This document shows positions 1 through 64,000 of a stretch of 64,000 nt of DNA, in pieces; position 1 is the stretch's first letter, and every line of letters begins with the position of its first letter. The DNA lies in assembly GCA_012842045.1 (NCBI GenBank), contig DUTP01000005.1, positions 11,332-75,331 on the forward strand. The letters are read 5' to 3'. The position numbers were made by a program, and so were the translations under genes. The DNA comes from Candidatus Dojkabacteria bacterium (GTDB lineage: Bacteria; Patescibacteriota; Dojkabacteria; SC72). Below the pieces are notes generated by a model. The model worked only from the letters and a program-made list of their open reading frames with translations, did not search any database and had not been told where the DNA came from.

Positions 1-163
1 TTTTTAATGCTTCCAAGAGCATTACTGTAAAACCATATGCTGCATTCACCTGTATTCCATCTTCTGTTTGAAGTGTTGGAGGATATGCATGGAATGCTCT
101 GTGTACTATTGCATTGGCATCTATGGCTAAGAATCTATCCTTACCATTTTTTATCAAATTCAT
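1..163 (-). CDS. polA: DNA polymerase I (5'-3' exonuclease domain), N-terminal fragment; the gene continues beyond the left edge of the window
   Basis: Reverse-strand translation from the ATG at 161-163 reads MNLIKNGKDRFLAIDANAIVHRAFHAYPPTLQTEDGIQVNAAYGFTVMLLEALK. This matches the conserved Pol I / 5'-nuclease N-terminus (LxxDGxxxxxRAxHAxPP...G....A.YGF). It is open to position 1. Confidence 0.6.
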   Translation of the reverse strand, partial: MNLIKNGKDRFLAIDANAIVHRAFHAYPPTLQTEDGIQVNAAYGFTVMLLEALK

Positions 164-462
164 ACATGTATTTTATCACAAAAGGTCTTGCCTAGGTCTG
201 CCCCTCGTTCACAACTTGTTCTTAATCTAAAAGTTGTAGTTCTCATATACCTTTTTGGTGTACCTGTTCCTCCGCTTACACCTAAAATCCGCACGCTTAC
301 AAAACCCGAGGTCCAGGAAACTGTTTGGTAGGTACATAACCATATGATTAAAATTTTCTTTCCAAGGGGTAGACCCAGGTCAGGCCTGTTGTACTCATCT
401 TCTAGAATTGGTATATTTAGACAACAAACAGGGTGTTTATATAATTTCTTAAACATATTTAT

Positions 463-1200
463 ATGGAAAAAGAAAAGAGACCCCAAGAAGAAGAGCAAAC
501 TTCCCCACCAAAGCAAACAGGAAAAACCTGTCCACTCATCCAAAAACCAAAACTTCTGATTGGAATCATTGTTCTGCTGCTCATCATTATCTTACTTCTG
601 TTATTCCTAATATTCAGAGATAAACAAACTACAAATGACAGTAAGATAGAAGACAAAAAAGTATCCGAAGAAGAGAAAGAGGTTAAACCTACGATCAATT
701 GTCCTGAAGGATATGAGATTGAAGGAGATGTATGTGAAAGAAAAGCCTCTAAACCTGCATCAAGTAAATTTGTATGTCCGGAAGGAATGATAGAGGTTGG
801 TCCTGATGGTCCATGTGGTCTGTACAAGCAGAAAGCAGAACCAACTCAAAGATGCCCAAAGGGAACTATCTATCAGGTTGAGATAAAGACTCTCTACTAT
901 TGCTACACACAATCAAGACCACCAGAGAGTTGTGGAGAGGATCCTGAAAGCTCGTATCTCGCCGATGGTAAATGCTACTATGCAAGAATTGATTCTGAAA
1001 CAACATATACTTGTCCTAGTAATATGGTTTCCTACAAAGGAGATTGTTATGCAAAAGCAGATAAAATTAAAAAATACTCATGTGATAGTGGGTATACACT
1101 TGAAGGAACTAATTGTGTAAAGGTAGAAAGAACGGAACAGATGAAAGATTGTCCTACTGGATATGAGTTGGAGATAGATAGGTGTGTAGTAGACAAATAG
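463..1200 (+). CDS. Membrane-anchored Cys-rich repeat protein (six CPxGY...C-type repeats), unknown function
   Basis: N-terminal charged segment, then a hydrophobic TM (LLIGIIVLLLIIILLLLFLIF). The ectodomain carries repeated motifs: CPEGYEIEGDVCERK, CPEGMIEVGPDGPCGLYK, CPKGTIYQ, CPSNMVSYKGDCYAK, CDSGYTLEGTNCVKV and CPTGYELEIDRCVVDK. Confidence 0.5.
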   Translation: MEKEKRPQEEEQTSPPKQTGKTCPLIQKPKLLIGIIVLLLIIILLLLFLIFRDKQTTNDSKIEDKKVSEEEKEVKPTINCPEGYEIEGDVCERKASKPASSKFVCPEGMIEVGPDGPCGLYKQKAEPTQRCPKGTIYQVEIKTLYYCYTQSRPPESCGEDPESSYLADGKCYYARIDSETTYTCPSNMVSYKGDCYAKADKIKKYSCDSGYTLEGTNCVKVERTEQMKDCPTGYELEIDRCVVDK

Positions 1201-1233
1201 TTATTTAATTTAATTTTAATTAATAAACAATAT

Positions 1234-1863
1234 ATGGACGAACAAAACAGCACTGGAAAACCCTCAGTTGTTCTAAAAACTGTAATTGCCATCTTGGCAA
1301 TAGGAGCTTGTGTTCTCGGGTTCTTTGTATATCAAGAGTTAAAGACAGAGAATAAATCCTTCAAAGATATGATTCTTGATATAACAAAAGGTGGAAAGAA
1401 AGAAGAGGTTGTAGAAGAAGATGAGGTGGTGGAGATTGTAACTGATAATACAGACGAGGAAGAGACCAAAACACCAGAAGTTAAAGCTCCTAGTATTTCA
1501 TTTACTAAAGATGAAATTGAAAATATTAAAGCAATATTAGACACATTAAATACACAACCACTTCTTGGATATATGGATGGAGATGTAATGATGTATTATG
1601 ATTCTGCAGAATTAAGCGAGACTCTTAATTCTACAAAAGCAACCCTGAAACTTGGTGAGTACTTTGCTAAAGCAAAGACACCATGGACTTTCCCTTTAAC
1701 AGAAGAACAGAAAGCTGAGTATGCTTCAAAGAGTGAGTTTAAGAAATTCTTTGGTGGAGATTGTTTAACAGGAATATCTAATAATTATTTAGTATCTCTC
1801 TGTTTTAATGAAAGTAAGAAGATAACAAAGATGCTGTTTTCTAACGATATGAGTATATATTAG
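1234..1863 (+). CDS. Hypothetical membrane-anchored protein
   Basis: Single N-terminal TM (VIAILAIGACVLGFFVY) followed by an acidic linker. No recognisable catalytic motif. A rho-independent terminator follows. Confidence 0.4.
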   Translation: MDEQNSTGKPSVVLKTVIAILAIGACVLGFFVYQELKTENKSFKDMILDITKGGKKEEVVEEDEVVEIVTDNTDEEETKTPEVKAPSISFTKDEIENIKAILDTLNTQPLLGYMDGDVMMYYDSAELSETLNSTKATLKLGEYFAKAKTPWTFPLTEEQKAEYASKSEFKKFFGGDCLTGISNNYLVSLCFNESKKITKMLFSNDMSIY

Positions 1864-1889
1864 GTTGAGTTAGTGAGATTAAAATAGCA

Positions 1890-1922
1890 GAAAAGAGGGG
1901 TATACACCCCCTCTTTTCTTTT
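1890..1922. terminator. Bidirectional rho-independent terminator between convergent genes
   Basis: aagagggg-tataca-cccctctt stem-loop followed by a T-run (ttcttttcc). It sits between the stop of the + gene (1863) and the stop of the - gene (1939). Confidence 0.6.
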
Positions 1923-1938
1923 CCTATCTCCAGAACCC

Positions 1939-3285
1939 TTAGTTTATAAAGATGCTTAGACCCTCATGCTGACCACCAGGAGTTTTAACCTGTAAAGAAA
2001 GTGGAGATCCTGGCCCTGTCGTCAAATTCTTACTTGTAATATTTACAAAAGCTCCTGAACTTCGATCAAAAGTAAAGAATTTAGGCACATCGTAAGATGA
2101 GGCAGAGAAGTTAGCTGTAACACCTCCAAAATATACATTCTTTGTTTCATTGGTGTTCATATGAAGTTGCCAATTAGAGTGAGACAGTTTCATCTCTCCT
2201 GTAACTTCAACCTCGTTACTCTTTACACCCCCAACTTCAACCCAGAATTTTCCAACACAATCAGTACGGAATGTTGCTCCACCACCAATAGTACCAGTAG
2301 TTTGATTCAAACTCATACAACCATTCTGTCCGTAATGATATGTTCCATAGAATTTTTTGTCGTCCTGTCCCTCTGCATCTGGTGGATTCACTACTACGGA
2401 CTTCACAGGAACAGTATTTCCTTCTCCAAGATAAGCAATGTTTCTGGTATATGTTAATGTTACTGAAACAACCGGATTAGTAACTGAAACATTAGCAATT
2501 GCTGTTTTCCCATTAGCTGTTTTCACTGTAATAACAGCATTACCTGTCTTAACAGCAGTAACAACACCCTTACTATTTACAGTTGCTACTGAAGTATCAC
2601 TAGAAGACCAAGTAACAGCCTTATTAGAAGCATTTGCAGGCAAAACAGTTGCAACTAAAGTACCTGTATTACCCTTTCTTAAAGCTAAACTTGTTTTATC
2701 TAGTGTTACACCCGTAACTTCTACATTTGCAGGAGTTTCATCTTTCTTCTCTTCCTTCTTTGCCTCTTCCCACTGAGCAACTAAGATAAGATCTTTTGTA
2801 ACTGGTTGTGTAAAATCATACTCCTCACCATCTAAGAACCACCCTTTAAATGTAGCATTAGCCTTAGTAGGTCTTAATGGTATAGTAACAACATCATTTT
2901 CTTCTACTTCTATCTCCATTGATGATTTCCCATTATCTGGCATAAATGTTACCTTAAATGTTACAGCATCCTCTGGTATCCAGCTAGCTACTAATTTAAT
3001 ATCATTAGTAATCTCAGCTGAAGGTGCAAATGGTTGTCCATCTAATAACCAACCATTAAACTTAAACCCTTCTTTGGTTGGATCTTCTGGGAAATCAACA
3101 ACCTCTCCATCCTTAACAACAATCTGTTCAATAACAGTACCACCATCAGTATCAAAAGTTATAGTATATGTTTTTTCCTTCTTTAGGAAAAAGAATGCTG
3201 CTATAGCTGCAAGCAATAACAAAGCACCTCCTACAATGTAGAGAAGCTTTTTGTTTTTAAGAACTTCTTTTGGTTTGTTCTCCAT
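1939..3285 (-). CDS. Cell-surface protein with two Listeria-Bacteroides (Flg_new-type) repeats and a Big_2 (bacterial Ig-like) domain
   Basis: N-terminal TM anchor. Two ~65-aa repeats match the Listeria-Bacteroides repeat pattern: YTITFDTDGGTV...FKFNGWLLDGQPF...IKLVASW and FKVTFMPDNG...ATFKGWFLDGEEYDF...LILVAQW. A Big_2-like segment follows: VTGVTLDKTSLALRKGNTGTLVATVLPANASNKAVTWSSSDTSVATVNSKGVVTAVKTGNAVITV. Confidence 0.55.
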   Translation of the reverse strand: MENKPKEVLKNKKLLYIVGGALLLLAAIAAFFFLKKEKTYTITFDTDGGTVIEQIVVKDGEVVDFPEDPTKEGFKFNGWLLDGQPFAPSAEITNDIKLVASWIPEDAVTFKVTFMPDNGKSSMEIEVEENDVVTIPLRPTKANATFKGWFLDGEEYDFTQPVTKDLILVAQWEEAKKEEKKDETPANVEVTGVTLDKTSLALRKGNTGTLVATVLPANASNKAVTWSSSDTSVATVNSKGVVTAVKTGNAVITVKTANGKTAIANVSVTNPVVSVTLTYTRNIAYLGEGNTVPVKSVVVNPPDAEGQDDKKFYGTYHYGQNGCMSLNQTTGTIGGGATFRTDCVGKFWVEVGGVKSNEVEVTGEMKLSHSNWQLHMNTNETKNVYFGGVTANFSASSYDVPKFFTFDRSSGAFVNITSKNLTTGPGSPLSLQVKTPGGQHEGLSIFIN

Positions 3286-3363
3286 AGTTGAAATGTAAAA
3301 TTTAAATGATATCTAAATAATAGCATAAACAAGGGGGATTTCAAAAGTTCTCTTAAGCCTAGT

Positions 3364-3693
3364 ATGATATATTATAGTATAGAGATGAAAGAGTTTATAA
3401 CCAAAAACATAGAGAAAGTAGCTAAGGGGTTAAGTTTTGAGGATTGTGCTAATGATATCCCAGACTATACTTTTACTAAGGAAGAGGTTTCTACTATCTC
3501 ATACATCCAAAAAATGCTTCCTCTAGCATGTGCTAGATATCTCAAGAATGAAATTTTACTCGAGGATTTAGTTAGTAAAGCTAACTATATTATGTTTGAT
3601 AGGTATAACCCTAGTATGTTAAGTAGATTATTAAAAAAAGATCTTTGTGATTTTATAATGCTACTTGGAGAAGCTGATTACTGTTTAGAATAA
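3364..3693 (+). CDS. Hypothetical protein (109 aa)
   Basis: Open frame that converges on the ftsH stop. No motif recognised. Confidence 0.3.
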   Translation: MIYYSIEMKEFITKNIEKVAKGLSFEDCANDIPDYTFTKEEVSTISYIQKMLPLACARYLKNEILLEDLVSKANYIMFDRYNPSMLSRLLKKDLCDFIMLLGEADYCLE

Positions 3694-3694
3694 C

Positions 3695-5599
3695 TTATTT
3701 CTTCTCTATAAACAGTTCCTCAAACTCTTCTCTTGTAACAACTTCTTTCTCTAGTAGCAAGTCAACCAATTTCTCAACATACTCTTTCTGTTCTGTTAGA
3801 ACTTTCTTTGCATCCACATATGCTTCATCAATTAACCTCTTCACTTCAGCATCTATTGTCTTTGCTGTTTCCTCACTAAAGTCTCTGCCACCACCATATT
3901 TGTATCCTAGATGAGAAGTCTCATCCATATCACCATATTTAACCATACCTAACTTTTCACTCATACCGTATTTCATAACCATCTCTTTAGCTAATTCTGT
4001 TGCCTGTTCAATATCTGCAGAAGCACCTGAAGAAATATCATCCAAGAATATCTCCTCAGCAGCTCTACCACCAACACCACTTCTTAACCAAGCTAACATT
4101 TGAGCCTTGTAAAGAGTTTTTCTCTCTTTCTCTGGAATGTAAACTGTTACTCCTCCTGTCATACCTCTTGGAATAATGGAAACCTGCTCTACTGGGTCAG
4201 AACCTGGTGTAAATTTAGCAACAATCGCATGCCCTGCTTCATGATATGCTGTCTTCCTCAAATCCTCTTCCTCTGTCTCCCTATTTTTCTTTCTACCAAG
4301 TTTAACCTTTAAAAATGCTTCATCTATATCATCCTGCCCTATCTCCTTATCACCCTCCTGTGCAGCCATAATTGCTGCTTCATTGAGAATATTTTCTAAA
4401 TCTGCACCAGAATACCCTATTGTCTTCTTAGCAAGATCTTTTAGATTAACACCCTCTGCAAACTTCTTGTTCTTAGCATGCACCGCTAAAATCTCTTCTC
4501 TACCCTTAGCATCTGGCATATGAACTACAACCATCCTATCAAACCTACCAGGTCTTAAAATTGCTGGATCAAGCACATCTGGCCTGTTTGTAGCTGCAAG
4601 TACAATTACATTCTCCCTTTCTTCCAAACCATCCATCTCAACAAGAATTTGATTAAGAGTCTGTTCTCCTGCACCAGAATGAAGTACTGTACCTCTCTTC
4701 TTAGCAACAGCATCAATCTCATCGATAAAGATAATACATGGTGTAGTATTCCTTGCCTTCTTGAAAAGGTCTCTCACCCTTGAAGCACCAGCACCTACCA
4801 ACATCTCCTCAAATTCAGAACCAGATGTATGGAAAAATGGAACACCAGCTTCACCAGCGATAGCTTTTGCTAAGAGTGTCTTACCTGTACCCGGAGCACC
4901 AGCTAAAAGAACACCCCTTGGAATTCGTGCTCCCAAATCTCTGTATTTCTTAGGATTTTTAAGAAAATCCACAATCTCTGTTAATTCCTCTTTAACATCA
5001 TCAATACCTGCAACATCATCAAAAGATGTCCCTGTCTTCTTACCAAACAACATCCTAGCTTTACTCTCACCAAAATCCATAATCTTACCACCAGAAGCCT
5101 GCATATTTTTAATCATGAAAAACCCAAGTGTTACTGCTGCTGTTAAAAAGAGTAAAGTCAACACATCACCAAAAGATATCCCAACTTTCGGTTCATAGAA
5201 ATCATCTCCTAACTCTTTAATATCTATCTCTGCATCAGAGAGGACTTGATAAAAATCCATTCCTTGAGGTAATCTTGCATACTCTTTTCTAACAACATCC
5301 CTACCAGCAATCTTCTCTTCCTTTTCTAAAACAACCATATCATCTTTCAGAACAATCTTGTCATAGTCTTTCTCTGAAATACTTGTAATCACATTACTAA
5401 CGGAAACTTCCTCTCCTTTATAGGAAAGAAGACCATAAAGATACATACCTAGAGACACCAAAACTACTATACTTATAATAGCTGGGACACTAGGAAGCTT
5501 AACTCTTCTCCCAGTAGGCATCTTTCTCAAATCCACAACATATACATTCTTCTTATCTTCTGTCTTTTTATTCTTCTTTTTATCTTTCTGTTCGCTCAT
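3695..5599 (-). CDS. ftsH: ATP-dependent zinc metalloprotease FtsH
   Basis: Two N-terminal TMs, AAA+ Walker A ([23 protein letters not shown]), Walker B ([10 protein letters not shown]), second region of homology (SRR) and the zinc-binding HEAGHA motif. Lys-rich N-terminal extension. Confidence 0.95.
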
Positions 5600-5649
5600 A
5601 GACCTAAAGTTTCAATTTTAAATAAGATAGGAATATTATCTTTAAAGTA

Positions 5650-5723
5650 TGGTGGGAAGTGGAATCGAACCACCGACCTTGGGTTTATGAATCCCATGCT
5701 CTAACCAACTGAGCTATCCCACC
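5650..5723 (-). tRNA. tRNA-Met (anticodon CAU), elongator type (G1-C72 pair); could alternatively be a lysidine-type tRNA-Ile2
   Basis: Reverse strand reads GGUGGGAUAGCUCAGUUGGUUAGAGCAUGGGAUUCAUAAACCCAAGGUCGGUGGUUCGAUUCCACUUCCCACCA. Full cloverleaf with anticodon loop UUCAUAA and T-loop GGUUCGAUUCC. CCA is encoded. Confidence 0.85.
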
Positions 5724-5835
5724 AAGTACTAGCAATTATATCAAAGAACTCCAGATAAGGTAACCACAGGTGTTTGTATATACAGAGAGAGAACTATTAG
5801 TGATTTTGAAGAGATATTTAACATACTATAAGGTG

Positions 5836-6396
5836 CTAAGATGCTTTTCCTGTATACTGTCCTGTTTCTGTATTAATTTTAACAATATCTCCCTGTTTAA
5901 TGAAAAGAGGAACATGAACCTTGTAACCTGTCTCTAGAGTCACTTCTTTTGTAGCTGAGCTAGAAGTATTCCCCCTCACTGCATCAACCGCCTTTGTAAC
6001 TTCAAGTTCAACCGATGGATTCTCTTTCAAAGTTAGTATTTTTCCTTCATAGACCATTACTAAAACAGTTTCTCCCTCTTTAAGAAATTGTACATAATCA
6101 CCAACAACATCCTTTGGAATCATAACGGTTTCGTATGTTTCTGAATCCATAAAATATGAACCTGCATCATCAGAATACAAGAACTGGAAAGCTTTTGTCT
6201 CCGGTTCTATATATTCTACCTTAGCACCAGCCTTAATTGTCTTATTTACAATCTGACCATTATCCAAAGCTTTCATCCTAAGAATTATCAAACCCCCTTG
6301 TCTTCCTTGTGTTTTTAATTGTCTCTCCTGTACAAGAAAAACTCTACCTTCTTCTAAAAGATACATACCTTTTACTGGTTGTGTCGTTACTGGCAT
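5836..6396 (-). CDS. efp: Elongation factor P
   Basis: 186 aa. The N-terminal KOW-like region carries the conserved loop (LKTQGRQGG in place of KPGKG), and a central FMDSETYE motif is typical of EF-P. Confidence 0.85.
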   Translation of the reverse strand: MPVTTQPVKGMYLLEEGRVFLVQERQLKTQGRQGGLIILRMKALDNGQIVNKTIKAGAKVEYIEPETKAFQFLYSDDAGSYFMDSETYETVMIPKDVVGDYVQFLKEGETVLVMVYEGKILTLKENPSVELEVTKAVDAVRGNTSSSATKEVTLETGYKVHVPLFIKQGDIVKINTETGQYTGKAS

Positions 6397-6430
6397 ATTA
6401 ATATCTACTTAATTAAACAATGGAATTCTA

Positions 6431-7357
6431 TCACCTCTCTAAATACTCCACAACCTTAGGGAAAATCTCCTTCCTCATTAAAATACCTTCATACTTAGTC
6501 CCTTTGTCAATATCAGAAAGATTAAAAATACTTGAAAACAGCCCTGTAGAAGAATGATCTATTGTTAAAAAGTAGTTAAAGCCATCAATAATATCAACAA
6601 CTGAAAGAAGGAGATAATCTAAACTATTCTCCCCCTTTATCTCGCTCAAAACTCTTCTAATATTACCTTCTAACTCCTTCACCCTCCTAACAGCATCAGA
6701 CAACTCAAGTTGAACAACCCCTACTCTCTCTCCTTGAATTTCATAAAACTTGAATTCCTCTCTCATTATCTCATTTAAATTCTCTTTATTAATATTTGAT
6801 TTATACTCAAACATACTTGCTACATAGCTACTCTCAACCATACTAATCTCCTTCAACCATTCCCCCATATCCCTATCCCTCTGTGTTGTTACGTTATTTC
6901 TAAAATTTACAGTATTAGAAACAATTGCAGAGTAAAGGAGAACTGCAGTATCTCTAGAGGGAAGAATACCCACTTCCTGAAATCTCTCAGCTATCAATGT
7001 AGCACAAGACCCAACTAAATCTATATGAAGTTCAGCATTCGGAAAACCTTGTATATACGCTAACTTTCTATGATCTATAACCTCAAAGACCTTGTTAATA
7101 TCTATCAACTCATCTATTCCGTTAGGGTCAGAAACATCAACGAGAATAATCTCTCCATCACCATACCCATTCTGTACCAATTCAATATTCAAACCACCTA
7201 AATATTTCTTAACAAACTCTGTTTCCTCACCAATATCTCCTGCATATACCGCTCTTGCTTGCTTACCTTGCATATTAAGTAGTTCAGCATAACCAATAGC
7301 ACATGCAACACAATCAATATCTGGATTTACATACCCCGTTATAGTAATCATTGTCAC
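6431..7357 (-). CDS. DHH-family phosphoesterase (NrnA-like oligoribonuclease/pAp phosphatase)
   Basis: N-terminal ITITGYVNPDIDCVACAIGYAELL (DHH motif I-like), DVSDPNG and a VIDHRK (DHH) motif. ~308 aa, consistent with DHH plus DHHA1 domains. Confidence 0.65.
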   Translation of the reverse strand: MTMITITGYVNPDIDCVACAIGYAELLNMQGKQARAVYAGDIGEETEFVKKYLGGLNIELVQNGYGDGEIILVDVSDPNGIDELIDINKVFEVIDHRKLAYIQGFPNAELHIDLVGSCATLIAERFQEVGILPSRDTAVLLYSAIVSNTVNFRNNVTTQRDRDMGEWLKEISMVESSYVASMFEYKSNINKENLNEIMREEFKFYEIQGERVGVVQLELSDAVRRVKELEGNIRRVLSEIKGENSLDYLLLSVVDIIDGFNYFLTIDHSSTGLFSSIFNLSDIDKGTKYEGILMRKEIFPKVVEYLER

Positions 7358-7429
7358 ATTGATATTACCACACTTTTAATTCCTTGACATATTTAAGTAT
7401 TTCGGTGATAAATAGGTAGAATAATTTAA

Positions 7430-8671
7430 TTGAATAAATATATGGAAAACAAACCAATTAAATATTGTCTCTTAGTACTTAGTTCATTACTCCTTCTAGT
7501 CATTGGAGCAATTTTTGGAGCCAAATATATGTACAATCGAAATGCAGAAACAGTAAAAAATGTAAAACCTAAAGGAATGATGTTGTTAATTGAATTTAAC
7601 AATACAGATGGACTAGCAAATATGGTAAATGATATGAGGGAAAGGAATATTAAAGGATTATTAATGGTCAATGCCGATTTCATAAAGAAGAATGCTGAGG
7701 AATTAAAAGAAATTCTTAAAACAGGAGTAGTAGAACTCTGCCCTTCATATGATCCAGAGCCTTTCTGGGGAATGCCTTACGAAAAACAATATACAATTAT
7801 TAAGGAAATGTTAGAAAATTCCAAAGAATACCTAGGTGTTACTCCAAGAGCTATTAGTTCAAGATATATGGCATCTGATGAAATAACTCTAAAGGTGGCC
7901 GATGAATTAGGGATTGAATATATCACAGCGAGGGGTACAACAGAGTTAGCAACAACTATCTACAAACCAGAAGAATATGATGTAAAGATTATCTCCGTTT
8001 CAAATATTGATGTCCCTGAATTTAAATATGGTAGTTTCTGTGATTACAGTTTCTACGAAAGAGCTGGAGAGCCAGAGGATATGGAAGAGCAGTTTAAGAG
8101 GGCAATCCAGAACAAGAAGATAATGGCAACATCACATACATATATCGGTGGATACAAAGAGAGATGGAATGAGATGTGGCATAGATTGTGGGATAACTAC
8201 GGTGTTGAATGGGTAGATTTAGATACTTTAGGAACTGTAGACAAGACAATGCCTACATGGCAGATTCCTGTAAACAGAAATGCGCCATATACTCCAGAGA
8301 AAATTAGACCTAAACTTGAATTCCAAGATGAAGCAAATGTAATGAATCCATGCAAGGTAGAAGACCTTAATGAAGATAGTACATATGTACCAGAGGAGAA
8401 AAACAACAGAGTAGTAGTATTCCACAATGGAAGTGGAAACATGTGCTTAGATTTATTAGCTTTTTTCAAGGAACACAACATAGAATATGAAGAACACTTA
8501 ACAACAGATACTGACTTTATCTCACAACTTAATTCTTACAAAAAAGGTAAGAGTGAAGGTGTATCTGACTCATACGGATACTACCCAATTATCTTTATTA
8601 ATGACAGAGCCTTCTCCGGATTTAACAAAGATATAGAGGGAGAAATCAAGAAGATATTGGAGATTAAGTAG
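7430..8671 (+). CDS. Hypothetical membrane-anchored protein with a C-terminal glutaredoxin-fold-like domain
   Basis: N-terminal TM. The C-terminal ~90 aa (VVVFHNGSGNMCLDLLAFFKEHNIEYEEHLTT...YPIIFINDRAFSGFN) follows a glutaredoxin/NrdH-like beta-alpha-beta layout but has a single Cys (GNMC) where the CPYC site would be. Confidence 0.4.
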   Translation: MNKYMENKPIKYCLLVLSSLLLLVIGAIFGAKYMYNRNAETVKNVKPKGMMLLIEFNNTDGLANMVNDMRERNIKGLLMVNADFIKKNAEELKEILKTGVVELCPSYDPEPFWGMPYEKQYTIIKEMLENSKEYLGVTPRAISSRYMASDEITLKVADELGIEYITARGTTELATTIYKPEEYDVKIISVSNIDVPEFKYGSFCDYSFYERAGEPEDMEEQFKRAIQNKKIMATSHTYIGGYKERWNEMWHRLWDNYGVEWVDLDTLGTVDKTMPTWQIPVNRNAPYTPEKIRPKLEFQDEANVMNPCKVEDLNEDSTYVPEEKNNRVVVFHNGSGNMCLDLLAFFKEHNIEYEEHLTTDTDFISQLNSYKKGKSEGVSDSYGYYPIIFINDRAFSGFNKDIEGEIKKILEIK

Positions 8672-8677
8672 AAAAAT

Positions 8678-8751
8678 GGTTGCGGGGGCTGGATTCGAAC
8701 CAGCGACCTTTAGGTTATGAGCCTAACGAGCTTCCACTGCTCTACCCCGCG
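8678..8751 (-). tRNA. Initiator tRNA-fMet (anticodon CAU) with a C1·A72 mismatch
   Basis: Reverse strand reads CGCGGGGUAGAGCAGUGGAAGCUCGUUAGGCUCAUAACCUAAAGGUCGCUGGUUCGAAUCCAGCCCCCGCAACCA. The unpaired C1·A72 at the acceptor end is the hallmark of bacterial initiator tRNA. Anticodon loop CUCAUAA. Confidence 0.8.
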
Positions 8752-8787
8752 GTAACTACCTATTTATACCACTTTTAAAGCTTTTGT

Positions 8788-9243
8788 TCAAATACCGTAT
8801 TTAAGAAATTCGTACCAAACAATATATGTTGGATCTTGAACCTTCTCCTGATTACCATAGAGATATGTATCAATTCCCTCTTTAGCGTGTTCTAACAAGG
8901 ATTCTGGTATCACAAAAAGATATTCATTCTCTCCACTAAAATTCAATCTATCTCTCGCCTGTACTTCTAAATATTCAGGTGTTTGCATAGATTCTAGTGC
9001 TAGTTCTAGTTTCAAATTCTTCAATCTCAACTCATCAACCTCCTGCTTTGCTCTTTTTGATATCTCTAGCTTCTCGCTTGTTATTTTAATCGAGTTATAT
9101 ACACTGTAAAAAAGAAAAATTGCTATACCCACAAGTGCAATCTGCACTAATTTACTGCTGAGAAACACATTGGCAGGTTTTTTAACCCCTCTCGATTCTT
9201 CAGTTACTAACTCTTTTACATCTCTGTATATTACTTTCCCCAT
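8788..9243 (-). CDS. Septum formation initiator family protein (FtsB/DivIC-like)
   Basis: Short cytoplasmic N-terminus, one TM (IALVGIAIFLFYSVY), a coiled coil, and the family-typical motif EYLEVQARDRLNFSGENEYLFVIPE. Confidence 0.6.
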   Translation of the reverse strand: MGKVIYRDVKELVTEESRGVKKPANVFLSSKLVQIALVGIAIFLFYSVYNSIKITSEKLEISKRAKQEVDELRLKNLKLELALESMQTPEYLEVQARDRLNFSGENEYLFVIPESLLEHAKEGIDTYLYGNQEKVQDPTYIVWYEFLKYGI

Positions 9244-9441
9244 ATCTTATATTAACAGTTTAAGGAAGCATGCTCAACTACAACATTTTCAACGAATAAG
9301 GAGGTGTAGAACCTAATTCTCCAAAAGAGGGCCAACCAACCTATATACTTTTACTATTGCTCTCAAGGTCCAAGGATGATATAATTAGTCTATAGCTGTA
9401 CAGTGCAGTTGTATGCCCCTTAATTTAAGGTTTTTGTAGAC

Positions 9442-10329
9442 GTGGCTGATATAAACAATGTTAATTTTAAAGAAAAAGCAGAACTTTTTGCCAAGGATCT
9501 AACTTCCAAAGGAAGATCTGAGTCCACTGTTATCGCTTATGCAAAAGACATTGAGCAATTATTAAACTATCTGTCGAAAAGAGGAATTCTTTCTTTAGAT
9601 AAAGTAACAATCGAAGATTTAGAGGGATATAAACAAAACCTACAGGATAATAACTACACTCCAAAAAGTGTCTCTAGAAAAATAAATAGTACTAGAACTT
9701 TCTTCAGATTTCTTTTGGAAAACAACTTTGTAAGCGATAATGTTTCCGAGAAATTAGCACATCCTAGATTTGAAATTAAGCCACCCAGAGTACTAACAGA
9801 GATGGAGTACAGAGCATTAAGGGATGTTAGTAGAGTTGATATTAGACTCTACTCTATTGTAGAGATTCTTCTTCAAACAGGAATTAGAATTGGAGAATTA
9901 GCAGGACTTTCTCTTGATGATATTAGAAAGTCAAAGGATGGAAAGATTGATTTTCTTTACATTAAAGCTGCTGGTAGCCATCCAGCTAGAAAAGTTCCCC
10001 TAAACAAGTCTGCAAAGAAAGCATTAGATGATTATATTGCAGTTAGACCAGAGACAGAAGAAGATACTATTTTCATCACAAAGAATGGTAGACCTTTACT
10101 GGTAAGAAATATTAGAACTGCAATAGATAAATCTTTTGAGAGAGCTGGTATTAAGAATGCAAAGGTTAATGATCTTAGAAACACTTTTATTGCACATCAC
10201 TTAGCAAATGGTGTAAGTTTACCAACAGTATCAAAACTTGTTGGTCATAAAAGACTTTCTACTACAGAGAAATATCTGAATATTATTCCAGCTGTTGGTA
10301 AGGAAGAGAAAAACCTTAAGGAACTCTAA
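9442..10329 (+). CDS. Tyrosine site-specific recombinase, XerC/XerD-like (GTG start)
   Basis: 295 aa. N-terminal SAM-like core-binding domain. The C-terminus carries R...HxxR...Y catalytic residues (LRNTFIAHHLANG...GHKRLSTTEKYLNI). The size and motifs fit Xer-type recombinases better than phage integrases. Confidence 0.8.
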   Translation: MADINNVNFKEKAELFAKDLTSKGRSESTVIAYAKDIEQLLNYLSKRGILSLDKVTIEDLEGYKQNLQDNNYTPKSVSRKINSTRTFFRFLLENNFVSDNVSEKLAHPRFEIKPPRVLTEMEYRALRDVSRVDIRLYSIVEILLQTGIRIGELAGLSLDDIRKSKDGKIDFLYIKAAGSHPARKVPLNKSAKKALDDYIAVRPETEEDTIFITKNGRPLLVRNIRTAIDKSFERAGIKNAKVNDLRNTFIAHHLANGVSLPTVSKLVGHKRLSTTEKYLNIIPAVGKEEKNLKEL

Positions 10330-10507
10330 ATAATTAACTCTTAATACAGGTTCAGGTTACCACACTTACTTTCCCTTTCCCCATATGGACTATTACCGTT
10401 TTATTATGATTAGTTAACAAATTACAGGGTACTGTTTCCCTGTCACTATCTAACACCGAATCACAGTTTTGATTGAGGATTCTTCTCTTATATCAATGAA
10501 AAGTATG

Positions 10508-10583
10508 GGAATAGGTGGACTCGAACCACCGACTTCGGCTTTATAAGAACCGTGCTCTGACCTCCTGAGCTATATTCCCATAT
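10508..10583 (-). tRNA. tRNA-Ile with anticodon UAU (reads AUA)
   Basis: Reverse strand reads GGGAAUAUAGCUCAGGAGGUCAGAGCACGGUUCUUAUAAAGCCGAAGUCGGUGGUUCGAGUCCACCUAUUCCCA. Anticodon stem CGGUU/AGCCG, loop CUUAUAA (anticodon UAU), discriminator A73, U12-A23. CCA is not encoded. Confidence 0.75.
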
Positions 10584-10628
10584 ACAATCGGTATTTTACC
10601 AAAACTCTGATGATTTTAGAAGCCTTTA

Positions 10629-13136
10629 TTAAAACATCGGTGGGAAAGCCGCAGAAGGTTGTGGTTGTTCAACTGGTTCTTCTTTCTCAAGCTGAGACCT
10701 GATACGAATGTCCTCCGCAACAACATTAACATCTCTCCCATATTTCATTCTAGACATATCTTTAATTACCTTCACCACTTCTTCGTTCACAGGTAAATCA
10801 AACCCTGCTTCAGGAAAAGCTTTGCCATAGCTAGTGTCAAGAGAAAAAGGTGCTGGATACGAACCATCAACAAGAAGTTTTGTATAATAATGAGCCATAC
10901 CTTGATTGACAATATCGCCCGCTGTGACATACCCCTCAAAAGGCGTTTCTAAGAACTGTGCATCTTCAGGACTACACCTCGCAATGTATAGAGAACCTAC
11001 ATTCCCAAATACAGCATTCTTAATGTCTTCTGGTAACTGTCCAATATATTGGTGTGCTAGAGTAAGATTAAGTCTGTATTTCCTAGCCTCAGAAAGAATA
11101 GAAGAAAACTCCTCTGTTGCAAAGTTTTGAAACTCATCCGCATAGAAAAAGAAGTCCCTTCTCTCGTACTCAGGAATATTCTCCCTACTTAGCGCTGCTG
11201 CAAGAAGTTTCTGAACAATCAATAAACCTAGAAAGGACATATTCTCATCACCAATTAAACCTTTAGAAAGATTTACAACCAAAATCTTACCTTCATCCAT
11301 CACTTGTCTAAAATCAAAAGAGGATGTGGACTGCCCAATTATATTTCTAATAGCTAAGTTCGTAGTAAACTTATCAAATTTTGAAATAAAGTATGTCAAA
11401 GACTCTGCTTTTGTCTTCTTGTCTGTCTTTGCTACCTGGTCAGTCCAATATCTAATAACTAATTCATCTTTAACCAATGGTAGCCAATGACTCATCACCC
11501 AGTCTTCATCTTGAAGAATTCTCACCACCTCAATCAAGGTCGAATCTGGCTTCGCCATGGCTGTTAACATAGAGTTTCTTACAGCCTGTTGAAATGCAGG
11601 ACCTGCATAACCTTGATTATTTGGATCAAAAAGCCTGATAAGTAAAGCAAGAAAACTATTTACAATTTGATGTTTATGTTGCTCATTATAATATTCCATG
11701 ATATTAAGACCAAACGGTCTTTCGAAATCACCAGCATTAAAATAGATAACATCTTCTGCTCTCTCTGCTGGGATTCTCTCCAACACCATATCAGCAGCAG
11801 AACCATGAGGATCTATAAAACAAACACCATCACCATTATATATATCCTGCATAATCATTCTGACCATCAACCAGGACTTACCTGTACCCGTCTGACCAAG
11901 TATGTATGCATGTCTCCTCCTATCATCTCTTTTTGAACATATCATCTTTTTCTTGCCTCTGAAATAGTTATTCCCAACCCAAATAGTATCCGGAGAATTA
12001 ATATCGGAACTTATCAAATTATCCGCCGGTAACTCTTTTGATAATAACCATTTGATATTAGGAGTTGTTATCTCTTTATTTGGGAAGTGATAGAGTGCAG
12101 CAAGCTCTTCAATATTTAATATACTTTTCTCGTCTTCTGGAGCTCTTCTATAAATTACATCATAGAGAAAGGCCTTTTGGTCTCTTTCTTTTACTTCCTT
12201 CTTTTGTAACTTATTAATCCCCGGATTGTTGTACTGCTCAAAGGCAGCAACTATATTATCCAAATGCATCTTTGCAATTGCTTTATCTGGAGCACTTGTA
12301 ATAATTCTAATCTCCGCAATCATCCCTGGTTTTGAGACCTTTTTATTAACAGCTTCCAATTTCTCTGGAGGTACATTTATTTTTTTCTTCTCTGGATCTG
12401 CATTATTCTTCTCTACATTCTGCACAAACCCTATACCATTCTCTTGCCATTTCGAATCTGTCGGAGATACAACCAATTGAACCAATGCCCCTTCACTCTC
12501 TGCCATTTTACTTAGAGTACTTAAGACATTAGCTGTTGGGTCACCTGTAAAACCTTCAGCCATCCTAATTGGGTAGTATGCATCTTCCTGCAAAACAAGC
12601 CTTGCACACTCAATCTCTGTGTTAGGAGCAAAGATATTGTATTCATCTACTACTGCGACATCAGCATCCTGATATGAACCCAGTATTTGCTTTTCAACCA
12701 AATCTGCATACTGACGAGGACAGTGAACAAAAAACCTTATCTCCCCTGGAAGACCAACCATCTCAAAACTAACACTGTTGCTTACATTGAACATCCCTGC
12801 TAAACCCTTACTCTTTCCTCCTATTCCATATATATTTGCAAACATCTGCTCTGCGGTACCTATCTCCACCTCATTATCCCTTAAAACCCTAACTTCTAAA
12901 AGAACTCCATCACTAGCTTTCTCGTTTCTATCTTTCTTCCTCAACTTCTTTCTTACTAAAAAGAATCCGCCAACACAGACAGCTATGAGAAGAAGAACAA
13001 ACGTTATCCAACCCCAAGGGATTTTAATATTCTCAATGCTTGTAGCGTTGTCAGCATATCTAATAGTACTACTATCTCGCTTTGGTAAATCAGGAAATTG
13101 TTTTTCTTGTGTATAGAGAATATTTTCAGAATGCAT
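10629..13136 (-). CDS. Membrane-anchored P-loop ATPase of the TraG/VirD4/TraD (TraG-D_C / DUF87-like) family with a ~400-aa N-terminal domain of unknown function
   Basis: TM near aa 40-60 (WGWITFVLLLIAVCVGGFFLV). Walker A is HAYILGQTGTGKSWLMVRM. A Walker B / coupling-protein C-terminal motif block follows: FFFYADEFQNFATEEFSSILSEARKYRLNLTLAHQYIGQL. Confidence 0.6.
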   Translation of the reverse strand: MHSENILYTQEKQFPDLPKRDSSTIRYADNATSIENIKIPWGWITFVLLLIAVCVGGFFLVRKKLRKKDRNEKASDGVLLEVRVLRDNEVEIGTAEQMFANIYGIGGKSKGLAGMFNVSNSVSFEMVGLPGEIRFFVHCPRQYADLVEKQILGSYQDADVAVVDEYNIFAPNTEIECARLVLQEDAYYPIRMAEGFTGDPTANVLSTLSKMAESEGALVQLVVSPTDSKWQENGIGFVQNVEKNNADPEKKKINVPPEKLEAVNKKVSKPGMIAEIRIITSAPDKAIAKMHLDNIVAAFEQYNNPGINKLQKKEVKERDQKAFLYDVIYRRAPEDEKSILNIEELAALYHFPNKEITTPNIKWLLSKELPADNLISSDINSPDTIWVGNNYFRGKKKMICSKRDDRRRHAYILGQTGTGKSWLMVRMIMQDIYNGDGVCFIDPHGSAADMVLERIPAERAEDVIYFNAGDFERPFGLNIMEYYNEQHKHQIVNSFLALLIRLFDPNNQGYAGPAFQQAVRNSMLTAMAKPDSTLIEVVRILQDEDWVMSHWLPLVKDELVIRYWTDQVAKTDKKTKAESLTYFISKFDKFTTNLAIRNIIGQSTSSFDFRQVMDEGKILVVNLSKGLIGDENMSFLGLLIVQKLLAAALSRENIPEYERRDFFFYADEFQNFATEEFSSILSEARKYRLNLTLAHQYIGQLPEDIKNAVFGNVGSLYIARCSPEDAQFLETPFEGYVTAGDIVNQGMAHYYTKLLVDGSYPAPFSLDTSYGKAFPEAGFDLPVNEEVVKVIKDMSRMKYGRDVNVVAEDIRIRSQLEKEEPVEQPQPSAAFPPMF

Positions 13137-13201
13137 AAAAGGACAGTATCATCTTATGCATACAGAATAACACAGTGAAAACAATATATCAAAGAAGGAA
13201 A

Positions 13202-13525
13202 CTAATCATCAATAGGTTCTCCATGTATCTTTCTTTTAAGGATATCCAAAGCCGTACTATCAGCCCCTTGAGTATTAACATCAAATCCTGGGCCAGACCA
13301 TTTTCTTTCTATACTTCCTCCATCATTCTCACCCGTAGAAGCAATATCCTGTACTCCACCTGTAGGCTCATGCCCTGACACATCTGAAGTATAAGAAGAA
13401 GGTGTTGTAGGATCCTCAGCACCTGTTCTAGCTACAGGCTCTGTGGGTTCATAAGCAGGAGACAAATTCTCCAATGCCTCATTTAAATTATAATTTGTTC
13501 CTAGTTCAATATTGTTACCTTGCAT
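13202..13525 (-). CDS. Hypothetical Pro/Thr-rich small protein (may be non-coding)
   Basis: Only ORF in the 13137-13531 gap. Low-complexity composition and locally higher GC. Confidence 0.25.
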   Translation of the reverse strand: MQGNNIELGTNYNLNEALENLSPAYEPTEPVARTGAEDPTTPSSYTSDVSGHEPTGGVQDIASTGENDGGSIERKWSGPGFDVNTQGADSTALDILKRKIHGEPIDD

Positions 13526-13531
13526 ACTAGA

Positions 13532-13975
13532 TTATACCATGAATTTCCTGCTTTCGTAAAGCATTTCTCTATCTAAATCTCTTTCTTTCTGCTTTGCCTT
13601 CTTTTCATATTGTTTCTTTCCTTTTGCATAAGCTACTTCTATTTTTATAAGCTTTCCTTTTGTATATATGGACAAGGGAATTAATGTTAATTTCTTTGCC
13701 TGTACCTTACTCTGAATCTGTACCAATTCTTTCTTCTTTACCAGTAATTTGCGACTCCTCCTACTATCATAATGTTCATCAGAACTATATTTGTACTGAG
13801 GAATTTCCATGTTTATAATGTAAAGATCTCCATCTACTACTTTCACAAAAGAATCTGTAAGGTTAACTCTTCCATCTTTAATACTCTTAACTTCAGCTCC
13901 TGTTAAAACAATACCTGTTTCAAAGGTATCTACAATAGTGTAGTTGAATGTAGCCTTTTTATTTGAAATTTTCAT
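13532..13975 (-). CDS. smpB: SsrA-binding protein SmpB
   Basis: KISNKKATFNYTIVDTFETGIVLTGAEVKSIK... matches the SmpB N-terminus (N+KA.+.Y.I.+.+EAGI.L.G.EVKS). 147 aa. Confidence 0.9.
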   Translation of the reverse strand: MKISNKKATFNYTIVDTFETGIVLTGAEVKSIKDGRVNLTDSFVKVVDGDLYIINMEIPQYKYSSDEHYDSRRSRKLLVKKKELVQIQSKVQAKKLTLIPLSIYTKGKLIKIEVAYAKGKKQYEKKAKQKERDLDREMLYESRKFMV

Positions 13976-13986
13976 GCCATATTATA

Positions 13987-16362
13987 CTACAATGCTACCC
14001 TCCAAACAGTTGTTCCATCCAATACATACATATTTTCAGCATTATAGTCTACTACAAAGTCTTTTACATTGTTAAATATAGTGTCATCATTACCCCTATA
14101 TTCATACTGTTTTATCAAAAGTAATTGATTAGGATGCCTTAAATCAGCACCTCCTTCTTGTGGTTTTTGAAATTGGAAAAATCTTTTACCCTCAGCATCA
14201 AACATGTAAAGACCACTATCCATACTGTCAGCAAAAGTATATCCTTTAGTTATCTTACCTAGTCCCCCAGAGAGGCCTGTAACACCTAATTCTGTCTGTA
14301 CTTGCTTCTGTTCAAAGTAACTCCATGAGTACCTCACAATCCCAACTTCCTGCTCTATTGTAATGTAGATACTAAAATCACCGAGAATATCCCTAGCATC
14401 TGCGAACACTTCATTCTCTATATATTTACTTAACATCGAGTATCTATCACCATATACTGCAGTAGACCTTAATATGGCTTTTTGATCTGCAGATAATAGG
14501 TATACATTATCATTCTCTGTAAGGATTATCATATCTTTAATGTCCGTTGCCTGAATATCTCTACTGAGTAGACCCGATAATGCTATTGCATTTTCAATCC
14601 CACCGTCCTTGTTAAAAGGAATCTTAATAACTCCAGCATCTTTATCATATACAAAAGCCCCTTTAACACCAACAGAAACATTCATTGGACTCTTAAATAG
14701 TTTCTCCGTATCAGAAACTATCTGAATGGATGGTGTTTCTCCAAGAGGTGTAAAGAAGACTGCCTTCTTACCTTTGTCTGTAATGAAAACACCCTCTTTG
14801 CCATGGATGTCTCTGTATATCTCAATATCCGTTGGTTCACTACCCTCTCCTGAGCCATTTAGAACTAAGTCTAAATAACTGAAAAGATTCTTGTTCTCTT
14901 TTGAAATACCTACCTTCTTAAACAATCTATCCCCTATTTCAGACATCTTTACCTCTATTTGCTTCTTTGTTTCTTCATCCTTCTCTCTAATACCTTCTGG
15001 AATCTCTTTAAATATCTGAGTAGCATCAAAATACGTTGTTTCTGCACTAGTTCTGTCTGTTTCTAAATTGTTTTCTGTTTTCTCTAAAAGGTTTTCAATC
15101 TTTTTAAATTTTTCATTAGCATCTTTTCCTAATTCGTTTAATTTCTTTGTCTTTATTGTAAAGTTAACTCCCAACACTATTAGTAATACAACAGCTAAGA
15201 TGCCAAAGAGTTGTTTAAATCTCTTTCCTCTTAAATCTCTCACCTTGTAATCATCTATTCTCATTACAGGGGTAGATACTCTCCTTACCGGTCTTCTACC
15301 TAAACTCATTTGAGAATATTTTGCCATGATTCTTTTAAACCATTGTTTTTGTGCGAATTGCTTTGTAATCTTTTCCCAAAGTATAGAGAATATCTCTTTT
15401 ATCTTTTGCCATATTTTTGTAAGAACTGCTTTAACCTTCCCACATATTTCTTTTATCTTTTGTATTGTTTCTTCTGATGGCTTGATTTTAGTATATGCAT
15501 TTACAAAAAAGATTTTGATTTTAGCTAGCATTAAAGCTATTTTGTTTTTTTCTTTAACCTTTCCTTTAACCTCTTTTACATAGAGTTTAGGTCTATTAGA
15601 GATATCTTCTTGCTGTTCTAATTCTAATCTAGCCTCCTCCTTTTCTTCTTCATCTTTTGGAATGAATGACTGTACTATCTTTGAATCTTCTTGTTTAGAA
15701 TTGTCTGTTTCTTCTTTTGGTTTGATTGGTTCATCTGTACCAAAAGCAAGGATTGCAGATGAAAGTGGTAGATTTACCCCTATTTTAGTAATCTCCCTGT
15801 ATACCTTCTTCTCTTTTGTTGATGACACTATGTCTGGTATATGTGTAGAGAGTATCCCTTCTGTAGAGACAAGGAGGGCTTCATTTTCTTCAAGAACAAT
15901 ACCTGCAGTATTTGCATTTTTACTCTTCATAATTTTACTAATGTTAATTGCCTGACCTGCTTTGAGCACATAGATCTCACCATCCCCTATTGAACCTATG
16001 TAGAAACCTTCTTTCTTTTCTAATACCACAAGGATTGTTGTTTTAATTTCAACATCTTCAATATCCTTATCTGTTTGCATCAATGTTTTTAATTTAGTAG
16101 TACCTTCTTCAAGAGCATTCTTCATTGCTTCATTTGTTGTTTTTGTATGAGAGTAGAGATATCCATCGGCAATACTATCTATTACAAATTTAGAAAGCCT
16201 AACTAATGGAGCTTTTTGTTCTGAAGACATTTTGAGAAGAATGTAAAGATTACCATCTTTGGCTGATTTCTCCTCTCTGTTCTCAAAGAGATTTCTGTAT
16301 ATTGTCACATATGAGTGACCATTTTTCTCGTTTGAAATATATTGTTGGGCAGATGTCTTCAT
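13987..16362 (-). CDS. Large hypothetical membrane protein (791 aa)
   Basis: The N-terminal ~180 aa is globular, possibly a PP2C/SpoIIE-like fold (TILVVLEKKEGFYIGSIGDGEIYVL); this is weak. It is followed by a coiled coil, one TM (LFGILAVVLLIVLGVNF) and a large extracytoplasmic C-terminal domain. Confidence 0.4.
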   Translation of the reverse strand: MKTSAQQYISNEKNGHSYVTIYRNLFENREEKSAKDGNLYILLKMSSEQKAPLVRLSKFVIDSIADGYLYSHTKTTNEAMKNALEEGTTKLKTLMQTDKDIEDVEIKTTILVVLEKKEGFYIGSIGDGEIYVLKAGQAINISKIMKSKNANTAGIVLEENEALLVSTEGILSTHIPDIVSSTKEKKVYREITKIGVNLPLSSAILAFGTDEPIKPKEETDNSKQEDSKIVQSFIPKDEEEKEEARLELEQQEDISNRPKLYVKEVKGKVKEKNKIALMLAKIKIFFVNAYTKIKPSEETIQKIKEICGKVKAVLTKIWQKIKEIFSILWEKITKQFAQKQWFKRIMAKYSQMSLGRRPVRRVSTPVMRIDDYKVRDLRGKRFKQLFGILAVVLLIVLGVNFTIKTKKLNELGKDANEKFKKIENLLEKTENNLETDRTSAETTYFDATQIFKEIPEGIREKDEETKKQIEVKMSEIGDRLFKKVGISKENKNLFSYLDLVLNGSGEGSEPTDIEIYRDIHGKEGVFITDKGKKAVFFTPLGETPSIQIVSDTEKLFKSPMNVSVGVKGAFVYDKDAGVIKIPFNKDGGIENAIALSGLLSRDIQATDIKDMIILTENDNVYLLSADQKAILRSTAVYGDRYSMLSKYIENEVFADARDILGDFSIYITIEQEVGIVRYSWSYFEQKQVQTELGVTGLSGGLGKITKGYTFADSMDSGLYMFDAEGKRFFQFQKPQEGGADLRHPNQLLLIKQYEYRGNDDTIFNNVKDFVVDYNAENMYVLDGTTVWRVAL

Positions 16363-16363
16363 C

Positions 16364-16699
16364 TTATGCTAATACTAAAAATAGTAGGGCTAAAAGAGAC
16401 CCTATTACTGTTGTTATTATATATATTACTGTTACACTTTTTACAATCTTGTTTTGAGAAGTAGAAAATGTGTCTGAGAGTAATCTAGTTCTTAAGAAAA
16501 GAATTAAGGAAAACAAGACATTACCTAGGATAAATAGTACTAAAGGTGCTTTAACTATCGATTGTATTTTGATCTTTGGTAATTCATTTGTGAGTTTAGG
16601 TGTTTCTACTGAATCTATAACCTCACTAATTTCTCCTACCTTTGAGGTTTTTCCTAATATTTCTGGTTGTATTTCTTCTAAGATTTGATATGGATCCAT
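16364..16699 (-). CDS. Hypothetical small membrane protein
   Basis: Two hydrophobic segments. Its stop/start overlaps the upstream gene (ATGA at 16699). Confidence 0.35.
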   Translation of the reverse strand: MDPYQILEEIQPEILGKTSKVGEISEVIDSVETPKLTNELPKIKIQSIVKAPLVLFILGNVLFSLILFLRTRLLSDTFSTSQNKIVKSVTVIYIITTVIGSLLALLFLVLA

Positions 16700-17328
16700 T
16701 ATATTTCACCTCCTTTTTTTAACTCTAAAAGATCTGAAAGTATATCTTGTACCTCTTTAGGATTTGCTATTTCATCAAATTCTATTTCAGCATTGGAACC
16801 TGCTGTTTGTACATACACTGTTCCAAGATTAAAAAAGTTCGAAAGAAGACCTACCTGTTTTGTTGTTATATCCTCTATTTTATCCAATCTTGCTTCTGTG
16901 GCTTGGTATGTAAAGAGTGCTTTAATATCTATATCTACAACTCTTTGATCTGTAATTATATTCACATTGAAAAACCATTTTAGGAATGTAAACATTGCAA
17001 TTGAGAGAGCAATTAGGAATATTATTAGGAAAAGAGCAAGACCTATGAGTACACTTCCTAGGAATTTAGATGCGAGGAGAAGACTTACAATAGCTAGTAT
17101 CACTAGGAATATAACTAAGAGTATTTGTCTTAAAAATGCACCCCAATGTCGTCTAGTCACCAGTATTACTTGTTCATCATTGTCTTTTCCTACAAATGTG
17201 GTATTTCTAGGGAAAGGCATGAATGTTTCAGAGGATTTTCCTTGGAGATGAGCAATGAATGATTTATCCATTTTGCTATACTTTTCTGGAATATTTTCAT
17301 TACTATTCTTCATAGTTGAGAATACCAT
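16699..17328 (-). CDS. Membrane protein with a bacterial PH domain (bPH_2, YdbS/YdbT-like)
   Basis: Two TMs, then ITDQRVVDIDIKALFTYQATEARLDKIEDITTKQVGLLSNFFNLGTVYVQTAG, matching the bPH_2 pattern (T..R++....G.........+I.D+......G.+.....). Confidence 0.5.
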   Translation of the reverse strand: MVFSTMKNSNENIPEKYSKMDKSFIAHLQGKSSETFMPFPRNTTFVGKDNDEQVILVTRRHWGAFLRQILLVIFLVILAIVSLLLASKFLGSVLIGLALFLIIFLIALSIAMFTFLKWFFNVNIITDQRVVDIDIKALFTYQATEARLDKIEDITTKQVGLLSNFFNLGTVYVQTAGSNAEIEFDEIANPKEVQDILSDLLELKKGGEI

Positions 17329-17358
17329 AGAATTGTATTGAAAACAATGGTTTAAGAG

Positions 17359-19203
17359 CTATTTTTTCTCTACATTGAAGAAGACATGAGAAGGTTGTTG
17401 TTGTATTCTCATATGGCCTGGAGCCATCTGATTGTAAATATCTTTAAAACCAGCACCAGAAATATGAACTGGTCCCCTATTAGTATAGAAAATTACTTCT
17501 TTCGTTTGCCCTTCTCCCCAAACAATCCCAACGTTAGATATTGAACGAACAGGATTTGAAAGAAGTGCTTGTAACTCAGCTAGTGTATATGGCACTTTAT
17601 CTGTATTTCCATAATCCGCTCTTTCTCCTCCAGGACATTTTCCGTAGTCACTGGGTAACAACCTAGATTTATCAGGGGTTTTTCTTAAACCTAGACTGTG
17701 TTTTACAAAGTAAGCATTAACTATTACCATCATTTCTTCATGAGTTAAAAATGGCGAATGTCCACAATTTTCCCCTTTTGGATCTATGCCACTTCCTGCT
17801 CTATACCAAGACTTGTAAAACCATGTAACACCTGACTTCCTCTCCCAAGCATTATTGAACCAATCTTTTCCATTTCCACTAACTGTATCCCAACCCACAT
17901 GATTCCCCCATGCTCCATGAACAGCTGCATATTCAGTTGCAAAAACAACACCCTTTTTGGTCAATACTTGTCCTTTAGTTTGAGCAACAGCATTTCTCCA
18001 ACCTGCTGCATTTTGACAGTTTTTGTATACCTGATTACTTTGATTCGGAATTATATAGCCTTGTGTCCTAACTTTATGTAAGGCATAGGTTCTTGCAGCA
18101 ACAGCTTGAGCTTTCAATGCCTCAATATTCCAACTTGCTGGCATCTCATATATGCTATTCATATATTCTTGGAAACTTATTCTGATGTTATAACTCTTAG
18201 CCTTATTGTTACAGTCAACTCCTTCTCCTTTCACCCATATGGTCTCTGGTTCTTTAAACCCCTCCACAAAAGTAGCACCTGGGTAATAAACTTCAAGTAA
18301 TTTCCTGTAATTTTGTCCTGCATCAGCTCTAGCTCTAGCACCCCATTGGCTCATACCGTTTCTATGCGTATATGCACCAATCGAAAAAACCCCAAAAGAA
18401 CCAGCTGGAGCCTGTGAAATTGAAGTTCCAAAACTAGAACCTGTATATCCACCGGAGGAGATTAAACCTGCTCCTCTTGCAGCAATGAGGGCTGCTTGTA
18501 GTTGAGAAACATTCTTACTTAAGTCTGTAATATCAGAATTTAATTTCCTTCTCTGAGAATATTGACTATTCAACTCCGCCTGTAACTTAGCCCTCTCTTT
18601 ATCTAACAATGCATATGATTTATCTAACTCATCCTTCTGTTTATCTAAAACCTCTTTCTCTTTATCCAACCCCTCTTTTGCTTCAACTAAATTACTAAAC
18701 TCACCACTAATCTCCTCAACCCTATCCTTTAATATATTAAGAGCTCCTTTTCTAACATAAAAGCTTTGTACTAAATCCTTCCAATCAGAGAAAACAAAAT
18801 TAGCAAACCTATTCCTACTCTCTACATACAACAAACCAGATATGGAATCCATACTCCCTCTAACCTCTTCTAATTCCTTCTGTTTCTGTTCTAATTCTAA
18901 CAACTTCTTTTCAATCTCCTTAGCTTTACTATCAGAATTCGCTTTAGCTTTGTTAAGCTCCTCAGTCATCAATCTAATCTTCTCCTGTAAAGATGCATTA
19001 CTATCCTTAATTCCCTTAATCCTACTCTCTACTGTTTCTAATATTGATTTTTTACTAGAAAGCTCCTTTTGCTTTTGCTCTATTTGTTGTTCTAAATCAG
19101 CAATACCTTGAGCATTAACCACCCCTATGTAAGGAGTGCAGAGAGAGAAAATGAATATTATTAAAAGAAAAATTGTTTTGTAATTTCCGGACAGTTTCTT
19201 CAT
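17359..19203 (-). CDS. SpoIID/LytB-domain protein with an N-terminal signal peptide and long coiled coil
   Basis: The C-terminal domain contains WNIEALKAQAVAARTYALHKV...IPNQSNQVYKN, characteristic of the SpoIID/LytB amidase-enhancer family. The N-terminal ~250 aa is a heptad-rich coiled coil. Confidence 0.75.
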   Translation of the reverse strand: MKKLSGNYKTIFLLIIFIFSLCTPYIGVVNAQGIADLEQQIEQKQKELSSKKSILETVESRIKGIKDSNASLQEKIRLMTEELNKAKANSDSKAKEIEKKLLELEQKQKELEEVRGSMDSISGLLYVESRNRFANFVFSDWKDLVQSFYVRKGALNILKDRVEEISGEFSNLVEAKEGLDKEKEVLDKQKDELDKSYALLDKERAKLQAELNSQYSQRRKLNSDITDLSKNVSQLQAALIAARGAGLISSGGYTGSSFGTSISQAPAGSFGVFSIGAYTHRNGMSQWGARARADAGQNYRKLLEVYYPGATFVEGFKEPETIWVKGEGVDCNNKAKSYNIRISFQEYMNSIYEMPASWNIEALKAQAVAARTYALHKVRTQGYIIPNQSNQVYKNCQNAAGWRNAVAQTKGQVLTKKGVVFATEYAAVHGAWGNHVGWDTVSGNGKDWFNNAWERKSGVTWFYKSWYRAGSGIDPKGENCGHSPFLTHEEMMVIVNAYFVKHSLGLRKTPDKSRLLPSDYGKCPGGERADYGNTDKVPYTLAELQALLSNPVRSISNVGIVWGEGQTKEVIFYTNRGPVHISGAGFKDIYNQMAPGHMRIQQQPSHVFFNVEKK

Positions 19204-19220
19204 TACATGGATTATACCAT

Positions 19221-19634
19221 TTAGAAGAAAATGTTTTTTACAAAATCTATAATATAAGGTAGAAAGATAATTATGCCTGTAAATACAGATACTAAAGCAC
19301 TAACTAGAACTGCTCCTGCACTAACATCTTTGGCATATTTAACATTAATCTTAAAATCTTGAGAGACTGTATCACAGAGAGCTTCAATTGCACTATTTAT
19401 ACTCTCGGATATTAAGACCATTGAGATTACTAAGCTGATAGCTATCCATTCAAAATGTTCTATCTTAAAAAACACCCCTGCAAGTATTACAATAGCTCCA
19501 ATTACAAGCTCTATCTTAAAATTTCTTTCATTCCTAAATATTAGTTTTATGCCATTCCTAGCATACCCCTGACTTTTGAAAAAACTCTCTGCTTTAAAAG
19601 ACTTGTTTTTCACTTTAGGATGATTGGAAACCAC
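19221..19634 (-). CDS. dgkA: Diacylglycerol/undecaprenol kinase DgkA
   Basis: 137 aa, three TMs. RNERNFKIELV...ESINSAIEALCDTV...KYAKDVSAGAVLVS matches the prokaryotic DAGK signature. Confidence 0.8.
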   Translation of the reverse strand: MVSNHPKVKNKSFKAESFFKSQGYARNGIKLIFRNERNFKIELVIGAIVILAGVFFKIEHFEWIAISLVISMVLISESINSAIEALCDTVSQDFKINVKYAKDVSAGAVLVSALVSVFTGIIIFLPYIIDFVKNIFF

Positions 19635-19950
19635 CGTAAATTATACCTAGAATTAACCTCGAGAGAATGGTAAACACTAAACCTATTATCGCCCATGTAA
19701 GAGTCCCCTGAGCTTTCTTAACTTTTTCAGGATCTCCTCCGGAAATCATCCACATGTAACCACCGTAGATAATGAAAGCAACAGAGAGTATACCAACTAC
19801 AGGGAAAATATAACTGACGATTTTGTTTAAGTACCCAACGATTATCGACGCACTCAACTCTTTGGGCCTAGGAATGTCTGCCTGAGCAAAAGACGGTAAA
19901 GAGAAGAACTTAAATAGTTGGTAGAAAAATTGCACTAGAGAAACATCCAT
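19615..19950 (-). CDS. Small two-TM protein, VirB2/TrbC-like T4SS-pilin-like family (paralog 5 of 5)
   Basis: Hydrophobic N-terminus, then ...FIIYGGYMWMISGGDPEKVKKAQGTLTWAIIGLVFTILSRLIL. It shares the GGY-x5-G-[DN][PE]EKV-K-A...AI[IV]GL motif with its four neighbours. Confidence 0.5.
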   Translation of the reverse strand: MDVSLVQFFYQLFKFFSLPSFAQADIPRPKELSASIIVGYLNKIVSYIFPVVGILSVAFIIYGGYMWMISGGDPEKVKKAQGTLTWAIIGLVFTILSRLILGIIYGGFQSS

Positions 19951-19952
19951 AA

Positions 19953-20231
19953 TTATTTAAATCCGATGAAATTATCTAGTACGAACTTCACAATGATGGG
20001 GGCTATAAACACAAGGACTAACCCTACCAAAGCAAAAACCAATGTTTTTGTAGCTTCTTTTACCTTATCTTCATCTCCTCGAGAGAAAATATACTTAAAG
20101 CCTGCAATAATTACTGCTATGACTACAAGTATTACAGATGCTGAAGTCGCAAAGTTTACAACATACTTGATAAACTCTGCTATATCATCAAAACCAGCTC
20201 GAGTTATTCCGTCGATAAAGAAAGATTCCAT
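19953..20231 (-). CDS. Small two-TM protein, VirB2/T4SS-pilin-like family (paralog 4 of 5)
   Basis: ...IAGFKYIFSRGDEDKVKEATKTLVFALVGLVLVFIAPIIV. Same architecture and motif as its neighbours. Confidence 0.5.
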   Translation of the reverse strand: MESFFIDGITRAGFDDIAEFIKYVVNFATSASVILVVIAVIIAGFKYIFSRGDEDKVKEATKTLVFALVGLVLVFIAPIIVKFVLDNFIGFK

Positions 20232-20250
20232 ATGTTAACCTTTTACTTAA

Positions 20251-20622
20251 TTAGCTTTTCGGTCCTAAGAAGTTCTTAATAACAAAGTTGACCAGAATTA
20301 CAGCGATAAAACATACAACTAGACCAACGATTGCCCATGTAAGAGTCTTTGTTGCTTTTTGAACTTTCTCCTCATTGCCACTAGCTGTGATATATGAATA
20401 ACCTGCGAAAATCAACATAACTACACATACCAAAGCTGCAATACCGATAGCCCAGTTAATCAAATTTCTAACAAATTGCATCAAATCTCGCTCACCTGTT
20501 GTATGTATATCGTCTATATAGCTCAATGCATCATCTGCTCCTGTTTGTGCAAATGTAGCAGAGGCCAGGTAAAGAGATGAACCAATAGAACTGATTCCTG
20601 CGATTGCTTTTGATAACTTCAT
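20251..20622 (-). CDS. Small two-TM protein, VirB2/T4SS-pilin-like family (paralog 3 of 5), with a signal peptide
   Basis: Signal peptide (MKLSKAIAGISSIGSSLYLASATFAQ), then ...FAGYSYITASGNEEKVQKATKTLTWAIVGLVVCFIAVILV. Confidence 0.5.
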   Translation of the reverse strand: MKLSKAIAGISSIGSSLYLASATFAQTGADDALSYIDDIHTTGERDLMQFVRNLINWAIGIAALVCVVMLIFAGYSYITASGNEEKVQKATKTLTWAIVGLVVCFIAVILVNFVIKNFLGPKS

Positions 20623-20689
20623 ACTTAAATGTTTATTAATATATTATATATTGCCTGATTATATCCAAGCACAAAGTAAAAATCAACTT

Positions 20690-21013
20690 TTAAAAACTTC
20701 CTTTTTCTTTTAAAGTATCGATAACAAGCTCCACTATAACTCTTGCAAGGAATACTATTATCATTCCAATAATGGCTGCTACTAGTACATTTCGACCTTT
20801 CTCCACCTTCTCTGGGTTGCCAGCAGACGTAATAAATGTATAGCCCCCATAGACTATCATTATTACTGCGACTAAACCAGAGAGAACTATTGCCCAGTTC
20901 AAAAATGGTACAACCTTAGCACTTACAACATCATCAACACTACTACCAGGTAGCTTAATCAACCATTTGCTACTACTAAATAGAGACCCTGTATCTATTC
21001 CTCCTTCACCCAT
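20690..21013 (-). CDS. Small two-TM protein, VirB2/T4SS-pilin-like family (paralog 2 of 5)
   Basis: ...VYGGYTFITSAGNPEKVEKGRNVLVAAIIGMIIVFLARVIV. Confidence 0.5.
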   Translation of the reverse strand: MGEGGIDTGSLFSSSKWLIKLPGSSVDDVVSAKVVPFLNWAIVLSGLVAVIMIVYGGYTFITSAGNPEKVEKGRNVLVAAIIGMIIVFLARVIVELVIDTLKEKGSF

Positions 21014-21366
21014 TATCGAAATGCATCTAAATCTAAAGTATCACTCAATAGTAAAAGTATACCAACAGACATTAAAACTACAAGTAGGCCAATAATTGCA
21101 TTTGTTATCACAGACTTAGCCTCCTGCAACTTCTCCGGGTTTCCTTGACTAGAAACCATCATGTATCCTCCATAAGAGAGTAATATTAACGCTGCAATTA
21201 TGGCTACTGGCATAGCAACCGCAACAATTCTTTGAACAAGAGTTTCCTCTGAATCTATTGACCCAACATCATCCACTAACAACTTCACATTATCTTCTAA
21301 TCCTAACCTCTGAGCATATACCTTCTGTACAAAGAAAAGATTTATTTTATCAAAAAATCTATCCAT
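21013..21366 (-). CDS. Small two-TM protein, VirB2/T4SS-pilin-like family (paralog 1 of 5)
   Basis: ...LSYGGYMMVSSQGNPEKLQEAKSVITNAIIGLLVVLMSVGIL. Its start overlaps the stop of the next paralog (ATGA at 21013). Confidence 0.5.
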   Translation of the reverse strand: MDRFFDKINLFFVQKVYAQRLGLEDNVKLLVDDVGSIDSEETLVQRIVAVAMPVAIIAALILLSYGGYMMVSSQGNPEKLQEAKSVITNAIIGLLVVLMSVGILLLLSDTLDLDAFR

Positions 21367-21377
21367 ACTTAATTATA

Positions 21378-24300
21378 CTACAAATCTGCATACTGACAAA
21401 TAGTATTGAAATCACAGAACCTACAACCAAAGCTAGGAGTAGCTGTAAACTCCCCTTTCTGTATCTTTTCAAGAACATCTAAAACACTTTCTTTTGCGAG
21501 CTCTCTTTTAGCTTGAGAAACATCTACCTCCGCCACATTACCACTTTCTACAAACACATACTTAGCCCCAACAACCTTCAACCCTAGCTTCTCTTCTGCT
21601 ACTAATGCATAGAGAGGAAGCTGTAAGTCCTTCTTTATATCAGCATCTGTTTTATCAGCCCCTGTCTTGTAGTCCACGATACAAACCTCTTTAATACCAT
21701 CCTGTTCTTGAACTAAATCTATCCTATCTATTTTCCCACTAAAGACTACTTCACCTAAATGAATAGCAAAGGACTCTTCTAACAGGAAAGGATTTTCATC
21801 TTCTGAGAACACCTTATCATAATATCTTTCCATTATTTCCTCACCTTCTCTCTTCCTAGCATTCTCCTGTTCTCTACTATCATACCCTTTACTTATCCAA
21901 TTCTTTTCATAGAAAGATAGTAAATCTTCCTTAGTCGGAGTATCTACTATTCCTCCCAAACCTTCCTTCGATTTTTTAAGTAAGGAGTAGAAATCATCTA
22001 AAGTATTATGTACACTACTTCCAAATGCAGTTGCTGGCGTACCTCTGGTAGGTATTCTAATCACATATGCATATTCATATTTCCGAGGACAACCTTCGTA
22101 TGTATTAAGTTGTGAATAGCTAAACCTTTTTACAAGATTTTTACTGTCTTCAATTAAAACATCTTGTTCTTGTCCTTTTTTCATATTTCTTAAACTAGTT
22201 ACATCATCCATCATATCATCTTCCTCTATCTTAGTAGTAAAATCTTCATCAACACTCCTATCTAAAACCTCCTGCAAGAAAATACTTGGCTTCTTTCTTC
22301 TCTTAGCTTCTCCATAGTATTGTGCTGCTGTAAAATATACCCTTTCTTTCGCTCTAGTAGCACCAACATAGAAAAGTCTTCTCTCCTCTTGCAAGTTTGA
22401 CTCTGCCTCACTAATATCTCTTAATATTGTTTCTTTAACTAATGTATCAGGAATTGGGAGAGCATCTTTCCTTGACCTACTAGGGAATCTATCAGAAACT
22501 AAATTTACTAAAAAGACAACTGGAAACTCCAACCCTTTTGCAGAGTGAACCGTCAAGATATTTACAGCATCTAACTCCTCCATACCAATCTGATCTACAA
22601 GTGGGGATTCTCCTGTTTGTATACTGTAATTTAGAAATTCTACATACTCATATATATTGCTATCTGGATTATCTTTTTCATAGTTCTTTACTAATTCAAA
22701 GAACTTATTAATATTACCTATTGCAAAAAGATTTTCAGATGTGTCCTCTTCTAAGAACTCATTTATATATCCACTTTCCATAACGAAGTCGTAAAGAATA
22801 TCTACAAGAGATTTTTGTTCCTTAATTTTCTTAGCACTTACATCTAGTAAAAGAAGCAAAGAAGAAACACCTGCAATAGCTTCTGGTGAAAGAACCTTAT
22901 CAATGATATTACTATCTATATTCTTAAAGTCCTGTTTTTCATCACTCCCTATTTTCACCTTCCATTCACTCTCAAGAAACTCCAACATTGACATTTTTTC
23001 TTCTTTAGCAAGCATTATTAACTCCATATATTCTCTTGGTGTAAGATTCCAAGTCTTCATTGTTAATAATCCAAACATTGAGACTTCATCTTTGTAATCA
23101 ACTAACACTCTTAGGAAAGAAATGATATTTTTAATTTCTGGTCTAAAGTAAAGACCTCTAGCTCCACCTAATTTGTACCTAATTCCCTTGTTTCTTAATG
23201 TTTGAATGAAGCCATCAGCATGTGTATTAGCTCTAACCAATATCGCTATATCCGAGAACTTGTATTTAGCTTCCTTTGTGCCATCAAGAGAATCTAAAAG
23301 TGTTGATTGACCCTTCTCATCAAAGGTTTGACTACTTCTATCCTCAATACTACCTCTTAATTCAGAATATCCTGTTAATTTCAATATTTCTTCAGCAACC
23401 CTCTCTGCTTCATAGTTTTCATTATGAGAAACCATGAGGTTAACTGCATTACTGTCCTCTGCAAAAGCAGCTTTTGCTACCAACTTTTTGTTAATACCTT
23501 CTGTAACTTCAAGCCTGTTTGGATCGTTATGCTTAATTAATGTATGTGAAGCATCTAATATTTCCTGTCTTGATCGGTAGTTTTCAGTAAGCACAATTTC
23601 CTGAGCATCTGGATACTCTTCTTTAAACTGCAATATATTAGATATGGCAGCACCCCTAAATTTGTAAATAGATTGGTCATCATCACCTACAACTGTTAAA
23701 CATGGTGTAGAGTTTTTGTCCTCTTTCTCACCAACCCCTTTTTTAAGTATGTTTACAAGTACATTTTGAGTATAGTTAGTGTCCTGAAACTCATCTACTA
23801 GTATATATTTGAATCTCTTTCTATATTTCTCTAAAATACTCTTCTTCTCTCTAAACAGCTTTATTGTAAGTAGAATTAGGTCTCCAAAGTCTAATCTAGA
23901 ATTTTCAATTTTAAGGTCTGCATACTTTTTGTATGCTTGTGCTAATTCATTACTCTTTACATATTCTTCTTTTTCAACATCAGTATTGTGAGGTAATTGT
24001 TTAGCATATTCTATATATTCTTCTGGAGAGACATCTTCATTTTGTAGTTTACTTATATGGTCTAAGAAATCATTTATAAACTTGGTAGGATTGCCTTTAG
24101 GAAGGAGTGTTTTAAAACCTAAATCATAGATATGTCTTCTTGTGAAGATATATGATTGAGCTGCACTCATTAGAGAGTAATCGCCATCAATACCAATATT
24201 GTATCCATCTTCTCTTAAGATTCTGTCACAGAAAGAGTGAAAAGTAGAGATGACTGGTTCATCGTAACCATATTCCATTTCCTGATCTACCCTTATCTGC

Positions 24301-24497
24301 ATCTCTTCTGCTGCTTTTTCTGTAAAAGTTAGAGCTAGTATCTCAGATGGTTTAGCCCATTCATTTTTAATTATATGTAGTATTCTCTGTGTTATTACTG
24401 CTGTTTTACCTGTACCAGCTCCTGCGATTATGAGTAGATCTCCATCTTTGTATTCTACAGCCTTCTTTTGATTTTCATTTAATCTAATCTGTCCCAT
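21378..24497 (-). CDS. UvrD/PcrA-family ATP-dependent helicase fused to a C-terminal Cas4/RecB-like Fe-S PD-(D/E)xK nuclease (compact AddA/AdnB-like)
   Basis: N-terminal Walker A (LLIIAGAGTGKTAVITQRILH) and UvrD motifs. The C-terminal ~250 aa carries GCPRKYEYAYV ... IDRIDLV ... IVDYKTG ... GCRFCDFNTIC, i.e. the RecB-nuclease D/E-K triad bracketed by a 4-Cys cluster as in AddB/Cas4. Confidence 0.8.
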   Translation of the reverse strand: MGQIRLNENQKKAVEYKDGDLLIIAGAGTGKTAVITQRILHIIKNEWAKPSEILALTFTEKAAEEMQIRVDQEMEYGYDEPVISTFHSFCDRILREDGYNIGIDGDYSLMSAAQSYIFTRRHIYDLGFKTLLPKGNPTKFINDFLDHISKLQNEDVSPEEYIEYAKQLPHNTDVEKEEYVKSNELAQAYKKYADLKIENSRLDFGDLILLTIKLFREKKSILEKYRKRFKYILVDEFQDTNYTQNVLVNILKKGVGEKEDKNSTPCLTVVGDDDQSIYKFRGAAISNILQFKEEYPDAQEIVLTENYRSRQEILDASHTLIKHNDPNRLEVTEGINKKLVAKAAFAEDSNAVNLMVSHNENYEAERVAEEILKLTGYSELRGSIEDRSSQTFDEKGQSTLLDSLDGTKEAKYKFSDIAILVRANTHADGFIQTLRNKGIRYKLGGARGLYFRPEIKNIISFLRVLVDYKDEVSMFGLLTMKTWNLTPREYMELIMLAKEEKMSMLEFLESEWKVKIGSDEKQDFKNIDSNIIDKVLSPEAIAGVSSLLLLLDVSAKKIKEQKSLVDILYDFVMESGYINEFLEEDTSENLFAIGNINKFFELVKNYEKDNPDSNIYEYVEFLNYSIQTGESPLVDQIGMEELDAVNILTVHSAKGLEFPVVFLVNLVSDRFPSRSRKDALPIPDTLVKETILRDISEAESNLQEERRLFYVGATRAKERVYFTAAQYYGEAKRRKKPSIFLQEVLDRSVDEDFTTKIEEDDMMDDVTSLRNMKKGQEQDVLIEDSKNLVKRFSYSQLNTYEGCPRKYEYAYVIRIPTRGTPATAFGSSVHNTLDDFYSLLKKSKEGLGGIVDTPTKEDLLSFYEKNWISKGYDSREQENARKREGEEIMERYYDKVFSEDENPFLLEESFAIHLGEVVFSGKIDRIDLVQEQDGIKEVCIVDYKTGADKTDADIKKDLQLPLYALVAEEKLGLKVVGAKYVFVESGNVAEVDVSQAKRELAKESVLDVLEKIQKGEFTATPSFGCRFCDFNTICQYADL

Positions 24498-24664
24498 TAT
24501 TTCAGGTTGAATAATAATATTATTAGATAAATGGTTACACCTATTATTATTGCAATTGCTAATATTGTTAGGATTTTGGGGTTGGGGAGAGTATCTACTA
24601 TTTTTTGGAGTTTGTTTTTTTCTACTTTCTTACTCATATTCTCGCATGATACTTAATTTAGATA

Positions 24665-25393
24665 TTAAAGCTCTGTTCCTCCCCACTCGATAACTGTAAA
24701 GCCTTTTCGAGTAAATGGTTTAAATGTTTGTTTTTCTATATCTATCTTCTGATTTAAAGGTTTGAAAACCATGAAGACCCTTAATACAGAATCTGGCTGA
24801 GGATCAATCTCAAGTGGAACTCTACTATCATACTCTTCCTCTGTCGCAAAATGGATTAAGTTATATTCATTCCCAATCATTTTAGGCAGCCAATATACTA
24901 TAAATTCATTATATTCCTTTTCATTCAAACCCATCTCTTCCAACTGCTGTTGCAAGAACTGCATTGTATCTGAACCTTTAACAACAAAACCTGTACTTAA
25001 ATCATATTCGGCAGAACGACCAGAAGGAGCCTCCCAGAAGAGATAACTGTACTCTCTTCCATCTTCAATATTAGTTAATATACCATCTGGTTTTGCAATA
25101 ACGTTCCATCCGTCTTTGTATTCTGGGTATGTTACTAAGAAGTTTGCTTTTGGAGTTACAGTAACTTTGACTATCATCTCTTCCTCTGGATAGAGATATA
25201 TTACCGGCTTAGCATCATATTCATCGCCAATATGCAAATCTCTGAGCTGTTGAACTAAGGATTTTTCCTTTTTTAAAAAGAAAAAGCATACTGCAATAAC
25301 TCCTAAAACACCCAATATTACGAATATTATCCATATTGGTATTTTTCTGTCCTTTACACTCTTCTTTTTTTTAGTCATATATATATTATTCAT
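24665..25393 (-). CDS. Hypothetical membrane-anchored protein
   Basis: One N-terminal TM (IPIWIIFVILGVLGVIAVCFFFL) and a globular ectodomain. No motif recognised. Confidence 0.4.
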   Translation of the reverse strand: MNNIYMTKKKKSVKDRKIPIWIIFVILGVLGVIAVCFFFLKKEKSLVQQLRDLHIGDEYDAKPVIYLYPEEEMIVKVTVTPKANFLVTYPEYKDGWNVIAKPDGILTNIEDGREYSYLFWEAPSGRSAEYDLSTGFVVKGSDTMQFLQQQLEEMGLNEKEYNEFIVYWLPKMIGNEYNLIHFATEEEYDSRVPLEIDPQPDSVLRVFMVFKPLNQKIDIEKQTFKPFTRKGFTVIEWGGTEL

Positions 25394-25396
25394 AAA

Positions 25397-26266
25397 TTAA
25401 CTAGCTAATTCTTTTAATTTCTCAACCTCTGCTGGAATAGTTGCATTACTCTTTAAAGCAGGTGTTTCTAAAATGAAAGGAATGTTTTTAAATTTAGGTT
25501 CATGAAGAATATGTGATATTGTTTTTTCTCCTAACTTACCTTTACCTAAATTAGCATGCCTATCCTTGTTACTACCACACTCTACCATAGAGTCATTAAG
25601 GTGTATTGCTTTAACATTCTCTATACCCACCACCCTATCCATTTCTTCCACTACACCAGTCATATCATTCACCCAGTCATACCCACCTGCAAATGTATGT
25701 TGTGTATCAACTACAAAACCTACCCTCTGACTATCTTTCACCCCCTCCTTGATTAACTTTAATTCTGTAAAATTCCTTCCAAAGTTAGTTCCAGTACCAG
25801 CAGTTGTTTCAATTAGTAGCTTCTGTGTTCCTTTTACTTCATCTAAGACCCACTGCATTCCGTATGATATTCTTTCTAAACTATCTTCATATGACAATTC
25901 TTTTTGAGAACCAGGGTGAAAACATACTCCTAATACTTCACTATCTATCTTTCTTGCTTTAATACCTTTTGCTACCTTCTCTGCAAAATCTAGATATACT
26001 ACTAAACCCATTTTACCCAAATGGAACAACTTTTTATCTTCCCTTGCTAGATTGGTTAGATATATTCCATGCACCAACACCTTCTTTATACTAGACTTCT
26101 CTAATTCATCTAGAAAAGCAGTAATATCTTCATCAGGAATTAACTTAGTAGCCCACTTCATTGGTGTTGTAGGCATCATTTGAATACTATTTACTCCATA
26201 CTTTTCACCGTTCTTTATTGAATTTTCTATCCCACCAGAAGAGGATACATGAATGCCTAGATACAT
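25397..26266 (-). CDS. nfo: Endonuclease IV (AP endonuclease family 2, xylose-isomerase-like TIM barrel)
   Basis: MYLGIHVSSSGGIENSIKNGEKYGVNSIQMM at the N-terminus, plus the Nfo signature AIHLNDSMVECGSNKDRHANLGKGKLG (HLNDSK...DRH.). Confidence 0.85.
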   Translation of the reverse strand: MYLGIHVSSSGGIENSIKNGEKYGVNSIQMMPTTPMKWATKLIPDEDITAFLDELEKSSIKKVLVHGIYLTNLAREDKKLFHLGKMGLVVYLDFAEKVAKGIKARKIDSEVLGVCFHPGSQKELSYEDSLERISYGMQWVLDEVKGTQKLLIETTAGTGTNFGRNFTELKLIKEGVKDSQRVGFVVDTQHTFAGGYDWVNDMTGVVEEMDRVVGIENVKAIHLNDSMVECGSNKDRHANLGKGKLGEKTISHILHEPKFKNIPFILETPALKSNATIPAEVEKLKELAS

Positions 26267-26323
26267 ATTAATATTTTAGCACAATCACATATTTTAAAGT
26301 ATAATCTTAGAAAGGAAACTACA

Positions 26324-26962
26324 ATGGGATTATGGGACAAAGTAGAAAATATTTTCCCTGAAAGAGGGAAACAAGAACAACAAGATGTTGTTGAGGATAT
26401 AATAGTAGCAGAGAATATTCGCCCGAAGTCTGTATTGGCTCATATCGATGAAATTCCTTGGCCAATATTCTTTTCTGAAAGACTACCATTTTCAACGGTT
26501 TACGGATTTACAATTGAAGGGTGTGGCAATCCAGATGATTTCATTGCCCAATATCCTACAAAACCAGTACCAACAGAGCTAGAAATGGATAACTATGAGG
26601 ATTTGGATTTATTACTAAAGACATATCGAACAGACCTATTTTTCGCTTCGTCTGCTCTAGATTATGGCAATTGGTTACAAGGAAGAAATATGGCAATGAC
26701 ACTAGCTGATAATGAAGTTGACTGGATTCTTTTCATACATGATGTACTCATTAAAGATTCAAAATTAAAGTTAGGAAATATATCCGGATTTACAAGGTTC
26801 AGACAAGTCTTGAATGAACGAGGATATATGATAAAAGAATATACTAATCATCTAGATCCAATAGCTCTTCAGTACTATTTAGCAATTGCTCCAAAAAGAA
26901 TTGACCAACCAATTCTTGAAAGGGCAAGAAGCAATCGTATACTTACTCCCTCCTTTGCATAA
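26324..26962 (+). CDS. Hypothetical protein (212 aa)
   Basis: Open frame with typical codon usage. No motif recognised. Confidence 0.4.
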   Translation: MGLWDKVENIFPERGKQEQQDVVEDIIVAENIRPKSVLAHIDEIPWPIFFSERLPFSTVYGFTIEGCGNPDDFIAQYPTKPVPTELEMDNYEDLDLLLKTYRTDLFFASSALDYGNWLQGRNMAMTLADNEVDWILFIHDVLIKDSKLKLGNISGFTRFRQVLNERGYMIKEYTNHLDPIALQYYLAIAPKRIDQPILERARSNRILTPSFA

Positions 26963-27155
26963 TTTCCCAAAAGAAATTCTTTAGTAAAAAGCGATGTACA
27001 ACTAATATAACTCCATGTATATACATACATAGTACTCTACCTCACATACGAAAAAGAAAGATATGTTGCAACTCAAAGAATCTTCTCCAACCAGACTGAT
27101 TGGGCTAATAGCATGGAATAAAAAACCAATATAAAGTATAATTACTAGTTATTAT

Positions 27156-27244
27156 GGAGAGGTGCCTGAGTGGTCGAAAGGAACTCACTGCTAACGAGTC
27201 GTAGGTCTTAAAGCCTACCGAGGGTTCGAATCCCTCCCTCTCCG
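27156..27244 (+). tRNA. tRNA-Ser (anticodon GCU), long variable arm
   Basis: GGAGAGGUGCCUGAGUGGUCGAAAGGAACUCACUGCUAACGAGUCGUAGGUCUUAAAGCCUACCGAGGGUUCGAAUCCCUCCCUCUCCG. Anticodon loop CUGCUAA, long extra arm, discriminator G. Confidence 0.85.
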
Positions 27245-27292
27245 TGTTTCCAACTGCCTAACCAATCGTTTAAGATAAACTCAAACTTAAGA

Positions 27293-28027
27293 GTGATAGA
27301 AATTGGGAGTGGTGAGAAACCAGACAAAACACGAAAACTTAGTTACAAAGACGACAAATTCGTTGATATATGCTCCACCAGAGATGATTTATCAGGTGAT
27401 GTATTAGATATGAATACAAGAAGAAGAGAAAAACATCTTCTTAATTACAGATGGGAACACCTTAAACCAAATGAACTATGTATAGAAGCAGCACAAGAAT
27501 TCTGTCAAAATGTTACAGAAGATTTTCAATTAGAATTCCTACGTCTTTGCAATCCTGAAAATAGAATTATAGACTTCTCTGATGATACCATAGACTTTAT
27601 ACTAGAGAATGACTACCTTTTCCCTCAATTCAATTTAATAACAGATAAAAAGAGAGGCAGAATATTACAGAAATTAGGTTTTGAAAATCAGCGAATAAGA
27701 GACTCTGTAGTATTAATTTTAGAGCTGCCAGAAATCTTAATTACTAAACCAAAAGAAGATGAAGACATCCCAAAGGAGATAATAGACTTCAAAGAAAAAA
27801 GGGGAAAGGGATGGAGTCATCTACAGAAAACCCTAATACAATCAATCTGGAAAAACATAAGAAAACATCATGAGAATGGAGAAGTTACATTCCAAAGATT
27901 AAACTCCAAAAAAGAACACGAGCCAAGAAAATACTACTATATTTGGAAAATATGGGAAAAACTATACAACACAAATGAAGAAAAGCTCAACGAGGCTACT
28001 CCAAACAACAATCAACAGCTTTCCTAA
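27293..28027 (+). CDS. Hypothetical protein (244 aa)
   Basis: ORF immediately downstream of tRNA-Ser. Lys/Glu-rich. No motif recognised. Confidence 0.4.
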   Translation: MIEIGSGEKPDKTRKLSYKDDKFVDICSTRDDLSGDVLDMNTRRREKHLLNYRWEHLKPNELCIEAAQEFCQNVTEDFQLEFLRLCNPENRIIDFSDDTIDFILENDYLFPQFNLITDKKRGRILQKLGFENQRIRDSVVLILELPEILITKPKEDEDIPKEIIDFKEKRGKGWSHLQKTLIQSIWKNIRKHHENGEVTFQRLNSKKEHEPRKYYYIWKIWEKLYNTNEEKLNEATPNNNQQLS

Positions 28028-28098
28028 CAACATCCCCTATCTTTCCCCAAAAATTATTTTTCTTTGTTTTCTTCTCTTTCTTCTTTGTCTTTCCCATA

Positions 28099-28551
28099 TT
28101 ATGCCTTCTTTACATCCTCTAACTTAATCACACCCATATTCAATGCCCAAAACAAAGAATACAAGTTATATGCTTTCTCAAATACTTCTTCTGCTTCTTT
28201 CTTCTTTCCTCTACCCAAACACTTTGTACCATACTCCATTAATCTGTAACTTGCTGCTAACAAATGCTTAGAAATACACCAAACCTCCCCATCATACTGT
28301 TTAATTATCTTCTTCAAAAGCTCCTTTCTCATCTCTCTAATCTCAGCAAGAAGGTCATAATATTGAGAATCTCCTGTCTTACCTCCACTAAAGAACAGAT
28401 GTTCTTCAATAGAGATAAGGTTCATAATTGCAATCGACAAGTCTTGATCTGCTGAAAGGTCTAACTTCTGATCCTTCTTCAAAGCATCATACTTTTCAAC
28501 TAACTCATTAACATCTTGCATTTCAACATCTTTTTTCTTTGACATAATCAA
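28099..28551 (-). CDS. Hypothetical protein (150 aa)
   Basis: ORF with a plausible RBS context. No motif recognised. Confidence 0.35.
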   Translation of the reverse strand: MIMSKKKDVEMQDVNELVEKYDALKKDQKLDLSADQDLSIAIMNLISIEEHLFFSGGKTGDSQYYDLLAEIREMRKELLKKIIKQYDGEVWCISKHLLAASYRLMEYGTKCLGRGKKKEAEEVFEKAYNLYSLFWALNMGVIKLEDVKKA

Positions 28552-28579
28552 AAAACATTATCTTAACTAAACTTATCGT

Positions 28580-29596
28580 TTAGTATACTATGAAATAGAG
28601 GATAATTGTAGCTATTAGTAATGAAGCCACAGGAACAACTACTTTTTGATATGGGAAATACACCTTACCTTTGTTCTTTTCCTTTAGGAAAGTATGAAGT
28701 TTACTACCAAGAAAAAACATAATACTACCTAATATTACCCCCAGTAAAACCTTATCTATTCCAAATAAAGTATTATTTGGAATCCCTATCAATCCAGTCA
28801 TTTTCATAGGGATTAAAGCAAAAGCATACATCAATAATATAGAAGCAAGACACCAAACCCAACCACTAACTTTCTTAGCAAATTTCTTCTTCTGAATCCA
28901 ATCTGCTAGCCACAAGCTACTTGAAATCAAAAGACCTCCAATCCAAACACCTACAATAGTATCATCAATACCCAAAGACCTAGACAAGCCTACACCAGCA
29001 CCAACAGCTACTGTACAGAGAGGACAGAGTGCATTTACAGGTGTTGCAAAAAACAAAGGAAGAAGCGACAAAGAAGCTATAACCCCAACCTTCTTTCCTC
29101 TTCTACTTTTTACAAAATATCCAAAGATTGGAAGGACTATCAAAAACCCAAGAACTATTAAAATCAACTTCTCTGTATTAGCCTGACCTTTAGACTTTTC
29201 TTTCTTTTCAGTAGGGACTGAATCTTCTTCTACTTCCCCTTCTTCATTACTAAGATTCCTCACTTTTGCCATAATTGATTCCACACCTTCATAACACTTG
29301 CCATCTGAAAACAACATTGGAATGCCTGCTCTTTGCAAATCAATACCACACTCTTTAGCTTTTTCTATAAAGGTTTCTTGATTCTCAACTTTCTTTTGTA
29401 TCTCAACTTCCTTTATCTTTACTTTCTCTCTTAACCCTTCTTCATCTAACTTATCTCTAACTGTATGACAATATGGACAATTTTCTCCCCAGAAAAGTAT
29501 CACCTCTCCCTCTGCATATACCTTATCTACAACTAGAAACATTGAGATGAGGAAAAAGAATAATGTTAAAAGTTTTTTCATAATACAAAACAACAA
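28580..29596 (-). CDS. Polytopic membrane protein with an N-terminal secreted glutaredoxin-like (CPYC) domain and an intramembrane CxxC
   Basis: Signal peptide (…VVDKVYA/EGE), then EVILFWGENCPYCHTVRDKLDEEG...GIPMLFSDGKCYEG (glutaredoxin fold with CPYC). It is followed by about five TMs, one of which carries PVNALCPLCTVAVGAG. Confidence 0.5.
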   Translation of the reverse strand: MLFCIMKKLLTLFFFLISMFLVVDKVYAEGEVILFWGENCPYCHTVRDKLDEEGLREKVKIKEVEIQKKVENQETFIEKAKECGIDLQRAGIPMLFSDGKCYEGVESIMAKVRNLSNEEGEVEEDSVPTEKKEKSKGQANTEKLILIVLGFLIVLPIFGYFVKSRRGKKVGVIASLSLLPLFFATPVNALCPLCTVAVGAGVGLSRSLGIDDTIVGVWIGGLLISSSLWLADWIQKKKFAKKVSGWVWCLASILLMYAFALIPMKMTGLIGIPNNTLFGIDKVLLGVILGSIMFFLGSKLHTFLKEKNKGKVYFPYQKVVVPVASLLIATIILYFIVY

Positions 29597-29685
29597 TTTA
29601 GAATCTGCGGATATTTTACCACATATTGAATTGTAAAATGATTAGAAAGTGGTAAACTGAAGTATATAATTTAAGAATAACAAAA

Positions 29686-30501
29686 ATGGAAGAAAAATTA
29701 CAAACACAGCCACTACAAGATGAAGAAGTAGCCCAACTTATTATGCAAGAGAAGAAAAGAGTATCGGTACTTCTCTTTATTAGTACAATCCTTTTTCTAC
29801 TAATTGTAGGCCTCGGAGTATATATCCTACACAAAGAGGGTTATTGGACAAAACAAGAAGAACAGAAAAAAGAGGAGAGAAAAGAAGTAACAGAGGTAGA
29901 AGAGGAAGATAAAGTAGAGAAAGGTGAAAAGCCTGTCGTAGAAGAAGATAAAGAAACCATTACAAAAGACTTTGTTGGAGAATATGTGAAAGCCAAAATT
30001 CCCGAAGGTTGGAGTATAAAGGAGTTTAAAGATGGAGAAGGAACTGAATTTGCAGAACCTGGATATAAAGGATTTAGTGCTCTTAACATATATCAAGGAG
30101 AGAAAATGATGTTGACACTCCGAACAGTTCAACTAGGAACTGGTGCACCAATCAAAGAAATTTACAGATTTAAAGACTATTCTCCAGATGAAGAACAAAA
30201 AACAATTAAAAGATTAAAAGCTATGGGAGTTGAAGTAAAAATTGTAGATTATACAAATACTCCATATGCCGAATACCCTATATTAGGTACAATTACTCGA
30301 AGAGTAGAAAAACAGTTCTTCTATGACACAATAAAAGATAACTCAACATTTGAAGCATCAAATGTTTCAAATAGTATAAATCTAAATTTTAAGGTTGGTG
30401 AGAATGAGTACTCTTTTGGCTACTACAAGTTCTCTGAAGAGATTACTGACAACCAACTTCTTATCATAGATAAGATCCTAACAAGTCTAAGAGTGAAGTA
30501 A
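29686..30501 (+). CDS. Hypothetical membrane-anchored Glu/Lys-rich protein
   Basis: One TM (VLLFISTILFLLIVGLGVYIL), a charged linker and a C-terminal globular domain. Confidence 0.4.
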   Translation: MEEKLQTQPLQDEEVAQLIMQEKKRVSVLLFISTILFLLIVGLGVYILHKEGYWTKQEEQKKEERKEVTEVEEEDKVEKGEKPVVEEDKETITKDFVGEYVKAKIPEGWSIKEFKDGEGTEFAEPGYKGFSALNIYQGEKMMLTLRTVQLGTGAPIKEIYRFKDYSPDEEQKTIKRLKAMGVEVKIVDYTNTPYAEYPILGTITRRVEKQFFYDTIKDNSTFEASNVSNSINLNFKVGENEYSFGYYKFSEEITDNQLLIIDKILTSLRVK

Positions 30502-30595
30502 AAGCTTTTTCTAATAATAAATCTGCAACTTATCTACACACCTCGATATGGGTGTGTAGTCATATAAAAGAAAGTACTATACCACTACAACCTCA

Positions 30596-30624
30596 TTGAC
30601 ACCAATCAAATACGCTTGTATATT
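30596..30624 (+). promoter_or_regulatory. Sigma-70-like promoter upstream of the pilin gene (TTGACA-17 bp-TATATT)
   Basis: ttgaca (30596-30601), 17-bp spacer, tatatt (30619-30624). About 35 bp upstream of the pilin ATG at 30659. An 8-bp perfect palindrome (tacacacc-N8-ggtgtgta, 30535-30558) lies just upstream. Confidence 0.4.
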
Positions 30625-30658
30625 GGATATGTATATAATTTAATTAATATTTATTTCT

Positions 30659-31129
30659 ATGAAAGGAAAGAAATATGAGGGTTTCTCTCTTATCGAGATC
30701 CTAGTAGTAGTAGCATTAATCATTATTCTTGCTGCTATTACAATTATTGCAATCAACCCTGCAAAGAACTTTAGGGACACTCGAAATGCACAGAGAGGTT
30801 CTGATGTAAATGCTATTCTTAATGCAGTTACACAGTATATCTCTGAGGAGGGAAGAACACTTGCAAGCATTGGGACTATCTTAGACTGTGAAGATGCACA
30901 GGGTGATCCACAGGCTACAAAGATTGGTACAAGCACAGACGCTGGGTACATTGACCTTACCCCAACACTTGTAACACAAGCAGACCTAATCGTTGCAATT
31001 CCTATAGACCCATTGGATGCATATGATGAGGAAGATACTGGTTACACTATCTGTGCAACACAAGGAGGAAGAGTACAAGTAGCTGCTCCTCACACAGAAG
31101 GAAAGGATCCTATTGTTGTAAAGAGATAG
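30659..31129 (+). CDS. Type IV pilin (prepilin with class III signal peptide)
   Basis: MKGKKYEGFSLIEILVVVALIIILAAITIIAI is the prepilin peptidase cleavage/methylation motif (G/FSLIE) followed by a hydrophobic alpha1 helix. It is the first gene of the pil operon. Confidence 0.8.
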   Translation: MKGKKYEGFSLIEILVVVALIIILAAITIIAINPAKNFRDTRNAQRGSDVNAILNAVTQYISEEGRTLASIGTILDCEDAQGDPQATKIGTSTDAGYIDLTPTLVTQADLIVAIPIDPLDAYDEEDTGYTICATQGGRVQVAAPHTEGKDPIVVKR

Positions 31130-31190
31130 GTTAGTTAAGTAAACAAATATATAAAGTGAGTATCAGATAGCTCTTAGCTGTCCAAGAGTT

Positions 31191-32606
31191 ATGGTAGAAC
31201 TATTACAATTACTAGATGATGTTCTTAAGAAGAAGATTAACATATCTGACTTTCTTGACGCATTAGTCGTAGATGCTCTCAAAAGCGGAGCATCTGATAT
31301 TCACATAGAATCTAAGGAGGATGATATTCTTTTAGTTAGATACAGGGTTGATGGAGTATTGAGAGATATAATCTCAATTGGTCCAGAACTAAAAGATACT
31401 CTCCTCTTTATCATCAAAGTAAGAGCTAAGTTAAGAACAGATGTCCATCTTGCACCACAGGATGGGAAGATCCCTTTTGTTGTTAAAAAAGCTGACATTG
31501 ATGGTGATAAAGAGAAGATTAAGAAAGAGGAAGAGAATGATAAAGACCAAGAGAAAGATGATGTAGAAGAACCCATTGAGGAAAAAGAGAAAAAGAAGAA
31601 AGAAAAAGAGGAGGAGGAACAAGAGAAGAAAGTACTAAACAGGTTGGAAGCATTCAAAGCAGAAGAAAAAGATACCTACAATGTTGATGCTAGAGTATCA
31701 ATACTTCCTGTATCATACGGTGAGAAAGTTGTTATTAGGCTATTAACACAAGCTAACCGATCTCACTCTTTAGCTGATCTAGGTTTTGAAGAACATGACC
31801 TAGCTGAACTAGAGAAAGCATACACACAACCATATGGACTAATATTAATTACAGGACCTACAGGTAGTGGTAAAACCACCACACTCTACTCTATTCTAAA
31901 GATATTAAATACTCGGGAGGTCAATATAACAACAATTGAAGACCCTGTTGAGTACAGTATCGAAGGTGTAAATCATATTCAAATTAACGTAAAAAGTGAT
32001 TTAACCTTTGCTACTGGACTTAGATCTATTTTAAGACAAGATCCAAATGTCATTATGGTCGGCGAGATTAGAGATACAGAAACAGCTAGAATTACTGTTA
32101 ACTCAGCACTAACAGGTCACTTAGTATTATCTACTCTCCACGCAAACGACTCTGTAAGTGCTGTACCAAGATTGATAGATATGGGTATTGAACCCTTTTT
32201 AATCGCATCTACATTAAATATTGTCGTAGCACAAAGACTCGCAAGAAAACTTTGTCCCGATTGTAAGAAACCGTGCTCTCTAGAAAAAGATAAAGAGATA
32301 AAAGAAATGTTAAAGATAAGACCAGATGTAGCTAAATATATAAAACCAACAGATAAATTCTACAAAGCTGTTGGTTGTGATAAATGTAACAACGTGGGTT
32401 TAAAAGGCAGAATTGGAATATATGAAGTACTAGTAATTAACAAAACAATGAGAGATACAATAATAAAGAATCCTACAATGGATGATATATTCCAAACAGC
32501 AAAGAAATCTGGTTTTAAACTAATGGTAGAAGATGCTGTAGACAAACTTAAAAAAGGATATATTGATATACCTGAATTACTTAAGGTTATTGCAATTAAA
32601 GATTAA
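31191..32606 (+). CDS. pilB: Type IV pilus assembly ATPase PilB (GspE family)
   Basis: Walker A (LITGPTGSGKTTTLYSIL), Asp box, Walker B (VIMVGEIRD), His box (LVLSTLHAND) and a C-terminal tetracysteine (CPDC...CDKC). Contains an acidic low-complexity insert (EKKKKEKEEEEQEKK). Confidence 0.9.
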   Translation: MVELLQLLDDVLKKKINISDFLDALVVDALKSGASDIHIESKEDDILLVRYRVDGVLRDIISIGPELKDTLLFIIKVRAKLRTDVHLAPQDGKIPFVVKKADIDGDKEKIKKEEENDKDQEKDDVEEPIEEKEKKKKEKEEEEQEKKVLNRLEAFKAEEKDTYNVDARVSILPVSYGEKVVIRLLTQANRSHSLADLGFEEHDLAELEKAYTQPYGLILITGPTGSGKTTTLYSILKILNTREVNITTIEDPVEYSIEGVNHIQINVKSDLTFATGLRSILRQDPNVIMVGEIRDTETARITVNSALTGHLVLSTLHANDSVSAVPRLIDMGIEPFLIASTLNIVVAQRLARKLCPDCKKPCSLEKDKEIKEMLKIRPDVAKYIKPTDKFYKAVGCDKCNNVGLKGRIGIYEVLVINKTMRDTIIKNPTMDDIFQTAKKSGFKLMVEDAVDKLKKGYIDIPELLKVIAIKD

Positions 32607-33757
32607 TGGCAGAAGAAGAAAAAATAAAAGAGGAGAAAATTCAAGAAGAGAAACCTAAAAAAGAAAAACCAAAGAAGGAAGAACCTAGAGAGAAGCTTTT
32701 GAAAAAATTACAGGGAGTAAAGGTCTCTGTGCCAAACCTTTTAGTTTCTATAAAATCTTTAGCTTCATTACTTAAAGCTGGTATACCTCTCTCTGAAACA
32801 ATGGAAACCATTGCAGGCCAATCAAGCGATCAAAATCTTAATGCAGTATATGAGTATATCGCTGGAGAAGTCAGAAAAGGAGTCACATTAGCAGAAGCAA
32901 TGAAACTTTTCCCCAAGGTCTTTCCAGAAACAATTTCATCTGTAGTAGAAGCTGGTGAACAAGGTGGTTCTCTAGAACAAAACCTTATCTTCATCTCAGA
33001 TACAATTAAAAAAGAATGGGAAATTAACAAGAAGTTAAAAGGTGCAATTATCTACCCTATTATTATCGTTTGTATGGTTTTCATGGTTTTCCTTGCCATG
33101 ATATTTATCGTATTCCCAAAGTTAGAGACAATGTTTGCAGCTTTTGAAAATATTCCTGCGTTTACACAAGCAATTTTAAGTATTTCCAGATATATTCGAG
33201 CAAATTGGTATTTTATCTTTGGTGGTGTTGGTGTTCTGGTAGTACTTTTTATAGTTTTCTTAAAAACAAAACCCGGGAAAAAATTTAAAGGTTGGCTTGG
33301 GATTAACTTCCCTATTCTTAAAAATCTCTTCATCAACAACATTCTATCCTCTTTCTCAAGAACTCTGAGTGTGTTGCTAGCAAGTGGTATACCTATCGCT
33401 AAGTCTATGAAAATTGCAGCAAACACAACAAGTAACTATATCTATGCAGAGGTGTTAGAAGATGTATACAAGAGTATAGAAGCTGGTGATTCGCTATCTC
33501 TTTCATTAGGAAAGCATCCGAAATATTTTAATAAATCTTTTATTAAAATGGTTGAAATAGGAGAAGCCAGTGGATCATTAGAAGACAATCTTATGTACCT
33601 ACATGAATATTATGCAGAAGAGGTCGGAGAGATGAGTGCAAATATCGTTACAGTTGTAGAACCTGTTCTACTCATCTTGGTAGGTCTTATCATCGGAAGC
33701 TTAGTAGTAACTATCCTCATGCCTATTTACCAATTAATGGGTTCTATCAATGCTTAA
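32606..33757 (+). CDS. pilC: Type IV pilus platform protein PilC (GspF family)
   Basis: Duplicated GspF domains with three TMs. Start overlaps the pilB stop (TAATGG). Confidence 0.85.
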   Translation: MAEEEKIKEEKIQEEKPKKEKPKKEEPREKLLKKLQGVKVSVPNLLVSIKSLASLLKAGIPLSETMETIAGQSSDQNLNAVYEYIAGEVRKGVTLAEAMKLFPKVFPETISSVVEAGEQGGSLEQNLIFISDTIKKEWEINKKLKGAIIYPIIIVCMVFMVFLAMIFIVFPKLETMFAAFENIPAFTQAILSISRYIRANWYFIFGGVGVLVVLFIVFLKTKPGKKFKGWLGINFPILKNLFINNILSSFSRTLSVLLASGIPIAKSMKIAANTTSNYIYAEVLEDVYKSIEAGDSLSLSLGKHPKYFNKSFIKMVEIGEASGSLEDNLMYLHEYYAEEVGEMSANIVTVVEPVLLILVGLIIGSLVVTILMPIYQLMGSINA

Positions 33758-34211
33758 AAAACATAACAAAGAAAAAAAACTAAAAGGATTCTCTCTTTTA
33801 GAAATAATTGTAACTGTAGGTATTCTACTTTTGTTTTCTGGAATAATATTTCCTTTTACAATTACTAAGATCAAGAGAACACAACTACAAAGTTATGCTT
33901 CAGAGATAGCTGCGGATATATATTTTCAACAACAAGAAGCTAGAAACAGAAACCAGCCCACTGGTGTTTTTCTTGAAAGTGGACAGTACACTCTTTTTAC
34001 AGGAGAGACTTATGCAACAGCTACAGAAAAAGACAAGAAAGAGCTCAAAAAAGGAACTTACTTATCATCCATTATGTTAAATGATGGAACTTCTATTCGT
34101 TTTGAGGGGAGTTCTTTTAAACCTCTGACATACGGGTCTTTTCTTTTAAGTAATGGGAGAAGTAGCGTCAAGATAGAGATAAATCAAGAAGGGTTAGTAG
34201 AGTATGAATAG
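33750..34211 (+). CDS. Pseudopilin / minor pilin (prepilin N-terminal motif)
   Basis: KKLKGFSLLEIIVTVGILLLFSGII is a class III signal peptide. Confidence 0.7.
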   Translation: MLKKHNKEKKLKGFSLLEIIVTVGILLLFSGIIFPFTITKIKRTQLQSYASEIAADIYFQQQEARNRNQPTGVFLESGQYTLFTGETYATATEKDKKELKKGTYLSSIMLNDGTSIRFEGSSFKPLTYGSFLLSNGRSSVKIEINQEGLVEYE

Positions 34212-36147
34212 TATTAGAAAGAAATACAAAGCATTTAGTCTAGCTGAATTAATTATAGCAGTAGCTATCTTCGGTTTAATTTCTGCTTTCTTGACACTAC
34301 TTGTGGTTGATTCAACAAGAGCATATGAAAACACATATGCTAGATCTAAAGCTACAAGTCTTGTAAAAGAGATATACTCTACTCTGAAATTGTTAAAAAC
34401 TGATAACTGGTTTGAAGTAACCAAGCATACAGGATTAGGACCTAAGCATTTAATATTCGAAGAAGGAGAGTACAAGATAGCTGATGGAGAAAAGGTTGAA
34501 GGCTTACTAACCTACTTCTTCACCGTTGATTTAGCACAGAGGGATACAGATGGAAAGATTGTAGAAGAAGGTGGTAATACTGACGCACATACAAGAGTAA
34601 TCTCTGTTAATATTAAATGGAAGGACAGGGTTGGTAAAGAACACGTTATAAATCCAAAACTCTATCTTAATGACTGGCATGTTAATACTTTCACCTTCAC
34701 TTCTATGGAAGATTTTCAGCCAGGTGGACATACTGACACAACGGCATCCGAGAGTTTTACTGGTGGTGAATTAAGATTACAATCAGTCTTCTATCCTAAC
34801 TGGTGCAGACCTGAGAGATCTATGAGTAGTTATGATATCCCAGGAGAAGCATATGCGAAATCAATATTCGCTGAAATTGGATATGCATATCTAGGAACGA
34901 GAGGTGGAGATGTTGGTGATCCTTTCACTAAATTAAGAATTGAAGGTGTTAACCCTACAACACTAACAGTAGAGGGAACATTCCAAGGATATCGTATTAA
35001 TGACATCTTCGTAGAAGGAGACTATGCATATCTCGCAACATCAGATGATGAGAAAGAGATTGTCATCTTAGATATCTCCTCAGTCCCTTACCAAGAGGTA
35101 GGACATGTAAATGCACCAGACCAATGGAATAATGATGCTAGGAGTGTGTTTGTAAAAGGTAATGTCGGATATCTAACACAGAGTACGTATGTAAGAAGTT
35201 TTGATTTATCCTCTAAAACAGGTTCTAGGCCTATTCTTAATAGCATATCTATCAGTCTTATCCCCTGGATAGCATCAGTCTCACAGATACATGTTAAAGA
35301 TAATTATCTTTATGCATCACTAGACTGGGACTGGTACGAATTAGCAATTCTTGATGTTAGTAATCCCAGTAAAATGAAGATACTCTCTAGAACAAGTGTA
35401 AACAATCAACAAGTATATGATATGTATGTTTCAGATGATGGAAACAGAGTGTATTTTGGAACAAACTACTCCTCAAGTGAACACGAATTTTTCATAATTG
35501 ACACAAGTGTAAAGAATATTAAATGTCCTATTATTGCATCTAGAAAAGTAGATATGACTGTTAGAGGTATATCTGTTGTTGAAGATGGAAATGTTGTTGT
35601 ATTAGTAGGGACATCAGGTCAAGAATATCAAGTATTTTCTATCACCGACGAAACAAATCCTGTAAAGTGTGGAGGTATGAGCATACCTTCTGGTGTCTAC
35701 GATATCCAATCTGTCCTAGATCCACAAGGGAATGCTTTCTCGTACATCTTAACCGGTGATAAACATCAAGAATTTACAATAATCAGGGGAGGTCCCGGAG
35801 GTGGAGATGAAGATACAGGTAATGGTTTTGTACCAACGGGAAGTTACATTTCTGCAATTCAGGATTCTAAAACTTCAAACTCCACTTATTATACATTAAG
35901 CATTCAAACAAACATCCCAGAAGGAACTCAAATGGGCATTCAGATAAGGATTGGTGATAGTCCAACTATGCAAGGTATACCATGGAAAGGTCCAGATGGA
36001 ACAAACGGAACATACTACTCCACAAGTGGCACTTACTCTTTACCACCAGGAACTAAAGGAAGATATTTCCAATACAAAGTAGACTTTACAGGTGATACTG
36101 TTAACTCACCAATGCTTGAAGAATTAATTATTAGCTATGAGAAATAA
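34204..36147 (+). CDS. Large minor pilin / pilus-tip protein (647 aa) with a prepilin N-terminus and a repeat-rich beta-propeller-like ectodomain
   Basis: KAFSLAELIIAVAIFGLISAFL prepilin motif. Downstream are repeated segments of the LVIVD/beta-propeller type (YAYLATSDDEKEIVILDIS, LYASLDWDWYELAILDVS, VYFGTNYSSSEHEFFIIDTS). Confidence 0.6.
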   Translation: MNSIRKKYKAFSLAELIIAVAIFGLISAFLTLLVVDSTRAYENTYARSKATSLVKEIYSTLKLLKTDNWFEVTKHTGLGPKHLIFEEGEYKIADGEKVEGLLTYFFTVDLAQRDTDGKIVEEGGNTDAHTRVISVNIKWKDRVGKEHVINPKLYLNDWHVNTFTFTSMEDFQPGGHTDTTASESFTGGELRLQSVFYPNWCRPERSMSSYDIPGEAYAKSIFAEIGYAYLGTRGGDVGDPFTKLRIEGVNPTTLTVEGTFQGYRINDIFVEGDYAYLATSDDEKEIVILDISSVPYQEVGHVNAPDQWNNDARSVFVKGNVGYLTQSTYVRSFDLSSKTGSRPILNSISISLIPWIASVSQIHVKDNYLYASLDWDWYELAILDVSNPSKMKILSRTSVNNQQVYDMYVSDDGNRVYFGTNYSSSEHEFFIIDTSVKNIKCPIIASRKVDMTVRGISVVEDGNVVVLVGTSGQEYQVFSITDETNPVKCGGMSIPSGVYDIQSVLDPQGNAFSYILTGDKHQEFTIIRGGPGGGDEDTGNGFVPTGSYISAIQDSKTSNSTYYTLSIQTNIPEGTQMGIQIRIGDSPTMQGIPWKGPDGTNGTYYSTSGTYSLPPGTKGRYFQYKVDFTGDTVNSPMLEELIISYEK

Positions 36148-36622
36148 AAAGAAGATCAAATTAAAAGGACTTACATTACTGGAGACACTACTCTATGTAG
36201 CTCTTTTCTCTATGATTCTCTTTGTAATTATAAACTTCATGCTTGGTACACAAGAAGCAACTAGAAGAAATATGCAAAGAAGCTCTGTTCACCAATCAGC
36301 ACAGTTTGTCAAACAACACTTCGATTACTCTTTTCAGAAGGTAATACAAGTAAGTGAAGGAAGTAGTATTTTTAATAATGATAATGGGAAATTAACATTA
36401 ATTTTCTCAGACACAAGTAAATCATATACAATCTCAAACAATAGGATATATTTTAATGATATTGCTATCACACCAAAAAACATATCTGCAACAAAATTAC
36501 ATTTTGAACCCATATATAGTAAGAAGGGTGTAGTCATGGCAATTAAAGTGTCGACAAAACTAGTAACTAAAAAAGACCCAAAGATATTTGAAGAGATAAC
36601 TTACCTTGCTGTTATTAGATAG
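36137..36622 (+). CDS. Pseudopilin / minor pilin
   Basis: LKGLTLLETLLYVALFSMILFVII is a prepilin-like N-terminus. Overlaps the upstream stop. Confidence 0.6.
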   Translation: MRNKKKIKLKGLTLLETLLYVALFSMILFVIINFMLGTQEATRRNMQRSSVHQSAQFVKQHFDYSFQKVIQVSEGSSIFNNDNGKLTLIFSDTSKSYTISNNRIYFNDIAITPKNISATKLHFEPIYSKKGVVMAIKVSTKLVTKKDPKIFEEITYLAVIR

Positions 36623-36625
36623 AAA

Positions 36626-37030
36626 ATGAAGAAAAGAGATAATAAACAACTCAAGAAAAATGGATATATTGCTCTAACAACAGTTTTAGTAATCATACCC
36701 CTACTCCTTGCAACAGGGATAGACTTAGCATACAGAAGTATAACGAATGCTCTTGTCAGCAAATTGGAGTTTGATCACAACATGTTAGAGGTAAATGCTG
36801 AATCTTGTTTAGAAGAAAGTGTTAGAAAGATAAAGTTTAATATTTTGTTTGAAGGAACATTGATAGTAGAACAACCAACATGGACTTGTAACTCTGTCAT
36901 ATCAAATAAACCAGGAGTAAGTGGTGTAAAGATAATAAATATACAGGCAAGTGATGGAAACCAGAATGTAGTATTACTTAATAAAGAATTAAATACAAAT
37001 ACAGATCCATTTGAAATCTCAAATATTTAA
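36626..37030 (+). CDS. Membrane-anchored pilus-associated protein (PilX/minor-pilin-like), hypothetical
   Basis: NGYIALTTVLVIIPLLLATG is an N-terminal hydrophobic helix. Operon position is between the pseudopilins and pilD. Confidence 0.4.
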   Translation: MKKRDNKQLKKNGYIALTTVLVIIPLLLATGIDLAYRSITNALVSKLEFDHNMLEVNAESCLEESVRKIKFNILFEGTLIVEQPTWTCNSVISNKPGVSGVKIINIQASDGNQNVVLLNKELNTNTDPFEISNI

Positions 37031-37622
37031 AAAAAAATTAAAGAAGGTTGATATTATTTTCATAGTTTGTTTTCTCCTTAGTGCTATATCTATACCTGTT
37101 GCCCTTTTTTTGAAGTCTAGCGATCTAAAGGGAATTCTTTTTTCAACCCTTCTACTAACTCCGTTATTTGGAGCTCTGTGGTATCTTGCATATTATGATT
37201 ACAAGAAGATGGAAGTTCAGCCTACTCTTTCTCTTGCTTTGATAATAGTTTTAGGAATTGTTAATATTTTAGCTTTCTTCTTTTGGAAGGATAATGAGTT
37301 TGGATATAATAATTTGTTGGGAGGTATTACTCTTGGTGTTATTTTTCAATTAATTGTTCTACTTACAAAAGAGAGGGGTCTAGGACAGGGAGATGTTAGA
37401 ATTGCAATTATATCTGGTTTATTAGTTGGTTTTGATGGTTTAACTCCTTGGTTATATATTACAATATTTTCTTCTTTGTTATATGGAATTATTATTGCTA
37501 TTAAGAGAAGAAAGTTTAGAGGTTTGAAAATACCGTTTGTACCTTTTATGGTGTTTGGGGTTGTTATTTTAATAATTTCTCATCTACACCTGACTCAAAT
37601 CCACTGTTTTGCCCAAATATAA
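37011..37622 (+). CDS. pilD: Prepilin peptidase (A24 family), short form lacking an N-terminal Zn-finger domain
   Basis: Polytopic. GLGQGDVRIAIISGLLVGF matches the catalytic (G)GGDVKL aspartate motif of A24 peptidases. Confidence 0.75.
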   Translation: MKSQIFKKKLKKVDIIFIVCFLLSAISIPVALFLKSSDLKGILFSTLLLTPLFGALWYLAYYDYKKMEVQPTLSLALIIVLGIVNILAFFFWKDNEFGYNNLLGGITLGVIFQLIVLLTKERGLGQGDVRIAIISGLLVGFDGLTPWLYITIFSSLLYGIIIAIKRRKFRGLKIPFVPFMVFGVVILIISHLHLTQIHCFAQI

Positions 37623-37667
37623 CCATGGTTGTCTGTCAGGCAACTCTACATAACTCTTTAAACAATT

Positions 37668-37704
37668 AGAGACAGATTCCACTTATTCTGTGAAATCTGT
37701 CTCT
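37668..37704. repeat. Perfect 11-bp inverted repeat (agagacagatt-N15-aatctgtctct) between the convergent pilD and downstream gene
   Basis: Read directly from the sequence. No T-run follows, so its role as a terminator is uncertain. Confidence 0.4.
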
Positions 37705-37742
37705 GTAAGTAATCTCATATTGTACTTATAGGACCTAGATTA

Positions 37743-38999
37743 TTACAAGGAAAAATTCATTCTTTCCAAATAGCCTTCTGGAGCATCTTGCTTGTCCCAA
37801 TCCTCTATACCAAGGAGTTCCTCAAGACTTGCCTCTCCCTTTTCTCTTCTATCTTTCGCTGTTCTTATTAACAACTCTAATAGAAGGGCTTTTTCGAATT
37901 TCCCCCAGTGGTAGCCATCATAATAATGTCCAAAGAAAGACCTTTCATAAAAAGTAAACCATCGGCTAAGCCCTCTTTCAAGCTGAAGCTCTTCTGGATC
38001 CTTAACACCAAGATCAGCTGCTTTGTATAAGACAAAAAGCTTTGCAGCCTCAACCTGCTCTTTCTCTGTCCCTGCATATTTTCCTTTTGTTGAAGCAGTC
38101 TCTAAATCATCATCCTCGTTAATATGGGGTTCAGGCATATTTTCTTCAAGTAAAGATAATGCTTTTCCTAAGAAAAATAGTTCAGACCTATTTAAGTTAT
38201 TAAGAAGCTCTGGATTCTTAATAACTCCTGCATATTGACCTGCAACTCTTTTAGACCAAGATTCTGTATTTACTTCTTTATTTACTTCATTTATGAAAGT
38301 AGCATAGTCTTTTAACAGTCCAGGATATATATCATTGATTACTCTAAAACCTTCCCATCTTAGATAAGGAGATGCTTGCAAGTCACGCTCATTTCGATAT
38401 ATAGGAAGAATGTCTTCTTCCAATCTCTCCGAGATACTATCTCGCTTCTTAACGAGCTCTGGGTATATACTAAGCATTCTCTTAGTACTAAACCAATTAA
38501 TCCCAGAATTTTCTATAATCTCTTCTGCCCATTCTGGATGTTCATCTAAAATCCCTCCAATAGCTGCTGTAGTATCAGTAATACTATCTATTAATACTGG
38601 ATATAATTTATCCATATTGATAATAGTGTCTTCTAAACTTTTAAGTCTAGTAACATCTTCAAGTTGTTTCATCAATTCAGGTTGTGAGCCTTTGAGTATG
38701 TTTAGAATCCCAGGTTTCCACCCTGTTATTCTTTCTAAAGCTGGAGAAGTACACTCCTCTTCTTGATTCCAAGGCTCAAAAATCTCTGCTAATTCAGGAA
38801 AATTTTCCTTAATGTTTTCCTGTTGTTCTCGAAAAGTAGCAAGAGATGTCGTGAAATCATCAAGAGATCTTTCTTCTTGCTCTCCTGTAGGATCTCCTAC
38901 TACTATTAATCCTGAAAGAACCTCTTTAAGTTTTGCAGGTATCTCGTTTGAATCTTTTGATTCAGGGCTGGATAATTTCTCTAAAGCATTTGTTTCCAT
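37743..38999 (-). CDS. Hypothetical protein (418 aa), last gene of the co-directional MTase-REase block
   Basis: Soluble and acidic, no TM, no recognisable motif. Lies 90 bp downstream of the 245-aa ORF on the same strand. Confidence 0.4.
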   Translation of the reverse strand: METNALEKLSSPESKDSNEIPAKLKEVLSGLIVVGDPTGEQEERSLDDFTTSLATFREQQENIKENFPELAEIFEPWNQEEECTSPALERITGWKPGILNILKGSQPELMKQLEDVTRLKSLEDTIINMDKLYPVLIDSITDTTAAIGGILDEHPEWAEEIIENSGINWFSTKRMLSIYPELVKKRDSISERLEEDILPIYRNERDLQASPYLRWEGFRVINDIYPGLLKDYATFINEVNKEVNTESWSKRVAGQYAGVIKNPELLNNLNRSELFFLGKALSLLEENMPEPHINEDDDLETASTKGKYAGTEKEQVEAAKLFVLYKAADLGVKDPEELQLERGLSRWFTFYERSFFGHYYDGYHWGKFEKALLLELLIRTAKDRREKGEASLEELLGIEDWDKQDAPEGYLERMNFSL

Positions 39000-39089
39000 T
39001 GCTTTAAAAATAAAAATTTATTGTGGGGAGTATTCTATTGTAGCAAATATCAAGAGAGCAGGCAAGAGAAATTTCATTGGCAAAATCTA

Positions 39090-39827
39090 TTAATAAAAAT
39101 CATAAAACCACTCTATCTCACACCTAGGATATAGTTCTTTCATATCAAAGAGATTATTTAAATCTTCTATATTCTTTGCCTTAGATAATTTTTCTAAAAA
39201 GATTTTGTACTTCTCTTCCTTAATCTCCCATTCAGAATTAATAAATTGACCCCAAATAACAAGAATTTTTGTTTTAGGATCTCTAGTTCTCATATCTTTT
39301 AGGTATTCTTTTGGAAACAACCTCTTATACTCCTCCCTGTTATACAACCAACTACCTCCTTCTACATATTTAGCTTTGGGATATGTCTCTCTAACCTCCT
39401 CAAACATCTCTTTTAACTCAGCTAATCTTTTAGGTTTTTCACTTAAGGATAATGGTCCATTCTTACTCTTACCGTCATTGAGAAAATGTATCTTTACAAT
39501 ACCTTCTCCATTCTCATCTGCTACATACTTGTATCCAAAACAACCAAACCATTTTTTCTTTTTATCTGGATCTTGATAGTTTCGTATATGTAATTCATAT
39601 GCTACATCTACCATATTCTCTCCTTTTTCATACCTTTCTATTAGTTCTTTCCAATGTTTAGATTCTGGGTCAAAATCCCATGAATAGTTACCTATGAGGA
39701 AGAATATTGGTGTATATTTTTTAATAGATTCAATTATATCTATACCATCTATCTCACCTCTTTTAGAAGCATATTCAATAATCATGTGGAAGAGTTTTTT
39801 AGGATATAGTTCTTTTTTAGGTTGCAT
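39090..39827 (-). CDS. Hypothetical protein (245 aa) downstream of the restriction endonuclease
   Basis: Soluble. No recognisable motif. Same strand, 93 bp from the REase. Confidence 0.4.
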   Translation of the reverse strand: MQPKKELYPKKLFHMIIEYASKRGEIDGIDIIESIKKYTPIFFLIGNYSWDFDPESKHWKELIERYEKGENMVDVAYELHIRNYQDPDKKKKWFGCFGYKYVADENGEGIVKIHFLNDGKSKNGPLSLSEKPKRLAELKEMFEEVRETYPKAKYVEGGSWLYNREEYKRLFPKEYLKDMRTRDPKTKILVIWGQFINSEWEIKEEKYKIFLEKLSKAKNIEDLNNLFDMKELYPRCEIEWFYDFY

Positions 39828-39920
39828 TGAAAAATATATTTAAATCTTTACCTGGTGCGATTATATAACACCAGTAGAACTTATTTTACCATATTAGTAA
39901 TAGTGAGAACTAAAAGATTA

Positions 39921-40733
39921 CTACTTAATAACTTTATCGTAAAGATTATCAAACATCTTTTTTGTTTCGTTGCTTTCACTTAAGCTCGTCATATAATTAT
40001 TCAAGTCATCATAATTGATATTTGATAAAAACTCACTGAAAAATCTCTCTCCTCGTCGTATATTCGTAGATTCAGGAATATATGGATTGTTTTTCATTTT
40101 CTTATTATTAAAGAAAAATAAAATGGGTACTAAGCCATTTCTGTCTGTTATACCTAGCTCTTTTACTAAATATGCATATGTTTTGATAAATTTGCGGTTT
40201 ATATCGACAAATTTACCTGTATCGTGGTCATCATTATATTTGATTTCCAAATAATAATATGTACCTGTTGTTTTATTCTTAAATAATAGATCTATATCAT
40301 GCTTAAAAGTGTTTTGTTTTATATCAGTGTCTTCTAAAATACTTTGCTGTAATTTTGGGAACTCGGTAATACAATATCCTTCTGGCTCTAACTGACATTT
40401 ACTGATGTAGTTATCTATTCTACTTTCATTATTGTTTGAAAGCACAAAAGCACTACTCTTTTTGCCTGAATATTCAGCAACTATTTCATATTCTTCTTCG
40501 TTTTCAATAAGAAGTGACATTAGTTCTTCAATAAAATTACCTAATTGAATATTCATAGACTGCAGTATGCCACCAAAAATACGATAAGATTTCGGAATAA
40601 AATGTATTTTCTTTGTATGTTTATCATCAAGTTTCTTAATAGTTTCTTGACTACCCATTTTCATCAAGATATTTTTAACAACCTTGTTTATAAGTATTTT
40701 TACTTCATCGTTCATTTTTTTTGGAATATTCAT
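39921..40733 (-). CDS. Putative Type II restriction endonuclease (cognate to the adjacent MTase), PD-(D/E)xK-like
   Basis: Overlaps the MTase stop by 29 nt, the typical R-M arrangement. Candidate catalytic segment is HDIDLLF...YYYLEIKYNDD (D...ExK). At 270 aa it is close to R.HinfI (262 aa); homology was not tested. Confidence 0.5.
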   Translation of the reverse strand: MNIPKKMNDEVKILINKVVKNILMKMGSQETIKKLDDKHTKKIHFIPKSYRIFGGILQSMNIQLGNFIEELMSLLIENEEEYEIVAEYSGKKSSAFVLSNNNESRIDNYISKCQLEPEGYCITEFPKLQQSILEDTDIKQNTFKHDIDLLFKNKTTGTYYYLEIKYNDDHDTGKFVDINRKFIKTYAYLVKELGITDRNGLVPILFFFNNKKMKNNPYIPESTNIRRGERFFSEFLSNINYDDLNNYMTSLSESNETKKMFDNLYDKVIK

Positions 40734-41790
40734 ATCTTAAATTATTTATTGGTTTTAGTTTTTTACTTTTCTTAAAATAAAAATAATCCCAACCATTATT
40801 ATTTGTTCGATTGAGGTGTTTTGCCGACATCTTGTGAATCGATAAAACATCTTGTCCGTCATTAGCATAGCCGTCGCTTGTTAAAACTGCAATTTTGTCA
40901 CCTTTTTTGTTATAGAGTTGTTCACCAGTTTTCAAAAGCCCACTTTCTATTAATTGTTTTATACTAACTCTTGGTGGTTTAACTTCTAGTACTAAATTAT
41001 GAATGTCAGAATCATCAACCTTGACTTGTTTTATGCGCTTTTCGGCAGCCTTAATATATTTTTCCTCCATTTCAAAGCCGATATAATTACGGCCAAGTAG
41101 TTTTGCAACCGCACCAGTAGTTCCAGAGCCAAAAAATGGATCTAAAACAACATCATTTGGCTTGCTCGTAGAAAGAATTATTTTATAGAGTAGTTTTTCT
41201 GGCTTTTGTGTTGAATGTAGTTTCTTTCCGTTTCTATCTTTTAATCGTTCACCACCAATACAAATACCAATATCCCAGATGCTTTTATCCTGTTTACCAC
41301 CATTAAGGTGCTTCATCGTCTTGTAATTAAAAGTGTATTTTGATTTTTGATCTTTAGAGCACCAGAGTAAAGTTTCGTGAGAGTTTTGATATCTTGTACC
41401 ACTAAAATTTGGCACAGCATTAGGTTTTGACCAAACAATATCGTTAAGAATCCAAAAACCGAGATTCTGCATGATATAACCCAGACGATAGATATTTTGA
41501 AAAGAGCCAATCACCCAAATAGCTCCATCTGGCTTTAATATTCGTCTACACTCTCGTAGCCATTTTTCGCTAAAATCGTCGTACTCTTTATATGTATTAA
41601 ACTTATCCCATTTATCTTTAACACCATCAAATTTTGAACCATCTGTACGTAATAGTTCGCCTTCAGTTTGCATCCAATATGGTGGATCAGCAAAAATCAA
41701 GTTAATAGAATTGTCAGGGATTAGTGATAGGTTTGCTAGACAGTCACCAGCAATAATAGTGTTAATATATTTGCTTAAATTTTTACTCAT
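40705..41790 (-). CDS. Beta-class N6-adenine DNA methyltransferase, CcrM/M.HinfI family (GANTC-type), with a C-terminal extension domain
   Basis: Motif IV is IFADPPY near the N-terminus. Motif I is VLDPFFGSGTTGAVAKLLGRNYIGFE near aa 220-245 (beta-class order). Collinear strings match CcrM: WILNDIVW, HETLLW, HSTQKPEKLL. A ~110-aa C-terminal tail resembles the CcrM/HinfI non-catalytic domain. Confidence 0.9.
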   Translation of the reverse strand: MSKNLSKYINTIIAGDCLANLSLIPDNSINLIFADPPYWMQTEGELLRTDGSKFDGVKDKWDKFNTYKEYDDFSEKWLRECRRILKPDGAIWVIGSFQNIYRLGYIMQNLGFWILNDIVWSKPNAVPNFSGTRYQNSHETLLWCSKDQKSKYTFNYKTMKHLNGGKQDKSIWDIGICIGGERLKDRNGKKLHSTQKPEKLLYKIILSTSKPNDVVLDPFFGSGTTGAVAKLLGRNYIGFEMEEKYIKAAEKRIKQVKVDDSDIHNLVLEVKPPRVSIKQLIESGLLKTGEQLYNKKGDKIAVLTSDGYANDGQDVLSIHKMSAKHLNRTNNNGWDYFYFKKSKKLKPINNLRYEYSKKNER

Positions 41791-41932
41791 AGAACACCGT
41801 AATGATGTCTTATGTCGTGGGACAGAGTCGATATAAGACCTTATTATTGTATCATAACTTTTATTTTTAGAAAAGCGAAAACAAGACGATGTTACTACTC
41901 GTTTCTAATTCTCATCACTATTAATTAGGAGA

Positions 41933-42354
41933 TGGTGGAGACGATGGGAATTGAACCCATGTCCAAAAGTATCATCTAGTACCATATACAAACATATCTA
42001 ATCTTGTTTAGTAAGATATACCTAAAAGACTAGACAAAAAGTATATCCCCTCAGTTATACTTCTCAATCAACTACCCTACTGACCTGATAGAAGATCGTA
42101 CCCTAATAACGACTGTCTTAGATTCCTCATTAGGGAAAAGAATAAAAGACACTAACCAAAATCAATTAGTTAGACTGATGCAAAATTGTATGCATAGGCT
42201 GGAGCTGCAAATGCTGCTCTTAGTCCTGCGCTTACTTTATCTGCAAAAGCGACGATTTTGTTTTTTACACTTATCTTGTGTGTTAAGAATAACGAACTTA
42301 ACAAACGGTTTGTGATAACTAGAATCAAGCTTCTGTCGATAGCCTGACGTCCCC
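41933..42354 (-). ncRNA. ssrA: tmRNA (ssrA)
   Basis: 5' end GGGGACGUCAGGCUAUCGACAG... (conserved GGxUUCGAC block). 3' end ...GGACAUGGGUUCAAUUCCCAUCGUCUCCACCA is nearly identical to the E. coli tmRNA 3' end GGACGCGGGUUCAACUCCCGCCAGCUCCACCA. The acceptor stem includes the G3·U70 alanine identity pair. Internal tag ORF begins after ...AUCGUC: GCU UUU GCA GAU AAA ... GCA UCA GUC UAA CUA A. Confidence 0.85.
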
Positions 42355-42378
42355 ATATTGGTAAAGAACTACTCTATA

Positions 42379-42900
42379 TTATACCATTTCTGAGGGATTT
42401 TTTCTACTCAATGTTGTAAGAATTCTGTTTAAGAGCATAGCATACTCTTCTTCACTAACCTTACAATCAGAGTTCGCGGCAAAACCTGCATCTTTCCTAA
42501 TCATTTCATAGGTAACACCACCTCCTAAATCCTCCCTAAAACCTATTCTATCTATTCTTGTTTCTGCCAAATTCTTATTCGCAATCTCAACGGCTTTCGC
42601 TAAATTGTTACCTGTCTGTTCTATACGTTTAAGAGAATCTATATGGGAAAAAATGATAAAGGTTGTTACTATCTGTGCATGATCTAAATCTTCTGTTTCA
42701 ATGCCAAAGATTTTAAGATATTCTTTTTTTTGATCATCATACTTAGAACTAAAACTTGTAGCTCCCTCTCCCTTATAGTTCAAATTTTCGACTGACAACT
42801 CTACTCTCCTAATATCCTCTTCCGTTATCTCAGTTTTGAAGATTGCTTCTTTTTCAGTAGAATCCATTCCATGTGAACCACCTACCTTAAATATTTCCAT
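42379..42900 (-). CDS. Hypothetical protein (173 aa)
   Basis: Soluble. No recognisable motif. Lies between the paralog pair and the tmRNA on the same strand. Confidence 0.4.
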   Translation of the reverse strand: MEIFKVGGSHGMDSTEKEAIFKTEITEEDIRRVELSVENLNYKGEGATSFSSKYDDQKKEYLKIFGIETEDLDHAQIVTTFIIFSHIDSLKRIEQTGNNLAKAVEIANKNLAETRIDRIGFREDLGGGVTYEMIRKDAGFAANSDCKVSEEEYAMLLNRILTTLSRKNPSEMV

Positions 42901-42970
42901 AATTATAAATATAACAAATTAGTACTCTATTATACCATTTCTAGGTATTTCTACCATTCAAAACACACTT

Positions 42971-43780
42971 TTATTTTAAACTATGACCAAGAGACTTATT
43001 ACTTAGCGCTATTGTATTAAAAAGTATTATCGCATCCAAACCATCTAGGTTCTCTCCAGTCCAAACAATATTACCATCCTCTTTTTGTCTCTTTTCTAAT
43101 ACTACTTTTCCATCAACAAGAATATGATCATCCTGCACTTCTGCATCAATATCATGATATCTCTTGAAAGCTGCTAAAAGAAAAGGTTCCGATTCTTCAA
43201 GATATGGTAACTCAAAAGAATATGAAAGTATATTTGTTTTAACATCTTTCTTGCTATTCCCTATTTCCCATTTAATAATATTTGTCTCAACTATTTCTGA
43301 GCGTATTCCAGGTACATTAATTCCCACATGTTTAAGATACTCAACTAAGCATTCTTGAAAAAAGAGCGCTTGCCAAGCATGATATACATTATGTATATCT
43401 AATCTATCCATTCTTGCATTTAAGTGACGGGGTTCTCCTTCATGAGCATATATATACATCCACACACCATTTCCAGGGTGAGGCATCAATGATTTTAAGT
43501 AATAGGTGCCATTTTCATTCTCTCCCCACTCATCACGGCCATAATTCCCTTCAGGAAAATATCTTTCTTTAATCTTTTCAATTTCAAGTAAGCAATCTAA
43601 GTATTTATCTTTACTCAACTCCAAACCTTCTTCCAACCTTGGTGATAAACCTTTCCTACCTCCATACCACTCGATATCATATTCAACATGTTCATAGTTA
43701 CCCTTTCGGAATATAACATAAGGAATATCAAAATTCTCAAATATTGGCTCAGCAGAATCCTTTATATCTTTTGGATCCAT
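42971..43780 (-). CDS. Hypothetical protein, member A of a tandem paralog pair
   Basis: 269 aa. Shares collinear motifs with the adjacent 263-aa ORF: KERYFPEGNYGRDEW vs KDKYFPNGYQGQDEW; GIRSEIVETNI vs GIRSEVLGTDI; NILSYSFELPYLEESE vs NILSWSFKLPYFEGSE. Confidence 0.45.
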   Translation of the reverse strand: MDPKDIKDSAEPIFENFDIPYVIFRKGNYEHVEYDIEWYGGRKGLSPRLEEGLELSKDKYLDCLLEIEKIKERYFPEGNYGRDEWGENENGTYYLKSLMPHPGNGVWMYIYAHEGEPRHLNARMDRLDIHNVYHAWQALFFQECLVEYLKHVGINVPGIRSEIVETNIIKWEIGNSKKDVKTNILSYSFELPYLEESEPFLLAAFKRYHDIDAEVQDDHILVDGKVVLEKRQKEDGNIVWTGENLDGLDAIILFNTIALSNKSLGHSLK

Positions 43781-43839
43781 ATATATTTTTTAGTTTAGTT
43801 AAAAATAAAAAACAAGTCTAATATCTTATCCGGAATATT

Positions 43840-44631
43840 TCAATAACACCCCTTAGCAAGTTTCGTATTAGTATTTGCTATCATATTAAAATAGTTTATC
43901 ACTATATCAGGATCTGTAATATTCTCTACTACCCATATCTTCCTTCCTTGTTCATCTGACTTTACTTTAGGAATATTTTTATACCTACTCTCCATCAATT
44001 TATCGACAACAACATGCTCAGAACCTTCAAAATATGGAAGTTTAAAAGACCAAGAAAGGATATTCTTTCTAAATTCTACTACTCTACCATCAGCCTTTGT
44101 TTGCTCACTTATATCTGTACCAAGCACCTCAGAGCGAATACCCCAAGCACCTATACCTACATATCCTAGATATGTTAGTAAACATTCATAAAGAGCAAGA
44201 GCATGCTCTGGAGATTTGATACTACGTGGTATATCTACCAACCAATCACTTTCAAGTTCACTATTCTTTTCTCCTTCACGAGCAAATATACGCAGTTGTA
44301 ATCTCGTATCAGGATTTGGTATCACATTTAAACATGTTAAAGAATTAGTACCATCAAGATACCGTCTCCATTCATCTTGCCCTTGATACCCATTAGGAAA
44401 ATATTTATCTTTAACCAGTTCGATAGCAAAACGACATTCTTCAAGGCTTTCTATAGGTACTCCCAACCCTTCAGATAATTTATTAGTCAGAGCAGATTCA
44501 TGTCTTTGACCCCAAGTTATCCAATAGATGTTGTCTCCTTTAGATGTTCTCTGAGCAATATTAGGAATATCGACATCCAACATGATTCCTGGATCTTTCA
44601 TATCTACAATATCATGTTTCTCTATGTCCAT
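43840..44631 (-). CDS. Hypothetical protein, member B of a tandem paralog pair
   Basis: 263 aa. Paralogous to 42971..43780 (see motifs there). Neither has a TM or signal peptide. Confidence 0.45.
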   Translation of the reverse strand: MDIEKHDIVDMKDPGIMLDVDIPNIAQRTSKGDNIYWITWGQRHESALTNKLSEGLGVPIESLEECRFAIELVKDKYFPNGYQGQDEWRRYLDGTNSLTCLNVIPNPDTRLQLRIFAREGEKNSELESDWLVDIPRSIKSPEHALALYECLLTYLGYVGIGAWGIRSEVLGTDISEQTKADGRVVEFRKNILSWSFKLPYFEGSEHVVVDKLMESRYKNIPKVKSDEQGRKIWVVENITDPDIVINYFNMIANTNTKLAKGCY

Positions 44632-44723
44632 CAGTAGTATATTATAACATTTAATATAGGCTTACAGCAAGAAAGAAAATTTAGTTAAATCTAAACCAAA
44701 ACTTATGATAGAATGGAAAAGCT

Positions 44724-45500
44724 ATGAAATTACTAACTCAAAACATATATTGTGTAACTACATGGGATTCTAAGAAAGACACTCTCCTAAAAGCATACAA
44801 AGAGATTAATCCAGATATTCTTTGTTTACAAGAATTAATATGTGGAAAAACTAATAGTTCTGAAGAAGTAAATGATATTGAAAAAACACTAAATACTACT
44901 GGTTACTTCACAGACACATTCGAATACATGCCTAATCAAGGCATCTTTGTTAAAAACAAAGATGTTGATGTTATTCAAAAATTCAGATTAAACCATTCCA
45001 ACTTATACAAAGACGGAACCCTTGATAGTCATCCTAGAGTAGTAGTTGCAATGTTATTAGGTATAGAAGGAAAAGAGCTTCTAGTTATTAATCTACATTT
45101 ATCAAAATTCAAACATTTTAGATACCAAAACTGGGAAGAGGTAATGTTTTGGTTAAAGAAATCCGGATTAATAAAGAAAAATATTCTCGTAGTAGGAGAT
45201 TTTAATTCGTATGATAAAGATGATGTTCATAAAACTGTTGAGAAGAGCGGTTTTAAGAATGCTTGGGAAGAAGTGAATAAAGAGAAGTGTATTAGTTACA
45301 ACTCTTCTAAATGGTGGAGTAAAAACTATCCTAATCATCCTGTTAGTAAGATGGCTCATGAGAGAAAAATATCATGGGATGATAATTGTATAGACTTCAT
45401 ATTTTACAAAGGGAACATCAAGATAAATTCGGTAGAGTTATTAGATCTAGTTCCTGAAGGTACAGACCATAGAGGTTTGATATTGGATTTTAGTCTTTAA
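44724..45500 (+). CDS. Endonuclease/exonuclease/phosphatase (EEP) family hydrolase
   Basis: The EEP catalytic landmarks appear in order: LCLQE (Glu), VINLHL (His), VVGDFN (Asp/Asn), C-terminal GTDHRGLIL (Asp-His). No signal peptide. Confidence 0.7.
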   Translation: MKLLTQNIYCVTTWDSKKDTLLKAYKEINPDILCLQELICGKTNSSEEVNDIEKTLNTTGYFTDTFEYMPNQGIFVKNKDVDVIQKFRLNHSNLYKDGTLDSHPRVVVAMLLGIEGKELLVINLHLSKFKHFRYQNWEEVMFWLKKSGLIKKNILVVGDFNSYDKDDVHKTVEKSGFKNAWEEVNKEKCISYNSSKWWSKNYPNHPVSKMAHERKISWDDNCIDFIFYKGNIKINSVELLDLVPEGTDHRGLILDFSL

Positions 45501-46197
45501 TATATCTCCAATGCCAAGGTTCATACATAGTTCCAAACTCATTATCCTTAGGAAATGATTCTTTAAAACCAAATTTCTCTGCATTTTGTACAAGCCATTT
45601 GTATTCCTTAGTATCTTCAAAATATCTATCATCGTGTTCTTGAGGAACACCATCCTCTGTAATGAAATCTATAGCTACATTATCCGCAACACAATGTTCA
45701 CTATATCCAGGCATAGCAACTCTTTCTAATGTTTTTCCTACATCAAATTCATACATATTAAGATACCAAACAAGAAGGAAGAGCTGATATGCAGGAGAAC
45801 GATAACCAGATCTAACTAAAAGTTTCTTACCAATATCTTTAAACATAGCTCTATTCATTTTTTCATATGCCTTATACACCTTCCTTGGTAAATAGCTCTC
45901 CCCTATCTCGTGATACCCCTGTTCTTCAGTATCTGTCTCATATCTTTGTCCTCTTATCTCAACTAAATCTTTAGGTACATCTTGTATACCAAGATATTCA
46001 CCCTTAATACCATAGTCATGGGGATTTATTGTTAAAAGTTTCTTTAAAAATTTAATCTCTTTTCTATTAAGAAAACTGTAGACTGTATCTAAATCTGCTA
46101 TTGAGAACTTTTCTTTTTCTGTTTCTGTAATCTTTTTAAGAAGAGATTTAGTTAATTCTTTTTCTTCTTCTGTTATTGTAAATGGTTTTTGTTTCAT
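45490..46197 (-). CDS. D-alanyl-D-alanine carboxypeptidase, VanY / peptidase M15 family
   Basis: VRSGYRSPAYQ, GYSEHCVADNVAIDF and YEPWHWRY are the Zn-binding H-x6-D ... H and EPWHW motifs of LAS-type M15 peptidases. Confidence 0.8.
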   Translation of the reverse strand: MKQKPFTITEEEKELTKSLLKKITETEKEKFSIADLDTVYSFLNRKEIKFLKKLLTINPHDYGIKGEYLGIQDVPKDLVEIRGQRYETDTEEQGYHEIGESYLPRKVYKAYEKMNRAMFKDIGKKLLVRSGYRSPAYQLFLLVWYLNMYEFDVGKTLERVAMPGYSEHCVADNVAIDFITEDGVPQEHDDRYFEDTKEYKWLVQNAEKFGFKESFPKDNEFGTMYEPWHWRYIKD

Positions 46198-46217
46198 TTT
46201 TATTTATTTAATCTTTC

Positions 46218-46955
46218 CTACTTCCTCCTCCCATACTCCCACATACCAATGCTTGTAGCTACTGAAAGGTTTAAAGAATCAATTTCATCTGAATGAGGAA
46301 TGTATATACTCTCACCATTTCTCTTCTCCATTGTTTTGTAACTATCATCTAACCCCCTACCCTCATTACCTTGTATAAAAGAGAATGGTTCTTTGAATTC
46401 AACCTCTAGAATATTCTTTGCACCATCTAACATGAAAGGATACATATTATGCCCCTTGTAAGCCTCTGTATATGCCCTAATTGAGTCGAAATATCTAAAA
46501 TAGACTCTAAACAATGCTCCCATTGTAGACCTAACAACCATAGGGTCAAAAATATCAACACCTGGTTTAATTATTGCAAGATTCTTAAACCCAAAACCAA
46601 CCATAGTTCTAATAATCGTACCTAAATTACCAGTATTACTAGGATTAACTAAAACAATATGATTCTTTTCACTCTCTAAAACCTCTTCATACTTCTCAAA
46701 TATACCTACCACATACGTATTCTCCTTGTATGCAATCCTATCAATTAACTTATCATTCTCCTCAAAAGGAATATTCTCTCTCTTACAAATATCTAATATT
46801 TCAGAAATACCATCACTTTTTAAGCCTTCTTTTTTAACTAAAACCTTTAAAACTTTTTCCTTTTGGAATTTCAAAAGATCTAATACAGGATATGCTCCAA
46901 AAGCATATGAAAAATCAAATTTCTTTTGATATCTTTTTAATTTTGGTAGTTGCAT
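46218..46955 (-). CDS. SpoU/TrmH-family RNA 2'-O-methyltransferase
   Basis: VLVNPSNTGNLGTIIRTMVGFGF and IPHSDEIDSLNLSVATSIGMWE are SPOUT class motifs. ~245 aa. Confidence 0.8.
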   Translation of the reverse strand: MQLPKLKRYQKKFDFSYAFGAYPVLDLLKFQKEKVLKVLVKKEGLKSDGISEILDICKRENIPFEENDKLIDRIAYKENTYVVGIFEKYEEVLESEKNHIVLVNPSNTGNLGTIIRTMVGFGFKNLAIIKPGVDIFDPMVVRSTMGALFRVYFRYFDSIRAYTEAYKGHNMYPFMLDGAKNILEVEFKEPFSFIQGNEGRGLDDSYKTMEKRNGESIYIPHSDEIDSLNLSVATSIGMWEYGRRK

Positions 46956-46956
46956 A

Positions 46957-47367
46957 TTACTTTTTACCTTTCTTACCTATTATCTCATTTCTAAGTTCAT
47001 TTGCATAACCAAAAAGAAGAGAGATATATGCAAATATTTGAGTGAAAATACCGTGTATAGAATTATTTGTAGTGAAATGGAATATTGCAATTAATGAAAA
47101 AAGTAGTCCAAATATATTCCAATATGTGAAATCATTAAATATCCACGATTTTGTAAATGGTTTGTTATCTTTTTTAAGAAATATTCCTAAAAAGATAGAG
47201 AATATTAAAAGAAGAGATGGAAGTAATATGCTTGTATATGTTATTTCTTTATGAAAAATCTCTTTTAAATCTAGTATTTTAGGAAGGAAAAGGAACAAGA
47301 TTAATGAAATTGTTAGTACAGAGATTTGTATAGTCCAATGTGTTTTATCTATTTTTTGTTTTTTCAT
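46957..47367 (-). CDS. Hypothetical polytopic membrane protein
   Basis: Four hydrophobic helices. No motif recognised. Confidence 0.35.
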   Translation of the reverse strand: MKKQKIDKTHWTIQISVLTISLILFLFLPKILDLKEIFHKEITYTSILLPSLLLIFSIFLGIFLKKDNKPFTKSWIFNDFTYWNIFGLLFSLIAIFHFTTNNSIHGIFTQIFAYISLLFGYANELRNEIIGKKGKK

Positions 47368-47419
47368 CTATTCCTCCCCCTCTTTGATTATATTCTCTTT
47401 CCTACATTTTTAACAATAT

Positions 47420-47453
47420 TTGACATTTAGCACTCACCGTGTTAAAGTGCTAA
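47420..47453 (+). promoter_or_regulatory. CIRCE (HrcA operator) overlapping a putative promoter of the Hsp20 gene
   Basis: TTAGCACTC-accgtgtta-aAGTGCTAA (47427-47453) versus the CIRCE consensus TTAGCACTC-N9-GAGTGCTAA, with one mismatch. It is preceded by TTGACA (47420-47425) and lies ~65 bp upstream of the hsp20 ATG. Confidence 0.7.
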
Positions 47454-47518
47454 TAGGTAACAAAGAGAATTCATTCGAATTTTCTTTATCAATTATTTAA
47501 CTTTATTCTACAAAACAT

Positions 47519-47977
47519 ATGAAAGATGTAAAAAGAAAAGATGGTACTCAGTTACCAATTAGCACATATACTCCAGTAAGAAGCATTTTTGATGATTTCT
47601 TTGGAATGCCTTCTTTAATGGATGAGTTCTTTGCAAGACCTTCAATTCCAAGATATCCAAATATCTCTGCTGATATATGGGAGGAAGATGATAATTTCTT
47701 TGTAAAGATGGCCCTTCCAGGTGTGAAGAAAGAAGAAATTGATATTGAGGTAGAGGCTGATTATGTAAGAATTAAAGGTGGTCAGAAGAAAGAAGAGAAG
47801 GACGATACCAACAAAAAGTATTACTTCAAGAGTCTTGAAACACAGTTTGAGCAGACATTTAATCTTCCAACTGCTGTTGATTCAAGTAAAGTAGAGGCAT
47901 CTTTTAAGGATGGAATATTGGAAGTAAAGCTTCCAAAAGCAGAGGAATACAAACCTAAAAAGATTGCTATTAAATAG
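47519..47977 (+). CDS. Small heat-shock protein, Hsp20/alpha-crystallin family
   Basis: Alpha-crystallin domain: DIWEEDDNFFVKMALPGVKKEEIDIEVEADYVRIKG ... ASFKDGILEVKLPK (G-x-L motif). Confidence 0.85.
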   Translation: MKDVKRKDGTQLPISTYTPVRSIFDDFFGMPSLMDEFFARPSIPRYPNISADIWEEDDNFFVKMALPGVKKEEIDIEVEADYVRIKGGQKKEEKDDTNKKYYFKSLETQFEQTFNLPTAVDSSKVEASFKDGILEVKLPKAEEYKPKKIAIK

Positions 47978-47997
47978 GTATTTGTTTATATGTCATG

Positions 47998-48028
47998 ACA
48001 AGGGGGAGAAATCCTCCTTGTTTTTTTA
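47998..48028 (+). terminator. Rho-independent terminator after hsp20
   Basis: acaagggg-gagaaatc-ctccttgt stem-loop followed by a run of seven T. Confidence 0.7.
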
Positions 48029-48155
48029 TTAAGAGATTGTGTTAAGACCTATAGAAATGGTATAATATAGGTATATCTATTATCTTACGATACAGATATA
48101 TTGCTCTTAATAACGATAGAAAAATATTTTCCATAAAGGAAGAAGGAGTATAAAA

Positions 48156-48530
48156 ATGAATTTACTCATTAGGAGTTGTTTGGAAATTGCCTTTTTCTCC
48201 ACTATTGGAGAGGCAAAAATAGAGATGGATAAAAACACAGAAGATATTTTTGTAAAAATGTTTGAATCCTTCAATCGTTTAATGTTGGCCTTCGATAGAC
48301 TAAAAGTCTACAAAGATTTGCAAGAAAAAGAAGGTTCAATAACAAATACCTACCAAGCTATTGAAAAAGAGTTAGGTGAGATCTGGACACTTACCAATAC
48401 GAGTCTAGATATAATTCTAGAGTTCGATATACCTCTTGTATATGACAATATGCTAATTGAGATTGTAATGGAAATTCAGGAGGTAATAACATCGGTAGAA
48501 AAATCGTTAATAGGAGCAAAAAATAAATAA
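48156..48530 (+). CDS. Hypothetical protein (124 aa)
   Basis: ORF with an RBS-like ggaggagt upstream. No motif recognised. Confidence 0.35.
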   Translation: MNLLIRSCLEIAFFSTIGEAKIEMDKNTEDIFVKMFESFNRLMLAFDRLKVYKDLQEKEGSITNTYQAIEKELGEIWTLTNTSLDIILEFDIPLVYDNMLIEIVMEIQEVITSVEKSLIGAKNK

Positions 48531-48637
48531 GGGTAGTTAACTCTTAACAACCCTTGGAGGGGAATCTCTAAAAAGGTTCCCCTTAACCATAAAAATCTTT
48601 AATAGCGCTTAATCAAAATCACGAATAGGATGAAAAA

Positions 48638-48724
48638 CGGAGAGAGAGGGATTCGAACCCCCGGTATGAAGAATCATACAAAGCTTTTCGAGAGCTTCCC
48701 TTTCAACCACTCAGGCATCTCTCC
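48638..48724 (-). tRNA. tRNA-Ser (anticodon CGA), long variable arm
   Basis: Reverse strand reads GGAGAGAUGCCUGAGUGGUUGAAAGGGAAGCUCUCGAAAAGCUUUGUAUGAUUCUUCAUACCGGGGGUUCGAAUCCCUCUCUCUCCG. Anticodon loop CUCGAAA. Confidence 0.8.
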
Positions 48725-48765
48725 CTACTTAATTATACCATTAAAACGGGGTTTTTATGAAACAA

Positions 48766-49437
48766 CTAAACCTTCTCCAAAGGAATATATTTACCATATG
48801 TCACTTCATCTATTCTATTTTGCTTCTTAATATCTTCATAGAGAAGATATTTCTGCAATATGACAAAAATAGCATCTTTGTCCTTCTTATGAACAAGCAT
48901 TATTAAAACCCTAGGAAAGTTTAACTTAGTATTCACAATTAATGTGTAATATTTCTCTTTCTCTGCAAAATAGAAACTGTCTAACATATACCACTCATAC
49001 AACTTATTTGCAGTATCTATCCCCCTCTTAGTTATCTTATGCTTTACATCAAAAGGTTTAGTTGTTCCAGCTGCATACAGAACAAAAAGTATTGAAATAA
49101 TTGCTGCTATCAAGAAATATTTACCTAAAATAGCAAGAAGCACTATAAAAGCAAGAGAAACGGCTAAGATTACCATAAAACCTTTACTATTTAGTTTTAT
49201 CTGATATCTCTCGGGTGCTTCCCACTGAAACAGCTTGATATTTTGAACAACTTCTTTCATTTGTACAGGGTCTTCTTCTATCTGAATTTTTCCTTCGATT
49301 ATCTTTTTTCTCCTTTTATCATCCTGTTCTTCTTTAGCCCTCTTTTTCTCTTCTTTAAGTTTCTCTTCTTTTTCCCTTAAAGCTTTTTCTCCTGTAATCA
49401 AATCTGCCAAATTTTTTAACGTGTCTTTTTCTTTCAT
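48766..49437 (-). CDS. Hypothetical membrane protein with an N-terminal coiled coil and two TMs
   Basis: Lys/Glu-rich N-terminus, then two hydrophobic helices (GFMVILAVSLAFIVLLAILGKYFLIAAIISILFVLYAAG). Confidence 0.4.
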   Translation of the reverse strand: MKEKDTLKNLADLITGEKALREKEEKLKEEKKRAKEEQDDKRRKKIIEGKIQIEEDPVQMKEVVQNIKLFQWEAPERYQIKLNSKGFMVILAVSLAFIVLLAILGKYFLIAAIISILFVLYAAGTTKPFDVKHKITKRGIDTANKLYEWYMLDSFYFAEKEKYYTLIVNTKLNFPRVLIMLVHKKDKDAIFVILQKYLLYEDIKKQNRIDEVTYGKYIPLEKV

Positions 49438-49444
49438 ATGACTA

Positions 49445-49813
49445 TCATACTACAAAAATTAAAAACAAAACAATTACTAATATTCCAAGTCCCCAAAAGA
49501 AGTTAAGTACTTGGAATATATGTAGTAAAAAAACAATCAAAAGTCCAAAAGTGATACTACCTCCCATTTTTAAACTATGTACTACTCTTTCTCGATGTGA
49601 AATTTCTTTCCTTGTAATTTTAAAAATTAGATACAACATTAATATTAAAAGACTAAAGATAAGTACCACTGAAAGAGTTATGAATACAACAAAATTGATC
49701 CAATTAACCTCACCGCTACTTAAAGTAGGAAGGAAATTAGGATTGTTTAGTAAATAATACAGAAAACTAACAGAGAAAAGTGATGTTAATATTGTTATTA
49801 AAAAGAATTTCAT
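49445..49813 (-). CDS. Hypothetical small polytopic membrane protein
   Basis: Four hydrophobic helices in 122 aa. Confidence 0.35.
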   Translation of the reverse strand: MKFFLITILTSLFSVSFLYYLLNNPNFLPTLSSGEVNWINFVVFITLSVVLIFSLLILMLYLIFKITRKEISHRERVVHSLKMGGSITFGLLIVFLLHIFQVLNFFWGLGILVIVLFLIFVV

Positions 49814-49891
49814 ATATTTCCCTTCTCTAGGTTTTTAGATAAACAGAACTCTTCTTTAGTATTAGATAATTAAATTAAGTTCTGTAGAAGT

Positions 49892-50575
49892 ATGAATATT
49901 TTAATTATAGAGAATTCTTACACTTTAGGACAGATTATGTCAAAAACATTAGATTCTTATGGATATAAAGTGAGTATAGATAATGATAGTTTTTCAAATA
50001 AGAAATTAGTTAAAAGAAAACTTTTTGATTTTGTTATTTTAAATACTAATTTAGGAGGAGAAAAGAGTTTTGAAATTTTAGATTTCATCATTGAAAACAG
50101 TCCTGAAACAAAAATTCTAGGTGTTTGTAATAAAGGGAGTTGGACTGAAAAAGTTTCTTTTCTTAATCATGGTGGTGATGATGTTTTAACATACCCTTTT
50201 CCAATACAGGAATTGTTAGCAAGGATACAATCTTTAACTAGAAGACCTAAAAGCTATATAGATCAAAATATTTCTTTAGGAGATTTAACTTTAGATTTAA
50301 ATACTAAAAGTATATATCGAGGTAATCAAGAAATAGAGGTGAGAAACAAAGAGTACGACCTTTTTGAATATTTAGTTAGAAATAAGGAAAGACCAATATC
50401 AAGATGTGAATTGTTAGACCATGTTTGGGATTTTAGAGATTATGTTGGTTCAAACACTATTGATGTACATGTAAATAGATTAAGAGAGAAATTAGAGGAT
50501 AAAGATATCATAGAAACAGTACACGGTGTTGGTTATGTAGTTAAAGATAGAGATACTGAAACTAAAGCATCATAG
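49892..50575 (+). CDS. OmpR/PhoB-family transcriptional regulator with a degenerate (phosphorylation-incompetent) receiver domain
   Basis: C-terminal winged helix: ...EIEVRNKEYDLFEYLVRNKERPISRCELLDHVWDF...IDVHVNRLREKLED...VHGVGYVV. The N-terminal receiver-like fold lacks the conserved residues: the DD pair is EN, the phospho-Asp position is Asn (FVILNTNL), and the conserved Lys is Tyr (GGDDVLTYPF). Confidence 0.65.
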   Translation: MNILIIENSYTLGQIMSKTLDSYGYKVSIDNDSFSNKKLVKRKLFDFVILNTNLGGEKSFEILDFIIENSPETKILGVCNKGSWTEKVSFLNHGGDDVLTYPFPIQELLARIQSLTRRPKSYIDQNISLGDLTLDLNTKSIYRGNQEIEVRNKEYDLFEYLVRNKERPISRCELLDHVWDFRDYVGSNTIDVHVNRLREKLEDKDIIETVHGVGYVVKDRDTETKAS

Positions 50576-51686
50576 GCATAACTAGATGTACAAACTCTTT
50601 ATCTCCTTCTATCTTAAACACTCCTGGTTTTACTGGATCTGTACATTCAAAAGATATCTCATCAGCATCTATATGATTTAAGATATCAGCAAGTAATCTT
50701 GCACTAAATGCAATCTTAAGATTCTCACCTTCAATATTTCCTTCAAATACACTCTGGTTTTTTCCTAAATCACTCTGTACTGCAGATAGTGTAATCTTCC
50801 CGTCTTTAGAATTAATATCTAAAATCATTTTGTTTCCTAAAACAGATCTAGCAATAATGTTTACAATTTTGAGAGAATTTAAGAAATCATCTCTCTTAAT
50901 AACACATTTTGTTGTAAAACCAGTTGGGATAATCTGTTTGTATTCTGGAAATTCACCATCAATTAATCTTGAAATAAGATCAACATCAGCTAATCTAAAC
51001 AATACCTGATTTTTATCTTCCAATAGATAGACATTAACCCATTCTTCATCAGTATCAAGTTCTGAAATAATATAAGTAAGCTCTTGAAAAGCTCTAACAG
51101 GTACTAAGAAACTCTTCTTTTCTCCACTCTTTTCAACCTTAAAACTTTGTTTAGATAGTCTTAAACCATCTGTTGCTACAAATGAAACGATATCATCATC
51201 AACTTCAACTTTAACACCTGTTAATACTGGTTTAATATCATCACCAGCAGCTGCAAAAGCTACTCTACTAACAGCTTGAACTATATCTGTTTTCTTAATC
51301 CTAACAAAAAACTTCTCTTTATCATCAATACTTGGAATATTTGGGAAATCATCTGACGGCATAGTATTAAAACTAGCATTGTTATTTGAAGTTGAAATAT
51401 CAAAATTTTGTTTATTTACTTCAATATCAACCTTTTCTTCAGGAATAGAGTTTACAAACTCTGATAATTGCTTAGCTGGTACTGTAATTTTCCCATCTTC
51501 TTGAATGTCAGCTCCTATCCAAGTACTTATACTTAATTCTAAATCTGTTGTTTTTAATTTAAGTTTACCTTTATCACTTTCAAAATAGATATTGCTAAGA
51601 ATAGGTAAACCTGGTTTAGATGTAACTATTCTGCTTACGATATTTAAATATTTTGAAAAAGTATCTTGATTACATGAGAACTTCAT
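50562..51686 (-). CDS. dnaN: DNA polymerase III beta subunit (sliding clamp)
   Basis: 374 aa with three-domain clamp organisation. N-terminus MKFSCNQDTFSKYLNIVSRIV. Positioned immediately downstream of dnaA. Confidence 0.9.
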   Translation of the reverse strand: MKFSCNQDTFSKYLNIVSRIVTSKPGLPILSNIYFESDKGKLKLKTTDLELSISTWIGADIQEDGKITVPAKQLSEFVNSIPEEKVDIEVNKQNFDISTSNNNASFNTMPSDDFPNIPSIDDKEKFFVRIKKTDIVQAVSRVAFAAAGDDIKPVLTGVKVEVDDDIVSFVATDGLRLSKQSFKVEKSGEKKSFLVPVRAFQELTYIISELDTDEEWVNVYLLEDKNQVLFRLADVDLISRLIDGEFPEYKQIIPTGFTTKCVIKRDDFLNSLKIVNIIARSVLGNKMILDINSKDGKITLSAVQSDLGKNQSVFEGNIEGENLKIAFSARLLADILNHIDADEISFECTDPVKPGVFKIEGDKEFVHLVMPMML

Positions 51687-52140
51687 ATTTATTAAAGAAA
51701 TAATGTTAATTTAATAAGGCAGTAATAGTTTCTAGTATATATCTATATTATACATAAAATCTTCCACATTTGTAGCCTTCTATATATTTTTTATATTTAA
51801 AATAAGTAATAGATGTAGTAGAGAGTATGGATATGTAGATAACTAATTTTAATTCTTCTGAAAACATTCTTCTTATACTCTTTTTAATATTAAATATCTT
51901 TGTGTATTACTTCCACTTTAGAAAAGCTATAAGTGTGTAAAAATTATTTATTAACAAGAGGATAGATTGTGGATGAAAATTTAGTATAACTTTGGATAAC
52001 AAGCTATTTTATGTGGAGAAATAAACATGTAGAAAACCTTACTATTAAAACACTTTAACATAGATACAACATTTCTTTGATAGAAAAAATGTTGAGTTAT
52101 CCTTAACTAATATTTATGATACCCACATGGTTATCCACAA
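51687..52140. promoter_or_regulatory. Putative oriC: AT-rich dnaA-dnaN spacer containing a DnaA-box cluster
   Basis: Perfect TTATCCACA at 52131-52139. One-mismatch boxes at 51968-51976 (tgtggatga), 51991-51999 (tttggataa) and 52012-52020 (tgtggagaa), plus ttatccttaa near 52097. The spacer is 454 bp and very AT-rich. Gene strand bias flips here. Confidence 0.7.
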
Positions 52141-53568
52141 TTAACTCCTTATCATATGTAAACAACTATCTAATTTTTCTCTAAAAATAGCATCCTCCCG
52201 CTCTTTCTTCTCTATTTTCTCATATGCATGAATAACTGTTGTATGATCTTTTCTATTAACTTCTCTTGCTACTCTTTCAAGAGGAAGTTCCAACTCTTTT
52301 CGTAGAATATACATAACAACCTGTCTACATTGTGCTACATATGCAGTTCTCCTATTCCCTTTAATCTCTGAAGGTTTTACATCAAAAACTTCAGATACTG
52401 CTGATATCACTTTTGCTGGTGTTATCTTCTTTCTCTTAGAATCTAAATCTATTTGTAACATTTTAGCTACATCTTCCTCTGTTGGTTTTAAACCAAGTTT
52501 GTAAAGAGAAACTACTTTTGTAAGTGCACCTTCAAGTTGCCTAATATCACTTTCAATATTTTTAGCTATTAACTCTAAATACTCTTCAGGTATTTTTGCA
52601 TCTTTTTCTTCTAAATTTTGTTTTAAGATAGCTAATCTTGTTTCATAATCAGGAGGTTGAATATCTGCAACCATACCACCCATAAATCTTGTTCTTAATC
52701 GATCTGTAATATTTTTAATCTCTTGTGGTGATCTATCAGAAGCTAAAACAATCTGTTTGTTTGTTTGATAAAGAGCATTAAATGTATGGAAAAGCTCTTC
52801 TTGTGTTCTTGGAAATTCTTCAACAAACTGTACATCATCAATAATTAAAAGATCTACAGTCCTATACTTATTCCTAAAATCTTCATTTCTTTTTGTTTTA
52901 ATAGAATCAACCATTTCATTAAGAAATTGTTCAATGGGTATATATACAACTTTTTTAGTTGGGTCATTCTTCAATACTTCATTACCAATTGCTTGCATTA
53001 AATGAGTTTTTCCTAAACCAGAGTTACCATAGAAGAAGACAGGGTTGTAAGCATTCCCTAAGTCTTTTACAACAGCTTCTGCTACAGCTTCTGCTAGTTC
53101 ATTACTTTTTCCTACAACAAAATTAGAAAAGAGATATTTAGGATTTAGATGTGCTTCTGCAGTTTTTTTCTCTAAAGTCTCTTGCTCCTTCTTAGATTCT
53201 GAGAAAAGATCCATGGTTTTGTTTTCTGTAGGGTCATGATATTCATATCCATCCTTCTCTTCTACTTTTCTTTGAACATTTATCTCAATTTCATAATTAG
53301 CACCAGTAACCTTCTTCAATGCTTGTCTTAAAGAAGCTTTGTAGTCTCTTAATATTTTCTCCTTCTTAAATTCAGAATCACAGGTAAATTGCACAATACC
53401 GTTTCCAATATTTTCAATATATACATCATTAAACAAACTTAAAAACACTCTATTACCAAGCATTAATTTGAGATGTTCTTTGGTCATTTTCCATACCTCA
53501 TCAGTATTAACATCTTCTTGTGTTTGTTGAATATTTTTGAAGTATCCTTTAAAGTCTGCCTTGTTCAT
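52141..53568 (-). CDS. dnaA: Chromosomal replication initiator protein DnaA
   Basis: AAA+ Walker A (FYGNSGLGKTHLMQAIGNE), Walker B (LLIIDDVQF) and the C-terminal DnaA-box-binding HTH (…HTTVIHAYEKI). Confidence 0.95.
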   Translation of the reverse strand: MNKADFKGYFKNIQQTQEDVNTDEVWKMTKEHLKLMLGNRVFLSLFNDVYIENIGNGIVQFTCDSEFKKEKILRDYKASLRQALKKVTGANYEIEINVQRKVEEKDGYEYHDPTENKTMDLFSESKKEQETLEKKTAEAHLNPKYLFSNFVVGKSNELAEAVAEAVVKDLGNAYNPVFFYGNSGLGKTHLMQAIGNEVLKNDPTKKVVYIPIEQFLNEMVDSIKTKRNEDFRNKYRTVDLLIIDDVQFVEEFPRTQEELFHTFNALYQTNKQIVLASDRSPQEIKNITDRLRTRFMGGMVADIQPPDYETRLAILKQNLEEKDAKIPEEYLELIAKNIESDIRQLEGALTKVVSLYKLGLKPTEEDVAKMLQIDLDSKRKKITPAKVISAVSEVFDVKPSEIKGNRRTAYVAQCRQVVMYILRKELELPLERVAREVNRKDHTTVIHAYEKIEKKEREDAIFREKLDSCLHMIRS

Positions 53569-53834
53569 ACCAAGTATTTTTAATAATATTAAGAGACAGT
53601 TTGCTTGGAGGGCAGTCTACGGTCGATTGGGACTCTGTTGAACATTATATTCAATTTCTAAAAAATGTGGATATCTTTTACAAGATATCTTAAAAAGAAT
53701 TACTAGTACAAGATTTTTAAAAGTGAGTTTTATCTCTAGTAATTCTAGAGAGGAAAAGTCTTTTTGAAAACAGATTTGCTAAATACTTTTAGTTACTATA
53801 TAATCAGCAAGATTTCAGATAGTCAGTTCAAAAT

Positions 53835-54017
53835 ATGAAAAGAACATATCAACCAAATAACAAGAGAAGAATAAAAAAGCTCGGATTTATGGCTAGAAAC
53901 AAAACCGTTGGTGGTAAAAATGTTTTGAAAAGTAGAAGAGCTAAAGGAAGAAAGAGCTTAAGTGTTAGTGAGGAGTACAAACTACTCAGAAAAAAACAAA
54001 CAAAAAATATTAGATAG
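53835..54017 (+). CDS. rpmH: 50S ribosomal protein L34, with a 15-aa C-terminal extension
   Basis: [44 protein letters not shown] matches L34. The frame continues ...[16 protein letters not shown] before the stop. Confidence 0.8.
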
Positions 54018-54022
54018 AAGAT

Positions 54023-54385
54023 ATGCTACCTAAAAAACATAGGTTGTCAGCAAAAGAATTTCCTTTGTTATACAAGAAAGGTTTTAAGTCCAAAGGTGAA
54101 TATGGAATGTTGGTTTGTTTAGAAAATAATACCTCTTCTACTCTTTTTGGTTTTGTTGTTAGTAAAAAGATAGGGAATTCTGTTAAAAGACATAGAATGA
54201 CTAGATTACTTAGAGCAATCTCTATGGAATTAGTAAAAGAAAGAAACTTAGAAGGCTTTAGTTTTCAGTATGTAGCATTTAAGTTTTGCGATGATTATAC
54301 AACTTTAAAAAAAGAACTTACTAAACAGCTAGATAATTGTTTACAAAATCGACAGGGTGAAAAAAATAATATTGTTTTTAATTAG
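54023..54385 (+). CDS. rnpA: Ribonuclease P protein component
   Basis: [23 protein letters not shown]...[23 protein letters not shown] includes the RNR-like basic motif of RnpA. Immediately downstream of rpmH. Confidence 0.85.
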
Positions 54386-54596
54386 AATTTATCAAAAAAC
54401 TCTTTCATTGGATCACGGAAAGATGGGGGAACTTCTTCCTAATATTAGGTTTTGTAAATTTAATCCATCTTGTTCTGTATATAGTTATGAAGCTATTGAA
54501 AAATATGGTGTTTTAAAGGGCGGATTTATGTCTGTATGGAGAATTTTAAGGTGTAATCCTTTTACTAAACCAGGTACTTACGATCCTGTTCCGTAG
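54357..54596 (+). CDS. yidD: Membrane protein insertion efficiency factor YidD
   Basis: [62 protein letters not shown] is the conserved YidD (DUF37) sequence with the CxxxPSCS motif. Overlaps the rnpA end. Confidence 0.85.
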
Positions 54597-54689
54597 TAAT
54601 TTGCAAAGATTTTTAAGGGTTGATATAATAAAAATATCATGAGGGAGGGAAGGTTGTAGATTAAATGCTACAAGCAACACTCCCATTTT

Positions 54690-55202
54690 TTATGCCTTTA
54701 ATTTTTCTCTCAACTGGTTCATAAATATCATATATTCCCTATATGGTATCAATAAGCTAGAATATGATTTCTGGTTTGGTATAAAAATATTCTTTAATTT
54801 CTTCTTTTCTACTAAATATTCAATTAAGCATCTGTAATCACCGTCTCCAGAAACAATAATTGCTTTATCAAAATTATTTATTTCAATCATGGTATGTAGC
54901 ACTAGTTCAGCATCAATGTTTCCTTTAATTTTTCTTTTTCCTCTATCCTCTTTGTAAGTGATAGTAGGTTTAAAAATCAAAGTATATCCATAATTTTTTA
55001 GGTTGGTATACATTCTCTTGTTCTTTTTTATATAACCAATGAATAGAAAGGCTTTTTGAACTTTGTATTTATTTCTTAAATATACAAGAAACTTCTTAAG
55101 GTCTATTTCCCAACCAATATATTTATATTTTGGTATGTTCTTTTTTACACCTTGATACAAGTTATTGCTATCAATAAAAGCATAAATTTTTGTATTCTTC
55201 AT
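54690..55202 (-). CDS. NYN-domain (LabA/DUF88-like, PIN-fold) protein
   Basis: KIYAFIDSNNLYQG (first Asp), ...DAELVLHTMIE..., IVSGDGDYRCLIEYL (GDGD motif) are the NYN/LabA acidic residues. Confidence 0.7.
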   Translation of the reverse strand: MKNTKIYAFIDSNNLYQGVKKNIPKYKYIGWEIDLKKFLVYLRNKYKVQKAFLFIGYIKKNKRMYTNLKNYGYTLIFKPTITYKEDRGKRKIKGNIDAELVLHTMIEINNFDKAIIVSGDGDYRCLIEYLVEKKKLKNIFIPNQKSYSSLLIPYREYMIFMNQLREKLKA

Positions 55203-55318
55203 ATTAAGTATTTTAGTGTAAGTTTCTTACAAAACTCTTACTTTTTTACTTTTTCCTTAAATTTTATACAAATTTATGTTATAGTCCACCAAGTATTTAA
55301 TACTATCTTTTAACAAAT

Positions 55319-56197
55319 ATGTTCGGTTGGATTTGGCAAAATATTTTCTACAACCCAATACTTAATCTCTCAATGGTTCTCTATCACCTTTTTGGAGATA
55401 ACTTAGGTTGGGTAATCATTGTTCTAGCAATATTCTTCAGATTACTACTTCTTCCTCTTGTAAAGAAGCAGAATGAAATGTCTAAAAAGATGGCAGCATT
55501 AAAACCTCAATTAGATGCTCTTCAGAAGAAATATGGAAACAATCAAGAGAAATTATCACAAGAACAAATAAAACTATACAAAAAGGTTGGGTATAACCCT
55601 TTTGGTTGCTTTGCAACAATCATTCCCCAGTTCTTCATTTTAATCTTACTTAGTAATGTAATTAGAAATATAGGAGCTGATAATCTTACTGGAATATACC
55701 CATTCGTTCATAACTGGATATCAGGAGGTAAGGATATTGTTGTGAACATGAGTTTTGTAGGAATGGATTTAACTAAAATGTTTAGTCAGATAACCCCTAA
55801 ATTCGGAAAAGAAGGTATAGGATATCTCATTCTTGCTATTGTTGTTGGTCTATCTCAATTTGCAGCATCAAAGATTACAATGGTAATGCAAAAAAGTATG
55901 ACAGGACAAGAAGTGAAAAAGAAGCAAGATGTAAAAAAGAAAAAGAAACTAACGAAAGATGAAGAAATATTACAAAAAGTACAAGAAGGTTTAGGGCGAT
56001 CAACAGCATATATTTTGCCTGCTATGACAGTGATTTTTGCAATTAGAATGCCAGCTTACTTAAGTATTTACTGGATAGCTCAATCTCTTGCTTTGGTTTT
56101 GCAATATATGATTTTGGATTGGGATAAATCAAAAGAAGGTGTTCAAAACTTCTTTACTCAACTTAAAAAGAAAAAAGATCTCAAACCAGAGAAGTAG
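55319..56197 (+). CDS. yidC: Membrane protein insertase YidC/Oxa1 (short Gram-positive-like form)
   Basis: Five TMs with the conserved YidC core (LLLPLVKKQNEMSKKMAALKPQLDALQKKYGNNQEKLSQEQIKLYKKVGYNPFGC) and a Lys-rich C-terminal tail. Confidence 0.85.
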   Translation: MFGWIWQNIFYNPILNLSMVLYHLFGDNLGWVIIVLAIFFRLLLLPLVKKQNEMSKKMAALKPQLDALQKKYGNNQEKLSQEQIKLYKKVGYNPFGCFATIIPQFFILILLSNVIRNIGADNLTGIYPFVHNWISGGKDIVVNMSFVGMDLTKMFSQITPKFGKEGIGYLILAIVVGLSQFAASKITMVMQKSMTGQEVKKKQDVKKKKKLTKDEEILQKVQEGLGRSTAYILPAMTVIFAIRMPAYLSIYWIAQSLALVLQYMILDWDKSKEGVQNFFTQLKKKKDLKPEK

Positions 56198-56246
56198 CAT
56201 ATCAGTTTCTGCCCTGACTAAGAAATTAATTTTAAAATTATTTTTT

Positions 56247-56723
56247 ATGAAAGAGAAAGATTTACTTAAAATTGTTGAAGGAGAAGTAGAGACACTATGT
56301 TCTTTACTTGGAGTCGATAGTGAGAGAAGTTTTACAGTGGAGGATGGGGAAGAAGGTATGAAATATGTCAAAATCTCATTCGAAGGAGAGGATTTAGGAT
56401 ATATGATTGGAAATAAAGGGAGACATCTGGATTCCTTGCAGTTTATTCTTCAAATCATCCTTGGTAGAAAACTAGAAGGTATAGATTTTAGAGTTTTTGT
56501 AGATGTTGGAGGTTACAGAAAAGAGAAAGATGAGAAAATTGTACAAATGGCCTTAGAGAAAGCAGATAATGTTAGGATTTTAGGAGAAGTAGTAGAGCTC
56601 CCTCCAATGAAACCTTCTGATAGAAGGATTGTTCACCTAGCATTGATGAAGTTTAAAGATATTACAACAGAGAGTGAAGGAGAAGGTAAGGATAGAAGGA
56701 TTATTATTAAGCCAGTTAAGTAA
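56247..56723 (+). CDS. jag: Jag/KhpB-like RNA-binding protein (KH + R3H domains)
   Basis: KH: ISFEGEDLGYMIGNKGRHLDSLQFIL. R3H: LPPMKPSDRRIVHLALMKF. The ATG at 56247 (MKEKDLLKIVEG) is preferred over the upstream in-frame start at 56139, which would overlap yidC by 59 nt. Confidence 0.75.
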   Translation: MKEKDLLKIVEGEVETLCSLLGVDSERSFTVEDGEEGMKYVKISFEGEDLGYMIGNKGRHLDSLQFILQIILGRKLEGIDFRVFVDVGGYRKEKDEKIVQMALEKADNVRILGEVVELPPMKPSDRRIVHLALMKFKDITTESEGEGKDRRIIIKPVK

Positions 56724-56735
56724 ATAATTGATTAG

Positions 56736-58142
56736 ATGAAATTGAAGAAACTTTCTAAAAAAGATGTTTTAACAATATCTTTGTTTTTAGTAGTTTTTCT
56801 TTTAACAATACCATTCGCTAAAGAATCCATAGGTAGATTTCTTGTTATTGAAACCTTTGTTCTTCTTTATCTAATAATATTTCTTTTTTATAGAAGCACG
56901 TTTCTTTCTTTTGTATTTTTACTATTTCTAGTACTACCATTCAATATCACATATCAGATACCTATACCTGTAGAACAAAGTATGTCTAACGGTTTGATAG
57001 TTAACTACTTAATTCCTACAATCTCCGTTTTAGATTTAGTTGTAGGAATATTCTTAACATCAGTATTTTTGCAAGAAGGTTTAGCTTTCTTTAAAAAAGT
57101 GTGTGGAAAATATAGACTAGGTTTGATTATATTTTTTGTTTTTCTTCTAATTCAAAATGTTTTTCTACAAAACTTATTAAGTATTTTAAACAGTGTAAGA
57201 CTATTCTCATATCTTTTAGCATTCATTTTGATATTAGAAAAATTTCCAATTAAGAAAAAAGTAATCTCCCCTACCCTGTTTTCAGTTCCCATCTTGTTTT
57301 CAGTGCTAGTCCAAGGAATTATCGGTTTAAAACAATTTGTAAGAGGAGTTTCTTTAGGTTGGAATTTTCTGGGAGAATCTCAAGTTTCAACTACAATGCT
57401 TGGTTCTAGTTTTATTAGTTTAAACTCAGGGTCTTTCCTTAGAGCTTACGGTACGTTCCCACACCCTAATGTTTTAGGAGGTTTTTTTCTTCTAACTTTT
57501 TTTGCTTCACTTTTTCTTTTTAAGATATCAAAAGGAAAGAAAAAATTTATTCCGATTATTACAATGATTCTCTCTGTAGGTTTTTCCTTTTTAACATTCT
57601 CAAGAACAGTTATAGTCCTCTTTCTTTTAGTACTGTTTGTATTATTAATTAAAAAAATCTTTGTTAAGAAAAAGATTAATAGTTTTTTACCTACGATTTT
57701 GTTTGAGAGATTTTTTCAAGGATTTAAAGAGATGGATAATAGTTTGGTTGATAGGAGAAATTTAATTAAATCTAGCTATATTGTTTTTAAGGAAAACTTT
57801 CTTTTGGGTACAGGGTTAGGCAATTTTGTTCGAGAGATGGGGATAAATGCACCTAAGACTGTAAAGGGGATGTCTTTGATGCAACCTGTACATAATGTTT
57901 TTTTGCTTTTATTATGTGAATTCGGTGTGTTTGGATTTTTATCTTTTCTGTTTTTAATATTTGATATTTTAAGGAAGAACATTAAGAGAGTGACTCTTTT
58001 TGGAGTCTTAATTTGCTTGGTTGTAATTAGTATTAGCTTAGTAGATCACTATTTCATATCCATACCTCAAGGTTTGATAATGTTTTTAACTATGTTCTCT
58101 CTTATAGTTTTTGAATCAAAAGCAAGGAGGTTGTTGAAGTGA
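56736..58142 (+). CDS. O-antigen ligase/polymerase-like (Wzy_C-type) polytopic membrane protein
   Basis: About 12 TMs with a central extracytoplasmic loop containing LRAYGTFPHPNVLGGFFLLTF, typical of the O-antigen ligase family. Confidence 0.55.
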   Translation: MKLKKLSKKDVLTISLFLVVFLLTIPFAKESIGRFLVIETFVLLYLIIFLFYRSTFLSFVFLLFLVLPFNITYQIPIPVEQSMSNGLIVNYLIPTISVLDLVVGIFLTSVFLQEGLAFFKKVCGKYRLGLIIFFVFLLIQNVFLQNLLSILNSVRLFSYLLAFILILEKFPIKKKVISPTLFSVPILFSVLVQGIIGLKQFVRGVSLGWNFLGESQVSTTMLGSSFISLNSGSFLRAYGTFPHPNVLGGFFLLTFFASLFLFKISKGKKKFIPIITMILSVGFSFLTFSRTVIVLFLLVLFVLLIKKIFVKKKINSFLPTILFERFFQGFKEMDNSLVDRRNLIKSSYIVFKENFLLGTGLGNFVREMGINAPKTVKGMSLMQPVHNVFLLLLCEFGVFGFLSFLFLIFDILRKNIKRVTLFGVLICLVVISISLVDHYFISIPQGLIMFLTMFSLIVFESKARRLLK

Positions 58143-58232
58143 TGGCGGAGAGAGTGGGATTCGAACCCACGGTATGATTACTCATACGAACGCTTTCCAA
58201 GCGTTTCCTTTCGACCACTCAGGCATCTCTCC
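58143..58232 (-). tRNA. tRNA-Ser (anticodon GGA), long variable arm, CCA encoded
   Basis: Reverse strand reads GGAGAGAUGCCUGAGUGGUCGAAAGGAAACGCUUGGAAAGCGUUCGUAUGAGUAAUCAUACCGUGGGUUCGAAUCCCACUCUCUCCGCCA. Anticodon loop UUGGAAA. Confidence 0.85.
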
Positions 58233-58294
58233 AGAGCGTGAGAATTTTATCAAAAATTATTGATTTAATCTAGTAGGTGTGGTAGTTTGTAGGT

Positions 58295-58996
58295 ATGAAA
58301 AAACTGCTTAGCTTCATATTTTTTATCATACTTCTATTTTTCATTTTTACAGGAACAAAACAGATTTTTGTTGGAGCAAAGAGTTTTTTTAGCAAGTATA
58401 AGGAGGAGATAGTGGAAGAAGATTTGTCTAATATTGCTATTCAAAAGAAAAAGATTGAAAAAAAGAAGAAGGTTGAAGGTGTTATGGTTCCTCGTTATTG
58501 GAAGAATGGAGTTCAGGCAGAAGAGAATGATTACTTGAAAGGTTATGTTCCTTCTATTAGAGAATTTCAGAAGTATATCGCAATTAAGGACAATATTCTG
58601 TACGGAAGTGTTGAGGGAGTTGAAATGTTTCCTGATAGGAAACATTTATTATCGATGTTAACAAAAGCTAATACCATTTTCGTAGAAGGAATGGCAAATG
58701 AAAACAGCTATTTTGACTGGTCAGATGAAAATTGCTCTGTGTTTGAAAACGGTTTTGAAGGAGAGAAGATTTTTGTTTGTGATAATTGGGTAAATTGGAT
58801 GAAAAGAAAGATAGATGAGCCGTTTTTTGTTCTTACAGATTGTCGGATTGGTAATGAAATAGGAAAATGTGTATTTTTAGACTACACTAATGTATACTTT
58901 TTAGAGAAGAAGATTGAAGAAACTAGGTGTATGTCAAAAGAGTATGCTGAAGTATGTAAGGTTGAGAATTATAGAGAGAAAATTAGATATAAATAA
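58295..58996 (+). CDS. Hypothetical secreted/membrane-anchored protein (233 aa)
   Basis: N-terminal signal/anchor (LLSFIFFIILLFFIFTGT). The mature part has several Cys. No motif recognised. Confidence 0.4.
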   Translation: MKKLLSFIFFIILLFFIFTGTKQIFVGAKSFFSKYKEEIVEEDLSNIAIQKKKIEKKKKVEGVMVPRYWKNGVQAEENDYLKGYVPSIREFQKYIAIKDNILYGSVEGVEMFPDRKHLLSMLTKANTIFVEGMANENSYFDWSDENCSVFENGFEGEKIFVCDNWVNWMKRKIDEPFFVLTDCRIGNEIGKCVFLDYTNVYFLEKKIEETRCMSKEYAEVCKVENYREKIRYK

Positions 58997-59013
58997 ATTT
59001 TGAAAACTGTCCT

Positions 59014-60912
59014 ATGAAGAAAGCTTTAAGAGCTCTACTCCTCTCCTTTTTACTTCTTTTTACTTTTACAGGGGCATCTTTCGCAGCAGAAGAAAATAGT
59101 GTTGAGGCTAAAAACTGTATAGATATGGAGGCGTATTACGATGAGGTTAAAAACTCTAGCCAGGCACTAACAGGAGAGTCTCAAAGTTTTGATTCTATTA
59201 GAAGAACTGAAATGCTGACTACATTTTTAGATATTATCAGTGTTTTTGTTGGAGATGGAATTTACTGTATAAAGGACGAAACTGCAGCTGCAAAAACAAC
59301 AGCTTTTGAGTCTGATGGGCTTATTGGAATGTTGGAAAGTGGTAGTACATCTTTACTTGCAAATCTTCCGTATGTGGGGGTTGCAGACCACTTAGCCCAA
59401 GAGTTTGTCCCTGGCTATAAAGAGAACAACTCTGTTATGGCTATTGATGATGGTACTAGTACGGCTCCTGAAACCTGTTTCGACCCTTCTGGAGGTATGT
59501 GTCCTTGTGAAAAGAGTGTTTGTAGTGAATGCACTACTGATGAAGGTGAAGTATGTACCAACGAAGAACCTGAGTCTGGTAAGTGTGTTTTTAGAGGAAC
59601 AGATAAAACCTGTGCTTGTAATTCAGATCCAAGGTGTATTTCTGCAGAGGAAGCAAAGGGTGCTGAAACTGCTGGTGGTGTAGGAGAAAAGATTCGGGAA
59701 TGGATTTTAGATGCAATGTCAAAATATCTGGGTCTTGGTGGAATAGACTATAGGAAAATGAAGGAAGATGCTGCTCAGGCTGTAGAGGATAAAAGTGGTT
59801 TTGAGTATTTACATGAAAGTATTAGACTTAGTGCACTTTGGTCAGTTACACGCAATATTGCCTACTTGTTCTTTGTCATAGCCATGATAATCATAGGTTT
59901 TATGATTATGTTCAGGAACAAGATAGGTGGTCAGGTAATGGTCACAGTAAGTAATTCAATACCCCGCATAATAGTTTGCTTGATACTAGTAACATTTAGT
60001 TTTGCGATATCTGGCATCATGCTTGATCTTGGTAAGATGGCTATGAATATTGTTAGTAAAACTATGGCTAAGGCTCAGTATGAGGTGACAGGAGAGCCTG
60101 TTGCTAGTGTAGATATAGCCGGTGTTGGAAACCTCATGGACAGGGCGGTTTACGAATTGGAGGAAGGCGATAGAATTAGTTTAGATATTGCAGAAGATTC
60201 TAAAACAGAAGAAGAATTGAACGAGATTCTAAAAAAAGCTCATTATGATGAAATAGAAAATGACGATTCCTGGGTGGGTAAAGCAAAGAGTACTGCAGTT
60301 AAAATTTTATTACGTGCAAATCTGTCTCTTTTAACACATGCTCTAAAAGGGGCAAGAATAAGTGTTCCTTTTTTGGATATTGTAAAGAACATTGTTATAA
60401 CAGGGCTTGTAGAGATTCCTAACTTTTCTCGACTTCTTAAATCTGTACTTTTTCTCTTGATCGCGGCATTTGCCTCTTTTAAATTATTTATTACGATACT
60501 AACATCGTATGCTAAGATTTTTGTAAATGTTGTCCTGGGCCCTATTCAGATAGCTATGGGAGCAATACCTGGTAATTTTAATTCTGTCACTAGGTGGTTT
60601 AAAACAATCCTTTCAAATGTTCTCGTTTTTCCTACTATAGTTGCAATCCTTGAATTTGCGAAGTTTTTTGCATTGGCTATTAGGCCTGAAAAGTTTGTGT
60701 TCTTTGGTCAATCAGGAGTGTTTTTACCTGACGGCTTTATTAGTATAGGTGGGGTATTTTTCATAGCAGGTTATTTCTTTGCAGCCAATGCCCCAAATCT
60801 CATTAAGGGGATTATAAAAGTTGAAGAGGATAAAACAATGACAGCCGCAGGTGCTTCCGTTAAGGAGAGTATGTCGAAACTTCCTCTAATAGGTGGTATG
60901 TTTGGTAAATAA
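59014..60912 (+). CDS. Large secreted polytopic membrane protein, paralog 1 (signal peptide, Cys-rich ectodomain, ~6 C-terminal TMs)
   Basis: Signal peptide (…TGASFA/AEEN). Cys-rich ectodomain (…CPCEKSVCSECTTDEGEVCTNEEPESGKCVFRGTDKTCACNSDPRCI). Multi-TM C-terminal half ending ...KVEEDKTMTAAGASVKESMSKLPLIGGMFGK. Paralogous to 60935..63634. Confidence 0.5.
   Translation: MKKALRALLLSFLLLFTFTGASFAAEENSVEAKNCIDMEAYYDEVKNSSQALTGESQSFDSIRRTEMLTTFLDIISVFVGDGIYCIKDETAAAKTTAFESDGLIGMLESGSTSLLANLPYVGVADHLAQEFVPGYKENNSVMAIDDGTSTAPETCFDPSGGMCPCEKSVCSECTTDEGEVCTNEEPESGKCVFRGTDKTCACNSDPRCISAEEAKGAETAGGVGEKIREWILDAMSKYLGLGGIDYRKMKEDAAQAVEDKSGFEYLHESIRLSALWSVTRNIAYLFFVIAMIIIGFMIMFRNKIGGQVMVTVSNSIPRIIVCLILVTFSFAISGIMLDLGKMAMNIVSKTMAKAQYEVTGEPVASVDIAGVGNLMDRAVYELEEGDRISLDIAEDSKTEEELNEILKKAHYDEIENDDSWVGKAKSTAVKILLRANLSLLTHALKGARISVPFLDIVKNIVITGLVEIPNFSRLLKSVLFLLIAAFASFKLFITILTSYAKIFVNVVLGPIQIAMGAIPGNFNSVTRWFKTILSNVLVFPTIVAILEFAKFFALAIRPEKFVFFGQSGVFLPDGFISIGGVFFIAGYFFAANAPNLIKGIIKVEEDKTMTAAGASVKESMSKLPLIGGMFGK
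59794..60059 (+). repeat. 266-bp near-identical DNA segment shared by the two paralogs (copy 1)
   Basis: Read directly: copy 1 and copy 2 (62471..62736) differ at roughly 10 positions. Flanking DNA is much more diverged even where the proteins align. Confidence 0.85.
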
Positions 60913-60934
60913 AAATAAGTTTTGAAATAATTTT

Positions 60935-63634
60935 ATGAAGAAAATTCTGAATATCTTACTTCTATCTACACTTTTTCTTCTCTCTTCTTTCAGGGTTTCA
61001 TTTGCCGAGGAGTCAAAAATTATTAAAGAACAAAATGGAGGTGTGTGTATTGATCTGGCTGCATATTACGAAGCAGCTAATATGACCAGTCAAGCACTTA
61101 CAGGAAAAGAACAAAGTCCTCTTGCAACTAAAAAAGCTAGAAATATAGCGACACTGACAAATATAATTGGAATTTTAATGGGAGATAGTATTTATTGTGT
61201 TAATGATGGGGAAGCTGCTTCTAAAACAAAGATGTTGAAAAACCACGGAATTCTAGGTGCTTTAAATGGTTCTACCTATGCATTACTTGCAAGTACTCCT
61301 ACGGTTAGGGTTGGTGATCATTTAGCTCAAGAATTTATACCTGGTTATGGGGATAATAACAGGGCTTCTGCTGCAGATAAATATGTTTGGAATGACAATA
61401 ACTACGTATATTATTCAAACTTAGAAAAGGAGGTTAAGTGTGGAGATCTTCAAGGTATTGATATAGATGTATATAATTTCTTCAAGAATGATAAAAGATG
61501 TAAGAACAAAAAAATAGTAAATATCGAAAAGGGTTTGGGGGAAATAAATAAAGAAGATTTTGATGATCATTGTGGTGATAAGGAAAACTTAAGTATTGAA
61601 CACCAAAATTGTTTTTGGGACTATGTTGGTTATCCAGCTGATAAGAAGCTAGTGTGTGTGACTAATGCGTGGGGTAGAGAAAACTGTTCAATGGAGCCAG
61701 TAGGTGTGTGGGATAGTGTATGTTTAAATACATGTTTTGATGGTAACCATCAAGCTTATTTTCAAGCTTATTTGGATCTAGCCCATACTGAAGTAGAACC
61801 TCCAGTTGAAGGGTCTGAATGTCCTGAATATTGTGAGGTATGTGAAGACGTACCAGGACAAAATTTTAGAGATCTCGGTGACAGTGTGTTGGCATATAAT
61901 GGGGAGGGAAGAGATAAAGGAACTCAAGGAGGAACAATGCTTCAGTTAACACAGCAGGAACGCTTTGAGGCTGATCAGTGTGTTAAAAAATTAAAGGATG
62001 GTAATAGTTATAATAACTATTTAAACCTATTGAAAGAATTGGGCGTTGATTGGCAAGAAGGAGATAGTTATTGCTTTTCAAATAATTGGAATTCGCTAAC
62101 TGGTGCATCGGAAGCTGATTGTACACCACACTTTTCTAATGCAGATGTAGATTACTGTATACAAACATATTGTGAAACTGAAGCTTACAGAAAGGCAAAA
62201 GAAAACGAAGTAAGATGTGGTCGTCCGAATGTCAGTTTTTTCTTGGTACAACCAGATAAGTATTATGCAAGTGAATTAGAATGTCAGGCCGATCAAGAAC
62301 AGCGAGAAGAAGAAGTAGAACTCATGCAAGAGGCTATAGATTATAACACAAGCAATATGCTTGATAAATGGAAACAATGGTTGATAAATCAGATATTAAG
62401 TTATTTAGGTTTCGGTACAATAGACTACGCTGCGCTGGATGCACAAGCTCAACAAGCGGCAAACCAAGTTAGTGGTTTTGAGTATTTACATGAAAGTATT
62501 AGACTTAGTGCACTTTGGTCAATCACACGCAATATTGCCTACTTGTTCTTTGTCATAGCCATGATAATCATAGGTTTTATGATTATGTTCAGGAACAAGA
62601 TAGGTGGTCAGGTTATGGTCACAGTAAGTAATTCAATACCCCGCATAATAGTTTGCTTGATACTAGTAACATTTAGTTTTGCGATATCCGGCATCATGCT
62701 TGACCTAGGTAAGATGGCCATGAATGTTGTTAGTAATCGTATGCTTGAAGTTACGAATGAAGTCAAGGTAACAGGGACATCCGTTGATAAGGTAGATTTG
62801 GGTAGCATTGCAAATCTAACAGACCAGCTTTTGTATAAAGCACAACCTCAAGAAACGTCTGTTTTCTCAGGAAGGAACTATGAGGATGAAGTGGGGAAGG
62901 CTATAGATACTAACTTAAATGAGGAGGCGGGAAGAAGTAGGACATCTGCAAAATGGGTAGGTGAAACATCTAGTGTGATAATGAAAATATTTTTAAGATT
63001 AGGGGGCGCATTTTTACTTGGTTCCGCAAGGCAGGCAGATCTTTCTCCTGATGTGTTAACTTTTTTAGCACCCCTATCAGCGCTTGTCTTATCATGGATA
63101 AATCTTGGTTGGAAGCTGTTAATTATTGCATTTCAAATACCGAACTACTCTAGATTACTGAAATTGATAATCTTTTTAATTGTTGCTGTTGTTGCCTCTT
63201 TCAAGCTTTTTGTCACAATAATAACCACATATATTAAAATCTTTGCCAATGTTGTCCTTGGTCCCATCCAAATAGCTATGGGAGCAATACCTGGTAATTT
63301 TGGTTCTGTGGGTAGGTGGTTTAAATCATTAATTGCCAATATTTTAGTTTTCCCTACCATAGCTACTATCTTAGGTTTTGCTCAATTCTTTGCAGCTGCA
63401 ATAGAACCCCAAAAGTTTGTTTTCTTTGGTCAACAGGGGGTCTTCCTCCCCGATGGTATTATTACGATGCAGGGGGTGTTTCTAATAGCTGGTTGTTTTT
63501 TCGCAGCAACTGCACCGAATTTAATTAAAGGAGTTATTAAAATAGAGGAAGACAAAACCATGGCTGCTGCTGGTGATTCTATTAAAAAGAGTATGTCAAA
63601 GATTCCTATGATAGGGGGTATATTTGGTAAGTAA
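60935..63634 (+). CDS. Large secreted polytopic membrane protein, paralog 2, with an additional ~270-aa Cys-rich insert
   Basis: Same architecture and collinear similarity to paralog 1 across the N-terminal region and the multi-TM C-terminal half, which ends ...KIEEDKTMAAAGDSIKKSMSKIPMIGGIFGK. Confidence 0.5.
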   Translation: MKKILNILLLSTLFLLSSFRVSFAEESKIIKEQNGGVCIDLAAYYEAANMTSQALTGKEQSPLATKKARNIATLTNIIGILMGDSIYCVNDGEAASKTKMLKNHGILGALNGSTYALLASTPTVRVGDHLAQEFIPGYGDNNRASAADKYVWNDNNYVYYSNLEKEVKCGDLQGIDIDVYNFFKNDKRCKNKKIVNIEKGLGEINKEDFDDHCGDKENLSIEHQNCFWDYVGYPADKKLVCVTNAWGRENCSMEPVGVWDSVCLNTCFDGNHQAYFQAYLDLAHTEVEPPVEGSECPEYCEVCEDVPGQNFRDLGDSVLAYNGEGRDKGTQGGTMLQLTQQERFEADQCVKKLKDGNSYNNYLNLLKELGVDWQEGDSYCFSNNWNSLTGASEADCTPHFSNADVDYCIQTYCETEAYRKAKENEVRCGRPNVSFFLVQPDKYYASELECQADQEQREEEVELMQEAIDYNTSNMLDKWKQWLINQILSYLGFGTIDYAALDAQAQQAANQVSGFEYLHESIRLSALWSITRNIAYLFFVIAMIIIGFMIMFRNKIGGQVMVTVSNSIPRIIVCLILVTFSFAISGIMLDLGKMAMNVVSNRMLEVTNEVKVTGTSVDKVDLGSIANLTDQLLYKAQPQETSVFSGRNYEDEVGKAIDTNLNEEAGRSRTSAKWVGETSSVIMKIFLRLGGAFLLGSARQADLSPDVLTFLAPLSALVLSWINLGWKLLIIAFQIPNYSRLLKLIIFLIVAVVASFKLFVTIITTYIKIFANVVLGPIQIAMGAIPGNFGSVGRWFKSLIANILVFPTIATILGFAQFFAAAIEPQKFVFFGQQGVFLPDGIITMQGVFLIAGCFFAATAPNLIKGVIKIEEDKTMAAAGDSIKKSMSKIPMIGGIFGK
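62471..62736 (+). repeat. 266-bp near-identical DNA segment shared by the two paralogs (copy 2)
   Basis: See copy 1. Confidence 0.85.
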
Positions 63635-63650
63635 ATATACATATTTAATT

Positions 63651-64000
63651 ATGAATAAAAGACAACAACAAAAAAGTGTATACGATTCCGTTTTCGACTT
63701 TATCTTTTCTGTGCAACAGTCTGGAGAAAATAAACCTTTTCCTAAACCCCCCTCCTCTGCTGGTGTATATGCATCTTCTCTAATAGAAATAGGAACACAA
63801 CCAGCAATATATCCACTGGAATCTGCTTTTAGAACAATAAATGGGTATGTTGAGGGTCAAACACAGGTAGATCTAGGAGATGGTGTGTCTGTTAGTATGG
63901 GTTCTATCTTAAGAGGAGAAGGTAATAAAGATATAAAGAAGGAAATTTCTAAAAACAGAGCACGGGCTAATTTTGCCAGAATAGGAGGAAACTTACACTC
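63651..64000 (+). CDS. Hypothetical protein, N-terminal fragment running off the right edge of the window
   Basis: ATG at 63651 (MNKRQQQKSVYDSVFDFIFSVQQSGENKPFPKPP...). The frame is open to the end of the window. Confidence 0.3.
   Translation, partial: MNKRQQQKSVYDSVFDFIFSVQQSGENKPFPKPPSSAGVYASSLIEIGTQPAIYPLESAFRTINGYVEGQTQVDLGDGVSVSMGSILRGEGNKDIKKEISKNRARANFARIGGNLH

What the first reader, a model, noticed from the sequence alone, without database searches (positions are those of the whole stretch)
42379..45500. Tandem pair of paralogous unknown proteins plus a 173-aa unknown, upstream of ssrA and divergent from an EEP nuclease/phosphatase
Two adjacent ~265-aa soluble proteins are clearly paralogous (KxKYFPxGxxGxDEW, GIRSE, NILSxSFxLPYxExSE) but strongly diverged. 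Together with the 173-aa ORF, they run co-directionally into the tmRNA gene. An EEP-family hydrolase (DNase-I/phosphatase fold) is transcribed divergently. None matches a family I recognise. The location next to ssrA and an R-M system suggests defence or conflict-system cargo of unknown type.
Basis: inference. Interest (0 to 1): 0.55.

Follow-up and report, generated by a model that had tools for sequence, protein, structure and literature searches.

The report
Fast-evolving orphan gene cassettes beside ssrA
Two real, anciently duplicated genes of a tiny protein family found only in Dojkabacteria (a candidate-phyla-radiation lineage) sit in a slot next to the tmRNA gene whose content differs between close strains; they match no known family or fold and evolve about four times faster than their neighbours, and their function is still unknown.

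Summary

The three genes are not one unit, and they are not tied to EEP, ssrA or the R-M system. Relatives whose flanks are 87-96% identical carry B+173, C+A, A alone, A+173 or nothing between EEP and ssrA. B (with A downstream of it), the 173-aa gene and ssrA each have their own extended -10 promoter. Family dN/dS is 0.37-0.54 against 0.06-0.16 for the flanks, and there are signs of cassette and intragenic exchange. Another Dojkabacteria clade keeps a family member between nfo and tRNA-Ser(GCT).

My best reading is a set of non-catalytic, rapidly diversifying binding proteins in a strain-variable hotspot near oriC, possibly conflict-related. That function is inferred, not shown.

The parts
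43840..44631 (-). Paralog B (263 aa), the B/C-type subfamily member in the EEP-proximal position
   Evidence: ORF. 34% identical to A. 95.8% identical to the L007 ortholog, with dS 0.038 against 0.29-0.31 for the flanks. Replaced in L001/L011/L020 by the 292-295 aa C type, only 34% identical. Falls in the B/C clade of the NJ tree.
42971..43780 (-). Paralog A (269 aa), the A-type subfamily member in the ssrA-proximal position
   Evidence: ORF. AF2 pLDDT 83.5, pTM 0.85. Orthologs 68%, 62%, 59% and 55% identical in L001, L021, L022 and L004. Absent from L007/L006 as a clean ~900-bp indel. dN/dS 0.37-0.54. Intragenic mosaic in dS.
42379..42900 (-). 173-aa helical orphan, an independent cassette unrelated to A and B
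44638..44652 (-). Extended -10 promoter-like box (AAATGTTATAATATA) upstream of B
   Evidence: Repeat family D1; sequence; conserved in L007. No comparable box lies before A, so B and A are probably co-transcribed (inference).
42926..42940 (-). Extended -10 promoter-like box upstream of the 173-aa ORF, the upstream copy of the duplicated ssrA promoter
   Evidence: Repeats D1/D4. Homologous to the single ssrA promoter of L001.
42375..42389 (-). ssrA promoter -10 box (TGgTATAAT), lying inside the last codons and stop of the 173-aa ORF
   Evidence: Best promoter-like hit, 10 of 12 with TG. Sequence. The same box lies before ssrA in L001 and L024.
41933..42354 (-). ssrA (tmRNA), the conserved right-hand boundary of the variable slot
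   Evidence: ARAGORN; Rfam RF00023 at 108.9 bits; 94.7-98.3% identical to relatives.
44724..45500 (+). EEP-superfamily hydrolase, the conserved left-hand boundary; not obligately linked to the family
   Evidence: PF03372 at 40.4 bits. xth-type NCBIfam models all fall below their cut-offs. 87-96% identical in relatives, dN/dS 0.06-0.11. Split into two ORFs in L006. Directly adjacent to ssrA in L024.
39921..41790 (-). HinfI-type type II R-M pair (methylase 40705-41790, REase 39921-40733): a separate strain-specific insertion 3' of ssrA
   Evidence: Low GC of 0.28-0.295. Absent from L001, L007 and L018, which carry other genes there. No att repeat of the ssrA 3' end.
45490..46955 (-). VanY (45490-46197) and SpoU methylase (46218-46955), the conserved flank. 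Relatives carry extra cargo between these two genes.
   Evidence: Inserted here in relatives: RhuM, AAA_5+VWA and giant proteins in L001, L006, L007 and L011, and an rve integrase in L004.
25397..27245 (.). Second, analogous slot in this genome: nfo (25397-26266, -), an unrelated 212-aa orphan (26324-26962, +) and tRNA-Ser(GCT) (27155-27245, +). In other Dojkabacteria this slot holds a family member.
   Evidence: hhalign of the 212-aa protein against the family gives probability 0.1%. The nfo<->family->tRNA-Ser layout is seen in L009/10, L013/14 and L015/16.

Best explanation
What is shown. A and B belong to a very small protein family seen so far only in Dojkabacteria. The proteins are cytoplasmic, about 260 aa, and fold into two alpha+beta lobes. 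The family split long ago into an A type and a B/C type. These genes and the unrelated 173-aa gene are separate cassettes. They occupy a slot between EEP and ssrA, about 9 kb from oriC, whose content differs between closely related strains. B, the 173-aa gene and ssrA each have their own ssrA-like extended -10 promoter. A follows B without a comparable box, so the two are probably co-transcribed. Cassettes are gained, lost and swapped by recombination; for the 173-aa cassette this happens between duplicated promoter copies.

What is inferred. The proteins are probably not enzymes. Only core hydrophobic and aromatic residues plus one Glu and one Asp are conserved, and most of the variation lies in indel-rich loops on a conserved scaffold. 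They most likely act by binding a partner that itself varies. That would make them immunity-like or anti-invader factors in an intracellular conflict. They do not appear to be cofactors of EEP, nfo, ssrA or the R-M system.

Confidence differs sharply between the two parts. For the descriptive part (orphan, fast-evolving cassettes in a variable slot) it is about 0.85. For the functional part (a conflict-related binding protein) it is about 0.3.
For: - Rarity: 7 hits among 5.8 billion clustered proteins and 23 representatives among 1.84 billion. The named members are Candidatus Dojkabacteria.
- No known family.
- Conservation: across 21 members the invariant residues are P20, W38, L95, E143, Y148, F189, P192 and F254.
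- Mosaic slot: window B+A+173; L007/L006 B+173; L001/L011/L020 C+A; L004 A; L021 A+173; L022 A without EEP; L024 empty, with EEP directly facing ssrA; L018 173 only.
- Rates: family dN/dS 0.37-0.54 against 0.06-0.16 for VanY, EEP and the 245-aa gene. In the nfo clade, nfo is 74-85% identical while the family is 34-38% identical.
- Exchange: B has dS 0.038 against about 0.3 for its flanks. A against L004 has dS 0.92 against about 0.53 for the flanks. A against L001 shows dS 0.75-2.2 over the first 85 codons and 0.08-0.29 over the rest.
- Deep alleles: B and C are about 34% identical at the same position between strains whose flanks are about 90% identical.
- Promoter repeats.
- Neighbourhood in relatives holds RhuM, AAA_5+VWA, rve, HigBA and hsdM.
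Against: - No partner, toxin or defence gene co-varies with the family in the loci seen.
- No PADLOC hit. No relatives on viral contigs, phage records or plasmid records.
- dN/dS stays below 1 overall and is uniformly 0.18-0.32 in the comparison of A with L021. Relaxed constraint alone could explain the speed. The few windows with omega above 1 rest on very small dS.
- In the nfo clade the gene is stably present at one site, which looks like a lineage-core gene rather than cargo.
- The acidic pI (about 5) is ordinary for this genome: a third of ORFs are below 5.2.
- AFDB and ESM-scale fold libraries could not be searched, so 'new fold' means only 'not in PDB or BFVD'.
Confidence: 0.4

Rival explanations
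1. Orphan genes under weak constraint. The family and the 173-aa gene are lineage-specific, dispensable proteins with a minor or redundant cellular role. Their fast divergence and presence/absence simply reflect relaxed selection in a recombination-prone region near oriC and tRNA-like genes. No conflict is involved.
For: - dN/dS of 0.2-0.5 never convincingly exceeds 1.
- Close strains do without A, B or 173.
- There is no catalytic signature.
- Neighbouring orphans behave the same way: the 418-aa gene is 23-26% identical to its syntenic counterparts, and an unrelated 212-aa gene fills the nfo slot.
Against: - The fold is well packed and confidently predicted from only 8 sequences.
- The gene persists at the nfo/tRNA-Ser site across genomes whose members have fallen to about 35% identity.
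- Deeply diverged alleles (B and C at 34%) are maintained at one position between roughly 90%-identical backgrounds, and cassettes are exchanged. This is more typical of balancing or diversifying selection than of decay.
- No frameshifted copies of the family were seen, whereas EEP is broken in L006.
Confidence: 0.25
2. Accessory factor of AP-endonuclease-type repair nucleases. The protein regulates, inhibits or partners the divergently transcribed nuclease, which is EEP (ExoIII-like fold) in this clade and nfo (Endo IV) in the other. The neighbour would then have been replaced by an analogous, non-orthologous gene.
For: In two separate clades the family is transcribed divergently from a nuclease of the two classic AP-endonuclease folds. 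One is EEP. The other is nfo, above the TIGR00587 cut-off and lying next to a UvrD-PDDEXK helicase.
Against: - L022 has A next to ssrA with no EEP.
- L024 has EEP facing ssrA with no family member.
- L006 keeps an intact B beside a broken EEP.
- The window's own nfo faces an unrelated 212-aa gene.
- The nucleases are 4-8 times more conserved than the family, so there is no sign of co-evolution.
- EEP does not reach any xth cut-off.
Confidence: 0.1
3. Factor acting on tRNA-like RNAs. The protein binds, processes or protects the adjacent RNA, either tmRNA or the long-arm tRNA-Ser. That would explain why it sits immediately upstream of such genes in both clades.
For: - The family gene ends 40-110 bp before ssrA or tRNA-Ser(GCT) in L001, L004, L022, L009, L013 and L015.
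- In L009 a second, short family-like ORF follows the tRNA.
Against: - The RNA genes have their own promoters.
- Strains with 95-98%-identical ssrA differ in having 0, 1 or 2 copies.
- Very fast protein evolution contrasts with a nearly invariant RNA.
- The proteins are acidic, with no conserved basic patch.
- L017 and L026 members are followed by hsdM and a GH1 gene, not by an RNA gene.
Confidence: 0.08
4. Cargo of a classical integrase-mediated genomic island or prophage remnant inserted at ssrA, forming one defence island together with the R-M system.
For: - ssrA is a well-known island integration site (established knowledge).
- A low-GC R-M pair lies next to it.
- Relatives have an rve integrase, RhuM and HigBA nearby.
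Against: - The family lies on the 5' side of ssrA, whereas islands integrate at the 3' end.
- The window region has no integrase.
- There is no direct repeat of the ssrA 3' end.
- No relatives in viral, phage or plasmid collections.
- GC is the same as the surroundings.
- The R-M system and the paralogs vary independently.
Confidence: 0.05

Closest known systems
Strain-variable hotspots (genomic islets or plasticity zones) at tRNA and tmRNA genes
   Same: The content between conserved flanking genes next to ssrA and tRNA-Ser differs between close strains. Defence and mobile genes (R-M, RhuM, HigBA, rve, AAA_5+VWA) accumulate in the same neighbourhood.
   Different: The paralogs lie on the 5' side of the RNA gene, with no integrase and no att duplication of the RNA 3' end. 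Cassette borders coincide with duplicated promoter sequence. GC content matches the host.
Tandem arrays of polymorphic-toxin immunity proteins (for example SUKH/SMI1-KNR4 and the Imm families)
   Same: Small to medium cytoplasmic alpha+beta proteins with no catalytic signature, in tandem divergent paralogs. Copy number varies between strains, sequences diverge quickly and deep alleles sit at one locus.
   Different: No sequence or structural match to any Imm or SUKH family. No toxin gene upstream. Each cassette has its own promoter. A stable single copy exists at the nfo/tRNA-Ser site in another clade.
KA1 / BamC-N / TBP-like (helix-grip) alpha+beta binding modules
Class II aaRS / biotin-lipoate ligase (BPL/LplA) fold
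   Different: Low scores with high rmsd. The family has no invariant Lys or nucleotide-binding motif. TM-scores are <= 0.21.

Membership tests
Any curated protein family (Pfam-A, NCBIfam, PHROGs) for A, B and the 173-aa protein | Score at or above the family's curated threshold, or a significant E-value | tested here: not met
   The best hits are DUF6280 at E 0.091 (13.4 bits, cut-off 27) for B and phrog_26484 at E 0.07 for A. The 173-aa protein has none.
Known anti-phage defence systems (PADLOC-DB 2.0) | Match of A, B, the 173-aa protein or EEP to a defence-system protein model | tested here: not met
   no hit for the four proteins. Only the neighbouring HinfI REase matches (REase_II, E 7.5e-98).
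Integrase-mediated genomic island at ssrA | Element located 3' of ssrA and bounded by a direct repeat of the ssrA 3' end | tested here: not met
   The paralogs lie 5' of ssrA. The 25-nt 3' end of ssrA occurs once in the window even when 3 mismatches are allowed.
Integrase-mediated genomic island at ssrA | Tyrosine or serine integrase within the element | tested here: not met
   No integrase domain in ORFs from 37.7 to 47 kb. An rve transposase-type integrase occurs only in relative L004.
Polymorphic-toxin immunity protein arrays | Homology to a known immunity family, and/or a position immediately downstream of a toxin-domain gene | tested here: not met
   No Pfam or PDB match. The upstream neighbour is the divergently transcribed EEP gene, and the family occurs without it.
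Polymorphic-toxin immunity protein arrays | Tandem divergent paralogs with strain-variable copy number and rapid divergence | tested here: met
   This is a behavioural resemblance only.
Class II aaRS / BPL / LplA superfamily | Core fold match plus a conserved catalytic Lys or nucleotide-binding motif | tested here: not met
EEP superfamily (the divergent gene at 44724-45500) | PF03372 at or above the gathering score | tested here: met
   40.4 bits against 24.5, spanning profile positions 1-225 of 225.
Exodeoxyribonuclease III (xth) equivalog, for the EEP gene | TIGR00633 or TIGR00195 at or above the curated cut-off | tested here: not met
   34.7 bits against 99.05, and 27 bits against 182.55. 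No PDB sequence relative at E <= 0.01.
tmRNA (ssrA) | Rfam RF00023 at or above the gathering score, full-length match, with a tag reading frame | tested here: met
   108.9 bits against 47, model positions 1-374 of 374. ARAGORN finds a tag peptide.
HinfI-type type II R-M system | REase equivalog above cut-off plus an adjacent N6/N4 DNA methylase | tested here: met
   NF045831 at 372.8 bits against 175. PF01555 at E 3.1e-70 plus a RAMA domain.

The most novel reading that the evidence does not exclude
The A, B/C and nfo-type proteins would be a previously unseen class of intracellular recognition or immunity proteins specific to Dojkabacteria, which belong to the episymbiotic candidate phyla radiation (CPR). 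They would have a fold absent from PDB and variable loops on a conserved two-lobe scaffold. They would be kept as deeply diverged alleles and exchanged between strains as promoter-bounded cassettes at slots next to tRNA-like genes. This would be a chromosomal, integrase-free cassette system that diversifies a conflict-related binding protein.
Probability: 0.2. Interest if true: 0.65.

Novelty: new variant of a known kind. Interest (0 to 1): 0.4.

Why it matters
CPR bacteria have tiny genomes (about 0.7 Mb), and most of their lineage-specific proteins are uncharacterised. This locus is unusually informative for three reasons:
- Its flanks are almost identical between strains, so gain, loss, swapping and intragenic recombination of orphan genes can be read directly.
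- The family has a confidently predicted structure with no match among solved structures.
- The same family occupies a second, analogous slot in a sister clade.

If the proteins prove to be diversifying binding or immunity factors, they would be a new entry in the small catalogue of CPR conflict systems. They would also be an example of integrase-free cassette turnover through promoter duplication. If they are only weakly constrained orphans, the locus is still a clean marker of strain-level variation in digester Dojkabacteria. On present evidence the function is unknown, so the finding is moderately interesting rather than striking.

Tried and rejected
- Family libraries (Pfam, NCBIfam, PADLOC, PHROGs) for A, B and the 173-aa protein: nothing.
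- Profile of 21 members against PDB sequences: best E 0.044, noise.
- Foldseek against BFVD for A: TM <= 0.23.
- AFDB50 Foldseek: library unavailable.
- Are the 173-aa protein, the window's 212-aa nfo-slot protein, L022's 262-aa protein or L024's 253-aa and 189-aa proteins hidden family members? hhalign probabilities are below 1%, so no.
- Internal duplication of the two lobes: hhalign probability below 1%. There are only faint collinear hints (G..VW followed by a helix A..LF..L in both halves), so no claim is made.
- Giant-protein hits P0041 and P0043 from the representative search are Big_12 repeat proteins and were rejected as spurious.
- DNA-mimic idea based on acidity: rejected, because a pI near 5 is common in this genome.
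- att-site search for an ssrA island: negative.
- Viral contigs, phage records and plasmid records: no relatives.
- The GTDB genome scan found one locus and the metagenome scan four, limited by the pattern method. Alignments A2 and A4 were too diverse to seed a scan.
- One literature search (Dojkabacteria / tmRNA / hypothetical protein) returned nothing relevant.
- The hypothesis of a functional link to EEP or nfo was tested through context and largely rejected.
Full report
**1. What is there**

The window comes from a Candidatus Dojkabacteria (CPR) genome. The exact A protein is deposited under that name on a 753-kb contig. On the minus strand the order is as follows:
- SpoU methylase, 46218-46955
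- VanY, 45490-46197
- [EEP hydrolase on the plus strand, 44724-45500]
- paralog B, 43840-44631, 263 aa
- paralog A, 42971-43780, 269 aa
- a 173-aa ORF, 42379-42900
- ssrA, 41933-42354
- HinfI-type methylase, 40705-41790
- HinfI-type REase, 39921-40733
- a conserved 245-aa gene, 39090-39827

dnaN, dnaA and rpmH lie at 50.6-54.0 kb, so the locus is about 8-10 kb from the replication origin.

**2. No known family, and a very small one**

A, B and the 173-aa protein have no significant match in Pfam, NCBIfam, PADLOC or PHROGs. They also have none among PDB sequences when searched with a 21-member profile. A word-indexed search of 5.8 billion clusters found 7 relatives of A. An exhaustive HMM search of 1.84 billion representatives found 23, of which 2 are spurious Big_12 repeat proteins. 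Viral contigs, phage records and plasmid records hold none.

Across 21 full-length members the invariant residues are P20, W38, L95, E143, Y148, F189, P192 and F254. This is a hydrophobic and aromatic core with one Glu, which does not look like an active site. The proteins have no signal peptide or membrane segment (read from the sequence). Their pI of about 5 is ordinary for this genome.

**3. Structure**

- Bet v 1 (helix-grip)

BFVD gives TM <= 0.23. AFDB could not be searched.

**4. The slot between EEP and ssrA varies between strains**

| Locus | Content |
|---|---|
| Window | EEP<->B-A-173-ssrA |
| L007, L006 | EEP<->B-173-ssrA; A is missing as a clean ~900-bp indel; flanks 94-95% nt identical |
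| L001, L011, L020 | EEP<->C-A-ssrA; C (292-295 aa, P0030) is only 34% identical to B, with no DNA similarity; no 173-aa gene |
| L004 | EEP<->A-ssrA |
| L021 | EEP<->A-173 |
| L022, L023 | SpoU-401aa-A-ssrA; no EEP or VanY |
| L024 | SpoU-EEP<->ssrA; nothing in between |
| L018 | SpoU-VanY-173-like-ssrA |

A neighbour-joining tree separates an A clade and a B/C clade as sisters, with a third 'nfo-type' clade outside them. The duplication is therefore old. The present pair is one of several combinations produced by differential loss and replacement.

**5. Promoters and cassette borders**

Three copies of an extended -10 box, AAATG(G/T)TATAATA, lie upstream of B (44652-44638), upstream of the 173-aa ORF (42940-42926) and upstream of ssrA (42389-42375).

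The ssrA copy lies inside the last codons of the 173-aa ORF. The C-terminal LSRKNPSEMV is encoded by a second copy of the roughly 35-bp ssrA promoter segment, which is single in L001 and L024. The 173-aa cassette is thus flanked by a promoter duplication, and that duplication is exactly where the indel against L001 maps. ssrA therefore does not depend on read-through from these genes. A has no comparable box and is probably co-transcribed with B (inference).

**6. Evolutionary rates**

Nei-Gojobori dN/dS values are:

| Gene | dN/dS |
|---|---|
| VanY | 0.09-0.16 |
| EEP | 0.06-0.11 |
| 245-aa gene | 0.10-0.12 |
| A | 0.37-0.54 |
| B | 0.48 |
| 173-aa ORF | 0.38 |

B between the window and L007 has dS 0.038, while the adjacent EEP and VanY have 0.29-0.31. 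This indicates a recent transfer of the B cassette. A between the window and L004 has dS 0.92 against about 0.53 for the flanks.

Within A (window against L001), the first 85 codons have dS 0.75-2.2 and the rest 0.08-0.29, which is an intragenic mosaic. Three C-terminal windows give omega 1.1-2.3, but on very small dS. The L021 comparison is uniformly 0.18-0.32. So the genes are under purifying selection overall, are several-fold less constrained than their neighbours, and recombine. Positive selection is not demonstrated.

**7. A second home for the family**

The more distant members P0026, P0028 and P0032 are 24-31% identical to A. All of them lie as UvrD-PDDEXK helicase - nfo (-) <-> family (+) -> tRNA-Ser(GCT). 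There nfo is 74-85% identical between genomes while the family member is 34-38% identical.

The window has the same helicase-nfo-tRNA-Ser frame (21378-27245), but its slot holds an unrelated 212-aa orphan. L009 has a further short family-like ORF just after the tRNA. L017's member is followed by hsdM. L026's short member follows SpoU and precedes a GH1 gene.

**8. Interpretation**

The divergent nuclease neighbour is EEP in one clade and nfo in the other, which is eye-catching. The link is not obligate, for four reasons:
- A occurs without EEP (L022).
- EEP occurs without the family (L024).
- B is intact beside a broken EEP (L006).
- The window's own nfo faces an unrelated gene.

The proximity to tRNA-like genes recurs. 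However, the RNA genes have their own promoters, and strains with 95-98%-identical ssrA carry 0-2 copies.

The R-M pair is a separate, low-GC, strain-specific insertion on the 3' side of ssrA, with no att repeat. The classical ssrA-island model fails: the paralogs are on the wrong side, and there is no integrase and no att site.

What remains is a small family of non-catalytic-looking, fast-evolving, recombining cassette genes. They sit in a hotspot that, in relatives, also collects RhuM, AAA_5+VWA, an rve integrase, HigBA and R-M genes. I take a diversifying binding or immunity-like role as the most likely function (about 0.3). Weakly constrained orphan genes are the main rival (0.25). Nuclease-accessory (0.1) and tRNA-like-RNA-related (0.08) roles are minor rivals.

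**9. Verdict**

The proposed grouping with the 173-aa ORF, EEP, ssrA and the R-M system is not supported.

The locus is a variant of a known phenomenon, the strain-variable hotspot at tRNA and tmRNA genes. It carries an unclassified protein family whose fold has no match in PDB or BFVD. Interest is moderate (0.4), because the function is unresolved and orphan families are common in CPR genomes.

Noticed in passing
window 10505-10580 (-): ARAGORN calls a tRNA-Ile with anticodon TAT. Most bacteria decode AUA with a CAT-anticodon tRNA modified by TilS, so a UAU tRNA-Ile is unusual. It may say something about AUA decoding in this CPR lineage.
   Followed up: no
window 39921-41790 (-): The HinfI-type R-M pair lies immediately 3' of ssrA. 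Its GC is 0.28-0.295 against about 0.34 nearby. It is absent from relatives, which carry flavodoxin-like, HAD and 171/172-aa genes or a HigBA pair at the same place. No att repeat of the ssrA 3' end was found.
   Followed up: partly
window 42375-42410 and 42926-42960 (-): The last ten codons and the stop of the 173-aa ORF are encoded by a duplicated copy of the ssrA promoter segment. The two copies flank the 173-aa cassette and coincide with the borders of the indel seen in strains that lack it.
   Followed up: yes
window 26324-26962 (+): A 212-aa orphan with no Pfam hit fills the nfo<->X->tRNA-Ser(GCT) slot that holds a family member in other Dojkabacteria. It is unrelated by hhalign. This suggests a second variable slot.
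   Followed up: partly
window 37743-38999 (-); L001 14192-16667: The 418-aa orphan is only 23-26% identical to two tandem 403- and 409-aa genes at the syntenic position of L001, although the adjacent 245-aa gene is 94% identical. This is another fast-evolving, tandemly duplicated orphan family in the same neighbourhood.
   Followed up: no
L006 6281-7056: In one close relative the EEP gene is split into two ORFs of 118 and 119 aa, while the adjacent B-type gene is intact. It is probably a pseudogene or an assembly frameshift.
   Followed up: no
window 41933-42354 (-); L001, L004, L007, L011, L022, L024: The predicted tmRNA tag differs between close strains: it ends in YNFASV in the window, L007 and L011, and in YNFA in L001 and L004. 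It is shorter or different in L022, L018 and L024. ARAGORN's long tag beginning VKNKIV may misplace the resume codon.
   Followed up: no
L006 290-4473; L011 1150-5333; L001/L007 1-5577; L004 1-5269: Between SpoU and VanY, relatives carry cargo that is absent from the window. It includes a VWA/CobT_C + 138-aa + AAA_5 trio (which resembles vWA-MoxR conflict systems, from memory), RhuM, giant proteins of 1746-1976 aa and an rve integrase.
   Followed up: no
L009 1676-2284 (+): A second, short family-like ORF (HMM E 1.5e-13) lies directly after tRNA-Ser(GCT), so in this genome the tRNA gene is bracketed by family members. It probably corresponds to the 164-167-aa members P0038 and P0039, which contain only the N-terminal lobe.
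   Followed up: no

Follow-up and report, generated by a model that had tools for sequence, protein, structure and literature searches.

Recurrent gene conversion as the probable source of a near-identical membrane-hairpin segment in tandem paralogs of Dojkabacteria

Two adjacent genes of a Candidatus Dojkabacteria bacterium encode related membrane proteins that have diverged strongly over most of their length and nevertheless share a short core of nearly identical DNA. How such a core arises between otherwise dissimilar paralogs, and what kind of proteins the genes encode, was addressed by analysis of the surrounding stretch of 64,000 nucleotides (termed the window below), in which both genes, their parts and the adjacent cassette genes lie on the forward (+) strand.

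Paralog 1 (59014..60912) encodes 632 aa and paralog 2 (60935..63634) 899 aa, sizes for which the label "giant" used in the original prediction is too strong. Other elements of that prediction agree with the analysis: both products carry an N-terminal signal-like hydrophobic segment (signal peptide), both have Cys-rich ectodomains (10 versus 18 Cys), the ectodomain of paralog 2 contains an additional insert (~267 aa, originally given as ~270 aa), and both end in the common tail ...EEDKTM.AAG.S.K.SMSK.P.IGG.FGK. The signal peptide is followed in both proteins by a helical N-terminal ectodomain; a short linker rich in Cys then leads into the membrane core, for which a VirB6/DotA-like fold is predicted. 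In paralog 1 the linker (59449..59676, codons 146-221) is presumably extracytoplasmic and is modeled with low confidence (pLDDT <50 at residues 136-221); the 10 Cys are located at residues 155-208. The Cys-rich insert of paralog 2, delimited by alignment gaps and Cys content, occupies 61370..62374 (codons ~146-480), with the 18 Cys at residues 169-450. The shared core, or block, extends from a pre-membrane helix through TM1, the short RNKIGGQ turn and TM2 into the beginning of the next helix; it is found at 59794..60059 (codons 261-349) in paralog 1 and at 62471..62736 (codons 513-601) in paralog 2. In the predicted structure of the first copy, helices 262-269, 273-299, 306-327 and 329-359 have pLDDT values of 88-96. 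The block is followed by a variable helical loop (60061..60423, codons 350-470, in paralog 1, where it would be extracytoplasmic; 62738..63154 in paralog 2) and by a conserved C-terminal membrane half (60424..60909 and 63155..63631), which in paralog 1 includes ~4 hydrophobic segments in addition to the conserved tail. Hydropathy analysis detects 5-6 hydrophobic segments in the C-terminal half of each paralog, a number close to the ~6 transmembrane segments originally placed in the C-terminal half.

The two genes, separated by 22 bp, form part of a cassette with the order 233-aa gene, paralog 1, paralog 2, ~680-aa gene (a second gap in the cassette measures 16 bp), which adjoins the replication origin in the arrangement dnaN-dnaA / rpmH-rnpA-yidD-yidC-jag-wzy-tRNA-Ser / cassette. 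The conserved cassette opens with the 233-aa gene (up233, 58295..58996), whose product bears 6 conserved Cys and has a membrane anchor at its N-terminus (hydrophobic segment, residues 3-21). This gene immediately precedes a long-form family gene in 19 of the species loci scanned (L005-L019, L094, L123, L127) and in L001-L004, L125, L126 and L128. Only 9 clusters of homologs of this protein were found, Pfam and NCBIfam scans gave no match, and an AF2 model in which a VirB8-like fold was sought was unusable (pLDDT 47, from a 10-sequence alignment). The downstream partner gene begins at 63651 and is cut by the window end (63651..64000). Its ortholog in strain L001 encodes 684 aa, with a C-terminal membrane anchor and without a Walker A motif. 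In all scanned loci that reach that far, the partner immediately follows the long-form family gene; a Pfam scan of the protein gave no match, and its N-terminal motif is also present in the partner of the short-form cassette.

A repeat finder and a maximal-segment scan of the aligned codons agreed on the bounds of the block. The two copies, 266 bp in length, differ at 8 positions (97.0% identity), 6 of which are third codon positions, whereas the remaining 1615 aligned nucleotides of the pair are 55.7% identical. Shuffling the match/mismatch string 2000 times never produced a segment score as high as that observed. Thus, the near-identical 266-bp core (~96%) that had been proposed amid diverged sequence is correct to the base, and pairwise alignment reveals a bounded identity block rather than uniform divergence. 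The 5' edge of the block is sharp and the 3' edge ragged. Where the paralogs specify the same residue, their third bases agree in 81 of 86 codons inside the block versus 127 of 238 outside (Fisher p = 2e-13), and dS between the paralogs is 0.12 in the block versus 1.3-1.9 in the flanks. The variable loop of paralog 1 is 10-40% identical to paralog 2 in amino acid sequence, with a dN/dS between paralogs of 0.54-0.67. Identity is 0.40 in the sliding window starting at 60373, just before the C-terminal half, and 57-83% between the C-terminal halves (60424-60909 versus 63155-63631; sliding windows starting from 60403), where dS is 1.66. A count of further paralogs gave no third copy of the block in the 64-kb window and one or two family genes per locus.

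Besides the window, contigs of two further lineages (L001; L002-L004), from several samples, carry such a block. It measures 308 bp within L001 and 230 bp within L002, with 2 mismatches in each case (99-100% identity). Between genomes, by comparison, block identity is 83-85% (window versus L001) and 73-78% (window versus L002). Paralog dS in the block is 0.12 in the window, 0.00 in L001 and 0.056 in L002, against 1.06-2.07 in the N-terminal, loop and C-terminal regions of the three genomes, and the third-position Fisher tests give p values from 2e-13 to 5e-20. Orthologous blocks of the window and L001 are separated by a dS of 0.88-1.09 and a dN of 0.02-0.03. In bootstrapped NJ trees, the N-terminal domain clusters by gene position (0.93-0.99) and the block by genome (1.00), while for the C-terminal half the four window/L001 genes group together (0.94-0.95). 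It is in the block segment, moreover, that the family as a whole is most conserved (dN/dS 0.02-0.04), and most invariant columns fall within positions 262-338. Control tandem pairs from other lineages (L021, L093), independent of this one, are 87-97% identical in amino acids over the same segment but 79-86% identical in DNA, with a same-codon fraction of 0.5-0.65. The synonymous identity, the lineage-specific sequence and these control pairs together indicate that protein constraint is not the explanation of the block. In the single near-identical contig L128 (1.5x coverage), the codon of paralog 1 at 59845-59847 is in the paralog-2 state.

Variation among close strains was superimposed on this pattern. 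Outside both genes, the window and strain L001 are ~96-100% identical per 100-bp bin, and ortholog dS in the flanks is 0.015-0.05. In paralog 1, codons 211-490 show a dS of 0.85-0.94 and a dN/dS of 0.03-0.23, and DNA identity in the loop falls to 59-79%, even though L001 is otherwise near-identical. The insert of paralog 2 is the most different part, with 40-67% DNA identity at 61400-62000 and a dS of 1.5. Close strains thus carry divergent alleles in place of the central part of each gene, a replacement attributable to inter-strain homologous recombination and not to positive selection driven by point mutation. In a metagenome scan for further alleles of the window lineage, nearly all matches were distant relatives.

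Taken together, the features demonstrated at this locus (the block, its synonymous identity and lineage specificity, the control pairs, the incongruent trees and the inter-strain mosaic) are best explained as a whole by tandem duplicates in which a TM1-turn-TM2 segment of ~85 codons has been recurrently overwritten by gene conversion, a reading to which we assign a probability of about 0.85. The gene conversion originally proposed is therefore upheld by a block dS far below that of the flanks, by incongruent trees and by the insufficiency of protein constraint in the control pairs. The duplication would predate the split of the window and L002 lineages, after which the extracytoplasmic parts would have diverged to saturation and the ~85-codon segment (TM1, cytoplasmic turn, TM2) would have been copied repeatedly from one paralog over the other. 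The probable mechanism is non-reciprocal homologous recombination, i.e., gene conversion within the chromosome between two direct repeats at a distance of 2677 bp, presumably by recombination of the RecA type. Being the most conserved part of the protein, the block would keep DNA identity sufficient to start recombination, and the flanks would be too diverged for the tract to extend, which would explain both the same position of the block in every lineage and its sharp 5' and ragged 3' edges. The C-terminal half apparently underwent one earlier homogenisation, in the window/L001 lineage. In the putative membrane topology, the ectodomains would lie outside and the RNKIGGQ turn inside.

The original prediction likened the pair to families of antigenically variable surface proteins. 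In cassette-type antigenic variation (pilE/pilS, vlsE, msp2), a single expression locus is accompanied by silent partial donor cassettes, and conversion tracts in the variable exposed region create diversity. In the window, unlike these systems, both ORFs are full-length, each having a start codon and encoding a signal peptide, and a search for silent donor cassettes yielded neither a further block copy in its 64 kb nor more than the one or two family genes per locus. Moreover, the tract here falls on the conserved TM1-turn-TM2 segment, where it erases differences, while the variable regions are saturated between the paralogs. Since conversion homogenises the conserved core and not the variable ectodomain, the locus does not represent cassette-type antigenic variation.

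A different form of variation is suggested by single-gene contigs. L125 and L126 correspond to L002 minus exactly 2484 bp between the blocks, with the junction inside a 188-bp exact stretch within the block and flanks otherwise identical to those of the two-gene strain. These contigs come from two JGI datasets (metagenome assemblies 3300009674 and 3300025762), whose numbering suggests that they may be two assemblies of one sample, and the chimeric genes represent either a real crossover deletion or an assembler skipping the loop. Separately, protein P0002 was considered as a truncated or chimeric allele and rejected, its contig being chimeric and ending in adapter-derived sequence. The chimeras, together with the hypervariability of exposed parts among strains and the precedent of tandem variable T4SS surface components in Bartonella and Anaplasma, would fit programmed variation, in which the block is a recombination anchor that either joins the N-terminal ectodomain of one gene to the loop and C-terminal half of its neighbour or collapses the pair to one chimeric gene, as a way of altering host or phage interactions. 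We consider this reading improbable. Loop-skipping misassembly could account for the chimeric contigs and a single sample for both datasets; no reciprocal product was found, nor were silent cassettes or a dedicated recombinase in the cassette, and ordinary RecA-dependent deletion between 188-bp repeats requires no programme. In E. coli evolution experiments, deletion between paralogs likewise yields chimeric genes, a pair becoming one hybrid by deletion between homologous segments as in L125/L126 (PMC13626634); there the event is shown experimentally, whereas here it is seen in metagenome assemblies only.

For gene conversion between the tandem copies, the closest parallel is the Trw T4SS of Bartonella, in which concerted evolution of the tandem trwJ-trwI-trwH (VirB5-VirB6-VirB7) and trwL genes has been described (Nystedt et al. 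2008, Mol Biol Evol 25:287, as cited in PMC2610397). In that secondary account, tandem paralogs including VirB6-type polytopic proteins are homogenised in parts by recombination, exposed parts diversify, and a link between this variation and host contact is suggested. The Bartonella system has bona fide TrbL/VirB6 genes in the complete VirB-type operon of a diderm; in contrast, the present case involves fold-level similarity only, a three-gene cassette without VirB4 in Patescibacteria and a tract consisting of one ~85-codon membrane hairpin. Tandem VirB6 paralogs with large variable extensions also occur in Rickettsiales, e.g., virB6-1 to virB6-4 of Anaplasma phagocytophilum (PMC3556328). According to the passages of that source used here, the adjacent genes are similarly enlarged by non-membrane domains, and strain differences are concentrated in supposedly exposed parts, but the variation is chiefly in internal tandem-repeat number, the cores are recognisable by sequence as VirB6, and conversion between virB6 copies is not described in those passages.

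The exact repeats at the locus are longer than usual k-mer sizes, the sources are mostly short-read metagenome assemblies, and two contigs of the L002 strain end or start within the repeat. These circumstances would favour an assembly artefact, i.e., a collapse or consensus merging of more diverged copies. In De Bruijn assemblers, bubble popping can inflate identity in near-repeats, and a loop between direct repeats can be skipped, so that the 100% values and the chimeric contigs may be partly artefactual. As the origin of the block itself, an artefact is very unlikely: the block recurs with lineage-specific sequence in the window, L001 and L002-L004, in several samples, and assemblers cannot lift ~80% identity to 97-100% across 230-308 bp with the flanks intact. 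Furthermore, the 8 differences kept between the window copies indicate that these were not collapsed.

The recurrence of the block at the same position in three lineages could also suggest an embedded DNA or RNA element (structured RNA, regulatory site or recombinase site). The chance of this is slighter still, given that Rfam matches in 58000-64000 are confined to tRNA, that a promoter/terminator scan found no enrichment of promoter-like or terminator-like sites, and that a shared element would need to be conserved between lineages, whereas the synonymous sites of the block diverge (dS 0.88-1.09 between window and L001). Least credible of all is an identity due solely to extreme purifying selection on the protein segment, without recombination: the segment is indeed the most conserved in the family, but its synonymous sites are identical too, dS is 0-0.12 in the block versus >1 in the flanks, the orthologous blocks of near-identical strains stand at a dS of 0.88, independent tandem pairs under the same protein constraint retain 79-86% DNA identity, and the divergence between lineages excludes a codon choice fixed by nucleotide-level function.

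The family to which the paralogs belong, restricted to Dojkabacteria and other Patescibacteria, is large (~4000 clusters at 50% identity) and has no Pfam model; in Pfam and NCBIfam scans, neither the two paralogs nor the neighbouring genes had any match above threshold. The original prediction of a VirB6/TrbL-like component is borne out by the predicted fold and by neither sequence membership nor VirB4 linkage. The fold is closest to DotA and TrwI/VirB6, with moderate scores (Foldseek E 9e-3, TM 0.26-0.48) and 10-14% sequence identity to TrwI/VirB6 of R388 (PDB 7O3V, 8RT9, 8RTD) and to DotA of Legionella Dot/Icm (PDB 9NGY), and the 5-6 hydrophobic segments, signal peptide and putative ectodomains are consistent with a polytopic TrbL/VirB6-type protein. 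By sequence, neither window protein matches the TrbL/VirB6 model (PF04610) significantly; sub-threshold matches occur in 6 of 67 relatives (best E 0.0049), and none of 10 distant family representatives provides a Pfam bridge to TrbL. The family yields no profile-level signal in hhalign (probability 0.2 against a 34-sequence TrwI profile, no signal when R388 TrwI was used by itself), nor did a profile search of PDB sequences give any match. Beside the window genes, neither VirB5/IcmX nor VirB4 nor any other T4SS partner was recognised. ORFs resembling R388 VirB4, R388 T4CP or the DUF87 ATPase of the window were absent within +-5-10 kb at ~125 family loci (phmmer, of limited sensitivity), and the window has a single T4SS-type ATPase (10629-13136, DUF87/T4SS-DNA_transf), at a distance of 46 kb.

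The T4SS of Patescibacteria described in PMC12102498 maps, like the present cassette, to the origin region of the chromosome, in the vicinity of dnaA, dnaN, rnpA and rpmH. In the same survey, some classes have few VirB6 homologues or none (Microgenomatia and Gracilibacteria are named, Dojkabacteria are not mentioned), for which extreme divergence is suggested; most of the homologues found there adjoin virB4, which the present family does not. On the basis of the structural models, the chances appear evenly balanced that the proteins would act as subunits of a VirB6/DotA-like membrane channel or stalk that serves in contacting host bacteria. A bolder proposal, which we regard as doubtful, is that the family represents the missing, extremely diverged VirB6/DotA-type channel subunit of Dojkabacteria and related Patescibacteria, placed in its own origin-proximal cassette instead of beside VirB4 and duplicated in one clade with two ectodomains that share an interchangeable hairpin, the block being the crossover point at which chimeras are formed and undone and foreign ectodomain alleles are taken in.

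Gene conversion between tandem paralogs is textbook knowledge, and the mechanism is not new. The locus nevertheless offers an unusually clean natural example, with three lineages that each have their own homogenised block, negative-control pairs and a possible crossover product. In practical terms, exact repeats of 188-308 bp break or mis-join short-read assemblies in this region. The locus also draws attention to a large unannotated family of origin-adjacent membrane proteins in Patescibacteria with a VirB6/DotA-like predicted fold. Finally, the cassette is a hypervariable island at the strain level, a pattern expected of a structure that touches hosts or phages; if the proposed channel function is true, this would constitute strain-level variation of a host-contact apparatus.

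The tandem membrane-protein genes at the 3' end of the window, paralog 1 (59014..60912, 632 aa) and paralog 2 (60935..63634, 899 aa), are both encoded on the forward strand with a spacing of 22 bp. Both products begin with a signal-like sequence, carry five to six hydrophobic segments in their C-terminal halves and end in a common tail. The Cys-rich stretch of paralog 1 contains 10 Cys (residues 155-208), and paralog 2 carries an extra Cys-rich stretch of ∼267 aa (18 Cys, residues 169-450). A repeat search detected a direct repeat at 59794-60086 and 62471-62763, and a maximal-segment scan of the protein-guided codon alignment delimited a 266-bp block (59794-60059 versus 62471-62736) with 8 mismatches, of which 6 fall on third bases of codons. 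Outside the block, the remaining 1615 aligned nucleotides are 55.7 % identical between the paralogs; the observed segment score was equalled in 0 of 2000 shuffles, and no third copy was found in the 64-kb window. The original prediction, which had placed the block at these same boundaries between two proteins with a signal peptide, Cys-rich ectodomain or insert, membrane-spanning C-terminal half and common tail, is thus confirmed.

Where both paralogs encode the same residue, third codon bases agreed in 81 of 86 codons within the block versus 127 of 238 outside (Fisher p = 2e-13). The paralog-paralog dS (Nei-Gojobori) was 0.12 in the block, versus 1.9 in the N-terminal domain, 1.3 in the loop and 1.7 in the C-terminal half. 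The tandem pair is kept in related genomes, namely L001, a near-identical strain represented by a 750,790-bp Dojkabacteria contig, and L002, L003 and L004, which represent a more distant lineage. In each of them, the block segments of both paralogs are nearly the same, with 2 mismatches over 308 bp in L001 and 2 over 230 bp in L002; between genomes, block identity is 83-85 % for the window versus L001 and 73-78 % for the comparison with L002. Bootstrapped NJ trees were calculated for three gene regions separately. The N-terminal domain clusters by gene position (support 0.93-0.99), and the duplication is therefore older than these lineages. The block clusters by genome (support 1.00), and in the C-terminal half the four window/L001 genes group together (0.94-0.95), which suggests an older, larger homogenisation. 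The low block dS and the genome-wise clustering support well the gene conversion or recombination between paralogs proposed at the outset, at a probability of about 0.85-0.9.

Protein constraint alone would act on a segment that is the most conserved in the family. In two independent tandem pairs (L021 and L093), this segment is 87-97 % identical in protein and 79-86 % in DNA (same-codon fraction, 0.5-0.65); protein constraint therefore gives ∼80 % DNA identity, not 97-100 %, and, together with the synonymous-site data, these pairs rule it out as the sole cause. A nucleotide-level element in the block is excluded by the dS of 0.88-1.09 between the window and L001 blocks and by an Rfam scan of 58000-64000, which returned a tRNA only. 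The suggested likeness to antigenically variable surface-protein families does not extend to cassette-type antigenic variation: each paralog is a complete gene, silent donors are lacking, and it is the conserved part that the tract makes uniform.

Most 100-bp bins between dnaN and the first half of paralog 1 show ∼96-100 % identity of the window to L001, a few reaching only 0.91-0.95. Values drop to 59-87 % at 59700-60480, 40-67 % at 61400-62000 and 65-93 % at 62400-63350; dS in these patches is 0.8-1.5, and elsewhere identity is mostly 96-100 % across the 13 kb in common. For paralog 1 orthologs, dS is 0.015 in codons 1-210, 0.85-0.94 in codons 211-490 and 0.05 in codons 491-632. Local positive selection on point mutations was rejected as the source of the divergent patches, given this high dS and the dN/dS of 0.03-0.23 in codons 211-490. 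Rather, the central parts were swapped for divergent alleles by homologous recombination, which affected the Cys-rich linker or insert, the block and the loop after it. Within each genome the blocks of both paralogs are identical again, either after replacement or already in the donor. At strain level, the cassette, which comprises a 233-aa gene, the paralog or paralogs and a ∼680-aa gene, is a hypervariable island.

The block encodes a pre-membrane helix, TM1, a short RNKIGGQ turn and TM2. In the three lineages, its 5' boundary falls where the conserved protein segment begins; the 3' boundary shifts by 10-16 codons, and the mismatches in the window are concentrated at the 3' end. In the proposed mechanism, the block would remain a substrate for homologous recombination between copies because selection keeps its DNA similar; the flanks, encoding fast-evolving extracytoplasmic parts, would be too divergent for tract extension, and conversion would thereby be confined to the same position in each lineage. 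Identical hairpins may also be selected, e.g., if both paralogs fit the same oligomer.

Possible signs of ongoing recombination at the block come from two sources. Contig L128 shares 99.6 % identity with the window across 3.9 kb and differs from it in the paralog 1 codon at 59845-59847, which in L128 has exactly the paralog-2 state. Two JGI datasets (3300009674 and 3300025762) yielded contigs L125 and L126, which differ from the L002 strain by 1 mismatch in the left 5.9 kb and by none in the right 7.1 kb, and from which exactly the 2484 bp separating both blocks is missing. A single gene for a 618-aa chimera (L125 4933-6789; L126 1687-3543), combining the gene-1 N-terminal half with the gene-2 C-terminal half, replaces the tandem pair (compare L002 10650-13452), the junction lying inside a 188-bp exact stretch. 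Crossover between direct repeats would give exactly this arrangement by a real deletion, and an assembler that passes over the loop separating two exact repeats of length above k would give the same product. Two other assemblies of the L002 strain begin or end inside the exact repeat (L087 position 1, equal to L002 10870; L004 end, equal to L002 13377), so short-read assemblers are unreliable across it. The chimera is therefore unproven, with real deletion and misassembly at roughly even odds, and a chimeric deletion allele is possible. The database protein P0002 (388 aa, from a 1358-bp ENA contig) matches paralog 1 to residue 312, within the block, followed by unrelated sequence ending in GRASCRERV, presumably a translated sequencing adapter; it is a chimeric contig broken at the repeat.

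The gene order upstream of the cassette is dnaN (50562-51686) and dnaA (52141-53568), both on the reverse strand and facing rpmH-rnpA-yidD, then rpmH, rnpA, yidD, an NYN gene, yidC, jag, a Wzy_C protein and tRNA-Ser(GGA) (58143-58232, reverse strand); beyond the cassette lie a PilM-like gene and RNase J. Given this dnaN/dnaA arrangement and the minimum of cumulative GC skew at ∼52-54 kb, the window likely includes the replication origin, and the paralog locus is origin-proximal. Synteny varies slightly among lineages: the NYN-domain gene (54690-55202, reverse strand), between yidD and yidC, is present in the window and L001 and absent from L002; L002, unlike the window, has a Na_Ca_ex gene (L002 8189-9097, reverse strand) that separates Wzy_C from the cassette. 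L128 matches the window from 58142 onward; upstream of the tRNA (L128 977-4592), the place of Wzy_C is taken by genes for an HTH protein, a Phage_rep_O protein and a 561-aa large serine recombinase. Either a sister strain has an integrative element at the tRNA, or this contig of 1.5x coverage is chimeric. At 31191-37622 (forward strand), genes for a T2SSE ATPase (31191-32606), a T2SSF platform protein (32606-33757) and a 647-aa N_methyl/LVIVD pseudopilin-like protein (34204-36147) form a type IV pilus operon, in which small ORFs come next.

In a genome scan, all 15 complete long-form Dojkabacteria species loci with the family gene in the cassette (L005-L017, L019, L094) carried a single copy; that of L018 is truncated or frameshifted. 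The tandem pair in the cassette was confined to the window/L001/L002 clade, with independent pairs in L021 and L093 in addition. In two related lineages, the single cassette gene (L123 6001-8214, 737 aa; L127 833-2941, 702 aa) has an N-terminal domain that clusters with the paralog-2 type at a bootstrap of only 0.36-0.79; the paralog-1 copy could have been lost, or the duplication history could be another. A shorter family form (∼445 aa), whose downstream partner has an N-terminal motif in common with the ∼680-aa gene, belongs to another conserved operon at a separate site in the genome, kept in 38-65 loci. In the L001 genome (L085 6155-16305), a 443-aa member neighbours 666-aa fn3-type, 485-aa, 899-aa, 336-aa and 391-aa proteins, the 899-aa protein being the one that shares the motif with the ∼680-aa cassette gene (BLASTP E 4e-4). 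The family comprises 4089 representatives of 50 %-identity clusters (E <= 1e-3), and neither Pfam nor NCBIfam has a model for it.

The predicted likeness to VirB6/TrbL stood in predicted fold and failed in sequence and linkage. TrbL/VirB6 Pfam matches were sub-threshold in 6 of 67 members (best E 0.005) and absent from ten distant family representatives, and hhalign against the profile of the TrwI family (VirB6 of plasmid R388) gave a probability of 0.2. No VirB4-like or T4CP-like ORF was found within 5-10 kb of ∼125 family loci. The only T4SS-type ATPase in the window (10629-13136, reverse strand, 835 aa; DUF87 and T4SS-DNA_transf matches, Walker A GQTGTGKS) lies 46 kb from the pair. A survey of Patescibacteria found T4SS genes near dnaA, and VirB6 homologues scarce or absent in some classes, for which extreme divergence was blamed (PMC12102498). 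On these grounds the paralogs are named VirB6/DotA-like in predicted fold only, and not as members of the TrbL/VirB6 family; a VirB6-like function is plausible and unproven, the odds being evenly balanced.

The closest parallel is the Trw system of Bartonella, in which tandem copies of trwJ-trwI-trwH and trwL evolve in concert and show diversifying selection (PMC2610397, citing Nystedt et al. 2008). Anaplasma has tandem VirB6 paralogs that vary among strains, and these are comparable as well (PMC3556328). The block pair illustrates well how a known process operates in a little-known protein family.
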